Source of the DNA: Candidatus Fermentibacteraceae bacterium | Lineage (GTDB): Bacteria > Fermentibacterota > Fermentibacteria > Fermentibacterales > JCC-6 | Direction: 5' to 3' | NCBI GenBank assembly: GCA_016936235.1 | Contig: JAFGPK010000042.1 | Span: 32 to 64,031 of the forward strand | Length of the DNA: 64,000 bases | Part shown: piece after piece, positions 1-64,000 of the stretch | Layout: every line of letters starts with the position of its first letter | How positions within the stretch are numbered: position 1 is the stretch's first letter | Made by a program: the position numbers and the translations under genes | The notes under the pieces: generated by a model | What the model was told of the DNA's origin: nothing | Seen by the model: only the letters and a program-made list of their open reading frames with translations | Databases searched by the model: none

Positions 1-64
1 TCCCAAGACTGATCCGGCACCACGCGCAGAGGTGGGCGGGACTCCATCCGCCGCCGGTGTGCCT

Positions 65-1819
65 TCATCGTGCAGCCGCATACTCCCCCCAGTAGCCATC
101 GTATCCGATCAGGTTGAAGACGCCGTCGGGGGAGAGGGTTATCTGTCCCGCTTCTTCCAGAGGTCCCCCGTCCACCTTGCTTCCAACTGCTGCTGTTACC
201 TCTGCTCCATCCGCGGAAATCCCGAGTATTTCGATTCTGTCATCTTCTCTGTGCCCCACTACGAATGCTTCGCCCGTTCCGTTCGCTGCCGCCCTTCCGG
301 TAGTGTAGTGACATGGAAGTTCTATGCTGTAGAGAATCCTGCCCGATGGTTTGAGCTTTGCCAGCCTGTTAAAGGAAAGCAGGTAGACGGAGCCGTCAGT
401 TCCTATGGTTATCCTGATATCCGTTTCCCTGGCTCCCACGGGGAAGTCCTTCATGTCCGTTATCGAGTACGGCAGTATTCTGGAGGAGAAGAATTTCCTG
501 ATCTTCTCGAAGAAACTCAGTTTTTCGGAAGCGGGGTCCCACAGCTGAAGAAGGTTACCTTCAAGATCGAATCTCTGGAGTTCGTAGAAGGGACCGTACT
601 CATCCTTGCTGTTGCAGATTCTGTAGAGAAGGAGAGTGTTGTCCGGAAATACGCCGAAATCGAAGGTTCCAATCATGCTGAAGTAAGTATTCCTCGCCTC
701 CCCCTTACCTTCAGGTTCATCGACGACATCGATCGTTGTTCCATCCTCGGTCGAGACGATGAAGAGCTTCGGTCTGTCCGCGCACGCTACAAGAAGTCGA
801 TTGTCACCGGTCAGGGCTATCTTTGCGTATCCCCGCGTTGTCACCGGGTTGATGTCGAGGTCATCCCTTTTCCACCGCAGCAGCCTATCCGGTCCCGTGC
901 TTACGAGAATAGTGGATTCGCCGTAATCCGTTTCAAGCGCGAAGTAGAAATTGCCTCTATCGTCCTGCACTGCGCTGTACACTTCTCTTGCCCATTCCAC
1001 AGGTCTCTGCATTTCGTCGAAGAGGAGGAACCATCTTTTCTTCTTCTTCACTGGATGAAGTGTGCGCCATAGATCATCCGGAAGGTATACCTGAGTGTCG
1101 CAGAAGCTGCAGATGACGGTTCTTTCCTTCCCATCGATTATTAGACTGCCCGAACAGCAGGGACACTGGAAAGCTACAGGCCTGGAAGCCCCTTCTTTGA
1201 CTGGCTGCCCTGCCTTGTCACCCGGAAGAAGTGAAGCGTCCTCACCTACTAGAGCGATCACGCCCCTGAACTCCTCAGCGTACTGTTTCGGAATCCTGCG
1301 GATGACTGTTGGAGTGTCTGTAACGGGATTCATCACCACACCCTTGTCGATGGCGGCAAGGAGAAGGTCCTCCTGGATGGTGTCCTTCGTATCATCGTAT
1401 CTGGGCGTGAGTCTTCCGTAGAGAACCCCGAACTTGTACTCACTGAAGATGGAGAGGGAGCTGCCTTCACCTTCATCGCAGGATGGAGAGCTCTTTATTG
1501 CTTCCTCGAGGATGGATTTCCAGTTGTCCAGCGAGAGTTTCAGATCGTCTCCGCATCCCGGACACCTGATGCTTGAAACAAGCGCGTTCAATGGAACGCT
1601 GCTATCACAGTGAGGGCACGTCATCCCTGCCTCTATGCAGATGCCTATCATAGTATCCTCTCCAACGTCTGTTTCACACTGTGCAAGTATACACTTCAGA
1701 ACACTGCACTCCCAGCTGCAGCCGTCTGAATCAATCGGCGACGATATCCGGCTGCTGGAGGTACAGTCAGTAAGACACCGGTCAAGCATGGTTGATACCC
1801 ATTCGACAAAGGGCAACAT
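65..1819 (-). CDS. Hypothetical Cys-rich protein (zinc-ribbon-like CxxC pairs plus a repeat-rich, beta-propeller-like C-terminal half)
   Basis: 584-codon ORF. The N-terminal half has paired motifs CPHC...CPGC and CPCC...CSFC. The C-terminal half has short strand-like repeats (DGSVYLL, SPDGVFNLIGYDG). An AGAGGG box lies about 8 nt upstream of the ATG at 1819. The + strand ORF 32..1072 lies entirely inside it and is treated as a shadow ORF. No family recognised. Confidence 0.6.
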   Translation of the reverse strand: MLPFVEWVSTMLDRCLTDCTSSSRISSPIDSDGCSWECSVLKCILAQCETDVGEDTMIGICIEAGMTCPHCDSSVPLNALVSSIRCPGCGDDLKLSLDNWKSILEEAIKSSPSCDEGEGSSLSIFSEYKFGVLYGRLTPRYDDTKDTIQEDLLLAAIDKGVVMNPVTDTPTVIRRIPKQYAEEFRGVIALVGEDASLLPGDKAGQPVKEGASRPVAFQCPCCSGSLIIDGKERTVICSFCDTQVYLPDDLWRTLHPVKKKKRWFLLFDEMQRPVEWAREVYSAVQDDRGNFYFALETDYGESTILVSTGPDRLLRWKRDDLDINPVTTRGYAKIALTGDNRLLVACADRPKLFIVSTEDGTTIDVVDEPEGKGEARNTYFSMIGTFDFGVFPDNTLLLYRICNSKDEYGPFYELQRFDLEGNLLQLWDPASEKLSFFEKIRKFFSSRILPYSITDMKDFPVGARETDIRITIGTDGSVYLLSFNRLAKLKPSGRILYSIELPCHYTTGRAAANGTGEAFVVGHREDDRIEILGISADGAEVTAAVGSKVDGGPLEEAGQITLSPDGVFNLIGYDGYWGEYAAAR

Positions 1820-2186
1820 GATCAGGACCCTCTGGATCCGTTACTGTGACGGATTCTCTTTCAGCGACCCGGAACTCCAGTGGGAGTACCCGGATTTCGC
1901 CATGCGATCCATCGAAAGCAACGCCGTTGTGTTTTCTGTTCCGTTGTCACGACTGGCTGAGGGGAAAACTCTGAGTCAGTCATCCCCCTGGAGGAAACCT
2001 GCATGGTCGGTCAGTGGACGATCCGGTTCGAGGTATGGGACTGAAAGGTCAGATGCAGTAGAACACGGTCATTCCCAGATGACGGGCGATGCTCGTTCGC
2101 GAACGGCGCGAAGATGCTGAAACCTCGCAAAGCAACGGGACCAGTGCCCGTCGTGATGGTGATGAATGCGTTCGACTTGGAACTGG

Positions 2187-3182
2187 TCACTTCCAGAAGT
2201 TCCCGGTCCTCTCCTTGTCGTACCTTTCCTGCAGGTCCGGGGGGTAGGGGCGGAAGTACGTCTGGTCTCCCAGGTACTCTACGCCGAACCTTACTATCCA
2301 GCTCTCGAGGAGGTTCAGGCAGGCGACCAGAGGGGTTCTGCCCTCCCTGTACATTTCCAGGTTGTCCAGGAAGAAGGCCCTTTCTCCGGGACTCAACTCC
2401 CCTGAGACATATCCGAAGGCGTGCTGCAGGACGTTGATGTTGGACCCGCAGGACGCACCCTTCTCGAAGGCCCTTTGAAGGTGTATGCCATATTCCTTCA
2501 TCGTCCCTGGCAGTCCTGCGGTCTTCTGGCCGGCGACTATCCTTCCGAGCTCCCTCATCTCCTTCTGGCTGCAGGCCATCAGGAGCAGCTTGTTCCTGCG
2601 CTGGAAATCAACCAGATCCGCGGCTTTCCCGTCGGATTCGATCCTGCGATAATCCGCCAGGGTGAAGAGCTTCTTGAGGAAATGGTCCCTGATGACCGGG
2701 TTGTGAAGCCTACCCTCGTCCTCAACCGCCAGATGGGGAAAGGAACGGAAAACCTCTCCACCGAATAGACCGGAGCCCCTCCCGGTGATCAGTGATGTTC
2801 CGTCCTCCCGGTACTGTTTTACGTCCCTCATGCCGCAGGAAGGGGAGCGGGATTTCAGTATGAATCCGTCTACGGGAGGGAGCCTGCTGAGGAAGTCTTC
2901 CACGAACTCCCTCATCTTCCCGGTGTGGTCGATCCCGGTGGCAGGCTGGACCATCCTCTGCCCGCCGTCCCTCACCACGATCCTCACCGGGTGCCTGGGT
3001 ATGCCGAGGCCTATGTCCGCCTCGGGGCAGGGAGTGATGACATCAACGTAAGGTCCCAGGGCATCCGCAAGAGGGTCATGCAGCATCTGGCCGTTATAGC
3101 GGCAGCTGTCGAACCCGAGACACCTGCTTATTACCAGACTGGGTCTGACGGGCCATTCCTCAGTTTTCATGGATCCTTTCAT
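2187..3182 (-). CDS. DUF523 (TudS/YbbK-like, Cys-rich) fused to a DUF1722 (YbgA-like) domain protein
   Basis: 331 aa. The N-terminus (VISRCLGFDSCRYNGQ ... ITPCPEADIGLGIPR ... LKSRSPSCGM) matches the Cys pattern I associate with DUF523. The C-terminal half (HFLKKLFTLADYRR...LLMACSQKEMRELG) looks like the helical DUF1722 domain. Confidence 0.75.
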   Translation of the reverse strand: MKGSMKTEEWPVRPSLVISRCLGFDSCRYNGQMLHDPLADALGPYVDVITPCPEADIGLGIPRHPVRIVVRDGGQRMVQPATGIDHTGKMREFVEDFLSRLPPVDGFILKSRSPSCGMRDVKQYREDGTSLITGRGSGLFGGEVFRSFPHLAVEDEGRLHNPVIRDHFLKKLFTLADYRRIESDGKAADLVDFQRRNKLLLMACSQKEMRELGRIVAGQKTAGLPGTMKEYGIHLQRAFEKGASCGSNINVLQHAFGYVSGELSPGERAFFLDNLEMYREGRTPLVACLNLLESWIVRFGVEYLGDQTYFRPYPPDLQERYDKERTGNFWK

Positions 3183-3330
3183 GGATTATCCTGACAGATA
3201 ATAGCCCGTGCGTTTCCGGCTGGTCAATGGGGAGATTGCCATCGAGAGAGGAACGAGCGTCCCGGGGTGATGTATCGAATGAAGGGACCGCAATTCCGTC
3301 GAAGATGAAGCCGGCTCGTATGGAATCCCG

Positions 3331-3380
3331 ATGAAGCTAAAGAGAAGGCCGGCCGTCTGCGGGGGAGACTGACCGGCCTT
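3331..3380 (-). terminator. Possible intrinsic terminator downstream of the pstS-family gene
   Basis: Arms AAGGCCGG (3345-3352) and CCGGCCTT (3373-3380) form a perfect 8-bp stem around a 20-nt loop that has an internal GTCT/AGAC pair. Read on the minus strand, the stem is followed by CTCTTTAGCTTC. The loop is long and the U-tract is weak. Confidence 0.35.
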
Positions 3381-3403
3381 TGCCCGGAGGGCTGCCCGGA
3401 CTA

Positions 3404-4207
3404 TCAAATAACCGGGAGGTAGCCCTCGTCAACGACTATGGCCTGTCCGCCGGAGCCCATTATGAAATCCAGCCACGCTGCCACAGCGCCCGAAGGCTGG
3501 CCGTCGGTGATCATGTTCAGGGGTCTGACCACAGGGTAGACTCCGGACTGGGCGTTGGCCACGGTTGCGGCCACACCGTTGACTGCCAGGGGCTTCACGC
3601 TCTCATCAAGGTAGCCGAAGGAGAGGAAACCGATGGAGTTCGGAGTCGTGCTCACCGTGGTGCGGACTGCGCCGTTCGAGGGCAGGAGGATGGCGTCCAG
3701 TCTTATGAGGGCTTCGTCCATGACCATCTCCTCGAAGGCGGCCCTTGTTCCCGAACCTTCTTCCCTGGCTACCACATTTATCATCTGATCCGGTCCTCCA
3801 ACCTGGTTCCAGTTGGTTATGTCGCCAGCGAATATGCTCCTTATCTCCTCGATAGTGAGGTCGGAAACCGGTACATCGGGGTTCACTGCCACGGCTATGC
3901 CGTCGCGGGCTATAGTATGTATCACAAGCCCCGGGTTCTCTGCGAGTTCGGATTCCTTGACCTCCCTTGAAGCCATGCCGATGTCAGCGGTGCCGTCCGC
4001 AGCGGACCTTACGCCCACGCTGCTGCCGCCACCCTGAATGGTGATGCGGACTGATGGATCGATCTGCTCGTAGGCTTCAGCCAGCCTCTCGGCAAGAGGC
4101 TGCACAGTGGTTGATCCGGCGGCCTCTATATCAGCGGCGGCCGCCACGGGAACCAGTGCCATGAGAAAAAGGGGAAGGAGCAGGGTCAGAGAGAGATTCT
4201 TCATCAT
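3404..4207 (-). CDS. pstS: Phosphate ABC transporter substrate-binding protein, PstS family (secreted)
   Basis: The mature region GSTTVQPLAERLAEAY...ITIQGGGSSVGV...DIGMASREVK...IARDGIAVAVNP...LTIEEIRSIFAG.ITNW..VGG is typical of PstS-family binding proteins. The signal peptide is MMKNLSLTLLLPLFLMALVPVAAAA. I moved the start to the ATGATG at 4202-4207, which has a GAAAGG box upstream, instead of the track start at 4279. No pstCAB genes are adjacent. Confidence 0.8.
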   Translation of the reverse strand: MMKNLSLTLLLPLFLMALVPVAAAADIEAAGSTTVQPLAERLAEAYEQIDPSVRITIQGGGSSVGVRSAADGTADIGMASREVKESELAENPGLVIHTIARDGIAVAVNPDVPVSDLTIEEIRSIFAGDITNWNQVGGPDQMINVVAREEGSGTRAAFEEMVMDEALIRLDAILLPSNGAVRTTVSTTPNSIGFLSFGYLDESVKPLAVNGVAATVANAQSGVYPVVRPLNMITDGQPSGAVAAWLDFIMGSGGQAIVVDEGYLPVI

Positions 4208-4425
4208 TTCAAGCCTTTCGGTTTGTTCTATCGGACCTGTGTCCGGCAGGGCACCAGTCAGCCTGCCGGAACAGACCATCGTTTTTTGAGACCCTGCAGC
4301 GCGATCCGGTTTTGCTTTCCGGTCCGCCCATGCAGTATGGTTGACATCATAGAGGGGGAAAGTTAAGCCATTGTTTCGTGATTGTTAGTAAACGGCTAAT
4401 CAATCCTGAAAAGGGGAGTAACGGA

Positions 4426-5931
4426 ATGAAGACCCTGCTCCTGCCGCTTGTTCTCCTGCCGTTCTCAGCGGCTTTCTGCGCGACCTACTTCGTGTCCAAC
4501 GAAGGCAGCGATTCCTGGAGCGGGACCAGTCCGGACTCGGCGTTCGCCACGCTTCAGCACGCTGCGGACCTGGTGGCTCCGGGGGACAGTGTGCTGGCCA
4601 TGGATGGTTCCTACGACGGCTTCGACCTGAGGTCCGGGGGCACGGGATCCCAACCCGTGACTTTCGCCACTGCCGGCAACCAGGTCTGGATAGACCATGA
4701 GAACCCGGTCACACCCGACGGCATCAACATCGAGGGAGCCCACTGGGTGGTGGTGGACGGGTACAATCTCACCGGACTGCCCCGCAACGGAGTGAGAGTG
4801 GCCCTGGCGGACCATGTCACCGTGAGGAACTGCTATTGCGGGGACTGCTACGAGAGGGGCATCTTCACGGCCTTCGCCGAATGGGTGACGATCGAGTACA
4901 ATGAGTGCTGCGGAAGCATCGACGAGCACGGCATATATCACTCCAACAGCGGTGACCATCCCGTCATCAGGTTCAACGTGTGCCATTCCAACAGCAGCTG
5001 CGGCATACATATGAACGGAGACCTTAGTTCCGGCGGCGACGGTATCATCTCGGACGCGCTGGTGGAGGGCAACATCATTTACGGCAACGGGGAAAGCGGA
5101 GGCTCCGGGATCAATTGCGACGGGGTGGTGGAGTCGAGCATCTGGAACAATCTCCTGTACATGAACCATGCCGGAGGAATAAGCCTCTACATGATCGATG
5201 GGGCTTCTGGCTCACATCATGTCAACGTATACAACAACACGATCGTGCAGCCGGAGGACGGAAGGTGGGGATTGAACATCAATACAGGCTCGACATACGC
5301 ATCGGTCCTGAACAACACCGTACTCACCGCCCATCCCTGGAGGGGGAGCATCTCCATCGATGATTCCTCCCGGGAGGGTTTTCAGAGCGATTTCAATCTC
5401 ACCGAGGACAGGTTCAGCGTCGATGGAGGGGATACGGTGATCCCGCTTTCCCAGTGGCAGTCCCTGGGCTACGGTGCTTCAACCCAGGTCTGTCTGGGAT
5501 GGGGCATGACCTTTGCCGACTGGCAGGGAGGGGACTACCACAATGCACCGGGATCCCAGGCCCTGGATTCAGGCACTTCGCTTGTTCAGCCTCCTGTCAC
5601 GAGTGACCTTGACGGAGTCCCCCGGCCACAGGGGACCGGTTTCGACATCGGGTGCTACGAATCCTGGCCCCAGGGAACGGGGGGAGGCCAGTCCGGGTAC
5701 GGTCAGGCTCCGGTGGTCCTGAGAGGTTCCGGTTATATGCTGTTCACGGGCGTTTCCGACTCGTACCCCGTTCTTGTCCTCGACCTCGCGGGGAGGCTTG
5801 CCGCGAAGCTGATCCCCTGCGAGGGGACCGCCCTGTGGGTCATCCGGGGCTGCCCTGCCGGGGTCTACCTCTACGCTGCGGTTGCGGATGGCGGGGAGGC
5901 CCGGGTCAGCGGCAAGCTGATAGTCTACTGA
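4426..5931 (+). CDS. Secreted right-handed parallel beta-helix (pectate-lyase-fold) repeat protein with a T9SS-type C-terminal sorting tail
   Basis: Signal peptide MKTLLLPLVLLPFSAAFC follows an AAGGGGA box. Repeated NxxxxG/H-rich turns (GIYHSNSGD, CHSNSSCGIHMNGD, GNIIYGNGESGGSGINCDG, NNLLYMNHAGGISL, VYNNTIV, VLNNTVL) fit a beta-helix fold. The C-terminal tail VLVLDLAGRLAAKL...GVYLYAAVADGGEARVSGKLIVY resembles Por-secretion (T9SS type A) CTDs. The start was moved from 4378 (GTG) to the ATG at 4426. Confidence 0.7.
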   Translation: MKTLLLPLVLLPFSAAFCATYFVSNEGSDSWSGTSPDSAFATLQHAADLVAPGDSVLAMDGSYDGFDLRSGGTGSQPVTFATAGNQVWIDHENPVTPDGINIEGAHWVVVDGYNLTGLPRNGVRVALADHVTVRNCYCGDCYERGIFTAFAEWVTIEYNECCGSIDEHGIYHSNSGDHPVIRFNVCHSNSSCGIHMNGDLSSGGDGIISDALVEGNIIYGNGESGGSGINCDGVVESSIWNNLLYMNHAGGISLYMIDGASGSHHVNVYNNTIVQPEDGRWGLNINTGSTYASVLNNTVLTAHPWRGSISIDDSSREGFQSDFNLTEDRFSVDGGDTVIPLSQWQSLGYGASTQVCLGWGMTFADWQGGDYHNAPGSQALDSGTSLVQPPVTSDLDGVPRPQGTGFDIGCYESWPQGTGGGQSGYGQAPVVLRGSGYMLFTGVSDSYPVLVLDLAGRLAAKLIPCEGTALWVIRGCPAGVYLYAAVADGGEARVSGKLIVY

Positions 5932-6013
5932 TCGCTGTTCACGCCGAGGTTCCGCAACGGTGGTCCGGAACGGGATCCTTCGAAGATGATTACCCGGGAA
6001 GGGAGTTATTCTG

Positions 6014-6496
6014 ATGGCCTTATCTCTTCTGTCCCTCATTCTGATGGTGTCCTTTGACATGGGACCTACCGTAGGCGCCCTCGTGCCTGTCCAGGATGAA
6101 GGCGACCCATGGAGGACTAGCTTCGTCTTCGGAGTCAAGACCCGTTATGGAATGTCCTTTGCGGATGTGGAATCTGAGCTGCTGTTCACCGAGCTTGGAA
6201 TAGATCCCGATTCGTCCAGGGGCTTTGATTACTCCATGGTGCCGCTCACCCTGGGGCTCTCCAGGCACATTGCAGGGCTCAGAATGGGGCTGGGCGCCGC
6301 AGTGTACTCGATAAAGGCGGAGTTGAAGGTGGATGACGGCTTCAGTTCAGTATGGGAAGGGACATATCCGGGAATGTACATCTCCCTGGGCAGGGGCTTC
6401 CCGCTCCTGTCGGGAGTTGCGGACCTCTCCGCGAAGTTCAACATCGTTGATTTCAACGCGCTCTGGATAGGGTTGACCGGCTCGCTTCTCCTTTGA
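6014..6496 (+). CDS. Hypothetical small protein (possible membrane or beta-barrel-like protein)
   Basis: 160-codon ORF in a gap with no competing gene. It has alternating hydrophobic/polar stretches (SFVFGVKTRYGMSF, AAVYSIKAELKV, GMYISLGRGF). No recognisable family and no clear signal peptide. Confidence 0.4.
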   Translation: MALSLLSLILMVSFDMGPTVGALVPVQDEGDPWRTSFVFGVKTRYGMSFADVESELLFTELGIDPDSSRGFDYSMVPLTLGLSRHIAGLRMGLGAAVYSIKAELKVDDGFSSVWEGTYPGMYISLGRGFPLLSGVADLSAKFNIVDFNALWIGLTGSLLL

Positions 6497-6584
6497 CCGG
6501 TTTCGATCCCGGGTGTTCTCCCTGTGGCGGGAACCCAGGCAGTCTCCAGTCCGTTTCATCCCTGTGACCGATCAGAAGGACTGG

Positions 6585-8687
6585 ATGATGCGATCGATAG
6601 CAGTCGCTGCGGCATGCGCACTTGTGCTGGACGGGTGCGGGAACACGGGAGGTGGAGATATTTCACATGCAGGTACGGTTCTGAGCAACCGCCTTTCGGA
6701 GGAGTCAAGTCCCTACCTTCTCCAGCACTCAGGGAATCCGGTACACTGGCAGCCGTGGGACGATGCGGCGTTCCTGGCGGCAAGGAAACTGGACAGACCG
6801 ATCTTCCTCTCGATTGGTTACTCCTCCTGCCACTGGTGTCACGTGATGGAAGAGGAGAGCTTCCGTGATGCCGCCGTGGCTGATCGTATGAACAGGGCTT
6901 TCATCTGCATCAAGGTGGACCGCGAGGAACGTCCTGATCTGGACAATGTCTACATGAGGTACGCCATGGCAATGACCGGCAGCGGCGGATGGCCCCTTAA
7001 TCTGGTATTGACGCCTGACGGGAAACCCTTCTTCGCAGCAACTTATATACCCAGGGAATCCGGGTACGGCAGAAGGGGCATGCTGGAGCTTGTCCCCCTC
7101 ATCGAGGATGCATGGTCCAGCAGGAGGGAAGAGTTGATGGAAGCGGCGGAGGACATTTCGTCGGTCCTTCTCGGGCCAGTCACGGACCGGTCGGGAGAAG
7201 ATATCCGGGAAGATCCCTCCACGCTCTGCTTCCGGGAGCTGCAGGTCTCATACGATGAGACAAGGGGAGGCTTCGGTAGCGCCCCCAGGTTCCCTTCCCC
7301 GAACAGCATTCTCTTCCTGCTTCGATACTATCACTACTCCCGGGATGAAGCTTCTCTGGGAATGGCGGTCAGGACCCTTGCCGCTGTCAGGTACGGCGGG
7401 ATCTGGGACCAGCTGGGCGGAGGTCTGCACAGGTATGCCACCGATATGGAATGGCACGTACCGCATTTCGAGAAGATGCTGTACGATCAGGCCCTGGTGG
7501 CCATCGCCTGCCTCGAGGCTTTCCAGGCGACCGAAGAGCCGTTCTTCGCCTGCATGGCCGTTGAGATCCTTGATTTCGTCATTGAGGAGATGAGATCGCC
7601 CATGGGCGGATTCTGTTCGGCATTCGACGCGGACAGCCCCGGAGGGGAGGGAGCCTACTACACATGGAGCAGGGAAGAGCTGGAAGGTTCCCTTGACCCC
7701 GCGACCGCTGCTGAACTAGAGGACCTGTGGGGAATTGACGGTCTGGGAGACCTGACGGGGCTTCCCGGCGGTATCCCCGGGCGGAACGTACCGAGGCTGG
7801 AACTCCCGCCCCCGGGAATGGCTCTTCCCGATTCCCCTCCGGGCCCCGATGCCCGGGCGCGCGCAAGGCTGCTGGAAGTAAGGGAGCTGCGGCCGTCGCC
7901 CTTCCTTGACACCAAGGTGCTTGCTGACTGGAACGGCTTGACGATAGCGGCTCTTGCAAGGGCTTCATGGGTGCTCGGCAGACCCGATTTCCTGGATGCC
8001 GCAACGGGCGCCATGTCGTTCGTAAGGGACAGCATGACGCTGGAGGACGGGGCGGTCCTTCACAGCTGGATATCGGGCTCCGCATCAAGGATGGGTTTCC
8101 TTGACGATCAGGCGTTCATTATCTGGGCATGCATCGAAATGCACACCGCGACGCATGATCACGGGTATCTGGACATGGCCCTTGAGCTGCAGTCGTTACA
8201 GGATCGCCTGTATCTCGATCCAGCCACCGGAGCCTACCGGTTCTCTGAAGATGATGACGATGCCATCGACCTGCCCGAAACAATCGAATCCTTCGACGGG
8301 GCGGTCCCATCGGGGAATTCCGTCACCTTGTCGAACCTCTACCGTCTCTGGGGCCTCACCGGCGAATATTCAATGAGACGAAGGGCCGACTCCCTGGGAG
8401 AGGCTCTCCGCGGAAGGGCCGTTTCCGCTCCCTCGGCTCATGCGATGCTGGCGGCGGCCATGCTGAGCGGGCCGGAGCATGTCCATGTGACAATCACAGG
8501 CGATCCTTCGGACCCTGCCTTCGCGGAAATGATGAAGGCCGCCGGGGAAGCGTACAGCCCCGACCTGACCGTTTCCGTGGAGGAGAACGAGAATGAGGTA
8601 AGAGCCGTGGTCTGTGCCGCCGGGACCTGCAGCTCTCCGGCCGCCTCACCTTCACGACTCAGGGCACTCCTGGCGGGAGATGACTGA
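6585..8687 (+). CDS. Thioredoxin-domain protein of the YyaL/DUF255 (SPATA20-like) family
   Basis: SPYLLQHSGNPVHWQPWDDAAFLAARKLDRPIFLSIGYSSCHWCHVMEEESF is the hallmark N-terminus of this family. A long alpha-helical domain follows. The likely start is ATG 6585 (MMRSIAVAAACALVLDGCG, a signal/lipoprotein-like leader, with an AAGGA box upstream) rather than 6513. Confidence 0.85.
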   Translation: MMRSIAVAAACALVLDGCGNTGGGDISHAGTVLSNRLSEESSPYLLQHSGNPVHWQPWDDAAFLAARKLDRPIFLSIGYSSCHWCHVMEEESFRDAAVADRMNRAFICIKVDREERPDLDNVYMRYAMAMTGSGGWPLNLVLTPDGKPFFAATYIPRESGYGRRGMLELVPLIEDAWSSRREELMEAAEDISSVLLGPVTDRSGEDIREDPSTLCFRELQVSYDETRGGFGSAPRFPSPNSILFLLRYYHYSRDEASLGMAVRTLAAVRYGGIWDQLGGGLHRYATDMEWHVPHFEKMLYDQALVAIACLEAFQATEEPFFACMAVEILDFVIEEMRSPMGGFCSAFDADSPGGEGAYYTWSREELEGSLDPATAAELEDLWGIDGLGDLTGLPGGIPGRNVPRLELPPPGMALPDSPPGPDARARARLLEVRELRPSPFLDTKVLADWNGLTIAALARASWVLGRPDFLDAATGAMSFVRDSMTLEDGAVLHSWISGSASRMGFLDDQAFIIWACIEMHTATHDHGYLDMALELQSLQDRLYLDPATGAYRFSEDDDDAIDLPETIESFDGAVPSGNSVTLSNLYRLWGLTGEYSMRRRADSLGEALRGRAVSAPSAHAMLAAAMLSGPEHVHVTITGDPSDPAFAEMMKAAGEAYSPDLTVSVEENENEVRAVVCAAGTCSSPAASPSRLRALLAGDD

Positions 8688-8805
8688 TCGCGATTGCGCG
8701 CAGTTCACTTTCAGGCTTAGATTCCTGCTGGAAGGGTGGATCGCCCATGGTAGTCCGTACGCCGGCATATAGCCGACGTTCCCCGGGCGACCCGGAAGGA
8801 GATGA

Positions 8806-10323
8806 TTGGTAATGTACTTTCTGCTGATGGTGCTGGCGGCCGGCGCACCGGATACTCTCTGGGCCAATGTAACCAGCGGCGGCGTCTATTCCACCGTGGA
8901 GGTTGGCGACCTGGACGGTGACGGGATCCCCGATGTGGTCAGCGGGGTGAATTTCTGGGACGCCCAGCCGACTCTATGGTGCATTTCCGGCGCCGACGGA
9001 GCGACTATATGGACCTCCGACCAGTACAAGGGCATCTATCAGGACGAGGGCCTGACAGGCGTGCAGGACTTGAACGGCGACGGTTACCGCGACATCCTGC
9101 TGGCCACTCCCGGGGGATACGCGCCTCCCGGCAGGTGCCTGATACTGGTATCGGGTTATGACGGCTCCCTGATCTGGCAGTGGAGCGCCTATGAGACGAT
9201 GCCGTCCGGTGCGGGATGGGGTTACAGCTGTTGCGTTATGGACGACCAGACAGGAGATGAACTCCCTGAGTGTATCGGGGGTTTCGGCTCCACCGGTTCG
9301 GCCAACACTTCAGCGGCGGCGTGCCTGGACGGGACGAACGGCGATATCCTGTGGACCAGGACCGTCTCTGATGCGGTGGAGGACGTTCTGGCTGTGCCCG
9401 ACGTGAACCAGGACGGGATACAGGAAGTGGTGCTGGGAATTGGCGGCAACTCTTACACTGACTACACTATCGAACTGCTTGACGGTTCCGATGGAAGCCT
9501 GATCTGGAGCCGAATGGGCGGCGGGGATGTCATGTGCGTGGATGCCCTGGACCGTGAGGATACCCTGCCCTGGGTAGTGAGCAGCTCCTTCGACGGGGAG
9601 GCCAGGTGCTACGACCTGGGAGGCGCGCTGATATGGGAGAGGGACCTGGGGGGAATGCTCCTCGATGTGGAATCGGGTCCGGACCTCAACTCTGACGGGA
9701 TATCCGAAGTCGCTCTGGCAGGGGACAATGCGGGTACGATGTGTCTCGACGGCGCTACCGGGAATACACTGTGGAGCTACCCCAGCGGCTCAAATACGTG
9801 GAGCGTCGCCTGGACGGACTCGGTGTACACCGGAGGAGTGTTCGTCCCGTGCATCGCGGGGGGCAGCGTGAACGGCTACAGGATAACCCTGAACGATGCC
9901 GTCACGGGAGACCTGCTGTGGGAGCAATCTTTCACGGAGAGGGTCTATAACGTCAGCTCGTTCATTCTGGACGGTGTGTCTCCCTCTTCCATAGTGTTTG
10001 CGGGGCTTCAGGACCAGCAGCCCCAGCCATTCCATGCCTGGGCGTTCCTCTCCTCCGTGGAGACAACGGTCGGTGAGGGACAGGTTCAGGCTTACGGCGG
10101 CAGGATGCTGAGGGGGAACCCGGTCTCGGGGATCGCGCTTCTCACCCCTCCCGAAGGGGAGTGGGAATGCTGCGTGTACGACCTTTCCGGCAGGCTCGTG
10201 TGGACGGACATGATAAAGGGTGTAACAAGTATCGACGTATCAGCCTGGAGTGCCGGCTGCTACCTTCTGGTCGCGTCCCGTGGCGACATCGATATCAGGG
10301 AGTCCCTCACGGTCATCCACTGA
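8806..10323 (+). CDS. Secreted FG-GAP/VCBS-repeat beta-propeller protein with a T9SS-type C-terminal tail
   Basis: It has repeated Ca-binding-like loops: DLDGDGIPDVVSG, DLNGDGYRDILLA, DQTGDELPECIGG, DVNQDGIQEVVLG, DLNSDGISEVALAG. The hydrophobic N-terminus is MYFLLMVLAAGA. The C-terminus CCVYDLSGRLVWTD...SAGCYLLVASRGDIDIRESLTVIH resembles T9SS CTDs. The start is either TTG 8806 or ATG 8812, with a GGAAGGAG box at 8793-8800. Confidence 0.7.
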   Translation: MVMYFLLMVLAAGAPDTLWANVTSGGVYSTVEVGDLDGDGIPDVVSGVNFWDAQPTLWCISGADGATIWTSDQYKGIYQDEGLTGVQDLNGDGYRDILLATPGGYAPPGRCLILVSGYDGSLIWQWSAYETMPSGAGWGYSCCVMDDQTGDELPECIGGFGSTGSANTSAAACLDGTNGDILWTRTVSDAVEDVLAVPDVNQDGIQEVVLGIGGNSYTDYTIELLDGSDGSLIWSRMGGGDVMCVDALDREDTLPWVVSSSFDGEARCYDLGGALIWERDLGGMLLDVESGPDLNSDGISEVALAGDNAGTMCLDGATGNTLWSYPSGSNTWSVAWTDSVYTGGVFVPCIAGGSVNGYRITLNDAVTGDLLWEQSFTERVYNVSSFILDGVSPSSIVFAGLQDQQPQPFHAWAFLSSVETTVGEGQVQAYGGRMLRGNPVSGIALLTPPEGEWECCVYDLSGRLVWTDMIKGVTSIDVSAWSAGCYLLVASRGDIDIRESLTVIH

Positions 10324-11110
10324 GGAATACGGGTCTTCCCTCCCTGGACTCGGATGCTGCTATGGCAGCTCCCAGGGCACCGGTTATACGCGGGTCCGGG
10401 GGGCTGACGATATCCAGTCCCGTTTCATCGCGAAGGGCGTACATCACGCCCTCCAGCTGTGCGACTCCTCCGGTGAAGACCACAAGGTCCCTGATCCTGG
10501 CCCTGCCGGCCATGGACAGAGTTCTCCTGGCCACGGCCTGGAAGATGCCGTTGAGTATCACGTCGGTGCCGCACCCCCCCTGAAGCAGGCCTACTATCTC
10601 GCTCTCTGCGAACACGGCGCACATGGAGGATATGTCAACGCTTCCCGCATCGGGTGAGACCCTGCCGTTCATCTCCGAAACAGGTATTCCAAGTATGCCC
10701 CCGGCCATCTCTATGAATCGCCCGGTGCCGGCTGCGCAGCGGTCGTTCATGACGAAGTCGGTGGGCCTGCCTTCGCTGTCCAGCTCGATCAGTTTCGAGT
10801 CCTGGCCTCCGATGTCGATCACGGTCCCCGCCCCGGGAAAGAAATACGATACACCTCTTGCATGGCATATTATCTCCGAACAGGACCTGTCGGCGTCCTG
10901 GAAGTAGTTCCTGCCGTAGCCGGTTGCAACGATCCCGTCCAGGTCGCTCCGTCGGATCCCGGCCGAGCCGAGTGCCTGGCTGAAGGCCCTGCGACCGTTC
11001 TCTATGGGCGAGTTGCCGGTATCCGTTACCAGTGCATCGACTATCTGCGCTCCGTCGTAGAGCACCACTTCAATAGAGCGGGCCCCGATGTCCACTCCGC
11101 AGTAGGTCAT
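10313..11110 (-). CDS. BadF/BadG/BcrA/BcrD-type ATPase (HgdC-like activase of 2-hydroxyacyl-CoA dehydratase-type enzymes)
   Basis: 265 aa. MTYCGVDIGARSIEVVL ... ATGYGRNYF ... SEIICHARG ... VIDIGGQDSKLIEL ... FVMNDRCAAGTGRFIE are the actin-fold and cluster-bridging motifs of activases. Its start overlaps the upstream gene stop in an ATGA at 11107-11110. Confidence 0.85.
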   Translation of the reverse strand: MTYCGVDIGARSIEVVLYDGAQIVDALVTDTGNSPIENGRRAFSQALGSAGIRRSDLDGIVATGYGRNYFQDADRSCSEIICHARGVSYFFPGAGTVIDIGGQDSKLIELDSEGRPTDFVMNDRCAAGTGRFIEMAGGILGIPVSEMNGRVSPDAGSVDISSMCAVFAESEIVGLLQGGCGTDVILNGIFQAVARRTLSMAGRARIRDLVVFTGGVAQLEGVMYALRDETGLDIVSPPDPRITGALGAAIAASESREGRPVFLSG

Positions 11111-13704
11111 ATCATCTCCAATAGCGTCTGTATCCTCACAGAGAGCCTTTCTCTGTCCGATTCGGAGTAATCCGTGTCCACTTTCAGGTAGGACAGGCCC
11201 AGCTCATCCCTCACATGCCTCTCCACCTGCCATGACTCCACGCTGTACGTAAGGCAGGCGTGCCAGACCAAGTCCACCACGGCATCTATTCCGAAGTCGT
11301 CCGCAAGGCGGCCGATCAGCTCCATCCTCCCTGTGTTGGGGGTCATGCATGAACAGGGAATATGGAAATGCTTCCGGGCTATGGCCTCCAGAGGGTTTCC
11401 TGTGCCCTCCTCCGTCAGGGTGTCCAGGGGCTTCCAGCCGGAACATGTCTCCTGCACGGCCACAACCCCCCCGCACTCCTCGATTATCTCTATTATCTTG
11501 AAAGTGCCGCTGGACATGGGACATCCCGTAATCATGACCCTTGGGGCATCAGGTCTGAAGACAGGCTCTTTCCTGTCCTCCACCGCATGGATGAACCTGT
11601 CCAGCATGACGTGATGTTCGGGAAGGCCCGATATCCTGTATCTGAGATGAGCGAGGTCCAGCCCGGAGACCACGGAGGGTTTTCGTCTGCCCAGCTCGTA
11701 CGCCCTCCTCAGAAGCAATCGCTCGCTGTTCATTAGCCGTATGGCTTCCTCGAGGTCATCATCCGATATCTTCGTAGCGAATTGCTTCTCAAGGGCTTCC
11801 CTCAGTTTCTCGACCTCTGCAAGCCAGTGGCGGAAGGCTTCGGGCTCATCAACCTTCTGGGTCAGTTCAAGTATGTGCTGAGGCTTCCTCTCGGCTATCA
11901 GCTCGTACATCTTCTTCTTGCCGTCGCAGGTGGTCTCGGCTATCACGATGTCAGAGACTACGAAGAAAGGACATCTGCTGGTGAGGATGTACCCGAAGGA
12001 TGATTTGATCAGGGGACAGAGGTTCGACGGAAGCACCGTCTCAGCCGCGGGGATGGTCCTCCTGCTGGCACCGCAGAGGCAAACGGGAAGTGCTCCCGCG
12101 GCCAGGATGACCTCTCTTGGGGTGAATTCGCAGTAGATACCCGCAACCCCCCGGCCTTGCCGTTTCCTGGTCCGTACCAGGTCCACCTCTTCCGACATTG
12201 AGTTCCTGAACCACCGGAAGGGGTCTGCGTGATGGTAATCGGGGAGATCGCCGGAGTACTCGCGGCTCACCGGTACGGTGGACCTTCGCCTTGATCCCAG
12301 CAGTTCCATGAAGCCCTGCATCCGATTCAGGATCTGTTCGCTGTGCCTGCCCGGGGAGAAGGGCACATCGAAGGAGAGTACCGGGATCCCAAGCCGGGAT
12401 CCCACGGCCTCCTTGATCGCGTTCTCGTCCCACGGGCAATGGCTTGCGCCGGATATGCCCGAGATGATCACACCCTCGGCCCCAGATGCCCTGGCCCCCT
12501 CGACTATCCTGGCAGCCCTGAACTGCTGGGTTCCTGTCATGCAGTCGTCAAGGCAGTTCTCCGCCACCGCCGCCACAGGGTCCTTCACCGTGGAAAGCGG
12601 AAGGAAGGCGTGGGAGATCAGGTACTCGGTGCCTGCCACGCATCCCCCCAGGTCCTCGAGAAGAGTGATAAGGGAAGCGTCCGTGGGCGGCGTGACCCAG
12701 AACACGCGAAGTGGATATTCAGTTCTCAGGGGCGAGGTGCCGCTCTCCAGCCTGCCATGTGCCACTTCCAGGAGCCCTTGCAGTACGTTTATCGATTCTT
12801 CCGGCTCCGAGCAGGCATGGATGGCAATGAACTCCGCCAGGAACATTTCCAGACCCGGCAGGGGAGGTCGCCTTGCATGGTAGACCTTCTCCCTCAGCTC
12901 CCTTACCTGACCCCTGATAGTGTTGAACCTGCTAAGGCTCCTTCTCAGCTCCTTCGGGTCGGCCTCTCTTCCTGTCAGCTGCTCCATCCTGCGCACCACG
13001 GATGCGAGCTGATCCTCTGCGAACCGAACCGCCCCCACCTTTCGCTCCGGGTCTCCCCATGGGTCCCACTCAGGATGGCGGCAGCTATCCTGGCAGCCGT
13101 CTCCGTGAGCGGCCATCTCCCACCAGTGAACAGGGTAGCCCAGACCTTCTATAAGCTGCATGATGGCTGAGAAGTCGTCGCAGCAGGCGCCAACACCGGC
13201 TATGCAGAGATCCGGCGGGGGGAAGTAGTCCAGTGTGACCATCGCCCCCAGCGCGGCCCTTACGAAGCACAGCTCCTCTCCGGCGCCGAGTCGGGCGGCT
13301 TCGTCCAGCAGGTGGGTCTCCTCGCTGAAGCATGGAGCCCACCACAGCTCGTCTGCATAGAAAGTAAGTGTCTGCGGGAAGCCGTATGTAAGCACGGGCA
13401 CCTGGCCCAGGTCCTTCATTGCGGCCACTATCTTCCAGCCGTGTTCCCTGGCCAGGAAGAGCCTGTCCTTCTCGCTGAACAGGAACGCCCACAGCCTGAG
13501 GGCCTCCAGGGAGCTGTCGAACTTGAGCCTTCGAAGCAGGAGGTCACCCCTGCAGGAGTACTCGTACTGGCTGAACAGGTACTCCACCCCTCCCGGTATC
13601 ACTTCCCTGAGGGACCTGCACTGGCTTTTAAAGGCTTCCGGTACGTCGGATATCCTGGAATGCCATTCCATAGAGGATATCCTGTCCGCTCCCGCCGAAT
13701 TCAT
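11107..13704 (-). CDS. Tandem-fused protein with two 2-hydroxyacyl-CoA dehydratase/benzoyl-CoA reductase-type (HGD-D) modules
   Basis: 865 aa. The C-terminal module (GIYCEFTPREVILAAGALPVCLCG...NLCPLIKSSFGY...VIAETTCDGKKKMYELI) looks like a classical HgdA/BcrC-type subunit. The N-terminal module (KIVAAMKDLGQVPVLTYGFP...LCFVRAALGAM...IAGVGACCDDFSAIMQLIE) is a second, more divergent copy. There are ATGA overlaps with both neighbouring genes. Confidence 0.75.
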   Translation of the reverse strand: MNSAGADRISSMEWHSRISDVPEAFKSQCRSLREVIPGGVEYLFSQYEYSCRGDLLLRRLKFDSSLEALRLWAFLFSEKDRLFLAREHGWKIVAAMKDLGQVPVLTYGFPQTLTFYADELWWAPCFSEETHLLDEAARLGAGEELCFVRAALGAMVTLDYFPPPDLCIAGVGACCDDFSAIMQLIEGLGYPVHWWEMAAHGDGCQDSCRHPEWDPWGDPERKVGAVRFAEDQLASVVRRMEQLTGREADPKELRRSLSRFNTIRGQVRELREKVYHARRPPLPGLEMFLAEFIAIHACSEPEESINVLQGLLEVAHGRLESGTSPLRTEYPLRVFWVTPPTDASLITLLEDLGGCVAGTEYLISHAFLPLSTVKDPVAAVAENCLDDCMTGTQQFRAARIVEGARASGAEGVIISGISGASHCPWDENAIKEAVGSRLGIPVLSFDVPFSPGRHSEQILNRMQGFMELLGSRRRSTVPVSREYSGDLPDYHHADPFRWFRNSMSEEVDLVRTRKRQGRGVAGIYCEFTPREVILAAGALPVCLCGASRRTIPAAETVLPSNLCPLIKSSFGYILTSRCPFFVVSDIVIAETTCDGKKKMYELIAERKPQHILELTQKVDEPEAFRHWLAEVEKLREALEKQFATKISDDDLEEAIRLMNSERLLLRRAYELGRRKPSVVSGLDLAHLRYRISGLPEHHVMLDRFIHAVEDRKEPVFRPDAPRVMITGCPMSSGTFKIIEIIEECGGVVAVQETCSGWKPLDTLTEEGTGNPLEAIARKHFHIPCSCMTPNTGRMELIGRLADDFGIDAVVDLVWHACLTYSVESWQVERHVRDELGLSYLKVDTDYSESDRERLSVRIQTLLEMI

Positions 13705-14807
13705 GCCCTCAGCGTTTCCAGGAAGGATTCGACCCTGTTCCTCTGTCTCGGAGCCTCCCCTTCACCATAGGATGTATCAATGACCAGCACAGGGACATCC
13801 ATTCTCTCCCTGAGCCGCTCCCTCTCGGTGAACCACAGGTCGCAGAACTTGAGGGTCTTGACCAGGATACCCGAGCAGCCGCTTATCCGGACCGCCTCCC
13901 CGATATAGTCGAAGGTCTCGTCGTTGGGCCTGCTGCGCGGACACCTGAGCGAACGGAAGGACTCATCTGCAAGCCCCTCGGGAGAAGCGGACACCGGAAG
14001 GCCGTTCATCCCGGCGAAGGGCACCGACTGGAGGCCTGAGCATCCCAGGGGGAGCACACCCACCCGCTTTTCCTCCAGCAGATGGAGGATATGTGTGTCC
14101 TCCAGGGTCAAGGCACCGCCGGTGAGTGCGACCATGAATCTTGGTGAGAACTCGTCCGCCAGCTTCAGCAGTGATCTGAGGGTCTCATCCAGGCCTTTCG
14201 GGTCGGAAAGATGGAAAAGGTGAAAAAGGCAGTGGAGGTCCATGGGGGAGAGGCTGCCTCCAAGGGCAGCCTCGGCAAGCACTTTTCCCGCAGCGCACCT
14301 GGCGGCTGCGTGCTCCATGACCGTGTCGGGGGAATACACAACATCCAGCAGTCTCTCGGCCTGCCGTACGAACTCCGTCATCTGCCATCCGTAGTAGCCA
14401 CCGGCTTTCCCGGTTCTGGTGGAGGGCAGCTGGACCGTGTGGACGGCGGCTGTTTCCGCGATGCGCGAGAAGCACCTTCTCGTATGGTCGCAAGTGGCAA
14501 GGCCCATCCACAGGTCCACCAGGCAGAAGGGCTCGGACCCGGCGAATATCCCACCCAGCACGACCTTGATGAAGGGGCAGATGTCTGGCCTCACCAGGCT
14601 GCCCCCCGCATCCTCCATCTGTCCGGACGCTCCATGAAGGATCCTGAGAGGTCTCAGTCCCAGGCCGGCGGCAACCGGCTCGGGAAATCCGCAGCAAAGG
14701 TATCCCAGGGTCTTTCCTCCACCCTCGCGGAACCTGCGGATGGAGTCGAGCTCATCCGCTATCCTATCACGGCATGCCCTTTGTAAGGGGCTGGAGGTTC
14801 CTGTCAA
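13701..14807 (-). CDS. 2-hydroxyacyl-CoA dehydratase family subunit (HgdB/BcrB-like module)
   Basis: 368 aa. KTLGYLCCGFPEPVAAGLGLRPLRIL ... RPDICPFIKVVLGG ... LATCDHTRRCF ... PLGCSGLQ fits the HGD-D family pattern. It lies 3 nt downstream of the methyltransferase stop and overlaps the next gene in an ATGA. Confidence 0.75.
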   Translation of the reverse strand: MTGTSSPLQRACRDRIADELDSIRRFREGGGKTLGYLCCGFPEPVAAGLGLRPLRILHGASGQMEDAGGSLVRPDICPFIKVVLGGIFAGSEPFCLVDLWMGLATCDHTRRCFSRIAETAAVHTVQLPSTRTGKAGGYYGWQMTEFVRQAERLLDVVYSPDTVMEHAAARCAAGKVLAEAALGGSLSPMDLHCLFHLFHLSDPKGLDETLRSLLKLADEFSPRFMVALTGGALTLEDTHILHLLEEKRVGVLPLGCSGLQSVPFAGMNGLPVSASPEGLADESFRSLRCPRSRPNDETFDYIGEAVRISGCSGILVKTLKFCDLWFTERERLRERMDVPVLVIDTSYGEGEAPRQRNRVESFLETLRA

Positions 14808-14810
14808 TTC

Positions 14811-15611
14811 CTACTCCTTCACCGCCACTATCCTTGCTCTTCCAAAACCGCCCTTCCTGGCTGTCTCTCCCATGAACATCATCTCCCCGCCCATCGCACC
14901 GAACATCTTCTCATCCCACCCAATGATCTTCAGGGCATCGAAGTAGAGCTGTCCTGTGAGCATCCTGATGTAGAAGTCGACATAATCGGCGAACTGCTCC
15001 GTCAGGTCCTCTTTGCTCCTGATGGAGAAACCGTTGTCCCGGAGGGCACCCTCGTACTTCCTCAACGTGTAGACATCGGGGAACTTCATGAATGTGCATA
15101 TCCTCTGTGCCGTCTCCTCGTCCATCCCCGCAGGCCCCTCAACCCAGTCTGAGAAGGCTATGGTGCCGCCGGGTCTGGTTACCCTCGCAGCTTCCTCTAT
15201 GAGCTTCTCCTTATCCTCCACGTAACACCAGGCATCTTCACCCCAGACAACATCGAAGGTGCTGTCGGGCCACGGAATGTCCTCGGCGTTGCCGACCTTG
15301 TACGTGATGCTCCCCGACTGTCCGTCCCTCTCTGTTCTCTTTACGGCCTCGTCCACCATGTGTCTGGTCGCATCGAGACCGTAGCCCTCTATCCCGTAGT
15401 TCCTCTCGAGGAAACGGAGCCCGGCACCGAGAGCACTGCAGATGTCCAGCACCTTCTGCCCGGCCTTGATACCGGCAGCATCGGCAAGCACTTTGGACTG
15501 GGACCAGCCCCCCACATGGATCTGCTCCCCCATGATGAGCTCCCACAGCTGCCCCTCGGGCCCGCTGTAGACGTCCATCACGTTCTCAACTGTCATACCG
15601 GTCTTCTTCAT
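14811..15611 (-). CDS. Class I SAM-dependent methyltransferase (N-terminus resembles sarcosine/dimethylglycine-type N-methyltransferases)
   Basis: 266 aa. Motif I is KVLDICSALGAGLRFL. The post-I and motif II region is GYGLDATRHMV...DSTFDVVWGEDAWCYV, and motif III is RVTRPGGTIAFSDW. The N-terminal YSGPEGQLWELIMGEQIHVGGW resembles the 'fy..iWGgedIHiG' box of that methyltransferase group. It is the first gene of the dehydratase-like operon. Confidence 0.8.
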   Translation of the reverse strand: MKKTGMTVENVMDVYSGPEGQLWELIMGEQIHVGGWSQSKVLADAAGIKAGQKVLDICSALGAGLRFLERNYGIEGYGLDATRHMVDEAVKRTERDGQSGSITYKVGNAEDIPWPDSTFDVVWGEDAWCYVEDKEKLIEEAARVTRPGGTIAFSDWVEGPAGMDEETAQRICTFMKFPDVYTLRKYEGALRDNGFSIRSKEDLTEQFADYVDFYIRMLTGQLYFDALKIIGWDEKMFGAMGGEMMFMGETARKGGFGRARIVAVKE

Positions 15612-15755
15612 GGCAACCCTCCCCGTTGTGATAATAGAGTTGACTTCCTACCCGGCACCGGACCTCATTCGGATGTCCGCCGGAAGCTACAGGGAGCGTC
15701 TTCGCTGAGATGGGATATCAGAGAGGGGACTGCACCCGGGAGCGACCGGCTGCGA

Positions 15756-15776
15756 GCAGGTCCCTCCGGGACCTGC
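15756..15776 (-). promoter_or_regulatory. Perfect 9-bp hairpin in the ~270-nt leader of the methyltransferase/dehydratase-like operon
   Basis: GCAGGTCCC (15756-15764), TCC loop, GGGACCTGC (15768-15776). No U-tract follows on either strand, so it is not a classical terminator. Function unknown. Confidence 0.3.
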
Positions 15777-15881
15777 CGCGGACGCCTCAAATGCAGGCCC
15801 TGAGAACCAGTTCCAACATTTCCGCTCCCTTCTATGCTAAATTCCGTACGAATGTGATAAAGAATTAACCATGATTATTCC

Positions 15882-16517
15882 ATGAACGGACTGGCCGGTC
15901 AAGAGGTGTTTCAGCCCTTCGCCGGCCGGTATACCTTACCGTTGACATCGGGATATGTATACATATGTTTACTGCATGAGCTGAACAGAAAGGGGGGCGA
16001 TGTGAGAACGGATGTCGAGAAAACGATCAGTTACTGCAGAAGCATATGGGAAAAGGGGCCTGATCGGAGTCCTGACCCGTACGGGCGCTTCGGAGACGCT
16101 GGGTTCTACCTCAGGCGCAGGGTACAGCGTGTTCAGGGAAAATGTACCGGGCAGAATGAAAACGGGTACTCGACGGAGATGTACCCGTCAGCTCTCCATT
16201 GTCTGGCGTGTCTCAGGTGGCGCATTATTCCGGAAAGGCTCAGAGAGGCTTCGGGGCTTGCAGACGAGACAGACCTTGATACTCTGCTCGACGGTTCCGG
16301 TTACTCGGTTTCCCTGATCGCGGAGGGACTGTTCGAGATGCTGGATGAGTGCCTGGAGTCCTCCAGCTGCACACCTGAGGACCTCAGGAGGATAAGGCTG
16401 GCCTATAACGGTCTTTCCGGTTTCGGGGACGACGGGGCCGACAGGATAGCGGCATGGGGATACCTGTCCGGGCGTGATATCGGATCCGAAAGCACTGCGG
16501 CCGCTCTGGCTGTCTGA
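15882..16517 (+). CDS. Hypothetical protein
   Basis: 211-codon ORF in an otherwise empty interval, preceded by an AT-rich stretch. The C-terminal half (DLDTLLDGSGYSVSLIAEGLFEMLDECLE...RIRLAYNGLSGFGDDGADRIAAWGYL) looks protein-like. No family recognised. Confidence 0.35.
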   Translation: MNGLAGQEVFQPFAGRYTLPLTSGYVYICLLHELNRKGGDVRTDVEKTISYCRSIWEKGPDRSPDPYGRFGDAGFYLRRRVQRVQGKCTGQNENGYSTEMYPSALHCLACLRWRIIPERLREASGLADETDLDTLLDGSGYSVSLIAEGLFEMLDECLESSSCTPEDLRRIRLAYNGLSGFGDDGADRIAAWGYLSGRDIGSESTAAALAV

Positions 16518-16523
16518 AAGCTC

Positions 16524-17342
16524 TCAGAACAGAGCTTTGTAGAGCGTGAACAGGCCGAGTATGATCGTGGCGACTCCCACTGTCATCGTGAAGCTGCGAA
16601 CCTTCAGCCTCTTCACCAGTTTCGTAGAGAACGGCACGGAAGCCACTGCTCCGGCCATGAGGATGAGGGTGAGCTTCCATTCGAAACTGTTCCCCAGAAG
16701 GAGGAAAGAGCTCACCCCCACCAGACAGGTGAAGCTCTCGGCCAGCGAGGTTATGGCCACCGAGTTCTTCGTATCCACGCCCGAGAGTATCTGTCCCGAT
16801 GTTACGAGGGGTCCGTATCCTCCTCCGGATAGACCCTTGTTGAAGGCGGCCAGAATCCCCAGTCCGGTTATTTTCTTCCAGCTGAAGTTCATGCTGGACC
16901 TTCGCTTTGCCAGTATGAGCACTCCCATGGCCAGTACTATGACCCCGATGAATACCTTTAGGTAAAGCTTGGGTATACTGACGGCGACGAAGACGGCCCC
17001 CACGGCTCCCGCCAGGCTGCATACCGCCAGGACCAGGGCTATCTTAGAAGCGTTGGACCTGGGCATGTAACCGAGGAGCCTGAATTTCCGCACAAGACGG
17101 TGGTTCCTTTCATTGCGGAAGTCGAAAGTGACATTGCCCTCCCTGTGATGCAGGTAGGCGGCCAGACCTCCCGTCACCAGCTCCGAGGCGAGTATGGCCG
17201 GAACGACTGCCAGGGGATTGAAGCCAAGCAGCAGAAGCAGCGGAGTAAGGGTCGTGCCGTACCCCATACCCAGTGACGAGTCAATGAACTCGCAAATGAA
17301 AGCTATTGGGAACAGCAGTGCAAGGCCCAGAGGGCTCTCCAT
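16524..17342 (-). CDS. TauE/SafE family anion (sulfite/sulfoacetate-type) exporter permease
   Basis: 272 aa, polytopic. The N-terminus LFPIAFICEFIDSSLGMGYGTTLTPLLLLLGF and the repeat half FNKGLSGGGYGPLVTSGQIL match the two-repeat TauE/SafE (DUF81) pattern. Confidence 0.85.
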   Translation of the reverse strand: MESPLGLALLFPIAFICEFIDSSLGMGYGTTLTPLLLLLGFNPLAVVPAILASELVTGGLAAYLHHREGNVTFDFRNERNHRLVRKFRLLGYMPRSNASKIALVLAVCSLAGAVGAVFVAVSIPKLYLKVFIGVIVLAMGVLILAKRRSSMNFSWKKITGLGILAAFNKGLSGGGYGPLVTSGQILSGVDTKNSVAITSLAESFTCLVGVSSFLLLGNSFEWKLTLILMAGAVASVPFSTKLVKRLKVRSFTMTVGVATIILGLFTLYKALF

Positions 17343-17344
17343 TC

Positions 17345-17572
17345 CTATTTCCCCTCGACAGGTATCAGGATCCCGCCCGAGGTCTCTTCATCAGTCCTGA
17401 CCCTGGAGATCGACAGCCGTCCGTCGTTGAACAGCACCCACCGTATCCTGTCGCCGTCCGATATCCCCAGCTTCTCCACTATCTCCTTGGGTATGGTAAT
17501 CCGGCGCCTGCTGCTTCGTATTGTCACCGAGGTCTCTCCTATATATGAAACGACGTCCAGGTCTATCTGCAT
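17345..17572 (-). CDS. AbrB/MazE/SpoVT-type DNA-binding domain protein
   Basis: Trimmed to ATG 17572 (MQIDLDVVSY...) with a GAAAGGA box upstream. The core RRRITIPKEIVEKLGISDGDRIRWVLFNDGRLSI is a swapped-hairpin AbrB-type motif. Its stop lies 2 nt from the tauE-like start. The upstream 82 codons of the track ORF are low-complexity and cover the promoter, so they are rejected. Confidence 0.65.
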   Translation of the reverse strand: MQIDLDVVSYIGETSVTIRSSRRRITIPKEIVEKLGISDGDRIRWVLFNDGRLSISRVRTDEETSGGILIPVEGK

Positions 17573-17597
17573 GATAATCCTTTCACAGATTGGAGTA

Positions 17598-17638
17598 ACA
17601 CCAAAGTATATTGGTATTATACCTATAGAGTTTGGTGT
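17598..17638. promoter_or_regulatory. 41-bp near-perfect palindrome (candidate operator) overlapping the abrB-like promoter
   Basis: ACACCAAAGTATATTGGTATTATACCTATAGAGTTTGGTGT. The outer 8-bp arms ACACCAAA/TTTGGTGT and the inner GGTAT/ATACC arms are perfect. By my count 33 of 41 positions are dyad-symmetric. Confidence 0.5.
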
Positions 17639-17644
17639 GTCCAA
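17616..17644 (-). promoter_or_regulatory. Sigma-70-type promoter for the abrB-like/tauE-like operon
   Basis: Read on the minus strand: TTGGAC (complement of 17639-17644), a 17-nt spacer, then TATAAT (complement of 17616-17621). It lies 43 nt upstream of the ATG at 17572. Confidence 0.55.
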
Positions 17645-17751
17645 TTCAGACATCCTCCTTCTGCGCATTACCTTTGCCGCCTTCCCGGCGTATATTTCAC
17701 AATCGTTGGCGCATATAACCTGAAAGGCCATGCAACTCGGGCGGTATTTCG

Positions 17752-20751
17752 GTGAAGGACAGAAAACTCGACGAGATAGTGGGAAGAAGGGGAGAGGACA
17801 CCGTACCCTTCTATTCACTGATGTCCAGAAGGATCAGGAACGTACTGCTGGTCTCCAGCCTCTACGATTCCTATACCCTGGAGGAGGACGGCAAGTTCAC
17901 CGAGGTCCTCTTTTCTGAATATCTCAGCCTGAACCTCCGGTACGCTCCCCGGATCGTACGTGTATCCACGGGGGAGGAGGCTCTGCAGAGGCTTGGAAGC
18001 GAGGATTTCGACCTTGTCATATCCATGCTGAACATAGGTCACATGCATTTCGACGAACTGGGCAGGGCCATCAAGGAGAGTGTTCCTGGACTTCCCTTCG
18101 TCGTTCTTGCCTATACAGGCAGGGACCTCAAGATCTTCGAGGAGGAGGGGAAACTCGCCCACGTGGACCGGGCCTTCGTATGGCAGGGGGACGTGAGGCT
18201 CTTTCTGGCCATCATCAAGTCCATCGAGGACCGCCTGAATGCCGAGCATGATTCCAGAGCCGCAGGGGTCAAGTGCATCATACTTGTGGAGGATTCAATA
18301 AGGTTCTGCTCGTCATACCTTCCCATGCTCTACACCGAGCTCATGCAGCAGACCCAGATGCTGATGACCGAAGGTGTCAACCAGATGCAGAAGCTCATGC
18401 GCATGAGGGCCCGGCCGAAGATCCTCCACGCAGGGAACTATGAAGATGCCCTGGAACTGTACAGGTCATTCCGGGACAGCATACTCGGCATGATACTGGA
18501 TGTCAGGTTCAAGAAGAACGGAATCGAGTATCCCAGGGCCGGTTTCCAGCTGGCGGAAGAGATACTGGCAGGGAGTCCCGAGTGCCCCATCCTGTTCCAG
18601 TCGTCGGAGGAGATAAACAGGAAACTGGCAAACAGGATGGGAGCGGCATTCATAAACAAGAACTCCCCCACGCTGCTTGCCGACCTCAGGCAGTTCATGA
18701 GGGATTACCTGGGATTCGGTGACTTCGTGTTCCGTAATCCCGAGGGTGACGAGGAGGCCAGAGCCGAGGACCTTAGAGAGATGAGGCGGGCTCTCAGGAC
18801 CGTATCGGACAGGAGCCTCTTCTACCATGCGGAGAGGAACGATTTCTCCACCTGGCTAATGGCTCGGACGGAGTTCGACCTGGCCAAAGCCCTGAGGCCT
18901 CAGAAAGTGGAGGATTTCGATTCGGCTGAGGAACTCAGGACCTATCTCATATCCTCGCTCACGATCTGGATGGAGAGGTCCAGAGCCGGACAGGTGGAGG
19001 ATTTCACAAGAGAGACTTTCGATTATTTCACAGAGTTCTCGAAGATCGGATCAGGCTCGCTGGGTGGGAAGGGAAGAGGCCTGGCCTTCATAAACGCCCT
19101 TCTGAACATGTACAGGATAGACGAAGGGTTTCCCGGTATCGATGTGCATGTCCCTCCAACAGCCGTGATAGCCACCGGCGTGTTCGACAGCTTCATGGAG
19201 GGGCCGGGACTGAAGGAGTTCGTGTTCCGGCCGGACAGGATGGAAGAGGGAATATCCCCACGCGACTGGGACCGCCAGGTGGCCGAAGCATTCCTCAAGG
19301 CCCCCATGCCTGAGGAAGTGGTGGAGATGCTCACCATCTTCCTCAAGCAGGTTGACTACCCACTTGCCGTCAGGTCCTCGAGCCTTCTGGAGGACAGCCC
19401 CGCGCATCCATTCGCAGGCATATACAGCACCTACATGATACCCAACAACGGCCCCGATCTCCAGACCCGCCTGACCCAGCTCCTGAACGCCATCAGGCTG
19501 GTCTACGCCTCCACTTTCTACAGCGAGTCCATCGCTTACATAGAAAGCACGCCCAACAGACTCGAGGAGGAGAAGATGGCCGTGGTCATCCAGCAGGTGG
19601 TGGCCCGGAACCACGGCAACTCCTTCTACCCGAACATTGCGGGAGTGGCCAAGTCATACAACTACTACCCGCTGGAGGGAATGCACGAGGAGAGCGGAGT
19701 CGTCTCGGTGGCACTTGGTCTGGGCGGTACGGTTGTTGATGGAGAAAAATGCGTAAGATTCTCCCCTGACTCTCCGGGCAGGCTATACCAGTTCTCCTCC
19801 ACCGAGGAGTTCCTCAGGAATTCCCAGCGTGAGTTCCTTGCCCTGAACCTCGACAGGTCACCGGGAGTGGACCCGGACGACCCTGGCAGGGATGTCCACC
19901 TTGTCAGGCTGGACCTTGAAAGGGCGCAGGAAGATGGTACTCTGGCGCCGGTGGGCTCGGTCTACTCCGCCGAGAACGACATGATAGTCGACGGCACCTT
20001 CAGACCGGGAGCCAAGCTGGTCACCATGGCCGGAGTGCTGAAAGGGGACTACTTCCCCCTGGCCTCCCTGATCAGGCGGCTTCTGAAGGTTGGTAAACTG
20101 GCGTTCTCCAGCGATATAGAGCTGGAGTTCGCCGTCAACCTGGGTGACGGTAACAAGCAGGAGCCCCACGAGTTCGGTTTCCTCCAGATCAGGCCCATGG
20201 GACAGACCATGGGCGCAATGCCGGACATAGAGGGCGTAGGCAGGGAGAACGCCATTTGCATCTCCCACCGGGTTCTCGGTTTCGGCGTGATGGATGACAT
20301 ACAGGACATAATCTACGTATCCCCGCGCACCTTCGAGAGATCCACGAGTATCGCGATTGCCGGAGAGATAGAACAGCTGAACCGGAAGCTGAGAAAACTG
20401 CAGCGTCATTCACTCCTTATCGGACCCGGCAGATGGGGCAGCGCCGACAGCTGGCTCGGGATCCCGGTGAAATGGAACCAGATATCCTCCGTAAGGTGCA
20501 TAGTGGAGACACCCCTGGAGGATATGGAGGTCAGCCCCTCGCAGGGAACGCATTTCTTCCAGAACATAACGTCCCTCGGGATAGGCTACCTGACCATAGC
20601 CAGGGGAGGTGAGGACTTCCTGGACCTGGATTTTCTCGAGGAGCACAGCGCCCTGACGGAGACCGATCATATCAGGCACATCCATCTCTACAAGCCGCTG
20701 CGGATACTTATCAATTCGAGGGTCAGGAAGGGCGTGATCCAGCTCATGTGA
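17752..20751 (+). CDS. Signalling protein with two receiver-like domains and a PEP/pyruvate-binding (PPDK_N ATP-grasp) domain
   Basis: 999 aa. REC-like domain 1 is NVLLVSSLYDSYTLEED...FDLVISMLNIGHM, where the expected phospho-acceptor Asp appears replaced by Ser. REC-like domain 2 is KCIILVEDSIRFC...ILGMILDVRF...PILFQSS. The ATP-grasp nucleotide loop is GSGSLGGKGRGLAFIN, followed by LAVRSSSLLEDS. The C-terminus carries LLIGPGRWGS. No TSHAA phospho-His swivel motif was seen. The start is uncertain (GTG 17752 or ATG 17821). Confidence 0.75.
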   Translation: MKDRKLDEIVGRRGEDTVPFYSLMSRRIRNVLLVSSLYDSYTLEEDGKFTEVLFSEYLSLNLRYAPRIVRVSTGEEALQRLGSEDFDLVISMLNIGHMHFDELGRAIKESVPGLPFVVLAYTGRDLKIFEEEGKLAHVDRAFVWQGDVRLFLAIIKSIEDRLNAEHDSRAAGVKCIILVEDSIRFCSSYLPMLYTELMQQTQMLMTEGVNQMQKLMRMRARPKILHAGNYEDALELYRSFRDSILGMILDVRFKKNGIEYPRAGFQLAEEILAGSPECPILFQSSEEINRKLANRMGAAFINKNSPTLLADLRQFMRDYLGFGDFVFRNPEGDEEARAEDLREMRRALRTVSDRSLFYHAERNDFSTWLMARTEFDLAKALRPQKVEDFDSAEELRTYLISSLTIWMERSRAGQVEDFTRETFDYFTEFSKIGSGSLGGKGRGLAFINALLNMYRIDEGFPGIDVHVPPTAVIATGVFDSFMEGPGLKEFVFRPDRMEEGISPRDWDRQVAEAFLKAPMPEEVVEMLTIFLKQVDYPLAVRSSSLLEDSPAHPFAGIYSTYMIPNNGPDLQTRLTQLLNAIRLVYASTFYSESIAYIESTPNRLEEEKMAVVIQQVVARNHGNSFYPNIAGVAKSYNYYPLEGMHEESGVVSVALGLGGTVVDGEKCVRFSPDSPGRLYQFSSTEEFLRNSQREFLALNLDRSPGVDPDDPGRDVHLVRLDLERAQEDGTLAPVGSVYSAENDMIVDGTFRPGAKLVTMAGVLKGDYFPLASLIRRLLKVGKLAFSSDIELEFAVNLGDGNKQEPHEFGFLQIRPMGQTMGAMPDIEGVGRENAICISHRVLGFGVMDDIQDIIYVSPRTFERSTSIAIAGEIEQLNRKLRKLQRHSLLIGPGRWGSADSWLGIPVKWNQISSVRCIVETPLEDMEVSPSQGTHFFQNITSLGIGYLTIARGGEDFLDLDFLEEHSALTETDHIRHIHLYKPLRILINSRVRKGVIQLM

Positions 20752-20755
20752 AGAA

Positions 20756-20791
20756 CCCCCGGTGCCTGTCGTGCACCGGGGGTAATTCATT
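20756..20791. terminator. Bidirectional intrinsic terminator between convergent genes
   Basis: CCCCCGGTGC (20756-20765), a 7-nt loop, then GCACCGGGGG (20773-20782) form a perfect 10-bp GC-rich stem. It is followed by TAATTCATTC on the + strand and TTCTTCAC on the minus strand. It sits between the stop at 20751 and the gdhA stop at 20810. Confidence 0.6.
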
Positions 20792-20809
20792 CACAGTCTC
20801 AGGATGATG

Positions 20810-22162
20810 CTATACTACACCCTGGGCCATCATGGCATCCGCCACCTTGCAGAACCCGGCAGCGTTCGCGCCGAGCACGTAGTTGGTGGGGTCGCCGTAC
20901 ATCTCCGCCGCGGCCTTGGCCTGGGCGTGAATGCTGATCATGATGTTGTGGAGCTTCTGGTCCACTTCCTGACGGGTCCAGCTGGAGAAAGTGGCGTTCT
21001 GGGCCATCTCCAGACCCGAGGTGGCGACTCCGCCCGCGTTGGCGGCCTTGCCGGGACCGTAGAGGATCTTGTGCTGAAGGAAGATGTCAACGCCTCCGGG
21101 AACCGTGGGCATGTTGGCGCCCTCGGAAACCAGGAAGACACCGTTGTTTATCAGGTTCTGGGCGTCCTTTGCGCTGATCTCGTTCTGGGTCGCGCTGGGG
21201 AATGCGCAGTCGGCGGGGTAGGCCCACAGAGGGTTGTGGTCCATCTCTGGATCCACGGGCTTGTACTCGACGTTCTTGTACTTCTCCGCGTATTCCTTGA
21301 TCCTGCCGCGCCTGTTGTTCTTGAGGTCCATTATGAAAGCCAGCTTCTCGGCGTTAATGCCCTCTTCGTCGTAGATGCAGCCGCTGGAGTCGGAGAGTGT
21401 GACCACCTTGGCCCCCAGCTGATTCAGCTTCTCCGTGGCGTACTGGGCCACGTTGCCCGAACCGGAAACCAGGCATGTGAGACCGTTGTAGCTCTTGCCG
21501 CGCGTCTTCAGCATCTCCTCGCCGAAGTAGACGGCGCCGTAACCCGTGGCCTCGGGCCTTATAAGGCTTCCGCCGTACTGGAGTCCCTTGCCGGTGAGCA
21601 CGCCGCTCCACTCGTTGCGGAGCTTCTTGTACTGCCCGAAGAGGAATCCGATCTCGCGGCCGCCGACGCCTATGTCGCCCGCGGGGACGTCGGTGCTCGG
21701 GCCGATGTGACGGAAGAGCTCCGACATGAAGCTCTGACAGAACTTCATCACTTCATTGTCGGACTTGCCCTTGGGATCGAAGTCTGATCCGCCCTTGCCG
21801 CCGCCCATCGGGATGGTGGTGAGGGCGTTCTTGAACACCTGCTCGAAAGCCAGGAACTTGAGTATGCCCAGGTTGACGGAAGGATGGAAGCGGAGGCCGC
21901 CCTTGTAGGGCCCGATGGCACTGTTCATCTCGATCCTGAAACCGCGGTTCACCTGAACATTGCCGTCATCGTCAAGCCAGGGTACCCTGAACAGTATTAC
22001 GCGCTCAGGTTCGACTATCCTCTCGGGGATCTTGACCTTGCGGTATTCCGGGTGTTTCTCGAGGACCGACTCCAGCGAATCGAGGACCTCCTTCACAGCC
22101 TGATGGAACTCGGGCTGCGCGGGATCCTTCTCCACGACCTTCTGGTAAAGTTCTTCGAGCAT
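20810..22162 (-). CDS. gdhA: NADP-specific glutamate dehydrogenase
   Basis: 450 aa. FRVPWLDDDGNVQVNRGFRIEMNSAIGPYKGGLRFHPSVNLGILKFLAFEQVFKNALTTIPMGGGKGGSDFDPKGKSDNEVMKFCQSFM is a near-textbook hexameric GdhA sequence, including the catalytic Lys box GGGKGG. Confidence 0.95.
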   Translation of the reverse strand: MLEELYQKVVEKDPAQPEFHQAVKEVLDSLESVLEKHPEYRKVKIPERIVEPERVILFRVPWLDDDGNVQVNRGFRIEMNSAIGPYKGGLRFHPSVNLGILKFLAFEQVFKNALTTIPMGGGKGGSDFDPKGKSDNEVMKFCQSFMSELFRHIGPSTDVPAGDIGVGGREIGFLFGQYKKLRNEWSGVLTGKGLQYGGSLIRPEATGYGAVYFGEEMLKTRGKSYNGLTCLVSGSGNVAQYATEKLNQLGAKVVTLSDSSGCIYDEEGINAEKLAFIMDLKNNRRGRIKEYAEKYKNVEYKPVDPEMDHNPLWAYPADCAFPSATQNEISAKDAQNLINNGVFLVSEGANMPTVPGGVDIFLQHKILYGPGKAANAGGVATSGLEMAQNATFSSWTRQEVDQKLHNIMISIHAQAKAAAEMYGDPTNYVLGANAAGFCKVADAMMAQGVV

Positions 22163-22311
22163 CTGCCCGTCCCTCCTTTCGGGGGTAAAGAGTTAAGAAC
22201 AAAGGTTTTCTGGGTCTGTTAATTTCCTATTCATGTGCCAAAGATAACAAGCCTAGTGATTGACAGACCCTTTCGTCAAGTACTGGATAAGAAGTGAGAT
22301 TTCCATACTAC

Positions 22312-22340
22312 TTGACCAAGATATTCACGGGGCATATTGT
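22312..22340 (+). promoter_or_regulatory. Possible sigma-70-type promoter upstream of the nfnA-like gene
   Basis: TTGACC (22312-22317), a 17-nt spacer, then TATTGT (22335-22340), about 96 nt upstream of ATG 22437. It lies in an AT-rich divergent intergenic region shared with gdhA. The -10 element is weak. Confidence 0.3.
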
Positions 22341-22436
22341 GACACGTCCATATTGGATTTTCCATTCAGCTGATGCGCGATTGCATGAAAGCACAGGACG
22401 GCGTCGGCAGAACGCCGGTGAGTATGGAGGACAGAC

Positions 22437-23303
22437 ATGTACCAGATCCTGCACAAGGAAAAACTGGGGCCTGACATCTGGCTCTACAGGATCAAGGCGC
22501 CTGATGTGGCCAGATACAGGAAACCGGGTCAGTTCGTTATTGTGAGGATCTCGGAGAACGGGGAGAGGATACCGATAACAATCGCCGATGTAGACAATGA
22601 GGAGGGTAGCGTGACCCTCATCGTCCAGGCGGTGGGGAAGACCACCCTGGAGATGACGGGGCTTAATCCGGGGGATGCGGTTCCCACGGTGACGGGTCCC
22701 CTTGGCAAACCGACGCATATCGAGAACGTTGGCAGGGTCCTCTGCGTTGGCGGCGGGATCGGCATCGCTCCCCTCTACCCTGTGGCAAGGGGTATGAGGG
22801 AGGCGGGTAATCACGTGACCAGCATAATCGGGGCCAGGTCAGCCGACCTGCTCATTCTGGAAGACAGGATGAGGGATGCCAGCCACGAAATGATAATCAC
22901 CACCGACGACGGCACGAAGGGATGCAGAGGCTTCGTCACCGACTCCATCAGGAATCTGATAGACATCGGAGACAGTTTTGACCTGTGCGTGGCAATGGGT
23001 CCTCCGATCATGATGAAATGCGTCTGTGACATGACAAGGGAGTACGGCATCCCCACTATTGTCAGCCTCAACCCGATAATGGTCGACGGAACCGGGATGT
23101 GCGGCTGCTGCAGGGTGACAGTCGGAAGTGCGGTGAAATTCGCCTGCGTGGACGGCCCGGAGTTCGACGGCCACCAGGTGGATTTCGACGAACTGATAAC
23201 CCGCCTTTCCACCTACAGGAACCAGGAGAGGGAGTCACTCGAACGCTTCGGTTCGGAGTCCGGCTGCAGGCTTGATGCTGTGCTGGAAGGGGGTCGGGCG
23301 TGA
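22437..23303 (+). CDS. nfnA: Ferredoxin-NADP+ reductase-like FAD/NAD(P) plus [2Fe-2S] subunit (NfnA/SudB/GltD-partner type)
   Basis: 288 aa. MYQILHKEKLGPDIWLYRIKAPDVARYRKPGQFVIVRI...ERIPITIADVD matches the PyrK-like flavoprotein fold. GGGIGIAPLYP is the NAD(P)-binding loop. The C-terminal MVDGTGMCGCCRV is the [2Fe-2S] motif. Its stop overlaps the next gene start at 23300-23303. Confidence 0.8.
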   Translation: MYQILHKEKLGPDIWLYRIKAPDVARYRKPGQFVIVRISENGERIPITIADVDNEEGSVTLIVQAVGKTTLEMTGLNPGDAVPTVTGPLGKPTHIENVGRVLCVGGGIGIAPLYPVARGMREAGNHVTSIIGARSADLLILEDRMRDASHEMIITTDDGTKGCRGFVTDSIRNLIDIGDSFDLCVAMGPPIMMKCVCDMTREYGIPTIVSLNPIMVDGTGMCGCCRVTVGSAVKFACVDGPEFDGHQVDFDELITRLSTYRNQERESLERFGSESGCRLDAVLEGGRA

Positions 23304-24763
23304 ACGTCAAGGACAGGCTTAAGCTGCCGCCGGTGGCCATGCCGGAGCAGGATCCGAAAGCAAGGATCCGCAACCTGGACGAGGTTCCCCTGGGCTATAC
23401 ACCCGAGATGGCCATGGAGGAGGCGAAAAGGTGCCTTCAGTGCCGGACTCCATTCTGCGTTGAGGGCTGTCCTGTGGGAATAGACATTCCAGGGTTCATC
23501 AAGTTCATAGAGGACGGCGATTTCAAGGGCGCCATAAGGAAGATGAAGGAGAGGAACCTCCTTCCTGCGGTGTGCGGCAGGGTGTGTCCGCAGGAGGAGC
23601 AGTGTCAGCTGTTCTGCACGGTGGGCAAGGCGAAGAAGGATCCATGCAAGTCGGTGATGATAGGCAAGCTTGAGAGATTCATAGCGGACTGGGAGCGGAC
23701 AAGCGGTGAACAGGAGAAACCTGCGCCGGTGAAGCCGTCCGGGAAGAAAGTGGCCGTCATCGGAGGGGGTCCGGCGGGTCTCACTGTTGCGGGGGATCTT
23801 GTGAAGTACGGCCATGATGTCACGGTATTCGAAGCTCTTCACAAGGCTGGAGGAGTTCTGGTGTACGGTATTCCGGAGTTCCGACTGCCCAAGGAGATAG
23901 TACAGAGCGAAGTGGACTACCTTGAGAGTCTGGGAGTGAAGTTCAGGTACAATTACGTAATCGGCAAGACACTTCCGATCGCGCACATACTTGAGAATTA
24001 CGATGCTGCCTTTATAGGGACAGGAGCCGGTCTTCCCAGGTTCATGCGCGTGGACGGCGAGAACCTCCTCGGAGTGCTGTCCGCCAACGAATACCTTACC
24101 AGGGCCAACCTCATGAAGGCTTACGACTTCCCGCGAACGGACACGCCTATCGTCAAGGGGAAGAAAGTGATAACCGTCGGCGGCGGTAACGTCGCCATGG
24201 ACTGCGCGAGGACCGCCCTCAGGATGGGGGCCGAGAGATCTCTCATCGTCTACCGCAGAGCCGAGGAGCAGATGCCGGCAAGGCTGGAGGAGATCCATCA
24301 TGCGAGGGAAGAGGGGGTGGAGTTCCACCTCCTACAGAATCCTGTGAGACTGGTGGGGGATGATAAGGGCTGGATATGCGGCGCCGAGGTGATAAAAATG
24401 GAACTCGGGGAGCCGGATTCATCAGGCAGGCGAAGACCCGTCCCCGTTGAGGGAAGCGAGTTCATCGAAGAGACCGATACTCTGATAGTAGCCATCGGCA
24501 ACAGCCCGAACCCCCTGGTTCCCGAGTGTTTCCCCGAGCTGGAAGTCACAAGGTGGGGAGGCATTGTGGTCAACGAGATCACCGGACAGACCTCGGTGCC
24601 CGGCGTATTCGCGGGAGGGGACATTGTCCTGGGCGCGGCCACAGTTATTCTGGCCATGGGGCACGGCCGAAGGGCGGCGCGGGCCATGAACCTGTATCTC
24701 AGCTCCGGCCGATGGGTGGACCTCGACAAGGCTATGGACCTCTGCAGGGCAGAAGTGCACTGA
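23300..24763 (+). CDS. nfnB: GltD-family NADPH-dependent FAD/[4Fe-4S] oxidoreductase (NfnB/SudA, 'glutamate synthase small chain'-like)
   Basis: 487 aa. CLQCRTPFCVEGCPVGIDIPGFI and LPAVCGRVCPQEEQCQ are the two cluster motifs. KKVAVIGGGPAGLTVAGDL and VITVGGGNVAMDCART are the two Rossmann loops. It ends with PGVFAGGDIV. The NfnAB versus SudAB versus GltD naming cannot be resolved by eye. Confidence 0.8.
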   Translation: MNVKDRLKLPPVAMPEQDPKARIRNLDEVPLGYTPEMAMEEAKRCLQCRTPFCVEGCPVGIDIPGFIKFIEDGDFKGAIRKMKERNLLPAVCGRVCPQEEQCQLFCTVGKAKKDPCKSVMIGKLERFIADWERTSGEQEKPAPVKPSGKKVAVIGGGPAGLTVAGDLVKYGHDVTVFEALHKAGGVLVYGIPEFRLPKEIVQSEVDYLESLGVKFRYNYVIGKTLPIAHILENYDAAFIGTGAGLPRFMRVDGENLLGVLSANEYLTRANLMKAYDFPRTDTPIVKGKKVITVGGGNVAMDCARTALRMGAERSLIVYRRAEEQMPARLEEIHHAREEGVEFHLLQNPVRLVGDDKGWICGAEVIKMELGEPDSSGRRRPVPVEGSEFIEETDTLIVAIGNSPNPLVPECFPELEVTRWGGIVVNEITGQTSVPGVFAGGDIVLGAATVILAMGHGRRAARAMNLYLSSGRWVDLDKAMDLCRAEVH

Positions 24764-24818
24764 TGTCCTCTTTCGATGACGTCAGTGCCAGACTGAATGC
24801 TCTGCATTCCGCCGCCGA

Positions 24819-24841
24819 GCTGAATCGCTCCGCGATTCAGC
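24819..24841 (+). promoter_or_regulatory. Perfect 10-bp hairpin between the nfnB-like gene and the REC gene
   Basis: GCTGAATCGC (24819-24828), TCC loop, GCGATTCAGC (24832-24841). A smaller GAATGC/GCATTC hairpin (about 24794-24808) precedes it. The hairpin is followed by CGTTGACTTTG with no clear U-tract, so it may be an attenuator, an RNA processing site or a weak terminator. Confidence 0.3.
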
Positions 24842-24917
24842 CGTTGACTTTGAACCCCCCGGAACTTAGCGTTCCACCATTCTCGGGACAGATCAAGCTG
24901 AATAGAGGAGGCATCAA

Positions 24918-25904
24918 TTGAAAGGCCGCGTACTGATCATCGATGACGAGGCGGAGATCCGCCGCAATCTTACAGTTGGGCTTACGCAGGAAGGCTATTC
25001 CGTCGTAGCATGTCCAGACGGCATTTCCGCCATACACGAGCTGAACCAGGCCAGGGAGAAGGGAACAGCCTACGATTACCTGGTAACCGACATTTTCATG
25101 CCCGACATAGATGGCTTGAAGATACTCAAGGTCATCAAGAACCAGTACGCAGACCTTCCTGTTCTGGTCATCACCGGTTTTGGTGACGAGCGATTGATGC
25201 TAACGGCACTTTCCGAGCACAATACCGGTTACCTCGACAAACCTTTCGAAATATCCGACCTGGTGGAGGCCCTCGAGGAGCTGTCCCCGGGGAAGACGGA
25301 TACAGAGGTTCCCGATGCAGCCTTCGATGAGGAGATGAGGGAATCGGTCAGCGCCTACCTTACTGTGAAGATAATTGACACCGACAGGAGCATGGAGATA
25401 TACGACACCCTCTACGGCATGAAGGGGATAGCCTCCTGCGACGCCGTGAGAGGAGACTTCGATATAATCCTCCTTGCCCAGGCCTCATCGAACAGTGAGA
25501 TCGCGGAAGTATTCAGCAGGGTCAGAGCCATGGAGGGTATCGAGGTGGTATCCATGTCCGAGGTGGAACGGCCCAAACTGGACAGGGATGTGGACCAGTT
25601 CATCGAGACCTACCAGGAAGCGGTCAAGAGAGAAGCGCAGGCGGAAGCCCGCCGGCAGCCCGGCACCATGAGTTATATTATCGTCGACATAGATCCGGAG
25701 TCGATCCAGCAGATATTCACCACGGTGTTCTTCATCGACGAGGTCGTCTTCTGTGACGTGATAGAGGAGGGCACCAAGCTCGTGGGTATGATCACGGGCC
25801 ATGGCGCCATGGGCAAGACGCCCCGGATCATCCAGAAGCTCAATCAGATCGACGGTGTCCTCAGGGTTCGAGAAGCCAAGGTGATCAAGCTCATCGAGGA
25901 CTGA
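24918..25904 (+). CDS. Response-regulator receiver protein with two C-terminal AsnC/Lrp-ligand-binding-like (RAM/ACT-like) modules and no DNA-binding domain
   Basis: TTG start 7 nt after an AGAGGAGG box. The REC motifs are VLIIDDE, YLVTDIFMPDIDG, VLVITGF and YLDKPF. The C-terminus has two ~75-aa modules (AYLTVKIIDTDRSMEIYDTLYGMKGIASCDAVRGDFDIILLAQA...AMEGI and SYIIVDIDPESIQQIFTTVFFIDEVVFCDVIEEGTKLVGMITG...QIDGVLRV) that resemble Lrp/AsnC effector domains by eye. Confidence 0.7.
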   Translation: MKGRVLIIDDEAEIRRNLTVGLTQEGYSVVACPDGISAIHELNQAREKGTAYDYLVTDIFMPDIDGLKILKVIKNQYADLPVLVITGFGDERLMLTALSEHNTGYLDKPFEISDLVEALEELSPGKTDTEVPDAAFDEEMRESVSAYLTVKIIDTDRSMEIYDTLYGMKGIASCDAVRGDFDIILLAQASSNSEIAEVFSRVRAMEGIEVVSMSEVERPKLDRDVDQFIETYQEAVKREAQAEARRQPGTMSYIIVDIDPESIQQIFTTVFFIDEVVFCDVIEEGTKLVGMITGHGAMGKTPRIIQKLNQIDGVLRVREAKVIKLIED

Positions 25905-25986
25905 CGGGCAACTGTCTTCTGCAATACTGACATCATCCATCGTATCTCCTGATTCCCGCCGAACAGGGGAGGAGACCCGGAAGGGA

Positions 25987-26496
25987 GTGATGAAAACGGC
26001 TGCCAAGAACGAGGAATTCAGCTACAGACTGTGGAGGTACGAGGGACAGCCGGGAGAGCTGATACCTCTGCTCCAGTCTGCCCAGGAGCACTTCGGTTAC
26101 ATTCCAAGACGGGCCATCAGCTATATAGCCGGTGTCACCGGAATACCGGAATCCGACATCTACGGAGTCATAACCTTTTACAGCCAGTTCAGGCTCAAGC
26201 CCATGGGCAAGTATGTAATCAGGGTATGCGCAGGGACCGCGTGTCATGTATCCGGGGCGAAACTGATCAGGGAGACCATCGAGGATGAACTCGGTGTAGA
26301 AGTAGGTGACACCACCGATGACGGCCTTTTCACACTGAACACGGTGGCCTGCATCGGGTGCTGCTCCCTTGCACCGGTGATGATGGTGAACGACGACACC
26401 CATGGCAGACTTACACCCGCTTCGGTCCGCAAGATCCTTCGCAATTACAGGAAGAAGGCGGCCGAGACCTCTGACACGGCGGCAGGGGCTTCCTGA
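25987..26496 (+). CDS. NuoE/HydC-like thioredoxin-fold [2Fe-2S] subunit
   Basis: 169 aa. LLQSAQEHFGYIP, VIRVCAGTACHVSG and ACIGCCSLAPVMMVND are the 24-kDa-subunit cluster motifs. The start is GTG or ATG at 25987/25990 after a GGAAGGGA box. Confidence 0.85.
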   Translation: MMKTAAKNEEFSYRLWRYEGQPGELIPLLQSAQEHFGYIPRRAISYIAGVTGIPESDIYGVITFYSQFRLKPMGKYVIRVCAGTACHVSGAKLIRETIEDELGVEVGDTTDDGLFTLNTVACIGCCSLAPVMMVNDDTHGRLTPASVRKILRNYRKKAAETSDTAAGAS

Positions 26497-26550
26497 GCCA
26501 TTCCGATGGTTTGAAAGCGGTTCTACATTGAAGAACGTCTGGAGCAACAT

Positions 26551-28332
26551 ATGAAGAAGATAGTAGTTGGAATGGGAACCTGCGGACTCTCAGCAGGAGC
26601 CCAGGCGACCTACGACAGGCTGGAGGAACTGGCCCGGGAGCATCCTGATGCATGCGTCCTTGCACGGACAGGCTGCATCGGGATGTGCTACAGGGAGCCA
26701 CTGGTCGAGATAAGGGAAGATGATCGAAGGGTCATCTACGGAGGTGTCACTCCCGAGTCGGCCGATGAGATCTTCCGGAAACATGTCCTGGATGGCTTGG
26801 TGATAGAAGACGATAACCTGGTCTATTCATGTGGTCCACGGGGCGAGACATCCGGTGCCGAATGCGGTTTCCTTGACCTTCAGGAGAGGATAGTCCTCCG
26901 CAATTGCGGTATGATCGATCCTGAATCCATAGGGGATTACGAGGAGGCCGGCGGGTATGAGGGACTCAGAAAGGCCCTGACCTCAATGACGCCTGAGGAG
27001 ATAATCGGCGTAATCAAGGCTTCAGGGTTGAGAGGCCGGGGTGGCGCCGGTTTCCCCACCGGACTGAAATGGTCCTTCGCAGCCTCCAGCAAAGGCGATC
27101 AGAAGTACGTGGTATGCAACGCGGACGAGGGCGACCCGGGTGCGTTCATGGACAGGTCCGTACTGGAGGGTGATCCCCACTCCGTGCTGGAGGGTATGAT
27201 CATATGCGGCAAGGCTATAGGCGCCTCCTTCGGATATGTCTACTGCCGTGCCGAGTACCCCCTGGCCATCAGGAGGCTTCAGATAGCCATATCCGCAGCC
27301 CGCGAGAAGGGTTACCTCGGAAGGGATATCCTGGGTTCCGGTTTCGATTTCGACCTGAAGATCAAACAGGGCGCCGGGGCCTTCGTCTGCGGGGAGGAAA
27401 CAGCTCTCTTCGCTTCCATCGAGGGCGAGAGGGGAATGCCTAGGATAAGACCTCCCTTCCCCGCCGAGAAGGGTCTCTGGAGAAAGCCCACAAACAACAA
27501 CAATGTAGAGACCTACGCCAATGTACCCTGGATCATTATCAACGGACCTGAAGCCTTCACGGCTCACGGCACCGAGAAGAGCCCCGGGACCAAGGTCTTC
27601 GCCCTGGCGGGCAAGGTCGTCCATGGAGGTCTGGCGGAAGTTCCAATGGGGACATCAATCGAGGAACTGGTGTTCAGGATAGGCGGCGGGATCAAGCAGG
27701 GCAAGCAGTTCAAGGCTGTTCAGATGGGCGGCCCGTCCGGAGGCTGCATCCCGGCCAGCATGAAGGACACTCCCGTGGACTTCGAGTCCATCCCGGCCAC
27801 CGGTGCTATCATGGGCTCCGGCGGGATGGTGGTGATGGACGAGGATACCTGCATGGTGGAGATAGCAAGGTTCTTCCTGGACTTCACCCAGAAGGAATCC
27901 TGCGGCAAGTGCACCTTCTGCAGGATAGGAACCCTCAGGATGCTGGAGATACTGGAGAGGATAACCAGAGGGGAGGGAGTCCCCGAGGACATCGAGAAGC
28001 TGGAGAAACTCTCCGTGCAGATCAAGGAGGCAAGCCTCTGCGGTCTGGGACAGACGGCTCCAAACCCGGTGCAGACAACCATCCGCTATTACATTGATGA
28101 GTACAGGGCACACATCTTCGACGGGAAATGCCCGGCCGGAGAATGTCAGGCCCTTGTGGAGTTCAGCATCGATCCCGAGAAATGCGTCGGGTGCACTCTC
28201 TGCGCCAAAAACTGTCCTGTGAACGCGATCTCGGGCAAGGTGAAGGAAGTACATGTCATAAATGGTGAAACCTGCGTCAAGTGCGGCAAATGTATAACCA
28301 GCTGCAATTTCGGCGCTGTAGTCACTAGGTAG
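26551..28332 (+). CDS. NuoF/HydB-like FMN/NADH-binding subunit with an N-terminal Trx-like [2Fe-2S] domain and a C-terminal 2x[4Fe-4S] ferredoxin domain
   Basis: 593 aa. The N-terminal cluster domain is GMGTCGLSAGA...TGCIGMCYREPLV. It also has GLRGRGGAGFPTGLKW, VCNADEGDPGAF and ESCGKCTFCRIGT. The C-terminal ferredoxin domain is CVGCTLCAKNCP...CVKCGKCITSC. This extended architecture matches the HydB-type subunits of flavin-based electron-bifurcating complexes. Confidence 0.85.
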   Translation: MKKIVVGMGTCGLSAGAQATYDRLEELAREHPDACVLARTGCIGMCYREPLVEIREDDRRVIYGGVTPESADEIFRKHVLDGLVIEDDNLVYSCGPRGETSGAECGFLDLQERIVLRNCGMIDPESIGDYEEAGGYEGLRKALTSMTPEEIIGVIKASGLRGRGGAGFPTGLKWSFAASSKGDQKYVVCNADEGDPGAFMDRSVLEGDPHSVLEGMIICGKAIGASFGYVYCRAEYPLAIRRLQIAISAAREKGYLGRDILGSGFDFDLKIKQGAGAFVCGEETALFASIEGERGMPRIRPPFPAEKGLWRKPTNNNNVETYANVPWIIINGPEAFTAHGTEKSPGTKVFALAGKVVHGGLAEVPMGTSIEELVFRIGGGIKQGKQFKAVQMGGPSGGCIPASMKDTPVDFESIPATGAIMGSGGMVVMDEDTCMVEIARFFLDFTQKESCGKCTFCRIGTLRMLEILERITRGEGVPEDIEKLEKLSVQIKEASLCGLGQTAPNPVQTTIRYYIDEYRAHIFDGKCPAGECQALVEFSIDPEKCVGCTLCAKNCPVNAISGKVKEVHVINGETCVKCGKCITSCNFGAVVTR

Positions 28333-28341
28333 GAGCGGCCG

Positions 28342-31300
28342 ATGGAGAAGATCAGACTCAAGATCAACGGCAGGGAGATCGAGGCCACTCCGGGGAAGAC
28401 TATTCTTGAAGTGGTCCAGGAGAACCAGCTTGATGATATCCCGACATTGTGTCATTCACCGGAGCTGGAACCCTACGGCTCCTGCTTCGTGTGCGTGGTG
28501 GAGGTCAAGGGAAGGAACAACCTGGTTCCCTCCTGCGCCACCCGCGTTGCTCCCGGCATGGAGGTGGAGACAAGGAACGACAGGATAACGGCCTCACGGA
28601 AGACCGCCCTCGAGCTCCTTACATCCAACCATTACGCCGACTGTGTATCACCCTGCATGGAGGGATGCCCGGCCGGGGTGGACGCCCAGGGATACATCGC
28701 CCTCTCGGCCATGGGCCAGTACCGAAAGGCCGTGGACCTCATACGGGAGACGAACCCTCTGCCAGCGGTGTGCGGAAGGGTCTGTGTACGGAAGTGCGAG
28801 GAAGAGTGCAGAAGGCAGGACATAGATGCTTCGGTGGCGATCAACAACATAAAGAGGTTCCTGACGGATTCACCGGATGCATACGCCACGGAGCCTGAGT
28901 GCGAACCTGACACCGGCAAGACCGTCGGAATAATAGGCTCCGGACCAGCGGGTCTCACCGCTGCGTGGTTCCTCGGGAAGAGCGGCATCAAGCCGGTGAT
29001 ATACGAAGCAAAGGAACGCACCGGCGGCATGCTGCGCTACGGGATCCCCGAGTACCGTCTGCCCGACGATGTTCTTGACCGCGAGGTTGAGTACATCTGT
29101 CGCGCGGGTGCCGAGATCAGGTGCGGTGTGCGGGTAGGCGCGGACATTTCCCTCGATGAGCTCAGGCAAAGGCACGACGCGGTCTTTGTGGGTCCCGGCG
29201 CCTGGACAGGCAAACCCATGAGAGTGGAAGGCGAGTACGATACCGAGGGTGTGGTCACCGGCGCCGATTTCCTGGTCGAAAAGGCCGACAACCCGGAGCC
29301 GCTTTCGGGTACGGTTGTGGTGGTTGGGGGCGGCAACACGGCCATGGACGCCGCCAGGACGTCCTGGAGGCTCAATGCCGACAAAGTGATAGTCCTGTAC
29401 AGGAGGACGAAGGCCCAGATGCCCGCCGATGCCATGGAAATTGAGGATTGCCTCGAGGAAGGCATCGAGATAATGGAGCTGGCAGCTCCCACCGGGATAG
29501 TCAAGAAGGACGGGAAGCTCGCTGCCCTCCAGTGTCAGAGGATGAAGCTCGGCGAACCCGATGCGTCGGGAAGGCGCAGGCCTGTCCCCATCGAAGGCGC
29601 CGAGTTCGAGCTGCCGTGCGACTTGGTCATCTCGGCCATCGGACAGGACACGGTTCTCGAAGGGCTGTTGGAAGCCGGCAATCTGGAGCTTGACCTCACA
29701 CGATGGAACACCTACGTGATCGACGGGAAGACCATGAAGACCAATGTGGAGGGAGTCTTTGCCGGCGGAGACGCCGCAGATGACGGTCCCACGGTGGCAA
29801 TCGACGCAATTCGTGACGGCCGGAAGGCCGCCGGGGCGATCAGGGCATGGCTTCTCGGCGAGGATCTACCGGCGAAGCCCTTCGCAGTGAGGAAGGAGTT
29901 CTGGTCAAAGCCGGGTCACGCTGAGCTTGGTGATATCATGGAGTCTCCCCGCCACGAAGTGCATCTCATAGATGTCGACGAAAGACGGAACAGCTTCAGG
30001 GAGGTTTCCAACGGTTTCGAGCCCGAGGACAACGTCCACGAGTGCGACAGGTGCCTCTCCTGCGGCTGCGTGAGGTTCGACGACTGCAGGCTCAGGCTTT
30101 ACGCCGAGGAGTACGGCGTGGACATGGAGCACTTCAAGGGATACGCCAGGAAGCACAGGGTTGACGACCGTCACCCGTACATCTCCTACGACCCCAACAA
30201 GTGCATACTGTGCGCGAGGTGCATCAGGACCTGCGCCAGGGTCCTGCCGGTGTCCGCCCTGGGCCTTGTCAACAGAGGTTTCAGGACTGAGATGCGGCCG
30301 GCCATGAACGACCCTCTGGTCGCCACGAGCTGTGTCAGCTGCGGCAACTGCGTGGATTCGTGTCCCACCGCGGCCCTGACAGTGAAGTTCCCATTCCCCG
30401 GAAGGGCCTGCCTGGACAGCGAGGACGTGAAGACCCACTGCGCGTTCTGCTCCCTGGGATGCGAGGTCACGGTGAGTACTTTCGGAGAGGGAAGGTACTA
30501 CATCAAATCCTCCGGGGAGCCCGGCGACTACCTCTGCAGGTACGGCAGGTTCGGCCAGGAACTGTTCATCAAGCAGGAGAGGTACTCGGGACCTGTGAAG
30601 AAGGAAGGGTACTCCTATCGGCCGGTCAGCTTCAAGATAGCCTACTCGGGAATCGTTGAGGGGCTTCGCAGGATTGCGGATGATCACGGTCCGGAAAGCG
30701 TCGCCGTGTTCGTCTCCCCTGAGCTCACCAACGAGGAACTCAACCTGGCGGGCAGGATAGCAAGGGAAGGAATCGGAACCAGCAATATAGGTTCGCTGGC
30801 AATACTGTCCGGCGCGGGTCGTTCCGGGGTTCTGGATGAAGCGTTCGGGTTTACGGCCTCCACCTCGGACAGGAAATGCCTGAGGGAAGCCGACCTCATC
30901 GTATGCAACAACACCTCGCTGGAGTCCGACCACCTGATACTTGCGGTGGACGTTATCGAGGCCGTGCGTGATGGAGCCAAGCTGGTGGTGTCCAACTCCA
31001 TCCTGGATTCCACCGACGAGCATATGGCAGCCCTGGCCGTCGATCCCATGAGGGGGAGAGCCTCGATCTTCTGGAACGCCGTCATGCAGGTTCTCATAGA
31101 CGACGGAGACGTGAATCCGATGAATCTCAAGGGAGGGGAGGAATTCCTCCGTGACAGGAGTGCCTCCATCGAACTGGCGGCGGCAAAGGCAGGAGTGGGA
31201 GTCTCCGACATTTACGAGACAGCTGAGCTTCTGCGTTTCTCGGGCAACGTCGTCTTCATACACAGCCCCGACAGGGCCCAGGATGCCTCTCCGGACGACA

Positions 31301-32007
31301 TGGAGATATTCGCAGACCTCACCCTTCTTCTTCGTGATGCCGGAAAAACGGCCGACATTCTCCTGCCCAGGCTGCTGGCCAACAGCGCCGGCCTGGAGGT
31401 CATGGGGGCTGATCCGGCATTCATGACCGGAAGGAAACCGTCCGGTAAGGAGCTTCCCGGAGCTGCCTCCAGCCAGGAGCTCAGATTGCTGCTTGAAGAC
31501 GGGAAACTCAGAGGGGCGTTGATAATCGGCGAGAATCCCCTGGAGTACAACAGGCCCGGCTCGTGGTTCCGCAACACGGAGTTCATTGCAGCCATGGACT
31601 GGACCGATACGGAGACCACAAGGTTCGCAGACTACATTCTGCCAGGCACGACCTACCTCGAGACTCCCGGCACGAGGTGCAACTTCGAAGGCAGGCTTCT
31701 GGAATTCACCGGGGCGGTCATGCCACCTTCGGGCAAGTCCGGGACGGACGTCCTGCAGGGACTTGCCTCAGCCTTCGGAATCGATGCTTCGGTGGACGAC
31801 CTCGATGCCAGGGTCCTGGAGAACCTGGGCGACCTGGCGAGGATCTACTGGAACACCGGTCAGGAACGGCACTGGGACGGAAGCGGGAGGCTCGTACCCG
31901 TGTCTGCTGAAGCAAGGGCCGCATCCATACAGCCGCCCCTGACTCATTCCCAGGAGTACAGGCAGGAGATCCGCCAGGTAGGCACCGAACGCTACCGCGT
32001 AATCTAG
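28342..32007 (+). CDS. Fusion subunit: plant-type [2Fe-2S] domain, GltD-like NADPH/FAD oxidoreductase module, 2x[4Fe-4S] region and a degenerate molybdopterin-oxidoreductase (NuoG-like) domain
   Basis: 1221 aa. The domain order read from motifs is as follows. First, LCHSPELEPYGSCFVCVVEV...PSCAT ([2Fe-2S]). Second, CMEGCPAGVD, LPAVCGRVCVRKCEEEC, TVGIIGSGPAGLTAAWFL, VVVVGGGNTAMDAART and GVFAGGDAA (GltD-like). Third, CDRCLSCGC, CILCARCIRTC and CVSCGNCVDSCP. Fourth, HCAFCSLGCEVTV...LCRYGRFG (MopB 4Fe-4S). The following ~500 aa have no Cys/Sec-His catalytic pair and no H-cluster motifs. Confidence 0.8.
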   Translation: MEKIRLKINGREIEATPGKTILEVVQENQLDDIPTLCHSPELEPYGSCFVCVVEVKGRNNLVPSCATRVAPGMEVETRNDRITASRKTALELLTSNHYADCVSPCMEGCPAGVDAQGYIALSAMGQYRKAVDLIRETNPLPAVCGRVCVRKCEEECRRQDIDASVAINNIKRFLTDSPDAYATEPECEPDTGKTVGIIGSGPAGLTAAWFLGKSGIKPVIYEAKERTGGMLRYGIPEYRLPDDVLDREVEYICRAGAEIRCGVRVGADISLDELRQRHDAVFVGPGAWTGKPMRVEGEYDTEGVVTGADFLVEKADNPEPLSGTVVVVGGGNTAMDAARTSWRLNADKVIVLYRRTKAQMPADAMEIEDCLEEGIEIMELAAPTGIVKKDGKLAALQCQRMKLGEPDASGRRRPVPIEGAEFELPCDLVISAIGQDTVLEGLLEAGNLELDLTRWNTYVIDGKTMKTNVEGVFAGGDAADDGPTVAIDAIRDGRKAAGAIRAWLLGEDLPAKPFAVRKEFWSKPGHAELGDIMESPRHEVHLIDVDERRNSFREVSNGFEPEDNVHECDRCLSCGCVRFDDCRLRLYAEEYGVDMEHFKGYARKHRVDDRHPYISYDPNKCILCARCIRTCARVLPVSALGLVNRGFRTEMRPAMNDPLVATSCVSCGNCVDSCPTAALTVKFPFPGRACLDSEDVKTHCAFCSLGCEVTVSTFGEGRYYIKSSGEPGDYLCRYGRFGQELFIKQERYSGPVKKEGYSYRPVSFKIAYSGIVEGLRRIADDHGPESVAVFVSPELTNEELNLAGRIAREGIGTSNIGSLAILSGAGRSGVLDEAFGFTASTSDRKCLREADLIVCNNTSLESDHLILAVDVIEAVRDGAKLVVSNSILDSTDEHMAALAVDPMRGRASIFWNAVMQVLIDDGDVNPMNLKGGEEFLRDRSASIELAAAKAGVGVSDIYETAELLRFSGNVVFIHSPDRAQDASPDDMEIFADLTLLLRDAGKTADILLPRLLANSAGLEVMGADPAFMTGRKPSGKELPGAASSQELRLLLEDGKLRGALIIGENPLEYNRPGSWFRNTEFIAAMDWTDTETTRFADYILPGTTYLETPGTRCNFEGRLLEFTGAVMPPSGKSGTDVLQGLASAFGIDASVDDLDARVLENLGDLARIYWNTGQERHWDGSGRLVPVSAEARAASIQPPLTHSQEYRQEIRQVGTERYRVI

Positions 32008-32013
32008 GGGGAC

Positions 32014-32080
32014 GGAGGCTTTTTATCCGACGAGGGCGAATAAACAGCTCAAGCGTTTAAAGAGCCTCCAATTTTTCTTT
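32014..32080 (+). terminator. Possible long-loop terminator or element-end hairpin after the three-subunit operon
   Basis: GGAGGCTTTTT (32014-32024) pairs with AAAGAGCCTCC (32059-32069), giving 11 bp with one G-U pair, around a 34-nt loop. It is followed by AATTTTTCTTT. The loop is too long for a canonical terminator. It may instead be a subterminal hairpin of the adjacent transposase unit. Confidence 0.3.
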
Positions 32081-32136
32081 AAGAATCTTTAACTGTTCAG
32101 TGATTTTCCTTAGAGATATCTTCGAACAAGAGCTTT

Positions 32137-32784
32137 TCACGCACCAAGGTTGATACCTCGGGTCTTTTTCATCATGCTGATGTACCATTGTCGAGCCAGG
32201 GGTCTGTTCTTCCTAGTGGCATCCCTGATCTTGATGGCTATCATGGTCTCCGGTGCCATGGAAAGGTATTCCTTCCAGTCATTTACTTCGTTCAGAATCC
32301 TATTGTCCATGCTTACCAGAGGATCATGTTTTTCTACACCAACATGAAACCTTGCGCTGGACCAGTAGTAATCCCATGCCCTGTCGACCATTCCAGCTCT
32401 GACCGGATTCTGTTCCGTGTACCTGACCGCATTGTAGAGGTAGTGCGGACCCAGGGGACTGGAGCCGAACCTGTACTGCCAGAGATGTCCACTCCATTCG
32501 TTCCGGGTGTTCACATGATAGGCGTATCTGGAATGGGCAACCCTGAAGCATGAAGCAAATGAATCCTGCCTTTCGGGTATGGCAACAAGATGGACATGAT
32601 TATCCATCAGGCACCACGATAGGAAGGAAACTCCATACTCAGCTGCGGCCTCTCCAAGAAAGCCCAGGTACTTGAACCTGTCCGAATCGGAGAAGAAGAC
32701 GTTCTGGTTCCTGGTGCCGCGCTGGACAATATGATGTGGAAGCTCCGGTACCACTAATCTCGGTGTTCTTGCCATGGTAAACAT
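32137..32784 (-). CDS. HUH single-tyrosine (Y1) transposase of the IS200/RayT-like family
   Basis: 215 aa. The HUH motif is in CLMDNHVHLVAIP, and the catalytic-Tyr helix is AVRYTEQNPVRAGMV. The N-terminal PHHIVQRGTRNQNVFF is typical of the COG1943-type family. The true start may be ATG 32775 (MARTPRL). Confidence 0.8.
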   Translation of the reverse strand: MFTMARTPRLVVPELPHHIVQRGTRNQNVFFSDSDRFKYLGFLGEAAAEYGVSFLSWCLMDNHVHLVAIPERQDSFASCFRVAHSRYAYHVNTRNEWSGHLWQYRFGSSPLGPHYLYNAVRYTEQNPVRAGMVDRAWDYYWSSARFHVGVEKHDPLVSMDNRILNEVNDWKEYLSMAPETMIAIKIRDATRKNRPLARQWYISMMKKTRGINLGA

Positions 32785-32807
32785 ATGTATATGTAATTTA
32801 CATATGT
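32781..32807. repeat. 9-bp perfect inverted repeat overlapping the transposase start codon
   Basis: ACATATGTA (32781-32789), a 9-nt spacer TATGTAATT, then TACATATGT (32799-32807). It is AT-only apart from one G/C pair per arm. It may be an operator or an element-end hairpin. Confidence 0.4.
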
Positions 32808-33075
32808 CAATCCCTTTTCTGCTGACTGCGGATGATGCGCATGGAGTTATTAATTCCTCTGTGCAGTGACTGTGAAACGTGCATAGAGAGGATGCTATGC
32901 GATTGTCTCATGTTATTATAACTCCATTGACACTTTGTGGCATTGCTTCATATTTTTTTCCTGTGATTGAGGGAAAGGAGTATAAAGAGTAGAATGGTCG
33001 AGGGCTTATTCCGCAGCTGGTTGTCCGATTGACACTCGATTACCATCTGCAGAATGAAGAACGGGAGGTGTTTTC

Positions 33076-33423
33076 ATGAAAAGGATACTGCTGTGGGTTC
33101 TTCCCATCCTGGTTCTGGCCTCAATAGCCATGGCTGGTGGAGGAAGAGGTGGTATAGGAAGGGATCTCGATGTTGCGATAGAACTGACGGATGACCAGAT
33201 AAGGGAAATCACTGATAGCAGTTCTGGAAGAGCAACAGTTAAATTCACAGACGAACAGCTTGAGATCCTTGTTGATGCAGTTCCGGAGTTCGCTTTCGAA
33301 GAAGTCACCCTGGAGCCCATTCACATAAGCAGGGCTGGCGTAGTCGTACTCGGACTGCATGTGCCGGACAGCATTGTCGATCCCAGGTCGGACATCGAAA
33401 TGGACCCGCATCCGTCACCTTGA
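33076..33423 (+). CDS. Small secreted hypothetical protein
   Basis: 115 aa. A GGGAGG box lies upstream. The signal peptide is MKRILLWVLPILVLASIAMA. The mature part is acidic (DLDVAIELTDDQIREITD...FTDEQLEILVD). A good terminator hairpin follows. No family recognised. Confidence 0.55.
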   Translation: MKRILLWVLPILVLASIAMAGGGRGGIGRDLDVAIELTDDQIREITDSSSGRATVKFTDEQLEILVDAVPEFAFEEVTLEPIHISRAGVVVLGLHVPDSIVDPRSDIEMDPHPSP

Positions 33424-33451
33424 GCCGGCAGATACACACATGAACTTAATT

Positions 33452-33485
33452 GAGGGCGAGTTCCAAGCTTGCCCTCTTTCAATTA
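33452..33485 (+). terminator. Intrinsic terminator after the small secreted-protein gene
   Basis: GAGGGCGAGT (33452-33461) pairs with GCTTGCCCTC (33467-33476), giving a 10-bp stem with two G-U pairs and a 5-nt loop. TTTCAATTATT follows. Confidence 0.5.
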
Positions 33486-33741
33486 TTCAGAGGACATCAA
33501 TCCCTGGTGGGATCAACTGAGCTGTATGTCAATTATTTCAGCAATAAACATGACTACTCGAATATCCTTTCATCGATAACCGATGGAATAAGACAGATTA
33601 TTTACTTTCCAATATTTAACATCCTCCGTCCCCATTTAAATGGTACTGATATAATAAACGGTCAAGTTGGCTGGATCGGGCTGGAATGGGTTATGTTCCG
33701 GGTGAATTATAAATATGGACCAATCCAGGGAGGGGTGTACA

Positions 33742-34512
33742 GTGTTACGAGTGGAGGATCTCACAAAGGTATATGAAAAGGGCGGCAGGGGACGTAAAGA
33801 AACCGTAAGGGCCGTTGACGATGTCTCCTTCGATTGCAATCCGGGGGAGATATTCGGCCTTCTCGGTCCCAACGGCGCCGGCAAGACCACAACGCTTAGA
33901 TGTATCTCCACGCTCATTAAGCCCACCTCGGGAAACGTATACATAGACAGGTACAACGTGCTGGAGCACGAGAAGACAATACGGTCCAGGATAGGTTTCC
34001 TCACATCGGACATGAAGCTGGACGGGTTCTTCACTCCCGGCTACATGATGGACTACTTCGGCAGCCTGAACAAGATGGCGAAGGAAGAGATAGGCAGGAT
34101 GAAGGATCTTCTCTTCAATGAACTGCAGATGAATGATTTCGTGGACAAGAAGATAGACAAACTCTCGACAGGCATGAAGCAGAAGACCGCCATCGCCATC
34201 AGTCTTATCCACGATCCGGAGGTGATAGTCTTCGACGAACCCACAAACGGACTTGATGTGATTACATCCAAATCCGTGACGGATTTCCTCCGGAAGCAGG
34301 CCGGGAACGGCAAGACCGTTCTCATATCCACGCACATAATGAGCATTGCTGAGAAGCTGTGCAGCAGATTCGGAATACTTGTGAAGGGCGAGATAAAGGA
34401 ACTGGGGACTCTGAAGCAGATACTTGACCGCAACTCCACCGACAGCCTGGAGGATGTCTTCTTCGGTTACGTACTTCCCGAAGGCGGATCGGGGGTGGGC
34501 CATGCTCAGTGA
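33742..34512 (+). CDS. ABC transporter ATP-binding protein (ABC-2/NatA-like exporter type)
   Basis: Walker A is GLLGPNGAGKTT, the signature is LSTGMKQK, and Walker B is VIVFDEPTNGLD. I prefer GTG 33742, which lies 6 nt after a GGAGGGG box, over the track ATG at 33715. Confidence 0.85.
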   Translation: MLRVEDLTKVYEKGGRGRKETVRAVDDVSFDCNPGEIFGLLGPNGAGKTTTLRCISTLIKPTSGNVYIDRYNVLEHEKTIRSRIGFLTSDMKLDGFFTPGYMMDYFGSLNKMAKEEIGRMKDLLFNELQMNDFVDKKIDKLSTGMKQKTAIAISLIHDPEVIVFDEPTNGLDVITSKSVTDFLRKQAGNGKTVLISTHIMSIAEKLCSRFGILVKGEIKELGTLKQILDRNSTDSLEDVFFGYVLPEGGSGVGHAQ

Positions 34513-35731
34513 CAGCATGATAATCCTCAGGAAGGAGCTGAAGCGAATTTTCACCGACAGGCGAAGCCTGTTCTTCCTTGTGGTGCTTCCCCTGGTGATG
34601 CTTCCCGCCATGTACTCGGTCATGGCCAAGATGGGCGAGGTGAAGGACTCCGACATAGCCTCTTTCAGGTCGACGATCTGCCTGTACGAAGGCGAGGGTA
34701 ACAGCGGTTTCACAACCCCCTTCATTCAAACGCTTTCGGAGCTTAACACGAATCTCCGGCTGGTGGAGCGGGATGAACTGGATGCCGTGAAACAGTCAAT
34801 CACCGGCAGGGAGCAGGAACTGCTCATAGTCCTACCGGACCACTTCGGCGAAAGTCTGGAGGCCTGCGAGACCTTCGACATATCAGCCTTCTACAACTCC
34901 ACGGCTGACTACTCGGTATATGCTTACGAACAGTCTCAACAGGCTCTTCTTACCCTGACCGACGAGATAGTCAGGGAAAGGATTACCGGAAGGGGCATCT
35001 GTGATGACGTGCTCAGTGTCTTCACGATCAACGGGTCGATGCAGGAATACGACCTGGCCCCTGAGGGCAGCGTCATAGGAAAGGTTATCGGCATACTGCT
35101 GCCATTCTTCATCCTGATCTACCTGTTCGCCAACTCGATGAAGGTTGGTCTCGATTCGGTTGCCGGGGAGAAGGAGAGAGGGACACTGGCGATCCAGCTC
35201 GTGAACCAGGTGGACAGGTTATCAATAGTCATAGGCAAGATGCTCTCGGTGATGATGGCGGCGGTAGTCGGGGCCGCCAGTTCGGTGATCGGACTCATCA
35301 TCGCCTCCCGCTACTTCATAAGCATGTTCGGCGACGCGGGTCCGGCCATGTCCGGTTACAGCATGAGCACCCTGAGCATCCTGCAGTTCGCCATCGTGAC
35401 CATTCCCCTGGCCGTACTGGTGGCCAGCATAGTGCTGATAGTATCCACCTACGCAAGGAACGCCAAGGAGGGACAGGGCATGATAATGCCCATCTACTTC
35501 GCGGTGATGATAATGGGCATAGCTTCCATGCAGGCCGGGGACGTGGCGCCCGTATGGATGAGGTCGACACCGATATTCAATTCGCTGATCGTCCTGAAGA
35601 GCATCTTCATGCACGATGCCGCCTGGGGTTCGATAATGACCGCCGTGCTTTCAAGTGTAGTGGTCTCCGCTGTGATCATCTACCTGACCCTGAGGATGTT
35701 CAGCAACGAGAAGATACTGTTCAGGATATAG
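34502..35731 (+). CDS. ABC-2 family transporter permease (NatB-like)
   Basis: The start is ATG 34502 (MLSDSMIILRKELKRIFTDRRSLFF), overlapping the ATPase stop. It has one N-terminal TM helix, a ~170-aa extracytoplasmic loop and five or six C-terminal TM helices. This topology is typical of ABC-2 permeases. Confidence 0.75.
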   Translation: MLSDSMIILRKELKRIFTDRRSLFFLVVLPLVMLPAMYSVMAKMGEVKDSDIASFRSTICLYEGEGNSGFTTPFIQTLSELNTNLRLVERDELDAVKQSITGREQELLIVLPDHFGESLEACETFDISAFYNSTADYSVYAYEQSQQALLTLTDEIVRERITGRGICDDVLSVFTINGSMQEYDLAPEGSVIGKVIGILLPFFILIYLFANSMKVGLDSVAGEKERGTLAIQLVNQVDRLSIVIGKMLSVMMAAVVGAASSVIGLIIASRYFISMFGDAGPAMSGYSMSTLSILQFAIVTIPLAVLVASIVLIVSTYARNAKEGQGMIMPIYFAVMIMGIASMQAGDVAPVWMRSTPIFNSLIVLKSIFMHDAAWGSIMTAVLSSVVVSAVIIYLTLRMFSNEKILFRI

Positions 35732-35740
35732 GAGGACCAC

Positions 35741-36565
35741 ATGCCCGGGATCGAGGAGCTTTCGCCGGAAACCGAGAGTACTTTCTTTCGATGCCTTCAC
35801 GATGAGAGGCCGGAAGACCCCGAGGTGACTTCGATCAGGAAGAGCTGGTTCCGAAGGCATCTGGACCTTGGGTTGAGGGCCAGGGTGCTGGTCACCGACT
35901 GCGACGAAGTGGCCGGTCTCTGCCAGTACCTTCCCATCGAGTATTCCCATTTTCTGGGCAGCGATCTGATAGCCGTACTTTGCATCTGGGTGCACGGCTA
36001 CGAATATCACCTGGGGAACAGGCAGGGGCAGGGATACGGAAGGATGATACTTGAAAGCATTGAGAAGGATGCCGGGAAGTCCGGTTTCAAGGGAGTTGCG
36101 GCCTGGGGTAAGGACTACCCGTACTGGAACCCGGTTTCCTTCTACGAGCATATGGGGTATGCCAGGGCGGACAGGATCGGCAACGACGTTCTTGTATGGA
36201 AGTCCTTCAGGGGCGAGGGAGAGCCACCCCGTTTCCTTAGACAGAGGAAACGCGGTCCGGTCCTGCCGGACAGGATAACCGTCGTATCGCTTTTCACAGG
36301 CTGGTGCGGAGGCTGTTCCTTCAATCTGGAAGCGAGGGAGGCTGCCAAGGATCTGAGGGACATTGCGGATTATATCGAAGTGGACACCTCAGTGAGAAAG
36401 AATATGCTGGAATGGGGTATTTCCGACGGCATCCTGATGGATGGTCAGCCCTATCGAAATGACGGGCCGCCCTTCACGAGAGAGGATCTTAAGAGGGACA
36501 TACTCGACCTGTACGGAAGAAAGACCGGACAACAGCGGACGGGATCGATGGAGGATCATGAATAG
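35741..36565 (+). CDS. GNAT-family N-acetyltransferase fused to a thioredoxin-fold-like C-terminal domain (YoaP-like architecture)
   Basis: 274 aa. The acetyl-CoA-binding region is NRQGQGYGRMILESIEKDAGKSGFKGV. The C-terminal ~100 aa carry a single WCGGC motif (VVSLFTGWCGGCSFNLEA). The YoaP-like label comes from memory of the B. subtilis YoaP architecture and is unverified. Confidence 0.6.
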   Translation: MPGIEELSPETESTFFRCLHDERPEDPEVTSIRKSWFRRHLDLGLRARVLVTDCDEVAGLCQYLPIEYSHFLGSDLIAVLCIWVHGYEYHLGNRQGQGYGRMILESIEKDAGKSGFKGVAAWGKDYPYWNPVSFYEHMGYARADRIGNDVLVWKSFRGEGEPPRFLRQRKRGPVLPDRITVVSLFTGWCGGCSFNLEAREAAKDLRDIADYIEVDTSVRKNMLEWGISDGILMDGQPYRNDGPPFTREDLKRDILDLYGRKTGQQRTGSMEDHE

Positions 36566-36779
36566 AAGCACTCCTCATACGGCCATCGTCACTGTTGCCG
36601 TCATCCTTTGGTCCTGCGACGATCCGCAGGGGATCATAGCGTGGGAGACGAACCCCGCTAACGGCAGCTTCGTCTTCTACTTGCTGGAGACCGCGCGGCA
36701 GGAGAGTTGACCGCCGCCGAAGAAACTGTGTGGATCGGTCCGGAACAATCAACCCGGATTCTTGGAGGGTAAGACGATA

Positions 36780-37856
36780 ATGTATCCATTCTCTGGTATC
36801 GTAGGGCAGGATGACGCAAAGCTGGCACTGGCCATCGCGGCCGTCGATCCCGGCATCGGCGGAGTGCTGCTGTCGGGAATGAAGGGAACGGGCAAGAGCA
36901 CCCTGGTGAGGTCCTTCGTGAACATCCTGCCGGATCAGACCGTTGTGAGCGACTGTGTCTACGGGTGCGTCCCTGATGACGACCGCTTTCTGTGCGACAG
37001 CTGCAGGGATGCCGCTGAAGCCGGGAAGAGCCTCGGGACCATCACGCGCAGACCATCCCTGGTGACAGTCCCCCTGGGTGTGACCGAAGACAGGCTCCTG
37101 GGAACCATCAACGTGGAGAAACTGCTTAAGGAGGGTTTCAAGGAGTTCCTTCCGGGTCTGCTGGCAAACGCGAACAACCAGGTGCTATACGTCGACGAGG
37201 TCAATCTGCTGTCAGATAACATCACCGACGACATCCTCGATGCATGTGCAGGGGGGTTCAACACGGTGGAGCGGGAAGGTGTCTCCGTCACCCATCCCGC
37301 AAGGTTCGTACTGGTGGGCACAATGAACCCCGAAGAAGGCAACCTCCGGCCGCAGATCCTGGACAGGTTCGCCATGTCAGTGGACGTAAGGACGGAGATG
37401 AACCCTCTCAGGAGAATCGATATCATCGAGAGAAACCTGGCCTGGGAAACCGACTCAGAGAGGTTCGGAAATGCTTTCGGCAAGGCCGATGCAAGGTTGC
37501 GGAAGACGATATCGGCTGCAAGGAGAAGGCTGGAGGGCATAAGGCTCCCGGTGTCAGCCATCGAGACCGTTGCAGGGGCGATGTCGAGCCTGAAGGTGGA
37601 CGGCCAGAGGCCGGACCTGGTAACCATCAGGGCCGCAAGGGCCTGGGCGGCGCTGGAGGACCGCGGGGAAGTGAACATCGAAGCTCTGAAGTCCGTAGCT
37701 CCCCTCTGCGTCTGCCACCGCACCAGATCAGGTGGCATGAACCAGCCTCCCGAGCCGGATGAACTGATGGAGGTCCTGGAAAAGAACTCCTCTGCCTCGA
37801 AGTCCGCCGGACAAAGGTACTTCGATCCTGAAAAAGTCCTGACCGGGGAAGAATGA
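36780..37856 (+). CDS. ChlI/BchI-like AAA+ ATPase (Mg-chelatase subunit I family)
   Basis: The ATG at 36780 follows a GGAGGG box. FSGIVGQDDAKLALAIAAVDPGIGGVLLSGMKGTGKST contains Walker A, and VLYVDEVNLL is Walker B. Other family motifs are GFNTVEREGVSVTHPARFVLVGTMNPEEGNLRPQILDRF. There is a four-Cys insert CVYGCVPDDDRFLCDSC. Its stop overlaps the next gene start (ATGA). Confidence 0.85.
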   Translation: MYPFSGIVGQDDAKLALAIAAVDPGIGGVLLSGMKGTGKSTLVRSFVNILPDQTVVSDCVYGCVPDDDRFLCDSCRDAAEAGKSLGTITRRPSLVTVPLGVTEDRLLGTINVEKLLKEGFKEFLPGLLANANNQVLYVDEVNLLSDNITDDILDACAGGFNTVEREGVSVTHPARFVLVGTMNPEEGNLRPQILDRFAMSVDVRTEMNPLRRIDIIERNLAWETDSERFGNAFGKADARLRKTISAARRRLEGIRLPVSAIETVAGAMSSLKVDGQRPDLVTIRAARAWAALEDRGEVNIEALKSVAPLCVCHRTRSGGMNQPPEPDELMEVLEKNSSASKSAGQRYFDPEKVLTGEE

Positions 37857-39904
37857 TGGCCAGGGGACATTCCCTGCCATTCTCGGCCGTGATGGGACTG
37901 GAGAGAGCGGCACTGGCAATCCGCCTTTCCCTTGTGGACGATACCCTGGGCGGCGTCCTGATATCCGGCACCAGGGGCACTGGCAAATCCACCCTGGCCT
38001 CGGCCGCCCGGTTCCTTCATCCCTGCCTTGAACCGGACGATGCTCTCGTAAGGGTCCCGCTTGGTGTCACCGAGGAGAACCTGATGGGAGGTCTCGACCT
38101 TCAGGAGATCCTCGGCAGGGGTATGCTGAAGACCAGGCCGGGGCTGCTTCAAAGAGCTCACGGCAGGATACTGCTGATAGACAACGTGAATCTCCTCAGT
38201 GACAGACTGGTGGATCTGGTGCTGGACTGCACCGCCAGCGGCATACTCACGGTGGAGCGGGAGGGCGTATCCGTCACCGCCGAGAGCCGTTTCAAGCTCT
38301 TCGCCACCATGGATCCGGAAGAGGGAACTCTGCGCCCTCAGCTGCTCGACCGCTTCGACATGTCGGTCCAGGTGGAAAGCCTCGAAACTCCAGAGGAACG
38401 AGCGGCCCTTGCTATCCGTCTACTTGCGCTGGAGCAGAAGGGATGCGGGGGATCTGACGTGTTCAGACAACGTGACCTGCTGCTTCGGGAAGAGATCGGC
38501 AGGGCGAGGAAGAGGCTTTCGAGGGTAGGCATAAAGGTCCGGTCGCTGGCTGCCATCGTGTTCGCCATGAGCCTGCTGGAAGTGGACGGCCACAGGCCTG
38601 AACTGGTCATAACAAAGGCCTCCGGGGCGCTGGCTGCCCTGAGGGGAAGAACGAAGGTGATCTGGGACGACGTTCGTGATGCGGCGGGACTTGTCACGGG
38701 CCACAGGACCAGGGGGGGCGGAGCCCAGGGTCCGCCCTCCGAAGAGGCTGTTATGAAGGCACTGAAGACGGGGTGGGGTATTGGATCCAGGTTCGGGGCC
38801 GCGGACATCCTGCTTCAGCTCCGTGATACTCAGGGCCGTCTGCTGGAGGCCGTGACCGCCGGTATGGACTCCATGGATGAGGAAGTCCGCAGCTGGAGCA
38901 GCGAGACGGGGCAGCTGAAGGAGCGCAAGGGAATGTTCGAGAGCGAGTTCCCGGAGTTCATGAAGAGCAGTGTACTGAAGAAGCTCATGGACAGGATATC
39001 GTTGACGGCCCTGGCGGGAACCGGCTCGAAACACACCGGGGCGAAACCCTCACTGGACCTGGAGAGGGGGAAGAGGGTTCGCGTGGTTCCCACGGATGAC
39101 CCGCGCAAGCTGGATGTCCTCCAGACAGTGATAGCCGCAGTTGTTCAGGGTCAGAGGCTTCCACTGGTGCCCCTGGAGAGGAGCTGGTGGAGGGCATGGG
39201 AGAGAAGTGCCAGACCAAGGGCGACGGTCATGCTGGTCATCGACGCCAGCAAGTCCTCGAGTGGGTACCTCTTCGGTCTCAGCAGTCTTCTCAGGACGCT
39301 TTTCGAGGATCATTTCGATCCCCTCTCCAGGGTGGGCCTGATATCGATGAACAGGGGGCGCGTGGTACTGCATTTCAAGCCGACCAGGAACAGACTGAGG
39401 GTCTACGGCAGGATGAGGGACCTGGTATCCGAGGGATACACACCACTTGCAGAAGCCATCCATACCGCCAGGAGAGTCCTTCAGAAGAGCAACACCACGG
39501 GAGATGTCAGAGGGACGTACATTCTCCTTGTCTCGGACTGCGCTCCGGAGCCCCTCCCCCTGGGCTGCATAGACCCCTTTGAAAGTGATCTGTACTGGGG
39601 AGTAAGGAAACAGGCCGACCTCTGCGGCATGATCGGCATTCCCATAATGATCATCGACCCGCTGAACTATCCTTCCCTGCACAGCCCGGAGAGGATGCCG
39701 GGCAGGAGGCTTGCGAGATATATGGAGAAGGTGACAAGGAGCGCGGTCATCCCCCTTCCAGCTAAAATACTGGATTCGGAGAACAGGATAGTGGAAGTGG
39801 TGAATTCCATTGTCCTGCGGAAGGAACGCAGCACCGCCTTCTCGGAACTGGGCAGCCAGATATCGAAATACTCCGGAGCCGGTTGTCCCTGGCTTCGTGG
39901 CTGA
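37853..39904 (+). CDS. ChlD/BchD-like protein: degenerate AAA+ domain plus a C-terminal von Willebrand A domain
   Basis: 683 aa. It has GVLISGTRGTGKST and ILLIDNVNLL, where Walker B is DN rather than DE, as is usual for D subunits. It also has TVEREGVSVTAESRFKLFATMDPEEGTLRPQLLDRF. The C-terminal vWA domain has the MIDAS motif VIDASKSSSG. No ChlH/CobN-like large subunit is present in the window. Confidence 0.8.
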   Translation: MMARGHSLPFSAVMGLERAALAIRLSLVDDTLGGVLISGTRGTGKSTLASAARFLHPCLEPDDALVRVPLGVTEENLMGGLDLQEILGRGMLKTRPGLLQRAHGRILLIDNVNLLSDRLVDLVLDCTASGILTVEREGVSVTAESRFKLFATMDPEEGTLRPQLLDRFDMSVQVESLETPEERAALAIRLLALEQKGCGGSDVFRQRDLLLREEIGRARKRLSRVGIKVRSLAAIVFAMSLLEVDGHRPELVITKASGALAALRGRTKVIWDDVRDAAGLVTGHRTRGGGAQGPPSEEAVMKALKTGWGIGSRFGAADILLQLRDTQGRLLEAVTAGMDSMDEEVRSWSSETGQLKERKGMFESEFPEFMKSSVLKKLMDRISLTALAGTGSKHTGAKPSLDLERGKRVRVVPTDDPRKLDVLQTVIAAVVQGQRLPLVPLERSWWRAWERSARPRATVMLVIDASKSSSGYLFGLSSLLRTLFEDHFDPLSRVGLISMNRGRVVLHFKPTRNRLRVYGRMRDLVSEGYTPLAEAIHTARRVLQKSNTTGDVRGTYILLVSDCAPEPLPLGCIDPFESDLYWGVRKQADLCGMIGIPIMIIDPLNYPSLHSPERMPGRRLARYMEKVTRSAVIPLPAKILDSENRIVEVVNSIVLRKERSTAFSELGSQISKYSGAGCPWLRG

Positions 39905-40107
39905 CCATACGGATACATCCGCTTCCCATCGGGAAGGGGACCCTGTCCCATCCTGGAGAAACCCCGGAGCGGTGGATCGGGCAAGTTCGGCAACGGCACT
40001 GACGCGCCCCTGAAGTTATCATCCCTGTTCTTGACGCAATAGGTGGGATTACACATCTAATACTCTGATTTTCAGCGGGTTCCGAAAACGAGTGAAGGGA
40101 AGCCTGG

Positions 40108-42102
40108 ATGATACTCCTTGAGACCCTCTATTCGGTGATCGAAGGCAACTTCGATTTTCTGCTGGTGGTGGACGGCAACGAGAAGGTCATCTACCGCAGT
40201 CCCCTGCTGAAGCGCTGCTGCACTCCCGAAGAGGGGGACGAGGAGCATTCCCACCTTGTCGACATTCTCGACGAGGAGTCTCTGGCGTCCTTCAGGAACG
40301 CCGTGAAGAACGTCGCCAAAGGCTCCAGGGGTGTCATTGCGCTGTTCTCCTCCAAGCTCGACCAGACATCGGCCATTCCGATGAAGGTCGGTTATGTGGA
40401 GAGCGTCCAGGGAGGCATCTACCTTTTCTTCGGCGCCCAGGTCGATGCGCTCCGAAGGATAAGCGACTGGGAGAAGGAAGAGCGGGTCAAGGAGCTGTCC
40501 TGCCTTTATGCCGTGGCGGAGTGGATAGAGGTCTCGGCTTCCATAAGCGAGTTCTTCACCAGGCTTCCGGATTACCTTTCCAGGGGCATGCGCTTCCCCG
40601 ACGAGGCGGTGGTTTATTCCATCTACCAGGAGGAGGAGTACGGGCAGAAACCCGCAAGCGATGAGTACATAAGCGTTGATCTTGTGGTCAGCGGCGCTCC
40701 CAAGGGCGAGATAAGGGTGGGTTACATCAGCGGAAGCCACGAACTCCTCCCCGAGGAGCAGAAGATGCTCAACGAGATCGGCAGGATGCTGAGTCTGGCC
40801 CTGGAGCGCAAGGAGCTCAGGGAGAGGATGGCCCTGAAGCAGGAGGAAGAGGAGGAGCTGAACCGTCGCCTGAGCAAGCTCGAGGAGGAGATATCCGGCA
40901 GGGAGAAGGAACTCGAGGAACAGAATCAGAAGCTCAGCACCGCTGACTCATACCTGGACAGAGTCAACCGAAGCTGGGAGGAGACCAAGCACCGTCTCGA
41001 GACGATGTTCCGGGCCATCCCGGGAGAGGTCATGCTCATCGACATGAACCGCAACGTCGTGATGAGCAACCAGGACGACATCGATCCCGGGGACAAGTGC
41101 TACAGGACCTATTTCAACCGCGACATACCCTGCAGGGACTGCCGGCTGGAGAAGATAAAGAGGGACAAGACACCCATAACGATAACCATAGCCGACGGAG
41201 AGAGGTTCCTGGAAGTGCACACCCTTCCCGTGTACAACCAGGAGGAGGAGGTCGATGGAATCCTGGAGTTCTACAGGGACGTCACCCTGGAGAAGACCTA
41301 CGAGCAGCAGATACAGCAGGCGGACAAGCTGGCTTCGCTGGGACAGCTTGTCAGCGGGATTGGCCACGAGATAAACAACCCCAACCAGTTCATCCGCGGG
41401 AACATCAAGATCATCAGGCAGGCGATAACCGACATGCTGCCCATCATCGACAGGTATGCTGAGGATCATCCCGACCTGAAGATAGCGCGTTTGAAGTATG
41501 ACTTCTTCAGGGAGCATATCATGACCCTCATCGACGACATGTCCCACGGCTCGGAGAGGATAAAGGGGATAGTGGAGGGGCTCAGGGGCTTCGCGAGGAA
41601 GGACGAGGGGCTCCTCGTGGACAAGGTGGACGTGAACACACTCCTGGAAGCGACCACCAGGCTTGTGAAGAACGAGGTCCACAAGCATGCCGAGATCAGA
41701 CTGGATCTTGGGGATGATATCGAGAAGTTCACGGGGAATTCCCAGAAGATTGAACAGGTCTTCGTGAACCTCATAGTAAACTCCGCCCAGGCGATCCCGG
41801 ACGACAGGAAGGGGCTCATAGAGGTCAGGACCTCCATGGACGGAAGCGATGTGGTCATAGAGGTGGAGGACAACGGCAGGGGGATGGACGAGAAGACGCA
41901 GAAGCAGATATTCGACCCCTTCTTCACCACCAAGAGAGCCAAGGGCGGCACCGGTCTGGGTCTGGCCATAGCATTCAGGATAATCGAGGAGCATTCCGGC
42001 AGCATCTCGGTGAAGAGCAGGTCCGGCAAGGGAACCATCTTCACCATCAGGATTCCGGCGGGGAAGAGCCAGGTGGCTGAGGACAGGAAGGTCGGCAGTT
42101 GA
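40108..42102 (+). CDS. Cytoplasmic sensor histidine kinase (PAS-like modules, coiled coil, HisKA, HATPase_c)
   Basis: 664 aa with no TM helices. It has a long EEEL/KELEE coiled coil and a Cys-rich PAS-like segment (DKCYRTYFNRDIPCRDCRLEK). The H-box is SGIGHEINNPNQF, and the N/G boxes are VNLIVNSAQA, EVEDNGRGMD and GGTGLGLAIA. Its stop overlaps the regulator start (TTGA). Confidence 0.85.
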   Translation: MILLETLYSVIEGNFDFLLVVDGNEKVIYRSPLLKRCCTPEEGDEEHSHLVDILDEESLASFRNAVKNVAKGSRGVIALFSSKLDQTSAIPMKVGYVESVQGGIYLFFGAQVDALRRISDWEKEERVKELSCLYAVAEWIEVSASISEFFTRLPDYLSRGMRFPDEAVVYSIYQEEEYGQKPASDEYISVDLVVSGAPKGEIRVGYISGSHELLPEEQKMLNEIGRMLSLALERKELRERMALKQEEEEELNRRLSKLEEEISGREKELEEQNQKLSTADSYLDRVNRSWEETKHRLETMFRAIPGEVMLIDMNRNVVMSNQDDIDPGDKCYRTYFNRDIPCRDCRLEKIKRDKTPITITIADGERFLEVHTLPVYNQEEEVDGILEFYRDVTLEKTYEQQIQQADKLASLGQLVSGIGHEINNPNQFIRGNIKIIRQAITDMLPIIDRYAEDHPDLKIARLKYDFFREHIMTLIDDMSHGSERIKGIVEGLRGFARKDEGLLVDKVDVNTLLEATTRLVKNEVHKHAEIRLDLGDDIEKFTGNSQKIEQVFVNLIVNSAQAIPDDRKGLIEVRTSMDGSDVVIEVEDNGRGMDEKTQKQIFDPFFTTKRAKGGTGLGLAIAFRIIEEHSGSISVKSRSGKGTIFTIRIPAGKSQVAEDRKVGS

Positions 42103-43457
42103 AGAGAGTACTCATTGTAGACGACGATGTAGCGGTGACCAACTATTTCATGGTCTTCCTGATGCAGACGGAGGTCTTCGAGCCTACGGTGATAAACGAT
42201 TCAAGAGAGGTGATGAAAACCCTCGAAGAGGGTGATTTCGATGTCATCATGCTGGACCTGGACATGCCGAACGTCAGCGGCATGGAGATACTGGACATGA
42301 TGAACTCCAGGAAGATCAACGTTCCGGTGCTGATACTCACAGGAGTCAACGACGTCGACCTGGCTGTGAAGAGCATGAAGCGGGGCGCCTTCGATTACCT
42401 TACGAAGCCGGTGGATGACGAGTACCTGCTCGAGGTGCTGGACAGCGCAATCGAGCACGGCGCGGTGAACAGTACAATAGAAAGACTGCCCAAGTCACTT
42501 TCCAGAGAGGATCTTGACAACAAGGCCGCCTTCGAGCACCTCCCTACACAGGACCCTGCGGTTATCAGGATGTTCCACCAGGCGGAAAGGATGGCGGAGG
42601 GAGACCTCAGCATATTCATATGGGGGGAGAGGGGCACGGGAAAGGAATCCCTGGCAAGGGCCGTGCACAATGCCTCCCCGCGAGTGGACAGGCCATTCAT
42701 AGCAGTGGACAGCGGCTCCCATTCGCAGGGGCAGTTCTCGGCGGAGCTCTACGGGAGGGCCAAGGAGTGGGGCGGCAAGAACAAGGAGATGGATGGCTTC
42801 CTGGAGGCGGCGTCCGGAGGCACTCTGTTCATAGACCACATTGAGAACATGAGCCTTCCGGTCCAGGTCCGCCTGAAGAGAGTGATCCAGACCGGCGAGT
42901 ACTACAGGGACAATTCCACAGAGATACTCAAATGCGATGTGAGACTGATAGTGGCATCCACCCGTGACCTCACAAGCTCAAAATACCGTGACACCTTTTC
43001 CCTGGACCTGCTCTACCACCTTATGGTCAACTCCATCCGCATTCCCCCCCTTCGGGAAAGGATCGACGATATCCCCCTGCTGGTTGAGCATTTTCTGGAA
43101 AGGGAAGTGGAGAGGACGGGCAAGAAGATAGAAACCGTGTCCGACGAACTGATGCAGATGCTGAAGCAGTACAGCTTCCCGGACAATGTGCAGGAACTGA
43201 AGAACATAATCGCATTCGCCGTGATAAATACGGAGGGGGATACCCTGACGCTGAACTCCCTGTCTCCTTACATAAGGGAGAGGCTCGTGCCGGGCGAAGT
43301 GTCGGGAGACTTCGTTCCGATGAAGCTCCATGACAAAGTGGCCGACCACGTCATGAAGACGATGGAGTATTGCGGCGGGGTCCGGAAAGACGCAGCCAGA
43401 CTGCTGGACATCGAACCTGACAGGCTTGAGGAACTGCTGGAGGAAACCGGGCAGTAA
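42099..43457 (+). CDS. NtrC-architecture response regulator (REC, AAA+, Fis-type HTH) with a degenerate sigma-54-interaction/ATPase module
   Basis: 452 aa. The REC motifs are VLIVDDD, VIMLDLDMP, LILTG and LTKP. Walker A is GERGTGKE. Where ELFGHEKGAFTGA is expected the sequence reads ELYGRAKEWGGKN. Walker B reads TLFIDHI (DH rather than DE). The FRxDLxxRL box reads FSLDLLYHL. The C-terminal HTH is GGVRKDAARLLDIEPDRLEELL. Confidence 0.8.
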   Translation: MKRVLIVDDDVAVTNYFMVFLMQTEVFEPTVINDSREVMKTLEEGDFDVIMLDLDMPNVSGMEILDMMNSRKINVPVLILTGVNDVDLAVKSMKRGAFDYLTKPVDDEYLLEVLDSAIEHGAVNSTIERLPKSLSREDLDNKAAFEHLPTQDPAVIRMFHQAERMAEGDLSIFIWGERGTGKESLARAVHNASPRVDRPFIAVDSGSHSQGQFSAELYGRAKEWGGKNKEMDGFLEAASGGTLFIDHIENMSLPVQVRLKRVIQTGEYYRDNSTEILKCDVRLIVASTRDLTSSKYRDTFSLDLLYHLMVNSIRIPPLRERIDDIPLLVEHFLEREVERTGKKIETVSDELMQMLKQYSFPDNVQELKNIIAFAVINTEGDTLTLNSLSPYIRERLVPGEVSGDFVPMKLHDKVADHVMKTMEYCGGVRKDAARLLDIEPDRLEELLEETGQ

Positions 43458-43461
43458 AAGG

Positions 43462-46400
43462 CTACCCCAGAGACCCGATCATGTCTCTGTAGTATACCAT
43501 CGGACTCCTATCGTACAGTCTCTGGTATACTCCAAGAGCCCCCCGCCTCTCCTCCGGTCTGCCGGTGATATCGAATATGATCAGTCGTGCGATAGCCTCT
43601 CCCTCGGTATCGGGGAAACTGTCGATTATCTTCTCCGCCAGTGCAAGTACTTTCTCATCGCTGCAGGTATTCTTTTCCGCTATCATCCGTATGACGGGCC
43701 TGTACCAGACGTTCTCCAGCAGCACCTGATCATCGGGGACAGCCAGCATCATATCCAGCACCCTGCGCACCTCATCCGGCATGCCGAGCCTGTCATACGC
43801 TCTGGCCAGGTAGTACATGAACTCGAGCGCACTTCCAAGATCACCCGCCTGTGTGGATGAGCCGATGGCTTCCCTCAGCGGCGTGACCGCGGCTTCCGCT
43901 TCGCCTCTCAGGAAGGTCGTCAGTCCCAGCTTCCCCCTGGCGGATCCCAGGGCCCTGGTGTCTCCCAGAGCCGCCGCCGTCCTCACCGCTTCCTCCAGGA
44001 AAGCGACAGAACCGCTGTAATCGCCAAGGTAGAACTTGATCTCCCCGATGTTCTGACTCAGCAGCCGTATACCCTTCCTGTCGTTCATGCTTCCGGCCAG
44101 GGCCAGGGCTTCCTCGAAGATCTCCAGGGCCCTGCCGTACTCGCCCCTTGCTGTGGAAATCGCGGCCAGATTGTTCAGAAGCACGCGGACGACATGCCTG
44201 TTGCCGACTTTCTCCGCGTTCTCTATGGCCTTCTTGTAGTACTTCTCCGCCTCATCCACTCTTCCCTGAAGGTACATGATGTTCCCGAAGTTCAGAGCGG
44301 CCAGATTACGTCTGGATCTCAGCCTCTCACCGGTCCTCATGCTCTTCCTGTAGCATTCTGCGGCTCTATCGAGGTCGTTGATCTTCTGGTAGACCAGGCC
44401 TAGATTGTTGTATGTGAACATCATAGCTTCAAGGTATCCGCTGTCCTCCGGAAGGTCCTTGAAATAACCCAGAGCCCTGCTGAAGATGGCCTTGGCTTCC
44501 TCGATCATGTTCCGGTCTATGTAAACCGTTCCTGTGTTGTTGTATACTTTCGCCAGGGATAGAGTGTCTCCCCGGTCCTCGTAGTGGATCTCGGCCATCT
44601 TGAAGCAATCAAGGGCCCTGTCGTTGTCGCCCATCCTGTGGTAAATGAAGCCCTTCCTGTTCAGGGCGTAGGCATGCGTATCCAATAGACCGGCCTGGAG
44701 TGCATGAGCCAGCACCTCATCGAAGATGGAGATCGCCACTTCCCATTCGCCGAGGAGCTCGTGGACTTCCCCGAGCTTCAGCAGCACCTCCATGTCCCTG
44801 CTATCCTGGGGCACGTATTCGATGTACTTCCTGTACATCTCGATGGCTTCCCTGTTTCGGTAGTTCCCGTAGGCATAATCCGCCGCTTTGAGAGTGTACT
44901 TCAGCATTCTTTGGAGCTGACCGCTTTTCTCGAAATGGTGGGAGAGGTCGGAGTACATCCTTGCGTCATCGGAGTAAAGTTCCTCGATGATATCTCCGGC
45001 CATGAGGTGAAGTCTGGCCAGCTGGCTCTCCATCTGCATGTCGTAAACGGAATCCCTTATGAGGGCGTGCCTGAAAATGTACTGCAGCTCGGAGAGCCTG
45101 TTCCATATCCGGGCGTCGGTACCTGTCTCGAGGTGCTTTGCCACTTTCGCACCCTTCAGCATCCCCGAGAGAACCCTGATGTTGAATCTTCGCCCCAGCA
45201 CCGAGGCATGCTTCACTGTCTGGCGAATATCCTCCTCCAGTGCGTCTACCCTGGAGATGATCACCTCTACGATGCTCCCCGGCAGACGGACATCCGGGGA
45301 AGTAAGCTCCGCGGCCTCCCCCGAGCACTCCAGCATGTGGTTGTCCAGAAGGTACATGATCATCTGCTCGATATAGAAAGGGTTCCCTTCTGCTTTCTCC
45401 TCGATGGCGCCGCGGAGTTCCTTCGAAGGCGGGCAGGGCAGGGCACTTTCGATCAAATCCAGCTGTTCCGGTTCCCTCAGTGCCGTCAGATCGATGTTGC
45501 AGGTTTCCGTGCCGTCCGGGACAAGCCGGGAAGGAGCATTACCCGGGCATGGTCTGGTAAGGATGCAGACGAAAGGCCCGTCAATGTCCAGCTGCGCCAG
45601 GAGGTCACCCAGCACCGAAAGTGTGTCAGCATCCACCCACTGGAAATCATCTATGACCATGAAGAGTCGCTTGTCACCGGTCAGGAGCCTGAGCAGGTGC
45701 ATGAATGCAAGTATTGTGTTGTCGAACCTGGACCGGGCGTCAAGCTGCGAATAATCTTCACACTCGTCAATCCCCAGGAACCCCTTGATAACGTACTTAA
45801 GCCTCTTCAGCTCGTCCGTGTGGTAGGAGAGGCTTCCACCGGAGAGGCTACCCACTTCTGTGATGGCCCTGAAGTTCCTCTCGAACGCGGTCTCCGACCC
45901 TGTTCGGTCCTCCAGACCGGACGTTCCCAGCACTTCCTCGAAGAAAGTCTCGATCGGATTGAGGCTCTTTGAGAGTATTTCATCGCACTTGAGATAGACA
46001 AGGCGGGTATCGGGGATCAGGGACCGGGCCTGATGGATGAACCTTGTTTTGCCTATACCCGCTTCACCTGACACGAGCAGAGCAGCAGTCCGCCCTCCCT
46101 GAAGCGTGCGTTCCGCCAGCTCCAGAACCATCCGCAACTCACGGTTCCGGCCGACGAACCTGTTCTCGAAAAGGAACTCGGAGGTACCGGCCCTTCGTCC
46201 TCTGACTCGGTAACAGGACACTGCATTCATCGAGCCCCTCAGCGGAATGTCCCAGAGGGTCTCAAGCTGAATATCCTCCTTCAACGCCCTTCCCATCTCC
46301 AGGGATATCCGGACCTCACCGGGAGGGCAGCTCTCCATCAGTCGCGCGGCAGTGTTCACCTTGTCCCCTATGACAGTGTAATGGCCCCTGAATCCAGGGG

Positions 46401-47355
46401 AACCTATGAAACCCGCGAAAACCCGCCCGTAGGTTATCCCGCTCCTTACCTTCAGTCCGAATCTGTCCCTGAGTTCCATTGCGAAACCGATGCTCCTGGT
46501 GACGCTTCTAGCGGATGTAAGGGGCGCTCCGAACAGAGTGAGGATGAGGTTGCCCTTATCCCCGCAGTCCAGGAGGTTGAAGTAGCCGCCGTACTCCCTG
46601 CTGGTCCTCATGACTGTGTCCACCAGTTCGTTCATGTCATCCATTTCACCGAATCCCGTGAACACCGATGCCACATCCCTGAACTCCGGTGAGCCAACCT
46701 TTGCGATGTAGTCCGGATGTACGAACACCTCTTCTGTTCCCGTACAATTTTCCACAGACGGTATACCGAACGGGGAAGTCGTTCCGGAATCGGTGCCCGG
46801 GACGTCATAGGAAATGTCTGCTTCGGATAATGCTGCTCCGATGCCCGTGAGTATCTCGCCGGTGGATGCCTCCGATTCCGCAGCCGCCGCGTTCATGACG
46901 GTTTCTCCACTGAAGAGGAATGCGCAGGGGCCCGAGCCGAAAATGTTCCAGCATACGCGCCCGGCGTCCAGTCCAGACCTGATGCCCACTGCATGCCGAT
47001 TGGATCCGGAGGAGACTCTGCCGGGGACAGAGGTCCTGATCTCCATGGCGGCCATGAGAGCGGCTCCGCCATCATCCCCGGGAAAGACCGCCGTGAAGGC
47101 GTCTCCTGCGAAATTAGCCACGAATCCTCCTCGGCGGTGGACGGACCTTATCATGAAGTCGAAAATTCCGTTCAGAATGTCCGAAAGCTGTTCAGCTCCC
47201 TTTTTCTGGAGGGTGAAGAGCGATTCGGTGAGACGCGTGAATCCGCTTATATCGGAGATCAGGACGGACCCCTGGAAATCACCTTCCCTGAGTCCCTTCT
47301 GGTACTGAGCCGCTATGAACGGCGGTACGAAATCCGCCCTGTTCTGATCTTTCAA
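43462..47355 (-). CDS. Tandem class III nucleotidyl-cyclase domains, AAA/STAND NTPase and a TPR-array protein
   Basis: 1297 aa. Cyclase domain 1 has VLISDISGFTRL...FAGDAFTAVF. Cyclase domain 2 has DCGDKGNLILTLFGAP...GITYGRVFAGFIG...YTVIGDKVNTAARLME. The P-loop is LLVSGEAGIGKTRF, and Walker B is LFMVIDDFQWVD. The C-terminal ~550 aa are TPR-like repeats (AIEMYRKYIE, ALNRKGFIYHRMGDNDRALDCF, YNNLGLVYQKINDLDRAAECY, and others). Confidence 0.85.
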   Translation of the reverse strand: MKDQNRADFVPPFIAAQYQKGLREGDFQGSVLISDISGFTRLTESLFTLQKKGAEQLSDILNGIFDFMIRSVHRRGGFVANFAGDAFTAVFPGDDGGAALMAAMEIRTSVPGRVSSGSNRHAVGIRSGLDAGRVCWNIFGSGPCAFLFSGETVMNAAAAESEASTGEILTGIGAALSEADISYDVPGTDSGTTSPFGIPSVENCTGTEEVFVHPDYIAKVGSPEFRDVASVFTGFGEMDDMNELVDTVMRTSREYGGYFNLLDCGDKGNLILTLFGAPLTSARSVTRSIGFAMELRDRFGLKVRSGITYGRVFAGFIGSPGFRGHYTVIGDKVNTAARLMESCPPGEVRISLEMGRALKEDIQLETLWDIPLRGSMNAVSCYRVRGRRAGTSEFLFENRFVGRNRELRMVLELAERTLQGGRTAALLVSGEAGIGKTRFIHQARSLIPDTRLVYLKCDEILSKSLNPIETFFEEVLGTSGLEDRTGSETAFERNFRAITEVGSLSGGSLSYHTDELKRLKYVIKGFLGIDECEDYSQLDARSRFDNTILAFMHLLRLLTGDKRLFMVIDDFQWVDADTLSVLGDLLAQLDIDGPFVCILTRPCPGNAPSRLVPDGTETCNIDLTALREPEQLDLIESALPCPPSKELRGAIEEKAEGNPFYIEQMIMYLLDNHMLECSGEAAELTSPDVRLPGSIVEVIISRVDALEEDIRQTVKHASVLGRRFNIRVLSGMLKGAKVAKHLETGTDARIWNRLSELQYIFRHALIRDSVYDMQMESQLARLHLMAGDIIEELYSDDARMYSDLSHHFEKSGQLQRMLKYTLKAADYAYGNYRNREAIEMYRKYIEYVPQDSRDMEVLLKLGEVHELLGEWEVAISIFDEVLAHALQAGLLDTHAYALNRKGFIYHRMGDNDRALDCFKMAEIHYEDRGDTLSLAKVYNNTGTVYIDRNMIEEAKAIFSRALGYFKDLPEDSGYLEAMMFTYNNLGLVYQKINDLDRAAECYRKSMRTGERLRSRRNLAALNFGNIMYLQGRVDEAEKYYKKAIENAEKVGNRHVVRVLLNNLAAISTARGEYGRALEIFEEALALAGSMNDRKGIRLLSQNIGEIKFYLGDYSGSVAFLEEAVRTAAALGDTRALGSARGKLGLTTFLRGEAEAAVTPLREAIGSSTQAGDLGSALEFMYYLARAYDRLGMPDEVRRVLDMMLAVPDDQVLLENVWYRPVIRMIAEKNTCSDEKVLALAEKIIDSFPDTEGEAIARLIIFDITGRPEERRGALGVYQRLYDRSPMVYYRDMIGSLG

Positions 47356-47697
47356 TACATGCTTTCAGGTTCTTGGCAGAATGCTGTCCCGCTGACAGAA
47401 TCAATCATACTTCGGGTGGCTTTCAAAGGTCAAAGCCGGTCTCACGGTCAAGGCCCCTTCAGCAGGCTGCCCCGAGGTTCCTTCGCGGTTGGCTTGCCCT
47501 GGGATTTCTGATATTTTCCACGCATGTTGTCTGGAATAACAGCTGAAATGTTCAGAGAAAAGGGGATCTGTCTTCTTGATGTCTCTCCTCCTGACGGCCC
47601 TGGCGACAAGGCTGCCGCGCTGGTCTGGAGTCACGCACCATCGGATTCACCCTGGTGACGAGATGTTCATTCAGCGCAGTCCCGCCTGTTTGACAGG

Positions 47698-48453
47698 TTG
47701 CCCCGGATGACCGACCGGCACAGGCTGTCGGAGGAATGGTCGAGGCTCTCGGCGCCCTGGATAAGGGAGGCGCGTGAGGGCAGGAACGCCACCAGAGAGG
47801 GTCTTCTCGACCAGCCCATGCTGGAGGCCTGCGGGGATGTCACCGGGCTGAGGATCATCGACCTGGGCTGCGGCGAGGGCCGCTTCTGCAGACTGCTCCT
47901 CGGGAAGGGAGCGCTCCGTGTCCTGGGCGTTGATCTATGCACGCCCATGATTGACGCCGCTGAACAGCTGCGGACTAAAGGAGACGAATACCTCGCAGCC
48001 GATGTACAGGATCTTGGTTTCCTGGAGGACGGTTCTTTCGACCTTGCCGTGTCCTACCTGAACCAGTGCGACCTGCCGGATCACACGGCCAACAACAGGG
48101 AGGTTTTCCGGGTTCTCAGACCTGGAGGCAGGTTCGTGGTGGCCAACCTCCACCCTATGAGATCGGCGGTGGGGGGCTGGCACATGGACGAGGAGGGGGA
48201 GAAGAGTCATGTCATACTCGATCGTTACTTTCAAGAGGGAGAGAGACGTTGGCGCATGATGGGTGTAGACTTCACCAACTTCCACCGCACCCTGTCCGGA
48301 TACGTGAACGGATTCCTCGACGCAGGTTTCGTATTGAGGGGACTCCATGAGCCTACGGTCTCCGAGGATGGACTGGCCGAGTACCCTGAACTAAGCGACG
48401 AAGTCAGGGTCCCGAACTTCATCATCTACATTCTGGAGAAGTCATCCATCTAG
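47698..48453 (+). CDS. Class I SAM-dependent methyltransferase
   Basis: Motif I is LRIIDLGCGEGRFCRLL. It also has FDLAVSYLNQCDL and VLRPGGRFVVANLHP. The start is TTG 47698 or ATG 47707; neither has a clear ribosome-binding site. Confidence 0.8.
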   Translation: MPRMTDRHRLSEEWSRLSAPWIREAREGRNATREGLLDQPMLEACGDVTGLRIIDLGCGEGRFCRLLLGKGALRVLGVDLCTPMIDAAEQLRTKGDEYLAADVQDLGFLEDGSFDLAVSYLNQCDLPDHTANNREVFRVLRPGGRFVVANLHPMRSAVGGWHMDEEGEKSHVILDRYFQEGERRWRMMGVDFTNFHRTLSGYVNGFLDAGFVLRGLHEPTVSEDGLAEYPELSDEVRVPNFIIYILEKSSI

Positions 48454-48460
48454 ACAGGAA

Positions 48461-48504
48461 AATGTCCCATTCTGGTGCCGGGCCTGAAAATGGGACATTA
48501 TTTC
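48461..48504. terminator. Bidirectional terminator hairpin between convergent genes
   Basis: AATGTCCCATT (48461-48471) and AATGGGACATT (48489-48499) form a perfect 11-bp stem with a 17-nt loop. The stem is followed by ATTTCGTCT on the + strand and TTTCCTGTCT on the minus strand. The right arm overlaps the stop codon of the 48498..50402 gene. Confidence 0.5.
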
Positions 48505-50402
48505 GTCTCCCTGATGGCGAGCTTGGCTTCCCTGTAAAGAAGCGCCTTCTGCTGCGATATTATCAGCTTCACATCCGCCCACACCATCCCCTGGGACTCT
48601 CCGAAGGCCTGAAGCAGGTTCTTCTCCTCGCCTGTGAGCCTTCCGTCCGATAGCACCATCCTGGACATCGCTGCCAGTATCTCCCTGGCCTCTCCCTGGG
48701 AGCCCGGTGCGGGCAGGGTGTTCTCACCGGACTTGACCGTCTCGATGATGTCGCTTAACTGCTCATCTGTCATATGGCGCCTGGCAGCGAAGGAGGAAAG
48801 GGTCTTCATCTCCTTGTCGTCAACCTCGCCGTCGGCGTACATGGCCTTGACCATTGCGGCTAGAATCAGTTCCGGTGGTACAAGGGCCGCATGCTCGATC
48901 CCGTCCACGGCCCTGGCAGTTATCCTGGATGCGGAGAACCTCTCAACGGATTCCAGCACCCAGTCCTGACTGCCGTCGTTCAGAGGCCTGCCGCAGTAGT
49001 CGCATGCCCCGGTGCTGCCACCCTGGTAGGGTGCCCCGCATCCGGGACAGTGTGACGACATGAAGCTCTGATCGGCGCCGGTCCTCACGCCATGCTTGCG
49101 CACCAGCGTGAATACCTGAGGTCTTATCATCTTGCTTCCGGTAACCCTTACCGTGCCCTCCCTGTTCCTGCGGGCGTTGATGCCGGACCATTTTACCAGT
49201 ACGACTATGCGGTCCATACGGTTAGTGGTTCCCAGAACAATCTCCTGCACCTCCACCGCTCCGACGGCGGCATCCTTGAAGAAGAGCCAGTCCTCACCGG
49301 CCATGGTACTCATTACCTGTTTCTGGAAGCCCTCGAGGAACGATGGGAGCGTGACCTTGCGCGCCTCGGACACATCGCCCGTGAACCAGGACTTCATGAG
49401 CCGCCAGAATATCACGGAGGTCCTGTCCTCGATGTGCTGGAGATTGAAGCCGGGATCTATGGCAAGTATGTCGTCGAAACCCGGGATCAGTGATTTGTCC
49501 GATATCACGTTCCATTCGATCGACTGGGTTATCTCAGCCAGCACCCAGTCGTACTCACCGCTGGTGAGTACAGAATCGCAGTTCTCGCATCTTCCTGTGT
49601 CGCTGAGTTCGATGGGGGCCCCGCAGTTGGGACAGAATCCCTCGACGAGGCTTTTGCCCTCCAGTGTCTGGACACCGGGTTTGCGCAGGAAGCTCCAGTA
49701 TTCGGTGAATGGAGCGGAGGAGTTCCTGCGGATCCTCTTCCCTGTCTTCAGATCGACATCTGAATCGTCGGCCTGGGCCGTTATCTCGACATGGATCGTG
49801 TCGAAATGACGGTCTGTATATACACCGACGATCCTGGAACTGCGTACTGAAATGTTCTCCATCTTGTTCCGGAAACCCTCGGCTTTCTGCATTTCCGTCT
49901 GCAGGCTGAAACGCTCGTCGATGCCGTCGGAGATGAACTGCCGTACCGTTGAAAGATCCTGGTTCGACCAGGCTTCCTGTACCGCTATAAAGGCTCTGTT
50001 GATATTCTGGATGAACTTGCCTGTGGTGAATCCGGGGTCCCGTTGCTTTATCACCTCAAGGGCTTCCTGCATCTCCTGCTGCTCCTGCTGCTTCCTGAGC
50101 TTGCCGGCCCTTGCGATGGTGTGGGTTTCGTAGCCTCCCTTGGCTTTCTTGCTGAATTTGATGAAAAGGATTATCACCACAATGAGAAGAGGCACACCGA
50201 TTACGGGTTTCTCTATGGCCAGCCGGATAAGAAGGTAGAAGATATACCCGCTGCCTCCTCCTCCTCCTCCCCCACCGCCTCCACCGCCGCCGTAACTGCC
50301 CCCGCCGCCAGCCCTTCCGAGGGCGGTTGACGCGAGTATCAGCAGAATAATGGCAACGAAAAGGAGTAAAAGGCCCGTTCTTCTTCTATCTTTGTCAGAC
50401 AC
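48498..50402 (-). CDS. Membrane-anchored Tim44-like domain protein with zinc ribbons and a C-terminal TerB-like domain
   Basis: 634 aa. It has a TM helix, a Gly tract and a second TM helix (GGGGSYGGGGGGGGGGGGGSGYIFYLLIRL...). The Tim44-like region is IKQRDPGFTTGKFIQNINRAFIAVQEAWSNQDLSTVRQFISD. The zinc ribbons are CPNCGAPI...CENCDS and CPGCGAPY...CDYCGRPL. The C-terminus MVKAMYADGEVDDKEMKTLSSFAARRHM...VLSDGRLTGEEKNLL resembles a TerB fold. Confidence 0.7.
   Translation of the reverse strand: MSDKDRRRTGLLLLFVAIILLILASTALGRAGGGGSYGGGGGGGGGGGGGSGYIFYLLIRLAIEKPVIGVPLLIVVIILFIKFSKKAKGGYETHTIARAGKLRKQQEQQEMQEALEVIKQRDPGFTTGKFIQNINRAFIAVQEAWSNQDLSTVRQFISDGIDERFSLQTEMQKAEGFRNKMENISVRSSRIVGVYTDRHFDTIHVEITAQADDSDVDLKTGKRIRRNSSAPFTEYWSFLRKPGVQTLEGKSLVEGFCPNCGAPIELSDTGRCENCDSVLTSGEYDWVLAEITQSIEWNVISDKSLIPGFDDILAIDPGFNLQHIEDRTSVIFWRLMKSWFTGDVSEARKVTLPSFLEGFQKQVMSTMAGEDWLFFKDAAVGAVEVQEIVLGTTNRMDRIVVLVKWSGINARRNREGTVRVTGSKMIRPQVFTLVRKHGVRTGADQSFMSSHCPGCGAPYQGGSTGACDYCGRPLNDGSQDWVLESVERFSASRITARAVDGIEHAALVPPELILAAMVKAMYADGEVDDKEMKTLSSFAARRHMTDEQLSDIIETVKSGENTLPAPGSQGEAREILAAMSRMVLSDGRLTGEEKNLLQAFGESQGMVWADVKLIISQQKALLYREAKLAIRETK
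50253..50291 (-). repeat. Simple-sequence tract encoding 13 consecutive glycines
   Basis: The + strand reads GCC (TCC)x5 CCC ACC GCC TCC ACC GCC GCC, which is 13 Gly codons on the minus strand (residues 38-50 of the Tim44-like protein). The (TCC)5 core at 50256-50270 could undergo in-frame slippage. Confidence 0.8.
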
Positions 50403-50542
50403 GGCACCCTCCTTGGCAGTAGCTGGATTAGCATACTGTATAGTTTTATGTTTATCATGTCCATAGTGGTTATTAAGCTCCGGGGAATGTCATCACATTG
50501 TCCAGGTTTTTTCAGGACCTGCCATCATTGAAAGGAACCCTC

Positions 50543-51001
50543 ATGCGAACCATCTGCATTTCAGTACTGACGCTGGCCATGGCTCTGCCGGTATTCCTGT
50601 CATCTTCGTGCGGCGGGGAATCCCCTCCGGAACAGGATGCCTCCGTGATCGAGGAAGCCCCATCAGATACCGCCGCGGTAATCGAGGAGGAAGTCCCGGT
50701 TCCGCCGGAGGATGTCCCCGGAACGGAGGCTCCGTCGGAGACGGCCGACGGACCTCAGGGATCATGGGATACCACGATGGGGGAAATGGTCTTCGTAGTG
50801 TCCGAATCAGGCGAGATCACCGGTGAGTATCCTCTGGGTACTGTCTCGGGAACCCTTGACGGGCATACTATGGAATACACCTATGCCGAAGGTTCTCTCA
50901 CCGGAGACGGAACATTCGAATTCGATGAAAACTTCGGTTCCTTCAGCGGTGTTCAGGATATTGCCGGGACCGAACTGGTCTGGGAGGGGCGTAGGATCTG
51001 A
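50543..51001 (+). CDS. Hypothetical lipoprotein
   Basis: The ATG at 50543 follows an AAAGGA box. The leader is MRTICISVLTLAMALPVFLSSSCGG (lipobox L-S-S-C). An acidic, Pro-rich linker and a small beta-rich domain follow. No family recognised. Confidence 0.6.
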   Translation: MRTICISVLTLAMALPVFLSSSCGGESPPEQDASVIEEAPSDTAAVIEEEVPVPPEDVPGTEAPSETADGPQGSWDTTMGEMVFVVSESGEITGEYPLGTVSGTLDGHTMEYTYAEGSLTGDGTFEFDENFGSFSGVQDIAGTELVWEGRRI

Positions 51002-51006
51002 CGGGA

Positions 51007-52188
51007 ATGAATGGCCGGACGGGTATCCCGGATTTCCTGAGGGAAAACGAGATAAAAAGCGATGCGGAGCCGCAGCCCCTTACCGACAGGGCCCTGACGG
51101 AAGCCTGGGAGGAACTCGAGCCTGATCTTCGAAGGTTTTCCGGATCCGGTATTGTGACCATAGTGGTCAACGACGCCACCCGTCCTCCGTCCCGTCCGAT
51201 GCTCGAACCTCTTGAGAGCATGCTGGACTGCGCTGTCCGGATACTCTTCGCAACAGGGACCCACCGACCGGTGACTGAAGAGGAGAGGACAAGGCTCATT
51301 GGAAACTGCTTTCCGGATGCATCCTGGAAGAACAGCGACTGTGACCTGCCGGAAATGGTCTTCATCGGAAGGACTTCCAGGGGTACACCCGTAAGCCTTG
51401 ACCCCTGGATTCTCGATGGAGGACCCGTCATTGCGTTGAATTCGGTGGAGCCGCACTACTTCGCCGGCTTCACCGGTGGAAGGAAGTCGTTCCTGCCCGG
51501 AGTAGCCTCCAGGGAGACAATAGTGAGGAACCACTACCAAGCCTGTCTGTCCGGCTCCGAGCCATGCAGGCTGGAGGGCAATCCCGTGCACGAGGACATG
51601 GTCGAGGCCCTGGCTATGCTGGAGGCAAGGGTGGAGATAATACAGGGGAACGGTGTGATGCACCGCGGAAGGCTGGTCGGTTTTTTTGCCGGGACCTGTA
51701 CTGATTCCTTCGCCAGGGCTTCTGAGTCATCAGCCTCCCTGGCGCGCATACCGGTGCAGGAGAGATCGGAACTCGTTATCCTTCACCCGGGAGAGCCTCT
51801 GCACATAAATCTGTACCAGTCGGAGAAGGCCATCTACAACTGCAGCCATATCGTTGAGGACGGCGGGACACTTCTTCTCGTTACCCCCTGCCCTGAAGGT
51901 CTCGGGGCGGAGCATCTCCGGCAGGCTTTCATCTCGTCCATGAGTGAAGACTGGAAGATTCCCGACACTGAGAGTTACGCCCTCGGCGATCATGCGATCG
52001 TTCGCCTCAGGGAGATGAGGAAAAGACTTACCATAGCCCTTGCCAGCGATCTTCCGGATGACCTGGTAAGGGAGATGGGGATGGAGCCGGTGCATGATGT
52101 GCGGTCATGGGTAATTGCCCGTGACCACACCAGAGCCGTGTTCATCCCCTCCGCTGGATTCGTGGTCCCGTATCTGGAAGACTCCTGA
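51007..52188 (+). CDS. LarA-family (DUF2088) protein, nickel-pincer-dependent lactate-racemase-like
   Basis: 393 aa. VTIVVNDATRPP, FATGTHRP, NSVEPHYFAGFTGGRKSFLPGVAS and TIVRNH line up by eye with the LarA catalytic His, cofactor-tethering Lys and Ni-binding His regions. No larB/C/E genes are in the window. Confidence 0.7.
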   Translation: MNGRTGIPDFLRENEIKSDAEPQPLTDRALTEAWEELEPDLRRFSGSGIVTIVVNDATRPPSRPMLEPLESMLDCAVRILFATGTHRPVTEEERTRLIGNCFPDASWKNSDCDLPEMVFIGRTSRGTPVSLDPWILDGGPVIALNSVEPHYFAGFTGGRKSFLPGVASRETIVRNHYQACLSGSEPCRLEGNPVHEDMVEALAMLEARVEIIQGNGVMHRGRLVGFFAGTCTDSFARASESSASLARIPVQERSELVILHPGEPLHINLYQSEKAIYNCSHIVEDGGTLLLVTPCPEGLGAEHLRQAFISSMSEDWKIPDTESYALGDHAIVRLREMRKRLTIALASDLPDDLVREMGMEPVHDVRSWVIARDHTRAVFIPSAGFVVPYLEDS

Positions 52189-52189
52189 C

Positions 52190-53560
52190 ATGTGGAACAT
52201 AAGGACCAGGATCCTGACTCTATTCATGATGATAGTCCTTATATGGCTGTTCTTTTTCTATAGCTCCGACGTGGTCAGCAGACTAAGACAAGCCAGGACC
52301 AAGGCCAACGAGACAATCGCCTGGTTCTGGGCCGGATCACAGGTACCCCTCAGCAGCCTGGCCGACATAGGCATGACTTATATCTGCAGTGAATGCGGCA
52401 CCACGTACCCGACATACAGTTTCAATCCGGACACTTCCATCACGGGGTACTGCCAGACCTGCGGAAAGGTCACAGAATGGTACTTCATCTCATTCGAGGG
52501 ATTCAGGGATAGGGAGCAGCTTCTAATGACCATCAGAAAGCTGTTCAGGGACCTTGTTGAACGGCTGGACTATACGACGTTGCTTACCGATACTGAAATG
52601 AGACCCCAGGTAGTCAACGGAGCGGCGGTCACCGATTCCATCAGCGCCGACAGCCTCAGGGTCCTGCATGTCCTGGCAAGAAAGCTGGACCTGGAGAACG
52701 ACCCCCTCCCCATAACCGATTCCAGCGGAGAGACAGTCGGCTACCTTCACTACGGATCGGATGAGCTTGAACAGGAGTTGCTTCTGGTACCGTACATCGA
52801 GATGGGTATCATTTCGGTGATGGTGCTGCTCTTCCTCCTTGTCATCAGGAGCGAGATAAGGAAGGAAAAGGAGATGTCCTGGATCGGATTCGCCAAGGAA
52901 ACGGCCCATCAGCTGAGCACACCCCTCTCGTCCCTGATGGGCTGGATAGAGATATTGGGCGACAGAACGGAACCCTCTGCGGACGGGGAGCTCGAAGAGG
53001 CCCTTGAATGCATGGAGGATGATGTCGATAGACTGAAGCAGATAGCGAACCGCTACGGTCAGATGGGGAAGAAGCCCAGACTGGAAAAGGGGCTTGTTAA
53101 TCCCGTCATCCTTGATACTGTACACTATTTCTCGGGCAGACCCGGCCTGCTCTCCGACGGGATAGTCCTTGAAACCGATTTCCGCTCCAAGTATCCCGTG
53201 AACCTCAATCCTGTCCTTTTCGGCTGGGTGATCGAGAACCTCCTTAAGAATTCCATTTCGGCGATAAAGGAGGATTCGGAGGGCACCATCAGGATCACCA
53301 CCAGGGATATCCTTGAAGCCAACGGCAAGGTCGAGGTGGAGATAGCTGACAACGGGATTGGCATTCCATTTTCCCACCAGAAGAAAATCTTCAGGGCCGG
53401 ATTCACCACAAGACGAGGCGGATGGGGTCTCGGTCTGACCCTGAGCAAGCGGATAATAGAGAGGCATCACAAGGGTAGTCTGCGGCTGAAGGCAAGTTCG
53501 CCGGGCAAGGGGACGACCTTTGTCATCCTGTTCTCGGCGGCGCGGGGGGATGGGGTATGA
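52190..53560 (+). CDS. Membrane sensor histidine kinase (PorY-like partner of the downstream REC-PglZ regulator)
   Basis: The ATG at 52190 lies 1 nt after the larA-like stop. TM1 is ILTLFMMIVLIWLFFFY. The ~190-aa loop contains CSECGTTY...CQTCGKV. TM2 is IISVMVLLFLLVI. The H-box is ETAHQLSTPLSSL, and the G boxes are EIADNGIGIP and GGWGLGLTLS. There is an ATGA overlap with the next gene. Confidence 0.8.
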   Translation: MWNIRTRILTLFMMIVLIWLFFFYSSDVVSRLRQARTKANETIAWFWAGSQVPLSSLADIGMTYICSECGTTYPTYSFNPDTSITGYCQTCGKVTEWYFISFEGFRDREQLLMTIRKLFRDLVERLDYTTLLTDTEMRPQVVNGAAVTDSISADSLRVLHVLARKLDLENDPLPITDSSGETVGYLHYGSDELEQELLLVPYIEMGIISVMVLLFLLVIRSEIRKEKEMSWIGFAKETAHQLSTPLSSLMGWIEILGDRTEPSADGELEEALECMEDDVDRLKQIANRYGQMGKKPRLEKGLVNPVILDTVHYFSGRPGLLSDGIVLETDFRSKYPVNLNPVLFGWVIENLLKNSISAIKEDSEGTIRITTRDILEANGKVEVEIADNGIGIPFSHQKKIFRAGFTTRRGGWGLGLTLSKRIIERHHKGSLRLKASSPGKGTTFVILFSAARGDGV

Positions 53561-55113
53561 TAAGCATCCTGTGGGTTGATGACGAGATACATCATCTGCG
53601 AAGCCACATCAGGTTCCTGGAGAAGCGCGATTACCGTGTCCTCACAGCACCCAACGGGAAAATGGCCCTTGAAGTCCTCAGGGACAACCAGGTGGACATT
53701 GTCCTTATGGACCAGATGATGGTGGGCATGGACGGTCTCGAGACCGTATCCTCCATTCGAAGGAACTACCACGCTCTGCCCATAGTGATGATCACCCAGA
53801 GCGAAGAAGAGGAGCTGATGGACATGGCCATCGGCAGCGAGGTCGATGATTTCCTGACCAAACCGGTGAATCCCAGCCAGATACTCCTTGTCATCAAGAA
53901 GCTGCTCATGGGTGATCGATTGAAGACGCAGAAGGCGGCAAGGGAGATGGTGGACCAGACAACCCGCCTGATGGAGATGAGAAGCCACGAAATGAACTTC
54001 AGGGACTGGATCGACTTCTACGGCTCCTGGGTGGAGAAGGACGTCGCATCCGAAGGCGCCATCACCGATGAGATGAAGACCCTGGACAGGTACAGGTTCG
54101 GAGAGATGGAGCTTGACTTCTCCCGCTTCGTGGAAAGAAGCTACCCCCTCTGGGTGTCCGGGGAGGATCCTGACACACCACTGATGTCCCATAATTTCCT
54201 GGAGAGGGTCGTGGTACCCCAGGGTGACAGCTCCCCCGAGCTGGTACTGATGGTAATCGACTGCATGAGGTATGACCAGTGGCTGACCATGGCACCTCAG
54301 CTCGAGAAGTGGTTCCACATCGAGACGGATTTCATGCTCTCGATACTGCCCTCCGCCACTCCCTACAGCAGGAACTCCATTTTCTCAGGCCTTCTGCCCA
54401 GGGACATATGGAGATTCTACAGGAAGATGTGGGATGAGAACTACGGTGATCCGGGCCTGAACAAGCATGAGCACTTCTACCTCACTGAGGCGCTGAGACG
54501 ACTGGGCTTCGGCAGGAGCATCGAGCCTGACTATGTCAAAGTGAGTAACAGGAGAGAGGGTGAAATGCTCATACATTCCCTCTCAAGGCATCTTAAGAAC
54601 GGATTCATGGCTCTGATAATCAACTATATAGATCATCTGACCCATGGGAGGTCGGAACTTGACCTCATAAGGGATCTTGCGCCTGATGTCTCCAGCTTCA
54701 GGAAACTCGCGGAGACATGGTTCAAGTCCTCCTTCCTCAGGGACCTGTTCCATACCCTGGCTGCACGGGGCTCCACGGTGATCATCACCAGCGACCACGG
54801 CTCGGTGTTCACTTCCAGGGAGACCAGGATAAGGGGCAGGGGGGTTTCCGGGAGCATCAGGTTCCGGTTCGGCACCTCGCTTTCCGCTGATCCAAAGACC
54901 GTGATATCAACCGGTGATCCCGCCCGATGGGGACTTCCGGACGACAGACCTTCAAAGAGCTACCTTTTCGCAAGATCCGATTATTTCATGATGTTCCCCA
55001 GCGTACCGAGGGATGAGATGTACAAGTTCAGGAACACTTTCCAGCACGGCGGGGTTTCGCTGGAAGAGATGATCGTGCCCAGTATAGTCATGAGACCAAA
55101 GAGCGTGAAATGA
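53557..55113 (+). CDS. porX: PorX-type response regulator: CheY-like receiver fused to a PglZ (alkaline-phosphatase superfamily) domain
   Basis: 518 aa. The REC motifs are ILWVDDE, IVLMDQMMVGMDG, IVMITQS and FLTKPV. The PglZ motifs are LVLMVIDCMRYDQW, ILPSATPYSRNSIFSGLLP, INYIDHLTHG, VIITSDHGS and FQHGGVSLEEMIVP. REC plus PglZ is the diagnostic PorX architecture. Confidence 0.8.
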   Translation: MISILWVDDEIHHLRSHIRFLEKRDYRVLTAPNGKMALEVLRDNQVDIVLMDQMMVGMDGLETVSSIRRNYHALPIVMITQSEEEELMDMAIGSEVDDFLTKPVNPSQILLVIKKLLMGDRLKTQKAAREMVDQTTRLMEMRSHEMNFRDWIDFYGSWVEKDVASEGAITDEMKTLDRYRFGEMELDFSRFVERSYPLWVSGEDPDTPLMSHNFLERVVVPQGDSSPELVLMVIDCMRYDQWLTMAPQLEKWFHIETDFMLSILPSATPYSRNSIFSGLLPRDIWRFYRKMWDENYGDPGLNKHEHFYLTEALRRLGFGRSIEPDYVKVSNRREGEMLIHSLSRHLKNGFMALIINYIDHLTHGRSELDLIRDLAPDVSSFRKLAETWFKSSFLRDLFHTLAARGSTVIITSDHGSVFTSRETRIRGRGVSGSIRFRFGTSLSADPKTVISTGDPARWGLPDDRPSKSYLFARSDYFMMFPSVPRDEMYKFRNTFQHGGVSLEEMIVPSIVMRPKSVK

Positions 55114-55535
55114 TGGATCAGCGGGCCCTGGAGCGTCTGGCCGCCGGTGTGGCCCGGGCTATGGGCCCTGGAAGCCGTCTGTACCTTACCGGAGATCTCG
55201 GTACCGGCAAATCAGTGTTCGCAAGAGCGGTCCTGAGAGAACTGGGAGTGGAAGGGGCGATCCCAAGTCCGAGTTTCATAGTCGATGCGGTCTACGAATC
55301 CCGTGGTCTCGAGATACATCACATTGACCTTTACAGGCTCAAGGGAAGCGCGGAAGAGCTGGAGTTCTACGGAATAGACGATGTCCTGGATTCCCGGGCC
55401 GCGGTGATCGTCGAGTGGGCGGACAGGCTCAAAGGTCTCAGGCTTCGGGATGGAGTGAAGGTGCATCTGGATTTCACTCCCGATCCTGGCAAAAGGGTGG
55501 TGAGCATCGATGGCAGGATTATGGCTGGGGATTGA
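55110..55535 (+). CDS. tsaE: tRNA t6A37 biosynthesis ATPase TsaE
   Basis: 141 aa. LYLTGDLGTGKSVFARAVLRELG...PSPSFIVDAVYES...HIDLYRL is the YjeE/TsaE signature. The ATGA start overlaps the porX-like stop. Confidence 0.9.
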   Translation: MMDQRALERLAAGVARAMGPGSRLYLTGDLGTGKSVFARAVLRELGVEGAIPSPSFIVDAVYESRGLEIHHIDLYRLKGSAEELEFYGIDDVLDSRAAVIVEWADRLKGLRLRDGVKVHLDFTPDPGKRVVSIDGRIMAGD

Positions 55536-56181
55536 GACCACTTCACCGACCGGCGGAATAGCCCTGACAAGGAACGGAGAGGTGCTGGCCGAGGAGTTCT
55601 TTCCCGTGATGGCGACCCATTCCGAGAATCTCCTTCCCGGAATTGCACGCATGCTGGAGCGCGGGCGCACCAGTGGAGAGGATATTGCCGGAATAGCCGT
55701 CTCGGCCGGCCCCGGCTCGTATACGGGGGTTCGGATAGGCATCTCCACCGCACAGGGTCTTGCAAAGGGGTGGAACACGGGGGTCGTGGCTGTTGGAACA
55801 TTGAGAGTCCTCGCGGTCTCGGTCGGGAGTCCACAGCCGGTGCTGGCCTGCATAAGGGCCAGAGAGGGTGAAGTATTCGCCGCGGTCTACAGCAGTGGCT
55901 CGCCTGAAGCGGCCGTGATCGTAGAACCGGCTGTCTATACTGCGGAAGCCCTCTTCCGCCGTGTATCCGAATTCGGCGGTGTTACGGCGGTAGGAAGCGG
56001 TCAGCGTGTAATATCACTCCCGCAGGGAGTATCAGGCACCGACGAGTCCATGGACCTGCCCAGGCCGTCCATCGCAGCCATCCTGGGATCGCTCCGGTTC
56101 GAGAAAGGCGGTTTCGACCCTTTCCCGGTGCCGCTATACCTTAGGGATTTCAACCAGAAAGCGAGTACATTTGTACCCTGA
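55510..56181 (+). CDS. tsaB: tRNA t6A37 biosynthesis protein TsaB (YeaZ)
   Basis: 223 aa. WLGIETTSPTGGIALTRNGEVLAE...HSENLLPGIARML...IAGIAVSAGPGSYTGVRIGISTAQGLA matches the family. It overlaps tsaE by 26 nt. Confidence 0.85.
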   Translation: MAGLWLGIETTSPTGGIALTRNGEVLAEEFFPVMATHSENLLPGIARMLERGRTSGEDIAGIAVSAGPGSYTGVRIGISTAQGLAKGWNTGVVAVGTLRVLAVSVGSPQPVLACIRAREGEVFAAVYSSGSPEAAVIVEPAVYTAEALFRRVSEFGGVTAVGSGQRVISLPQGVSGTDESMDLPRPSIAAILGSLRFEKGGFDPFPVPLYLRDFNQKASTFVP

Positions 56182-57403
56182 ACTGCGTCTGGCATCCCGG
56201 ACGGACATTCCCGCCATGCTGGAAATAGAGCAATTGTCCTTCTCCTGCCCCTGGGACTGGGAGACCTTGTCGAGCTGCATAGGCTCTCCCGCCTGCCGGA
56301 CCTGGACCGCGAGGATGAAGGGCGTCGTCAGAGGTTATGTAAGCGCATGCCTGGAGACGGAGGGCCTCCATATAGTCAATCTCGCCGTCCACCCATCATA
56401 CAGGAGGAAGGGACTGGCCTCGGCTCTGCTTGATACCGCCGAAGGCTGGGGGGAGCGTCTGGGTGCCGTCAGCGCACTGCTCGAGGTCAGGACAGGAGCT
56501 GTCGCCGCACGCGAGCTCTACGATCAGAGGGCCTACAGGGAGCTGGAGAGGCTGGAAGGCTATTACCCGGACGGGGAGGACGGACTGCTTCTTGTCAGGT
56601 CCCTTGTTCCTCGCGAAGATACAGCCGCCATGGCGTGGAGAATAATGGAAAGATGCGGGAAGGTTCCCGCAACAGGTGTGGTGCTGGGCTCGGGGCTCTC
56701 ATGGCTGGCCGAGGAGTCCGGTATCAGGTGCAGTCTGGATTACGGTGATGTGATGGAAGAATCATCGTCCCAGGTTCCGGGCCATCCCGGAAGACTTGTA
56801 TTCAGTGAATGTGGCAGATTCGTCTTCCTGCTGGGGAGGAGGCACCATTACCAGGGGTATTCCGATGACCAGATATCGGTCCTGCCCGGGATCCTGGGGG
56901 ATCTCGGTGTCAGCCGCTGGATACTGACATCATCCTCCGGAGCGGTGGATCCCTCACTCAAGCCCGGGGATGCCGTACTTTTCAGGGATCATGTCAATTT
57001 CACTGGTTGTGTACCCTCCTCCGGTCCGTGGAGGATCCGGCCGTCGGTGTATTCCCGCCTGCTTGCGGCGGCAGCCAGGGATGCCGCCCTGGAAAGCGGC
57101 ACGGTCGTTCGGGAAGGACTTTTCGCCTGTGTATCAGGACCCGCCTACGAGACCTCGGCGGAGATTGAGTTCCTGAATGGCAAAGGGTTCTCGACGGTTT
57201 CCATGTCAACTGTTCCCGAAGCGCTTCTCCTATCGTCAATGGGATTCGAGGTCTCCGCAGTGTCCCTCATCACCAACGAGGCGGCACCGGGGGCGGTCCT
57301 GACCCATGAGGAGGTCCTGGCCTCGCAGGGCAGGGTCCATGCGATGCAGGGGAAGTTCATGTCCGCTTTTCTAAGAAAGGCTGCATCATTTGGACTACAG
57401 TGA
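56171..57403 (+). CDS. Fusion of RimI-type N-acetyltransferase with a trimeric-type purine nucleoside phosphorylase (PunA/PNP family)
   Basis: 410 aa in a single frame. The GNAT region is LEIEQLSFSCPWDWETL...IVNLAVHPSYRRKGLASALL...LEVRTGAVAARELY. The PNP region is TGVVLGSGLS...VPGHPGRLVF...LLGRRHHYQGY...ILTSSSGAV...GLFACVSGPAYETSAEIEFL...GFSTVSMSTVPEA...SLITNEAA. Confidence 0.75.
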   Translation: MYPELRLASRTDIPAMLEIEQLSFSCPWDWETLSSCIGSPACRTWTARMKGVVRGYVSACLETEGLHIVNLAVHPSYRRKGLASALLDTAEGWGERLGAVSALLEVRTGAVAARELYDQRAYRELERLEGYYPDGEDGLLLVRSLVPREDTAAMAWRIMERCGKVPATGVVLGSGLSWLAEESGIRCSLDYGDVMEESSSQVPGHPGRLVFSECGRFVFLLGRRHHYQGYSDDQISVLPGILGDLGVSRWILTSSSGAVDPSLKPGDAVLFRDHVNFTGCVPSSGPWRIRPSVYSRLLAAAARDAALESGTVVREGLFACVSGPAYETSAEIEFLNGKGFSTVSMSTVPEALLLSSMGFEVSAVSLITNEAAPGAVLTHEEVLASQGRVHAMQGKFMSAFLRKAASFGLQ

Positions 57404-58667
57404 AGTAGAGGATTACATCTTCGCAAGAAGGCGAATGGGGATGAAGTTCGGTCTTGACAGAGTGAAGAAGCTCATGGCCGACGCAGACAACCCCCAGAGG
57501 TTTTTCAGGACCGTACATATCGTGGGCACCAACGGCAAAGGAAGCACCACCGCCTTCCTTGCTGTCATCCTGCAGGAAATGGGGCTCAGCGTGGGCAGGA
57601 TGACCTCGCCACACCTTCTTCATTACAGGGAGAGGGCATCCGTGAACGGCAGATGGATACCGGAGGCTGCCGTCGTTGAGTACGTGGAACTCTTCAGGGA
57701 AAGCATAGAGGAGTGCAGGGCGACATTCTTCGAGATAACCACCGTGATGTCCGCCTGGTACTTCCGGAAAGCAGGGGTGGACGTGGTGGCGGCTGAAGCC
57801 GGTCTCGGAGGAAGACTGGATGCTACCAGGCTGCTGGAGGGGGAGTTGACGGTATTCACCGGTGTGGAGATAGAGCATCGCAGGATTCTGGGTTCCACCG
57901 AACAGGCAATTGCCGCTGAGAAGGTGGCCATCGCCAGGGAAGGCAGCACCCTTGTCGCCTATGATCAGAAGCCGGAGGTAGAGGAGGTAATAAGGGACGC
58001 GGTAAGGAAGAGACGACTCCAGAGGATCGTGCCCGAACCTTCCGGTTCAGCGCCGCTGACAGGTGAGCATCAGAAGATGAACGCCGGGCTGGCCATCAGG
58101 GCCGCCTTGCTTTTCACTGGATCGGATAAGTCGGTTGTGAATGCAGCCTTCAGAAGAGCGAGTGCATCGTTCAGATGGGCAGGCAGGATAGACCTTCGTC
58201 GCGGGGAGCCGGACATCCTGTTCGATGTAGCTCACAATCCCGGTTCCATGGCTAACCTGGTACGGCATCTGGAGAAAGGTTGGACGCTGCCTGTGCCCGC
58301 CGTGATCGGATTCCTGGAGGACAAGCTCTGGCGGGATATGATCCTGCAACTCAAGGGGGTTCTCGATCCCGTGATAACCACAACGCCTGTGAACGAGCGG
58401 TGTCTGCCTGCCGGGATACTGGCGCAGGAGTTCCGGAAAGCGGGGTTCGACGCAGTTCCCGAGGACGACATAGGACGGGCGCTGGAGCTGGGAAGGAAGA
58501 AGGCTCATGGCCTGCTTGTGGTCACGGGCTCCTTCTTTGTCACAGGGGATGCCATGCTGCATGGCTGGAGAAAGGGCTGGATAGAGATGCCGGAGGCCGG
58601 TGAGGAGCCGGAACAGCTCTTCCCCGCACCGGGTGGCGTTGACACCCCGGAGCGGACTGGTTTATAG
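57390..58667 (+). CDS. folC: Bifunctional folylpolyglutamate synthase/dihydrofolate synthase
   Basis: 425 aa with a TTG start. It has MKFGLDRVKKLM and the P-loop HIVGTNGKGSTTAFLAVIL. Other Mur-ligase family motifs are FFEITTVMSAWYF, VAAEAGLGGRLDATR, HQKMNAGLA and DVAHNP. Confidence 0.9.
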   Translation: MDYSEVEDYIFARRRMGMKFGLDRVKKLMADADNPQRFFRTVHIVGTNGKGSTTAFLAVILQEMGLSVGRMTSPHLLHYRERASVNGRWIPEAAVVEYVELFRESIEECRATFFEITTVMSAWYFRKAGVDVVAAEAGLGGRLDATRLLEGELTVFTGVEIEHRRILGSTEQAIAAEKVAIAREGSTLVAYDQKPEVEEVIRDAVRKRRLQRIVPEPSGSAPLTGEHQKMNAGLAIRAALLFTGSDKSVVNAAFRRASASFRWAGRIDLRRGEPDILFDVAHNPGSMANLVRHLEKGWTLPVPAVIGFLEDKLWRDMILQLKGVLDPVITTTPVNERCLPAGILAQEFRKAGFDAVPEDDIGRALELGRKKAHGLLVVTGSFFVTGDAMLHGWRKGWIEMPEAGEEPEQLFPAPGGVDTPERTGL

Positions 58668-58714
58668 GTATCATCCCTGACAAAGGTATTCCAATGCAAT
58701 GGAGGTTTGAACCA

Positions 58715-58957
58715 ATGGCGGACAAGAAGAAGGCTGTTATCCCCAGGGAAGAGGATGGCGACAGCTCCGGGGGCGCGGCTCCCTTCACATTAACGAACTA
58801 CATTCTTTTCGCGGTGGGGCTTCTTGACATAGTGCTGGGCTGGTTCCTGCTCAGGGGAGGCCGCATAACCATAGCCCCGATCATGCTCATTCTCGGCTAT
58901 TGCGTCATCATCCCCATGGCCATCATCCTGCGGAGGAAACAGCCGGATAATGGCTAG
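58715..58957 (+). CDS. Small two-TM membrane protein (DUF3098-like)
   Basis: The ATG at 58715 lies 9 nt after GGAGG (58701-58705). MADKKKAVIPREEDG... is followed by two hydrophobic helices (YILFAVGLLDIVLGWFLL and IAPIMLILGYCVIIPMAIIL). The family label is from memory only. Confidence 0.55.
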   Translation: MADKKKAVIPREEDGDSSGGAAPFTLTNYILFAVGLLDIVLGWFLLRGGRITIAPIMLILGYCVIIPMAIILRRKQPDNG

Positions 58958-59708
58958 GATGTACGCCCCGGCCCCCTGCTTCGCCCTTTTCCTGCTGATC
59001 GCCTGCGGCGGGGGGGACGAACGCATTTCCAGGCCTGATCCTCTCCCTCTGACAGCTGCCGATACGGCATTCGTCCAGGTCAGCGGAGGTACGTTCATCA
59101 CCCCGGACGGCGATACTGTAGATATCCCCGGTTTCCGCCTCGGCAGGTATGAGGTCACCAACAGGCTCTACTACAACATCGCCTGCCAGGCCGGGATAGA
59201 ACTTCCCCCGGATCCGGAGTTCCCGGGAATGGACGAGTACCTCTTCAGCTGTCCTGATCATCCTGTGGTCAATGTCAGCATGGTGGAGGCCGCCATGGTG
59301 GCCTCGCATCTCGGCGGCAGGCTCCCTACGAGGACGGAGTGGCAGTATGCGGCCTCACTTGGACTTGCAGGGGATATCAGGGGCCAGTACCCCTGGGGGA
59401 GGCTCAATCCCCCCGATGCGGAGTATCCGGCCAACTACCTTGCCGGCGACGAATGGGAGACCAGGGGAATGGACGGCTACCTCTGGACGGCTCCGGTGGA
59501 TTCGTTTCCGCTGACCGACGCGGGTTTCGCATGTCAGGCGGGGAACGTGGCTGAATGGACACTGGCTCCGCTTGACTCGGTGGTCCACGTCTGCGGAGGA
59601 GCATGGCTCTCCCCTGCTGAGGGTATAACCGTCGATGCCTCGAGACTGCTCGCATCCGGGGACAGAGCCCGCCATATAGGCTTCCGCATTCTCATGCCGA
59701 TTGACTGA
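58950..59708 (+). CDS. Formylglycine-generating-enzyme (SUMF1/FGE-sulfatase fold) family lipoprotein
   Basis: 252 aa. The leader is CFALFLLIACGGG. The FGE-fold motifs are YEVTNRLYY, PVVNVSMVEAAMVASHLGGRLPTRTEWQYAA, YPWG, GNVAEWT, CGGAW and HIGFRI. Confidence 0.75.
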   Translation: MARMYAPAPCFALFLLIACGGGDERISRPDPLPLTAADTAFVQVSGGTFITPDGDTVDIPGFRLGRYEVTNRLYYNIACQAGIELPPDPEFPGMDEYLFSCPDHPVVNVSMVEAAMVASHLGGRLPTRTEWQYAASLGLAGDIRGQYPWGRLNPPDAEYPANYLAGDEWETRGMDGYLWTAPVDSFPLTDAGFACQAGNVAEWTLAPLDSVVHVCGGAWLSPAEGITVDASRLLASGDRARHIGFRILMPID

Positions 59709-59779
59709 ACACTTTCCTCTGACAGCCTGCCACTGCGCCGGAGGACCTTGCCTGATCTCCATACCGTGAGGGAGGGTCA

Positions 59780-62700
59780 ATGAAGACTTGCTTCACCTTT
59801 GTAACGTTAATCCTGCTGCCCCTGCTGCCTGCCGGTACGGCGCGCTGCGGGACCCTGTACACCCATCACGGTCCTGTAGCTGTTCCGCCGGGAGGCTACG
59901 CCTTTAGTGTCTGCTCGGAGGGGGGAGTAGCGGGGGACTTCAAGGTAGTGCCTGCTCTTGCTCCAGGCCCCTGGCCGTTTCTGAGGGCTGTTCTTCCTCC
60001 GGCTGCGGATTCGGCAGTAAATATCTGCGGGGAATGGCTCAGGAATGACCTTAGCGTGAGATTTTCAGACCTGCTGTACAGGGACCTGCATCTTGACAGT
60101 CCCGCTGTGCCCGGCTTCGCAGATATTAACGGCGACGGCGAGGATGATCTGGTGGTCCTGACCCCTGACGGCTCGCTGCAGGGAATTTTCACTTTCCCCG
60201 GCCTGGAGGAGGTCGATCCTGGAAGCTGGACGGGTGAATTCGAAGCATTCCGGGACGTGACCGGGGACGGTCTCCCGGATTCCGCTTCGATCACTGACGA
60301 TGGGGTTCTGATCATCCACTCCGAAGACCGACCGGTGGTGAGTTCCACCGGATTCGCCGTTCCGGCCGTTGCGGGGGTCGCACTGTTCGACATGGAGGGT
60401 GACGGTCTTGCTGACCTCGTCCTGGGTACGGGGTCGGGCGGCGTGATGGTCTACAGGAATTCCGGCACCTTCAGTATGCCCTGTTTCGTTCCTTTCAGGT
60501 CCTGCACCCGCCGCGCATTCCCAATGAATCCCGGTGCGTTCAGTTCCCCCGCGGTCTTCCGGGGCGATGATTCGACTCTGGTCCTGGCGGTGGGGACGCT
60601 GATGAACGGTCTTCATCTCTACAGAGCAACACTCTCCGGGGGACTTTCCCGGATTGACTGGTCAGACGCACACGGAGTAGCAGGCGCTGAAGGCTTTCAG
60701 AACATATCGCCCACCGTGTTGGAACTTGTCGATGGGCCGATACTGGTATGCGGATCAAGGGAGGGAGTCCTGTACGGGTACGTCCCCGGCAGCGATTCCC
60801 TGGTGCCGCTTCAGCTGCCCCCCGTACCGGGAAGTTACCCTGATCTGGCAGTCACCATGGTGGATGACGACGAATTCCCGGACCTGGTGGCCGGGACGAT
60901 GGAGGGTCAGGTCTACCGCCTCGAAGGATGGGAGGGCTGGTTCCGCGGCGGATGGACGGAACTCGAGGGATTTCCTCAGTTACCCTCCGGCGCTCCCTCG
61001 CCCTGGGGTGAAGGTCTGGTGTTCGGTACCGATGGAGGGGGATTGCTTTTCTATACCCGGAACGGCAGCGGGTCCTGGGTGGATTCCACTGAAGCTTCCC
61101 CGTTCAGGGACATAGATGTGGGGGATTTCTCGGTACCGGAATTCTTCGACTTCGACGGGGACGGAGTTCCGGAGCTGATCGCAGGCAGTTCAAGGGGCGA
61201 TCTCACGCTGTTCGAGCTCTGTCCCGACGCTTCCGGCGCAGGGCCTCTCTACCTGGAGAGGTATTCCTGGGAGTTCCAGCCCGGCGGCGCTGTGCCGGAT
61301 ATCGATGCCTATTACTCGAGGTACTTCCAGCCGTACACAGTTCTTCGTGTGCCTACCGGGAGCGACATGGTGGAAGCATTTGCGGAGGAGATCCTGAGGG
61401 CCCCGCAGGAGAATCGCGATGAGATTGCCTACTGCGTGGCCCATACGCCCACGGAAGTCCTCGTCTCCATGTACGCGAACGGCGACACGGACCTTCTCGG
61501 GCTGAACGCGAGATCCATGTATCAGATGGCGGACAAGCTGGAGTACGTCACTATCGAGGATTCAGGCGGCACCAGCTGGTGCCGGTTGAGGACACTTGAC
61601 GGCTGGTTCGACGTGGACCCCGAGGATTACTACCGTTTCGTCGTCCATCCAAGGATTCTCTTCGAAGTGCCGGCAAGGGTCGACGCGGATTACTGGAGCG
61701 CTCCCAGGGACACCGCCGTTCTCTCTCTGGAAGAATGGCTGAACCATGAGCCGGACGACCTGTACGGCTCCTCCGATGACCATGTGTTCTGGAGGGTCTT
61801 CCTCCCGGTTGACAGCACGATCGGCGGTCCGCTTCTGGAGAGCATGATGCAGGCGTCCAGCTACGAAGAGGCGGTGGTAAGGATCTGTAACTTCCAGTCC
61901 CATTCCCAGCCGGAAGGGATGATGAGTTTCGGGTACTCCACCAACGATCTCCAGCCCATGGTCATTTACAGAAAGGCCTACGGCTCCTGCGGCGAGCAGT
62001 CGATACTCCAGACCGCTCTTTGCAGGACCTTCCTTATCCCGGCCTATGTCGTTGGTTGCCGGGGAGAGGACCACCAGTGGGCGCAGTACCTGCATCCGGC
62101 CAGCGGAAGGTGGGGCCACTGGGACATCAATTACGGTCTGGCGGGCATCGGGGACATCTGGGTATCCGGTGAGGGGATCGACCATCGAGGCAAGACCATC
62201 TCCACAATAACCGCCTTCGGACCGGACAACTCCGTCTGGCCCGTGACCACCGTTACAATCGCATCCCCCGGCTCGGGCTACATGCCCGGGGATTCGGGGT
62301 ACACCCGTACCGCCAGGGTGGAGGTGACGGTTCTCGATCCCTCCGGCATGCCCGTGGAAGGGGCGATGGTTCTGGCGAGGTCCCACTGGGAGAACGCCAA
62401 TTCAGTATCGCAGTTCGAATACACCGATATTACCGGGACCTGCGAGTTCATGCTGGGATGGGAGCCCGGAGGCGGATACACAATGGATGTGGTATCACCC
62501 TTCGGATCGACGGGAAGCCGGAACATCTCCTTCCGGGAGGATACGGACTACCGTATCCGCTATACCGTCCCGTGCCTTATCCCCCGGCCCCAGTCCATTG
62601 AGATCGGACAGGCGGCTTATTCGGTTGATTCTGCGGTCACGGAGCGAATCTATCCGGTGAGCTACTTCTCCGGATCCCTCTATTCCATTGATGATGGGAG

Positions 62701-64000
62701 TGAGGACTTCACCTCTACCCGGGGTTTCGCCGGCCGGAGACCGGTTCCGGGCTCAGGCCTGGTTCTCTACATGGACCGTGAGAACTTCGGGAGATACCGC
62801 AGAGGTCTCCATTGCAGGGCCCTTGGGCATCAGTTCGATCCCGCGCCCGGGGACACATGCTACGCGGTGCTTGACAACCGGAACAGCATGTTCACCTGGC
62901 GGGACTTCAACATTGACCGGCTGATGCCGCCTGCTGTTTCAGAACAGTCTTCTCCCAGGGACAGAGAATGGTTCGAAGGTCCCTTCGACTCCAGACTGCC
63001 CCTGTCGCCCTTCTGCCCTTCCGCTCCCGAGATCGGGGATGATACCGCCGGGACCGGATGGATAGTGACGATGCATGATCTGCAGATGAGGCAGGACGAC
63101 CCCGGTGATCCTCTGTCATCGGGACAGGTCATCGGACCCTTCAGGATCCCTCCAGGTTCGCGCAGCCTTAGCATCGAGACAGAGGGAGATGCCCCCGGAA
63201 TGGACGTTGACCTCTACCTGTTCAGGGATTCAGACGGTGACCTGACGGTGGACGGCATGGATGAAATGATCCTGTCCTCCACTACCCCGTCTTCCAGCGA
63301 GAGAATAGTCATGACCGGTGCGGACACCTCCGCCGTCTACTGGATTTACATACAGGGCTGGCAGGTTCCCGAGGATTCGGGAAGGGTGGACCTGGGGCTG
63401 TCCTTCAGCCCCGAGATGGTCCGGATACACTCACTACATCCCACAGGACCTGTCAGGGACCTTCCCGATCTCTTCTCTTTCCGACTGACGGCGGATTCCC
63501 TGAACACCGGTGACGTGCTGCTGGCAGCCGGCGGTGACACGCTGGTTCCGCGGAGGTACGGGGACAGTTGGGAAGTAGAATCCTCAAGCTTGACCGGTGC
63601 CTTCATGACCGGAGAGGTGGAAGTCCTGACTGATGGGGTGGGAACCTATGGCTCCTTCAGCTGGAGTGTCATGCTGGACAGCGTGCCTCCTGAGGCTGTC
63701 TCCAGCGGGATATTGGTCCATCCTGAGATCATGGAGGCCGGGATAGAAGTCAGATGCTTTGATGCCCTCTCGGGGATGCGGAGCGTGAGGGTATCCACCG
63801 ATTCCCTTCACGAATCGCAGTGCCGACTGGCCGATTCCGTCTGGAGCTGCACCATGGACCTTTCGCTCATGCAGGAGGGGGCGGTTGACGTGACGATTCT
63901 CCTTGAGGACTCGGCGGGCAACAGATCCCGGGAGCGTCTCACCGTCGAAGTGCCGGAGAGGCCCGGCGTACTCTTCCGTCACATCTACCCCGAGGGCGTC
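59780..64000 (+). CDS. Very large secreted FG-GAP/VCBS-repeat plus transglutaminase-core protein (5' partial; continues beyond the window)
   Basis: This ORF is not in the supplied track. The ATG at 59780 lies 3 nt after GGAGGG (59771-59776). I read 1407 consecutive sense codons to position 64000 with no stop. The signal peptide is MKTCFTFVTLILLPLLPAGTA. The FG-GAP-like loops are DINGDGEDDLVVL, DMEGDGLADLVLG, DDDEFPDLVAG and DFDGDGVPELIAG. The transglutaminase Cys-His-Asp core is YGSCGEQSILQTALCRTFLIPAYVVGCRGEDHQWAQYLHP..GRWGHWD. Beta-rich (Ig or pre-peptidase-like) regions follow. Confidence 0.8.
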   Translation, partial: MKTCFTFVTLILLPLLPAGTARCGTLYTHHGPVAVPPGGYAFSVCSEGGVAGDFKVVPALAPGPWPFLRAVLPPAADSAVNICGEWLRNDLSVRFSDLLYRDLHLDSPAVPGFADINGDGEDDLVVLTPDGSLQGIFTFPGLEEVDPGSWTGEFEAFRDVTGDGLPDSASITDDGVLIIHSEDRPVVSSTGFAVPAVAGVALFDMEGDGLADLVLGTGSGGVMVYRNSGTFSMPCFVPFRSCTRRAFPMNPGAFSSPAVFRGDDSTLVLAVGTLMNGLHLYRATLSGGLSRIDWSDAHGVAGAEGFQNISPTVLELVDGPILVCGSREGVLYGYVPGSDSLVPLQLPPVPGSYPDLAVTMVDDDEFPDLVAGTMEGQVYRLEGWEGWFRGGWTELEGFPQLPSGAPSPWGEGLVFGTDGGGLLFYTRNGSGSWVDSTEASPFRDIDVGDFSVPEFFDFDGDGVPELIAGSSRGDLTLFELCPDASGAGPLYLERYSWEFQPGGAVPDIDAYYSRYFQPYTVLRVPTGSDMVEAFAEEILRAPQENRDEIAYCVAHTPTEVLVSMYANGDTDLLGLNARSMYQMADKLEYVTIEDSGGTSWCRLRTLDGWFDVDPEDYYRFVVHPRILFEVPARVDADYWSAPRDTAVLSLEEWLNHEPDDLYGSSDDHVFWRVFLPVDSTIGGPLLESMMQASSYEEAVVRICNFQSHSQPEGMMSFGYSTNDLQPMVIYRKAYGSCGEQSILQTALCRTFLIPAYVVGCRGEDHQWAQYLHPASGRWGHWDINYGLAGIGDIWVSGEGIDHRGKTISTITAFGPDNSVWPVTTVTIASPGSGYMPGDSGYTRTARVEVTVLDPSGMPVEGAMVLARSHWENANSVSQFEYTDITGTCEFMLGWEPGGGYTMDVVSPFGSTGSRNISFREDTDYRIRYTVPCLIPRPQSIEIGQAAYSVDSAVTERIYPVSYFSGSLYSIDDGSEDFTSTRGFAGRRPVPGSGLVLYMDRENFGRYRRGLHCRALGHQFDPAPGDTCYAVLDNRNSMFTWRDFNIDRLMPPAVSEQSSPRDREWFEGPFDSRLPLSPFCPSAPEIGDDTAGTGWIVTMHDLQMRQDDPGDPLSSGQVIGPFRIPPGSRSLSIETEGDAPGMDVDLYLFRDSDGDLTVDGMDEMILSSTTPSSSERIVMTGADTSAVYWIYIQGWQVPEDSGRVDLGLSFSPEMVRIHSLHPTGPVRDLPDLFSFRLTADSLNTGDVLLAAGGDTLVPRRYGDSWEVESSSLTGAFMTGEVEVLTDGVGTYGSFSWSVMLDSVPPEAVSSGILVHPEIMEAGIEVRCFDALSGMRSVRVSTDSLHESQCRLADSVWSCTMDLSLMQEGAVDVTILLEDSAGNRSRERLTVEVPERPGVLFRHIYPEGV

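What the first reader, a model, noticed from the sequence alone, without database searches (positions are those of the whole stretch)
24918..32007. REC protein with putative amino-acid-binding modules heading a NuoE/NuoF/GltD-fusion (Bfu-type) complex, next to canonical nfnAB and gdhA
A receiver protein lies directly downstream of the nfnAB-like pair and divergent from NADP-GDH. Its C-terminus looks like two AsnC/Lrp-type ligand-binding modules, and it has no DNA-binding domain.

Three genes follow:
- a NuoE-like subunit;
- a HydB-style extended NuoF-like subunit, with an N-terminal Trx-like 2Fe-2S domain and a C-terminal 2x[4Fe-4S] domain;
- a 1221-aa subunit carrying a GltD-like NADPH/FAD module.

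I see no H-cluster motifs and no catalytic Cys/Sec, so it is neither a hydrogenase nor a formate dehydrogenase. The best fit is the HydABC-related 'Bfu' family of electron-bifurcating enzymes. To my recollection an NfnABC-type member with a GltD-like module has been reported in that family.

Two features look unusual: two different NADH/ferredoxin/NADPH systems sit side by side, and the second is headed by an output-less receiver that might sense amino acids. Together with GDH, this suggests amino-acid-responsive control of the NADPH/ferredoxin pool.
Basis: partly seen in the sequence, partly recalled or inferred. Interest (0 to 1): 0.62.

Follow-up and report, generated by a model that had tools for sequence, protein, structure and literature searches.

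The report
Receiver–double-RAM partner of NfnABC transhydrogenase
A known electron-bifurcating NADH/ferredoxin/NADPH enzyme (NfnABC, also called Stn) is preceded here, and in bacteria of several phyla, by an undescribed small protein made of a phosphorylation receiver and two ligand-binding-type (RAM) modules, which looks like a dedicated regulator or accessory partner of the enzyme.

Summary
Genes 25987-32007 encode a NuoE-like, an extended NuoF-like and a 1221-aa GltD/NuoG-fusion subunit. Their best solved relatives are the three NfnABC/Stn structures (9bov, 8oh5, 9n5u). The enzyme is therefore a new member of a known kind.

The gene at 24918-25904 encodes a canonical receiver plus two homologous RAM (Lrp/AsnC-type) modules and has no DNA-binding domain.

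This REC-RAM2 family is small: 127 clusters at 50% identity among 1.84 billion representatives. It sits almost always directly upstream of nfnC-nfnB-nfnA:
- 77/77 genome loci of the window's clade;
- 24/25 loci of an Ignavibacteria-like clade;
- 9/10 divergent members sampled, including Myxococcales.

REC-fused members are usually followed by a cytoplasmic, Cys-rich histidine kinase and a sigma-54 activator. Two REC-less RAM2 proteins also head nfnCBA, without that kinase pair.

Canonical nfnSL is adjacent in two clades, in different arrangements. gdhA is adjacent only in the window's near relatives (16/46).

I found no description of this partner protein. Sensing of amino acids is untested, and the mechanism is inferred.

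The parts
24918..25904 (+). REC-RAM2 gene (328 aa, TTG start). The receiver spans residues 1-122, with D9, D10, D58, T86 and K108. RAM module 1 spans about residues 143-222, a linker helix 223-244, and RAM module 2 about residues 249-326.
24918..25283 (+). Receiver (REC) domain with an intact phospho-acceptor pocket.
   Evidence: PF00072, E 1e-24. (D9/D10/D58/T86/K108 invariant in 13 homologues). (D58 kept in 127/145 family members). (Foldseek: Spo0F, RR468, CheY at rmsd about 2 A).
25344..25583 (+). RAM module 1 (Lrp/AsnC ligand-binding-type fold), with the conserved C174-D175 and G179-D180-x-D182 motif.
   Evidence: PF01037, 27.9-30.4 bits, above the cut-off of 25
25662..25895 (+). RAM module 2. 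It is diverged but is the more conserved of the two within the clade. It carries C279-D280 and the invariant G313 in DGVLRVRE.
   Evidence: homologous modules of distant members hit PF01037 at 31-37 bits. (hhalign against module 1: 99.5%, E 3e-22)..
24844..24875 (+). Conserved promoter-like element upstream of the REC gene: TTGACT (24844-24849), a 17-nt spacer, then TAGCGT (24867-24872). The palindrome GGAAC-N5-GTTCC (24861-24875) overlaps it.
   Evidence: element conserved in the window's clade, about L002-L034. Read directly. Function is inferred, not shown.
24819..24841 (+). Perfect 10-bp hairpin between nfnL and the REC gene. It may be a weak terminator of nfnSL, and is seen only in the window and its closest relative.
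25987..26496 (+). nfnC (BfuC, NuoE-like; [2Fe-2S] ligands C81, C86, C122, C126).
   Evidence: (best solved hits 9n5u_C, 9bov_C, 8oh5_A)
26551..28332 (+). nfnB (BfuB, extended NuoF-like). It has an N-terminal Trx-like region, an FMN/NADH domain, the NuoF [4Fe-4S] cluster and a C-terminal 2x[4Fe-4S] domain.
   Evidence: (8oh5_B, 9n5u_B and 9bov_B at 828-837 bits, above all HydB chains)
28342..32007 (+). nfnA (BfuA, 1221 aa). It has an N-terminal [2Fe-2S] cluster, an NfnL/GltD-like FAD/NADPH module with the 3Cys+Lys cluster site (C109, C148, C152, K171), Fe-S clusters and a pterin-less Fdh/NuoG-like domain.
22437..24763 (+). Canonical nfnS (288 aa) and nfnL (487 aa), the FAD-type bifurcating transhydrogenase, directly upstream.
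   Evidence: 5jca_S, 4ylf_A; 4ylf_B, 5jca_L. Adjacent in 28/60 loci.
20810..22162 (-). NADP-specific glutamate dehydrogenase gdhA, divergent from nfnS. The link is specific to this lineage.
   Evidence: NF006929, 742.6 bits. (16/46 loci).
40108..42102 (+). Cytoplasmic histidine kinase of the module (no transmembrane segment). Its PAS-like region has conserved Cys residues (C132, C331, C342, C345). In most relatives it sits directly after nfnA.
42099..43457 (+). NtrC-type sigma-54 activator (REC-AAA+-HTH_8), paired with the kinase.
32137..39904 (.). About 8 kb that separates nfnA from the kinase pair in this window only. It holds an IS200-like Y1 transposase (32137-32784, minus strand), ABC-2 transporter genes and MoxR/VWA-like genes.
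   Evidence: Low GC at 32001-34000. Absent in L001 and most loci.

Best explanation
The unit is a conserved module: REC-RAM2, nfnC, nfnB, nfnA, then (ancestrally adjacent) a soluble histidine kinase and a sigma-54 enhancer-binding response regulator.

Shown by homology:
- nfnCBA encodes a Bfu-family NfnABC/Stn transhydrogenase, which couples NADPH to NAD+ and ferredoxin.
- REC-RAM2 is a phosphorylatable receiver fused to an intramolecular pair of RAM (Lrp/AsnC-type) modules that form a dimeric alpha+beta-barrel-like unit. It has no DNA-binding output.

Inferred:
- The RAM2 unit is the functional partner of the enzyme. It probably binds a small metabolite and acts through protein contacts on NfnABC, either on its activity or on its assembly. 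The reason is that REC-less RAM2 proteins also head nfnCBA operons that lack any kinase.
- In REC-fused versions, the kinase encoded in the module carries a conserved Cys cluster in a PAS-like domain and may sense redox state. It would phosphorylate both the sigma-54 activator (transcription of the operon) and REC-RAM2 (protein-level control). NADPH/NADH/ferredoxin balancing would then be set by both a metabolite and a phosphorylation signal.
- Where nfnSL is adjacent, the cell keeps two mechanistically different transhydrogenases side by side, and only the Bfu type is under this control.
For: Enzyme identity:
- All three subunits have the solved NfnABC/Stn complexes as their best hits.
- NfnA aligns with Csac NfnA over residues 2-897 and conserves the 3Cys+Lys cluster site.
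- The Cys motifs are complete.

REC-RAM2:
- The receiver pocket is intact.
- 35/35 diverse members hit PF01037, and both modules are homologous.
- The AF2 model has pLDDT 91.7 and pTM 0.86.
- In Foldseek, single modules match Lrp/AsnC RAM domains at rmsd 1.4-2.4 A. The pair matches tandem ferredoxin-like barrels, including NirDL.

Linkage:
- nfnC follows in 77/77 genome loci, nfnB in 67/67 and nfnA in 59/59.
- It follows in 24/25 loci of a second clade.
- It follows in 9/10 divergent members: Ignavibacteriales, Myxococcales, a 'Deltaproteobacteria' MAG and unnamed metagenome contigs.

Link between REC and the kinase:
- HK plus EBP follow in 36/47 and 10/10 loci, and in L082, L084, L091 and L092.
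- The two REC-less RAM2 loci (L087, L090) lack HK and EBP.
- The kinase Cys residues are conserved in 16-17 of 17 sequences across phyla.

Other:
- Fragments of the REC, nfnL, nfnB and nfnA genes occur in a metatranscriptome of the same study.
- Firmicutes-type Nfn-Bfu loci, and S. ovata stn, have no such gene. It is therefore an add-on, not a core subunit.
Against: - No biochemical or interaction data exist.
- The purified NfnABC/Stn complexes have three subunits (PMC11829005, PMC7483475).
- The ligand is unknown.
- No sigma-54 promoter is evident upstream in this window. The consensus scan gave 39 matches against 47.8 expected. In this clade the conserved upstream element looks sigma-70-like.
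- GG-N10-GC elements in other lineages occur at about the chance rate (and my own estimate).
- 18/145 family members lack the acceptor Asp.
- One member (L086) is not next to nfn genes, and L116 shows no nfnC in the 764 nt that follow.
- Gene order alone cannot distinguish control of the enzyme from control of transcription, or from a role in assembly.
Confidence: 0.5

Rival explanations
1. REC-RAM2 works only at the transcriptional level. It would act as a ligand-gated phosphate sink or connector that competes with the sigma-54 activator for the kinase, or binds that activator. In this way it would tune nfnCBA expression without touching the enzyme.
For: - REC-fused members nearly always occur together with HK and a sigma-54 EBP.
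- The receiver pocket is intact.
- Single-domain or output-less receivers commonly act as sinks or connectors (general knowledge of two-component systems).
Against: - REC-less RAM2 proteins head nfnCBA operons that have no kinase or EBP nearby (L087 and L090). The conserved function of RAM2 therefore cannot depend on the two-component pair.
- 18/145 members have lost the acceptor Asp.
Confidence: 0.2
2. RAM2 is a NapD-like maturation or assembly chaperone, or a loosely bound accessory subunit, for the long-form NfnA. NfnA carries a molybdopterin-oxidoreductase-like domain. The REC domain would merely gate the chaperone's availability.
For: - 7/35 members give weak NapD (PF03927) hits, best E 1.6e-7. 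The window protein scores 17-20 bits.
- RAM2 is tied to long NfnA forms of 1194-1264 aa that have the Fdh-like domain. Two Firmicutes loci with short NfnA lack it.
- The position as first gene of the operon fits an accessory factor.
Against: - The NapD scores are below that family's cut-off of 28 bits in the window protein, whereas PF01037 is matched by 35/35 members.
- NfnA has no Tat signal to bind. This rests on my reading of its N-terminus, which starts directly with the [2Fe-2S] domain.
- S. ovata Stn, with a long 128-kDa subunit, is made without such a neighbouring gene.
Confidence: 0.15
3. One reading: REC-RAM2 senses amino acids (glutamate or glutamine), and together with gdhA it sets the NADPH/ferredoxin pool according to nitrogen or amino-acid status.
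For: - RAM domains of Lrp/AsnC proteins bind amino acids (established knowledge of that family).
- gdhA and nfnSL are adjacent in the window's clade.
- The module's activator is of the NtrC type.
Against: - gdhA lies within 10 kb in only 16/46 loci and is absent from the other clades.
- No ligand residues could be tested.
- The fold also matches barrels that bind tetrapyrroles or other ligands.
Confidence: 0.15

Closest known systems
NfnABC / Stn (Bfu-family electron-bifurcating transhydrogenase): S. ovata StnABC (8oh5), C. saccharolyticus NfnABC (9bov), T. sibiricus NfnABC (9n5u)
   Same: - Same three subunits, in the same order.
- Same domain architecture, including the NfnL-like FAD module inserted in BfuA, the 3Cys+Lys cluster site and a pterin-less Fdh-like domain.
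- These are the best sequence matches among solved structures.
   Different: - Here, and in several Gram-negative phyla, the operon starts with a REC-RAM2 gene and is linked to HK plus a sigma-54 EBP.
- S. ovata stn lies between metVF and pabAB with no such gene (PMC7483475).
- Two Clostridia-type loci also lack it.
- The activity of this enzyme has not been measured.
Lrp/AsnC (FFRP) RAM domains and stand-alone RAM proteins (e.g. 1ri7, 2cyy, TTHA0845 2djw)
   Same: - Each module has the RAM beta-alpha-beta-beta-alpha-beta fold and matches PF01037.
- RAM domains pair into alpha+beta barrels, as the two modules are predicted to do within one chain.
   Different: - There is no HTH domain, so it is not an Lrp/AsnC transcription factor.
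- The two modules are fused in one chain behind a receiver.
- The ligand is unknown.
Siroheme decarboxylase NirDL/AhbAB and Cld/HemQ-type tandem ferredoxin-like barrels
   Same: These are the best whole-unit fold matches to the RAM2 pair (4ch7 and 4czc at TMq 0.57-0.60; HemQ/Cld at 0.5-0.55). NirDL is itself built from AsnC-like units.
   Different: - Sequence identity is low (9-12%) and rmsd is high (5-11 A).
- There is no HTH and no evidence of tetrapyrrole binding or catalysis.
Output-less or single-domain response regulators (CheY, Spo0F, CpdR, DivK)
   Same: It has a canonical receiver without a DNA-binding output, and its presumed action is through protein contacts.
   Different: It carries a ligand-binding-type double module. 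It is genetically locked to one enzyme operon across phyla.
Sensory systems of bifurcating [FeFe]-hydrogenases (HydS/Hfs-type kinase and phosphatase genes next to hydABC; from my own knowledge, not checked here)
   Same: A Bfu-family enzyme operon accompanied by dedicated signal-transduction genes.
   Different: The components differ: a sensory hydrogenase with PAS, kinase and phosphatase there, against REC-RAM2 with a Cys-rich soluble HK and a sigma-54 EBP here. The enzyme type also differs.

Membership tests
Bfu-family NfnABC/Stn transhydrogenase | Three adjacent genes for NuoE-like (C), extended NuoF-like (B) and NuoG-like (A) subunits. | tested here: met
   genes at 25987-26496, 26551-28332 and 28342-32007, all on one strand with gaps of 10-55 nt.
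Bfu-family NfnABC/Stn transhydrogenase | BfuB has FMN/NADH and NuoF [4Fe-4S] domains plus a C-terminal 2x[4Fe-4S] domain and an N-terminal Trx-like domain. BfuC has a [2Fe-2S] cluster. | tested here: met
   - Complex1_51K, NADH_4Fe-4S and a Fer4 dicluster at residues 539-590.
- end-to-end alignment (residues 2-590) with NfnB/StnB/HydB chains.
- Cys motifs 451/454/457/497, 545-555 and 575-585; NfnC Cys 81/86/122/126.
Bfu-family NfnABC/Stn transhydrogenase | BfuA carries an NfnL/GltD-like FAD-NADPH module between the N-terminal [2Fe-2S] domain and the Fdh/NuoG-like domain, with a 3Cys+Lys [4Fe-4S] site. | tested here: met
   C109/C148/C152/K171 align with Csac C108/C147/C151/K170, the ligands named in PMC11829005.
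Bfu-family NfnABC/Stn transhydrogenase | No H-cluster and no Sec/Cys-His formate dehydrogenase active site; the pterin domain is incomplete. | tested here: met
   - no Fe_hyd_lg_C or Molydop_binding hit.
- only three Cys after residue 732. At the expected active-site stretch (about 815-830, SLAILSGAGRSG) there is no Cys-His, and the ORF has no in-frame stop.
- The placement of the active site is by eye, not from a structural alignment.
Bfu-family NfnABC/Stn transhydrogenase | Closer to Nfn-type than to hydrogenase- or FDH-type Bfu members. | tested here: met
   - the NfnB/StnB chains score 828-837 bits, against 649-758 for HydB chains and 391-415 for FdsB.
- No tree was built.
Bfu-family NfnABC/Stn transhydrogenase | NADPH-dependent reduction of ferredoxin that requires NAD+ (bifurcating activity). 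| not testable with these tools
   This needs purified enzyme.
Canonical NfnSL (NfnAB) | A small FAD/[2Fe-2S] subunit and a large GltD-like 2x[4Fe-4S]/FAD subunit, adjacent to each other. | tested here: met
   - 5jca_S at 6e-104, 4ylf_A at 1e-92.
- 4ylf_B at 5e-170, 5jca_L at 7e-154.
- PRK06222 and TIGR01316, both above cut-off.
Two-component receiver (REC) domain | Acidic pocket, phospho-acceptor Asp, and conserved Thr/Ser and Lys. | tested here: met
   - D9, D10, D58, T86 and K108 are invariant.
- D58 is kept in 127/145 members, K108 in 132/145 and T/S86 in 127/145.
Lrp/AsnC (FFRP) transcription factors | An N-terminal HTH DNA-binding domain plus a C-terminal RAM domain. | tested here: not met
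   RAM is present, but no HTH appears in Pfam or NCBIfam. The protein shares the RAM domain only and is not a member of the regulator family.
RAM (PF01037) domain | A beta-alpha-beta-beta-alpha-beta fold that matches the family profile above its cut-off. | tested here: met
   - Module 1: 27.9-30.4 bits against a cut-off of 25.
- Module 2: no direct hit in the window, but homologous modules score 31-37 bits and hhalign gives 99.5%.
- Fold.
RAM (PF01037) domain | Binding of an amino acid or other small effector. | not testable with these tools
   There is no ligand assay.
NapD chaperones (PF03927) | A profile match above the cut-off (28 bits). | tested here: not met
   The window protein scores 14-20 bits.
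Sigma-54-dependent operon | A -24/-12 (GG-N10-GC) promoter upstream of the first gene. | tested here: inconclusive
   - no enrichment in the window, and no good site at 24763-24918.
- plausible TGG-N9-TTGC sites at about -55 to -70 in some lineages (L082, L047, L038, L041, L070), but at close to the chance rate.

The most novel reading that the evidence does not exclude
RAM2, with or without its receiver, is a previously unrecognised regulatory fourth component of long-form Nfn-Bfu enzymes. It would bind the complex and switch or tune electron bifurcation in response to a metabolite, and to phosphorylation by a Cys-cluster (possibly redox-sensing) kinase. This would be the first post-translational control device described for a Bfu-family bifurcating enzyme.
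Probability: 0.25. Interest if true: 0.8.

Novelty: new variant of a known kind. Interest (0 to 1): 0.6.

Why it matters
Bfu-type bifurcating enzymes set the NADH/NADPH/ferredoxin balance of many anaerobes, yet I found nothing in the papers searched on how the Nfn-type members are regulated.

A small protein family that is locked to nfnCBA across several phyla gives a concrete, testable handle on that question. So does its co-varying kinase and sigma-54 pair.

The repeated adjacency of canonical NfnSL and NfnABC also qualifies earlier reports that the two systems are almost mutually exclusive. Those reports concern acetogens (PMC7483475) and Thermococcaceae (PMC9304861).

The REC-RAM-RAM architecture adds a response-regulator output type that I could not find described.

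Tried and rejected
- The search for related loci with family alignments A2 and A3 failed because no stretch was conserved enough. I used single proteins instead.
- AF2 on the whole protein with a shallow alignment gave pLDDT 61, and its Foldseek hits were all receivers. Re-modelling the C-terminal part alone with 35 diverse sequences worked.
- A sequence search of the RAM2 part against the PDB gave only 1vk1, at E 0.005.
- The sigma-54 consensus scan of the window was not enriched. GG-N10-GC sites upstream of REC genes occur at roughly the chance rate.
- The terminator and promoter scan was not informative beyond the hairpin at 24819-24841.
- Rfam gave no hit in 20000-44000.
- A query rebuilt from the printed Csac NfnA alignment returned mainly short Clostridial variants, not the Csac locus itself. 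The Csac gene neighbourhood was therefore not checked.


Full report
**What is there.** Pfam and NCBIfam assign them as follows:
- 20810-22162 (minus strand): NADP-specific glutamate dehydrogenase.
- 22437-23303 and 23300-24763: the small and large subunits of a canonical NfnSL/NfnAB transhydrogenase. Their best solved relatives are P. furiosus NfnI and T. maritima NfnAB.
- 24918-25904: a 328-aa protein with a receiver domain and an AsnC_trans_reg (RAM) hit.
- 25987-26496: NuoE-like.
- 26551-28332: NuoF-like, with a C-terminal ferredoxin dicluster.
- 28342-32007: a 1221-aa protein combining Fer2_4, Fer4_20/Pyr_redox_2 (GltD-like), Fer4_Nqo3 and Molybdopterin domains.

No Rfam family matches the region.

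**The enzyme.** Each of the three subunits has as its best hits the three solved Bfu-type Nfn complexes: C. saccharolyticus NfnABC (9bov), S. ovata Stn (8oh5) and T. sibiricus NfnABC (9n5u).
- The B subunit scores 828-837 bits against these. It scores 649-758 against HydB chains and about 400 against FDH beta subunits.
- NfnA aligns with Csac NfnA over residues 2-897. It keeps the unusual 3Cys+Lys cluster site, C109/C148/C152/K171 against C108/C147/C151/K170 (ligands as named in PMC11829005).
- The Cys motifs for the other clusters are complete.
- The Fdh-like domain has no Molydop_binding domain, and no Cys-His or Sec at the expected active-site stretch.

This is therefore a standard long-form NfnABC/Stn and a new member of a known kind. 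Its activity was not, and could not be, tested here.

**The REC-RAM2 protein.**
- *Receiver.* It has the full phospho-acceptor pocket, D9, D10, D58, T86 and K108, invariant in close homologues. D58 is kept in 127/145 family members. There is no HTH or other output domain.
- *C-terminal half, sequence.* All 35 diverse family members tested hit PF01037. Module 1 of the window protein passes the curated cut-off. Module 2 does not hit directly, but the homologous module of distant members does, at 31-37 bits. The two module profiles align with 99.5% probability, E 3e-22.
- *C-terminal half, structure.* An AF2 model built on 35 diverse sequences is confident (pLDDT 91.7, pTM 0.86). It shows two beta-alpha-beta-beta-alpha-beta units joined by a long helix.
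- *Fold matches.* Foldseek matches single modules to Lrp/AsnC RAM domains at rmsd 1.4-2.4 A. It matches the pair to tandem ferredoxin-like barrels: NirDL siroheme decarboxylase, which is itself AsnC-like, and HemQ/Cld.
- *Conserved residues.* A Cys-Asp dyad is conserved at the same strand position in both modules: C174 in 139/145, D175 in 128/145, C279 in 134/145 and D280 in 133/145. G313 is invariant. I could not map these onto a pocket.

**How widespread, and in what company.** An exhaustive HMMER search with the RAM2 part found only 127 clusters (50% identity) among 1.84 billion representatives. Most are about 320-340 aa, with the module at the C-terminus. Some are about 190-aa REC-less forms.

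*Genome loci.* The genome collection gave 80 species-level loci at 69-92% identity, labelled Ca. Aegiribacteria, Sabulitectum, Fermentibacteria, Krumholzibacteriota and similar. Counting only loci where the contig extends far enough:

| Gene and position relative to REC-RAM2 | Loci |
|---|---|
| nfnC directly downstream | 77/77 |
| nfnB downstream | 67/67 |
| nfnA downstream | 59/59 |
| Kinase downstream | 36/47 (adjacent in 28) |
| nfnL immediately upstream | 28/60 |
| gdhA within 10 kb upstream | 16/46 |

*Divergent members.* Ten members, only about 20-35% identical in the RAM2 part, were looked up individually. Nine sit directly upstream of NuoE-NuoF-NfnA (1194-1264 aa). These are L082 (Ignavibacteriales), L084, L083 (Myxococcales), L085 ('Deltaproteobacteria'), L087, L090, L091 and L092, plus L001. 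One, L086, is an orphan.

*Second clade.* In metagenome contigs of an Ignavibacteria-like clade, nfnC follows in 24/25 loci and HK plus EBP in 10/10. Canonical nfnSL lies divergently upstream in six loci.

*Loci without the gene.* Two Clostridia-type Nfn-Bfu loci lack any such gene. S. ovata stn also lacks it, lying between metVF and pabAB (PMC7483475).

**The two-component add-on.** In L001 and most relatives, nfnA is followed at once by a kinase of about 660 aa and an NtrC-type sigma-54 activator. In this window the orthologues lie at 40108-42102 and 42099-43457. About 8 kb separates them from nfnA, carrying an IS200-like transposase, ABC-2 transporter genes and MoxR/VWA genes.
- The kinase has no hydrophobic segment. 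Its PAS-like region has C331-x10-C342-x2-C345 plus C132, conserved in 16-17 of 17 orthologues across phyla. That suggests a metal or Fe-S site. This is an inference.
- The two REC-less RAM2 genes (L087, L090) head nfnCBA operons without a kinase or activator.
- This co-variation is the main argument that the module's kinase serves the REC domain, and that the conserved role of RAM2 concerns the enzyme itself.

**Regulatory DNA.**
- Upstream of the REC gene, the window's clade conserves TTGACT-17 nt-TAGCGT, overlapped by a GGAAC-N5-GTTCC palindrome at 24844-24875. A strong AGAGGAGG ribosome-binding site and a conserved TTG start follow.
- A perfect 10-bp hairpin (24819-24841) lies just after nfnL. 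It occurs only in the window and its closest relative.
- No sigma-54 promoter is evident here. Candidate -24/-12 elements in other lineages occur at near the chance rate.
- A metatranscriptome from the same study holds short contigs on the REC gene (24965-25246) and on nfnL, nfnB, nfnA and gdhA. This shows presence only. DNA carry-over cannot be excluded.

**Interpretation.**
- *Shown.* The enzyme type, the REC-RAM-RAM architecture, and its exceptionally tight and phylogenetically broad linkage to nfnCBA.
- *Inferred.* RAM2 binds a small effector and acts on NfnABC by protein contact. The soluble Cys-rich kinase phosphorylates REC-RAM2 as well as the sigma-54 activator.
The last is weakened because gdhA is adjacent only in near relatives.

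I found no paper describing this protein family or any regulator of Nfn-Bfu enzymes in the library searched. This is absence of evidence within that library only.

**Verdict.** The enzyme is ordinary. The conserved REC-RAM2 partner, the HK/sigma-54 module and the recurrent pairing with canonical NfnSL are a new variant of a known kind, and they can be tested experimentally.

Noticed in passing
window 32137-39904: About 8 kb lies between nfnA and the kinase pair that is absent in relatives. It holds an IS200-like Y1 transposase (32137-32784, minus strand) in a low-GC stretch (GC 0.475 at 32001-34000), an ABC-2 transporter ATPase and permease (33715-35731), and MoxR-like AAA and VWA genes (36762-39904). 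It looks like a lineage-specific insertion that split the module.
   Followed up: partly
window 40108-42102 (kinase residues 132, 331, 342, 345): The soluble kinase of the module has C-x10-C-x2-C in a PAS-like region, plus a fourth Cys. These are conserved in 16-17 of 17 orthologues, including Ignavibacteria-like and other distant loci. This may be an Fe-S or Zn redox-sensing site.
   Followed up: partly
window 17752-20751: A 999-aa protein with a weak receiver-like N-terminus, a DUF5752 region and a PPDK_N (PEP/pyruvate-binding) domain. Homologues lie beside gdhA and nfnSL in many related loci. Its function is unknown.
   Followed up: partly
L094, L098, L112, L114, L115, L117 (Ignavibacteria-like metagenome loci): Canonical nfnS-nfnL lies upstream of REC-RAM2 on the opposite strand. 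In the window's clade the two are in tandem. The pairing of the two transhydrogenase types therefore recurs in a different arrangement.
   Followed up: partly
L087 9220-10395: In one REC-less RAM2-nfnCBA locus, a MoeA (molybdopterin molybdenumtransferase) gene follows nfnA directly. This raises the question whether some long NfnA forms still use a pterin.
   Followed up: no
window 10313-14807 (minus strand): A 2-hydroxyacyl-CoA dehydratase-like cluster: a BcrAD_BadFG activator ATPase (10313-11110), a fused 865-aa HGD-D protein (11107-13704) and a second HGD-D protein (13701-14807). This fits an amino-acid-fermenting lifestyle.
   Followed up: no
window 43462-47355 (minus strand): A 1297-aa protein with adenylate/guanylate cyclase, AAA_16 and many TPR domains, convergent with the sigma-54 activator.
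   Followed up: no
window 24918 and the homologous starts in L001-L081: The REC-RAM2 gene starts with TTG (or GTG) after a near-perfect AGGAGG in almost every locus. This is a conserved non-ATG start for the first gene of the operon.
   Followed up: partly
REC-RAM2 family members P0126, P0130, P0177 and 15 others: 18 of 145 full-length family members have lost the phospho-acceptor Asp. Some are therefore pseudo-receivers while still linked to nfnCBA, for example L085.
   Followed up: partly

What the first reader, a model, noticed from the sequence alone, without database searches (positions are those of the whole stretch)
59780..64000. ORF of more than 1400 codons missing from the ORF track: secreted FG-GAP plus transglutaminase-core giant protein running off the window
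The supplied track lists only antisense or off-frame ORFs for the last 4.2 kb. I read frame 2 from ATG 59780, which has a GGAGGG box 3 nt upstream, and found 1407 sense codons up to position 64000 with no stop. The ORF was presumably dropped because it has no stop codon in the window.

It encodes:
- a signal peptide;
- four or more FG-GAP/VCBS-type Ca-loop repeats;
- a transglutaminase-like Cys-His-Asp core (GSCGEQS...DHQWAQ...HWD);
- long beta-rich C-terminal regions.

It follows an FGE/SUMF1-fold lipoprotein and lies downstream of the PorXY-like pair. It may therefore be a large surface or T9SS-exported protease or cross-linking enzyme. This domain combination has no characterised representative that I know of.
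Basis: seen in the sequence. Interest (0 to 1): 0.6.

Follow-up and report, generated by a model that had tools for sequence, protein, structure and literature searches.

The report
Exported propeller-plus-PNGase-like thiol enzyme
The open reading frame is real and encodes a 1498-residue exported protein of an uncultured sediment bacterium, in which a calcium-loop propeller is fused to an intact cysteine-histidine-aspartate enzyme core most like eukaryotic peptide N-glycanase; the family is uncharacterised, but the gene is neither giant, nor a type IX secretion cargo, nor tied to its neighbours.

Summary
Observation confirmed. Frame 2 from ATG 59780 has 1407 sense codons to 64000 and runs off contig C25. 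The rest lies on contig C89, and a second assembly bridges the gap, so the full length is 1498 aa, not a giant.

Architecture: Sec signal peptide (no lipobox), FG-GAP propeller, an unannotated ~200-aa helical lobe, a transglutaminase-fold core, then a CarboxypepD_reg-like sandwich, a subtilase-type jelly roll and Ig-like domains.

- **Core:** C737 and H765 are invariant in 42 homologues; D782 is kept in at least 90%. The core is the most conserved part (75% identity against 30-53% in most other segments and 66% in the adjacent sandwich).
- **Closest solved relatives:** PNGases (Png1/NGLY1). The triad aligns with C191/H218/D235 at 25-27% identity, but the zinc motif and cytosolic setting are absent, so it is not a Png1 member.
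- **Secretion:** no T9SS C-terminal domain, although the genome has 59 such hits, one on a 729-aa paralogue of the same enzyme module.
- **Neighbours:** the FGE lipoprotein and PorXY-like pair are conserved neighbours only in some genera.

Best reading: an exported thiol amidohydrolase. The substrate is unknown.

The parts
59771..59776 (+). Shine-Dalgarno-like GGAGGG, 3 nt before the start codon
   Evidence: Read directly from the sequence. No sigma-70-like promoter or terminator was found in 59500-59900.
59780..64000 (+). ORF, codons 1-1407 of a 1498-codon gene. It runs off the window and contig C25, and its end lies on contig C89.
59780..59842 (+). Sec-type signal peptide (aa 1-21, MKTCFTFVTLILLPLLPAGTA). 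It has no lipobox: Arg precedes Cys23.
   Evidence: Sequence. Hydrophobic N-termini are seen across homologues. The cleavage site is a heuristic call (inference).
59861..60103 (+). Conserved N-terminal region (aa 28-108; VPPGGYA...APGP...EWLRxDL) without a family match
   Evidence: Nearly invariant P36, P37, G38, G39, Y40. No Pfam hit.
60104..61231 (+). FG-GAP beta-propeller with Ca-loop motifs (aa 109-484)
   Evidence: FG-GAP_3 E 8e-12 and FG-GAP 3e-7. ITFG2 is the best PDB sequence match for this part. DxDxDG-type loops at aa 115, 159 and 457; DMEGDGLAD at about aa 204 read from the translation.
61232..61849 (+). Unannotated, mostly helical N-lobe that always accompanies the core (aa 485-690; motifs RDEIAYC, YYRFVVHPRILFEVP, FWR)
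   Evidence: From about aa 525, block-mean pLDDT is mostly 85-98; aa 485-525 are poorly modelled. No Pfam hit. Foldseek alignments cover only about 105-160 columns. Invariant residues across the wider family. The lobe co-occurs with the core in representative hits.
61850..62293 (+). Transglutaminase-fold catalytic core (aa 691-838). Cys737 is codon 61988-61990, His765 is 62072-62074 and Asp782 is 62123-62125.
   Evidence: Transglut_core scores 20.8 bits in hmmscan and 24.7 bits in the genome search. C737 and H765 are invariant and D782 is kept in at least 90%. Foldseek hits are 3isr, PNGases, TG2, FXIII, Rad4 and TgpA. The phmmer alignment to yeast and mouse PNGase lines up the triad. In the model, the Cys sits at the N-terminus of helix 253-266, the His at the start of strand 281-288 and the Asp just after strand 293-297.
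62294..62575 (+). CarboxypepD_reg/Big_1-like beta-sandwich (aa 839-932)
   Evidence: Weak Pfam hits in this protein. E 6.5e-6 in homologue P0054. 66% mean identity.
62576..63064 (+). Middle region of unknown fold plus a variable linker (aa 933-1095; YPVSYFSGSLYSI, MDxENF, VLDNRNSxFTW). It is also present in the short paralogue.
   Evidence: Low and mixed pLDDT. Conserved motifs. Paralogue sequence.
63065..63424 (+). Beta-jelly-roll domain of the type found at the C-terminus of secreted subtilases (PPC-like) (aa 1096-1215)
   Evidence: pLDDT about 90. Foldseek hits to the Tk-SP C-domain 3afg (E 5.8e-5), KP-43 and CBM4-type modules. Weak PPC hit in P0054.
63425..64000 (+). First two Ig-like domains and the start of a third (aa 1216-1407). 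The third ends at aa 1498, outside the window.
   Evidence: The profile matches SiiE BIg domains in 2yn3 (E 2e-3). Big_13/Big_7 hits in homologues. C-terminal sequence.

Best explanation
The ORF encodes a 1498-aa protein of a Candidatus Fermentibacteria-type bacterium. The lineage is taken from the names that sources give its homologues.

Shown:
- The protein is exported by a Sec signal peptide and is not a lipoprotein.
- Its domain order is N-terminal region, FG-GAP propeller with Ca-binding loops, about 200-aa helical lobe, transglutaminase-fold core, beta-sandwich, unknown middle domain, jelly roll, three Ig-like domains.
- The Cys737-His765-Asp782 triad is intact and is the best-conserved part of the protein.
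- Among solved structures, the core is most like peptide:N-glycanases.
- The lobe, core, sandwich and middle domain form a module. The same genome also carries this module in a 729-aa form that has a T9SS C-terminal domain.

Inferred mechanism:
- Cys737, at the N-terminus of a helix and activated by His765 and Asp782, attacks an amide carbonyl of a protein or glycoprotein substrate outside the cytoplasm. This forms a thioester.
- Water then resolves the thioester, so the enzyme acts as a protease, isopeptidase or Asn/Gln-side-chain amidase.
- The propeller recruits the substrate or a partner in a Ca-dependent way.
- The C-terminal sandwiches act as a stalk or stabiliser.

The gene works on its own. 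It is not a recognisable T9SS cargo, and it has no obligate link to the FGE lipoprotein or the PorXY-like pair upstream.
For: - **ORF and full length:**
- **Family size and origin:** about 60 homologues of about 1460-1530 aa, named Aegiribacteria, Sabulitectum or Fermentibacteria by their sources.
- **Triad and conservation:** C737 and H765 are invariant and D782 is kept in at least 90%. The core shows 75% mean identity, against 30-53% in most other segments and 66% in the adjacent sandwich.
- **Pfam:** Transglut_core is above the cut-off in the more distant relatives P0032, P0054, P0056 and P0060, and this protein scores 24.7 bits in the genome search.
- **Structure:** the AF2 model of aa 485-838 has pLDDT 82 and pTM 0.83, with the canonical placement of Cys at a helix N-terminus and His and Asp on or just after neighbouring strands.
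- **Fold search:** Foldseek returns only transglutaminase-fold proteins. PNGases have the highest identity at 25-27%.
- **Sequence search of PDB:** phmmer gives PNGases as its top three matches. The remaining four, weaker matches (E 0.59-0.97) are unrelated proteins. The triad spacing is C-28-H-17-D here against C-27-H-17-D in yeast Png1 (C191/H218/D235, PMC3498931).
- **Wider family:** C737, E739, H765, W767 and W778 are invariant, together with N-lobe residues.
- **Extracytoplasmic setting:** members carry Por_Secre_tail, FlgD_ig and Big domains.
- **Transcription:** metatranscriptome contigs at >=99% identity cover pieces of the ORF.
Against: - No biochemical data exist for any member.
- This protein's own Pfam score in hmmscan (20.8 bits) is under the 23-bit cut-off.
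- Sequence cannot separate hydrolysis from acyl transfer.
- The final location (periplasm, surface or medium) is unknown: there is no lipobox, no T9SS C-terminal domain and no barrel.
- I had no model coordinates, so triad distances were not measured.
- The metatranscriptome contigs could include DNA carry-over.
Confidence: 0.6

Rival explanations
1. It is a protein cross-linking transglutaminase. The thioester would be resolved by a lysine or another amine, stitching together envelope, S-layer or matrix proteins of the cell.
For: It has the same fold and triad as TG2, TG3 and FXIII. The Ca-binding modules recall Ca-dependent animal transglutaminases. The protein is exported and sits in a housekeeping gene block in several genera.
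Against: Identity to true transglutaminases is only 11-16%, against 25-27% to PNGases. The motif after the Cys is GE, as in PNGase, not W as in the animal enzymes; that comparison is from memory and was not tested here. The gene is absent from half of the phylum's genomes, including 0 of 8 in one genus of the same family, which argues against a core envelope role.
Confidence: 0.15
2. It is a true peptide:N-glycanase. It would release Asn-linked glycans from extracellular glycoproteins, such as archaeal or eukaryotic detritus or the cell's own surface proteins.
For: PNGases are the top three sequence matches in the PDB (E 0.025-0.086) and the most identical structural matches. The shared motifs are GxCGE, EDHxW and RWxHxD. 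The residues equivalent to W220 and W231 of yeast Png1 (W767, W778) are invariant; their role in chitobiose binding is from memory. Jelly-roll hits include CBM4-type modules.
Against: There is no CxxC zinc motif upstream of the core (sequence). The positions equivalent to R210 and E222 are Tyr and Gln. The protein is exported rather than cytosolic. The E-values are marginal. An earlier follow-up on another bacterial 'Png1-like' enzyme found no true relationship (e1-5192332, not tested here).
Confidence: 0.12
3. It is a T9SS-exported surface protease or cross-linker that is functionally tied to the FGE-fold lipoprotein and the PorXY-like regulators upstream.
For: The organism has a large T9SS cargo set of 59 C-terminal-domain hits. 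Shorter relatives and a paralogue in this genome carry the C-terminal domain. The block REC-PglZ...FGE-this gene is syntenic in L002, L005 and L009. No terminator lies between the FGE gene and this ORF, and one RNA contig spans the junction.
Against: No type A or type B C-terminal domain is found in this protein's tail or in full-length homologues, even at E<=10. The FGE gene is in 66 of 70 genomes, against 35 of 70 for this gene, and the two are unlinked in another genus. P0023, P0060 and P0072 have other neighbours. The genes in between are tsaE, tsaB, rimI and folC.
Confidence: 0.08
4. It is a non-enzymatic adhesin or scaffold in which the transglutaminase fold serves only as a binding module, as in Rad4/XPC.
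For: It has a propeller and Ig-like domains typical of adhesins. Rad4 is among the fold hits.
Against: C737 and H765 are invariant and D782 nearly so, and the core is the most conserved segment. Inactive relatives typically lose these residues (general knowledge).
Confidence: 0.05

Closest known systems
Peptide:N-glycanase Png1/NGLY1 (yeast 1x3w/3esw, mouse 2f4m)
   Same: Transglutaminase-fold core. The triad aligns residue for residue, with the motifs GxCGE / EDHxW / RWxHxD. These are the top three PDB sequence matches and have the highest structural-hit identity, 25-27%.
   Different: No zinc-binding CxxC pair and no Rad23/PUB-binding parts. The protein is exported rather than cytosolic. Two recalled sugar-contact positions are not kept. 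It carries a new 200-aa N-lobe, a propeller and sandwich domains.
Cytophaga hutchinsonii putative cysteine protease 3isr (structural genomics) and other bacterial transglutaminase-like proteins (TgpA 6g49, CPR-C4 7ob6)
   Same: 3isr is the best Foldseek E-value (3.9e-4). These are bacterial, extracytoplasmic proteins with a Cys-His-Asp core.
   Different: Only 12-18% identity over 110-160 columns. None has the N-lobe, the propeller or this domain order. The function of 3isr is itself unproven.
Animal transglutaminases (TG2, TG3, factor XIII)
   Same: Same fold and triad, and Ca-dependent multidomain enzymes with beta-sandwich domains.
   Different: 11-16% identity, different active-site motifs and a different domain order. 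No evidence here for acyl transfer.
Short T9SS-sorted members of the same module (P0142, P0153; paralogue on contig C76 of this genome)
   Same: N-lobe plus core plus sandwich plus middle domain. 27% identity to the paralogue (E 3e-8) and the same motifs.
   Different: About 730-760 aa, with no propeller, and ending in a Por_Secre_tail C-terminal domain. They are also uncharacterised.

Membership tests
Transglutaminase-like superfamily (Pfam PF01841 Transglut_core; papain-like Cys-His-Asp fold) | Profile match at or above the curated cut-off | tested here: inconclusive
   This protein scores 20.8 bits in hmmscan (cut-off 23) and 24.7 bits in the six-frame genome search. The closest homologues P0002 (21.9) and P0007 (16.1) are also below the cut-off; the more distant P0032, P0054, P0056 and P0060 score 27 bits.
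Transglutaminase-like superfamily (Pfam PF01841 Transglut_core; papain-like Cys-His-Asp fold) | Cys-His-Asp triad present and conserved | tested here: met
   C737 and H765 are invariant and D782 is kept in >=90% of 42 homologues. Cys and His are also invariant in the wider family.
Transglutaminase-like superfamily (Pfam PF01841 Transglut_core; papain-like Cys-His-Asp fold) | Fold: Cys at a helix N-terminus, His and Asp on or just after adjacent strands, and structural similarity to members | tested here: met
   Model pLDDT 82. Helix 253-266 starts at the Cys, strand 281-288 starts at the His, and the Asp follows strand 293-297. The listed Foldseek hits with probability of about 0.9 or more are all of this fold. 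Triad distances were not measured.
Peptide:N-glycanase (Png1/NGLY1) | Catalytic core alignable with C191/H218/D235 | tested here: met
   phmmer alignment to 1x3w, 3esw and 2f4m. Triad numbering from PMC3498931.
Peptide:N-glycanase (Png1/NGLY1) | Zinc-binding pair of CxxC motifs N-terminal to the core (recalled from the Png1 structures) | tested here: not met
   No CxxC in aa 485-736 of the translation. The only conserved Cys residues nearby are single ones.
Peptide:N-glycanase (Png1/NGLY1) | Chitobiose-contacting residues (recalled: R210, W220, E222, W231) | tested here: inconclusive
   W767 and W778 are kept. R210 corresponds to Y756 and E222 to Q769. The residue list is from memory and was not verified in a paper here.
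Peptide:N-glycanase (Png1/NGLY1) | Cytosolic enzyme with Rad23/PUB-type partners | tested here: not met
   N-terminal signal peptide and extracytoplasmic domain types.
T9SS cargo | C-terminal sorting domain (type A PF18962/TIGR04183 or type B PF13585/TIGR04131) | tested here: not met
   No hit in full-length homologues or in this protein's last 108 aa at E<=10. Positive control: 59 hits in the same genome, including the C76 paralogue.
FG-GAP/VCBS propeller proteins | Repeated FG-GAP units with Ca-binding DxDxDG loops | tested here: met
   FG-GAP_3 E 8e-12 with 4 stretches, and FG-GAP 3e-7. Loops at aa 115, 159 and 457, plus DMEGDGLAD at about aa 204 read from the translation. ITFG2 match. The blade number was not modelled.
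Bacterial lipoproteins | Lipobox [LVI][ASTVI][GAS]C at the end of the signal peptide | tested here: not met
   The sequence reads ...PAGTARCG, with Arg at -1. Most homologues lack a Cys there.

The most novel reading that the evidence does not exclude
The lobe-plus-core module defines a prokaryotic family of extracytoplasmic Png1-type amidases. It has 356 representative clusters at E<=1e-3, found in FCB-group bacteria (source labels Fermentibacteria and candidate division CSSED10-310) and in Thermoplasmata archaea. This would be the first transglutaminase-fold N-glycanases outside eukaryotes. The new helical lobe would stand in for the zinc domain in forming the glycopeptide cleft, and the FG-GAP propeller would capture glycoprotein substrates.
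Probability: 0.12. Interest if true: 0.75.

Novelty: new variant of a known kind. Interest (0 to 1): 0.35.

Why it matters
If the enzyme is active as predicted, it gives a handle on an uncharacterised module of about 300-600 aa, found in several uncultured bacterial and archaeal lineages. Public databases label its members only 'hypothetical', 'VCBS repeat' or 'transglutaminase domain' proteins. Its closest solved relatives are PNGases, which are thought of as eukaryotic cytosolic enzymes. A prokaryotic exported cousin would bear on the origin of Png1/Rad4 and could supply new deglycosylating or isopeptide-cleaving reagents. If it is an ordinary secreted thiol protease, it is one more accessory-domain variant, of interest mainly for annotating Fermentibacteria. 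For the scan itself, the case shows that ORFs open at contig ends are dropped from the track.

Tried and rejected
- **Giant protein:** rejected. Homologues are about 1460-1530 aa, and P0003 plus contig C89 give 1498 aa.
- **T9SS C-terminal domain:** searched with Pfam and NCBIfam on full-length homologues and on the isolated tail at E<=10. Nothing was found.
- **Functional coupling with the FGE lipoprotein and PorXY pair:** phyletic patterns differ (66/70 against 35/70) and other genera show other contexts.
- **A conserved partner gene:** a Pfam-less protein of about 590-600 aa follows the gene in L002, L005, L009 and on C89, but not in L008, L004 or L007.
- **PDB profile search with the whole-protein alignment:** it gave only weak propeller, Ig and PNGase hits.
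- **Literature:** no paper holds Fermentibacteria together with transglutaminase, or FG-GAP together with transglutaminase-like.
- **Model of aa 955-1220:** the first half (aa 955-1090) was too uncertain to assign a fold.
- **Promoter and terminator scan of the upstream gap:** nothing found.
- **Export route:** one secretin gene exists in the genome, but I did not determine whether it belongs to a type II system or a pilus.

Full report
**Observation**

Translating window 59780-64000 (+) gives 1407 residues with no stop. With open ends allowed, the ORF list shows 59780..64000 as '3open', so the ORF was missing from the track only because it has no stop in the window. ATG 59780 is the first start codon after the upstream stop. 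GGAGGG lies at 59771-59776, 3 nt before it.

The window is C25:32-64031 of a 64090-bp contig in a 2.68-Mb, 117-contig, 94%-complete genome. The frame stays open to the contig end, giving 1426 aa.

The C-terminal 45 aa and the stop codon lie at the end of contig C89, on the reverse strand. They are followed there by tRNA-Val, a 596-aa ORF, tRNA-Met, tilS, hpt, ftsH, folE and folP. Apart from the two tRNAs, which the gene tables do not list, this is the order seen downstream of the orthologue in an Aegiribacteria genome.

P0003 is the same protein called on another assembly (aa 315-1498, 100% identical) and spans the gap. The full length is therefore 1498 aa, ending ...WDFQIRTMISTK. The protein is large but not giant: 91 residues lie outside the window.

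**Family and distribution**

About 60 homologues were found, nearly all 1460-1530 aa. The named ones come from Candidatus Aegiribacteria, Sabulitectum or Fermentibacteria, and the closest is 81% identical.

In the 70 genomes of the phylum that are held, the gene occurs in 35, all in one family:
- most species of the window's own genus;
- about half of a second genus;
- none of 8 in a third genus;
- none of 10 in the other families.

**Architecture**

- **aa 1-21:** a hydrophobic signal sequence. Arg precedes Cys23 and most homologues have no Cys there, so this is not a lipoprotein.
- **aa 28-108:** a conserved region with no family match.
- **aa 109-484:** FG-GAP and FG-GAP_3 repeats (E 3e-7 and 8e-12), with DxDxDG-type loops at aa 115, 159 and 457 by pattern search and DMEGDGLAD at about aa 204 read directly from the translation. 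ITFG2 is the best PDB sequence match for this part.
- **aa 485-838:** modelled with 43 sequences at pLDDT 82 and pTM 0.83. It consists of a mostly helical lobe of about 200 aa with no Pfam hit, then the transglutaminase-fold core.
- **aa 839-932:** a CarboxypepD_reg/Big_1-like sandwich.
- **aa 933-1095:** poorly modelled.
- **aa 1096-1215:** a confident jelly roll resembling the C-domain of the subtilases Tk-SP (3afg, E 5.8e-5) and KP-43, and CBM4-type modules.
- **The rest:** three Ig-like domains. The profile matches SiiE BIg domains, and homologues hit Big_13 and Big_7.

**The catalytic core**

- This protein scores 20.8 bits against Pfam Transglut_core in hmmscan, just under the 23-bit cut-off, and 24.7 bits in the genome search. 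The more distant relatives P0032, P0054, P0056 and P0060 score 27 bits.
- In 42 aligned homologues, C737 and H765 are invariant and D782 is kept in at least 90%.
- The core is the most conserved segment at 75% mean identity. Most other segments show 30-53%, and the adjacent sandwich 66%.
- In the model, the Cys opens helix 253-266, the His opens strand 281-288 and the Asp follows strand 293-297, which is the canonical arrangement for this fold.
- Foldseek against the PDB returns only transglutaminase-fold proteins. The best E-value is the Cytophaga putative cysteine protease 3isr. The highest identities, 25-27% over about 105 columns, are to mouse and yeast PNGase. TG2, TG3, FXIII, Rad4, CPR-C4 and TgpA follow at 9-18%.
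- A phmmer search of the PDB with aa 681-838 gives PNGases as its top three matches (E 0.025-0.086). The four remaining, weaker matches (E 0.59-0.97) are unrelated proteins. The alignment places C737, H765 and D782 on the yeast triad with nearly identical spacing. Yeast C191/H218/D235 is taken from PMC3498931.
- The shared motifs are GxCGE, EDHxW and RWxHxD.
- The Png1 zinc motif (paired CxxC) is absent, and two recalled sugar-contact positions are not kept.

The core therefore resembles PNGase, but the protein is not a member of the Png1 family.

**The module beyond this lineage**

A search of 1.84 billion representatives with aa 485-838 found 356 proteins at E<=1e-3 and 120 at E<=1e-10. Most matches cover both the lobe and the core.

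The relatives sampled include:
- propeller-bearing proteins of 1100-1750 aa from other uncultured bacteria, one named candidate division CSSED10-310;
- Thermoplasmata archaeal 'transglutaminase domain' proteins;
- proteins of about 750 aa that end in a T9SS C-terminal domain.

Across 16 such proteins, C737, E739, H765, W767 and W778 and a set of lobe residues (D547, E548, N576, Y617, Y618, P624, E629, P631, F670, W671, R672) are invariant.

The window's own genome carries a 729-aa paralogue on contig C76. It has the same lobe, core, sandwich and middle domain (27% identity, E 3e-8) and a clear Por_Secre_tail domain.

**Secretion and neighbours**

Neither full-length homologues nor this protein's last 108 aa match any T9SS sorting domain, even at E<=10. 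The same genome gives 59 Por_Secre_tail hits, so the absence is not a sensitivity problem. The route beyond the inner membrane is unknown. One secretin gene exists.

The upstream FGE-sulfatase-fold gene encodes a lipoprotein (lipobox LIAC) and weakly resembles PorK/GldK. However, it is present in 66 of 70 genomes of the phylum whether or not this gene is present, and in another genus the two lie on different contigs.

The block larA-like / kinase / REC-PglZ / tsaE / tsaB / rimI-PNP / folC / small ORF / FGE / this gene is syntenic in L002, L005 and L009. The P0023 homologue (source label Candidatus Sabulitectum) and the distant homologues P0060 and P0072 sit among unrelated genes. The adjacency is therefore lineage-specific gene order, not a conserved functional unit.

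No terminator separates the FGE gene from this ORF. Metatranscriptome contigs at >=99% identity cover several pieces of the ORF, one of them across the junction. This suggests transcription in situ, with the usual caveat about DNA carry-over.

**Interpretation**

The best-supported reading is an exported, catalytically competent thiol enzyme that acts on amide bonds of protein or glycoprotein substrates. It is most likely hydrolytic: a protease, an isopeptidase or an Asn/Gln side-chain amidase. The propeller would be the Ca-dependent recognition module, and the sandwiches a stalk.

The rivals, ranked lower, are a cross-linking transglutaminase, a true N-glycanase, a cryptic T9SS cargo and an inactive adhesin. 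I found no literature on this family. Earlier notes of this scan mention an orthologue without a C-terminal sorting domain and a related 'PNGase-like triad on a stalk'. They agree with this reading but are not independent evidence.

**Verdict**

This is a new variant within the transglutaminase-fold enzymes, of moderate interest.

Noticed in passing
G000 contig C76, about 4819-7000 (- strand); outside the window: A 729-aa paralogue of the same lobe-plus-core module (GNCGETQ / EDHVWC / WxGWYVD) ends in a Por_Secre_tail T9SS domain. One genome therefore holds a short T9SS-sorted form and a long propeller-bearing form without the domain.
   Followed up: partly
window 56171-57403 (+): A GNAT (RimI-like) domain is fused in frame to a PNP_UDP_1 phosphorylase domain, between tsaB and folC. 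The same 374-410-aa fusion is called in L002, L005 and L009.
   Followed up: partly
window 52115-55113 (+): A histidine kinase and a REC-PglZ (PorX-type) regulator are encoded as an overlapping pair after a LarA-like gene. The REC-PglZ regulator, preceded by a similarly sized gene that carries kinase domains in L002 and L009 (no Pfam hit in L005), is conserved in the same order in all three.
   Followed up: partly
G000 contig C89 (reverse strand), about 405-2195 from the joined end; orthologues at L002:15006-16796, L005:12714-14519 and L009:12816-14588: A conserved protein of about 590-600 aa follows the gene in several genera. The L002 orthologue gave no Pfam match at E<=0.05 in my scan, and the precomputed tables show none for the other two. 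On C89 it is flanked by tRNA-Val and tRNA-Met.
   Followed up: partly
window 58694-58957 (+) and 58950-59708 (+): A small DUF3098-like membrane ORF overlaps the start of the 252-aa FGE-sulfatase-fold lipoprotein, which weakly resembles PorK/GldK (E 1e-12, far below the cut-off). The lipoprotein is present in 66 of 70 genomes of the phylum.
   Followed up: partly
G000, whole genome: There are 59 Por_Secre_tail matches (44 over the cut-off) in a 2.7-Mb genome, a very large T9SS cargo set for its size. Many of them lie at contig ends.
   Followed up: no
window 64000 / end of contig C25, and end of contig C89: Contigs C25 and C89 (reversed) are neighbours, separated by about 80 bp that lies inside this gene. 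Another assembly (P0003, on a 26.7-kb contig) spans the break.
   Followed up: yes
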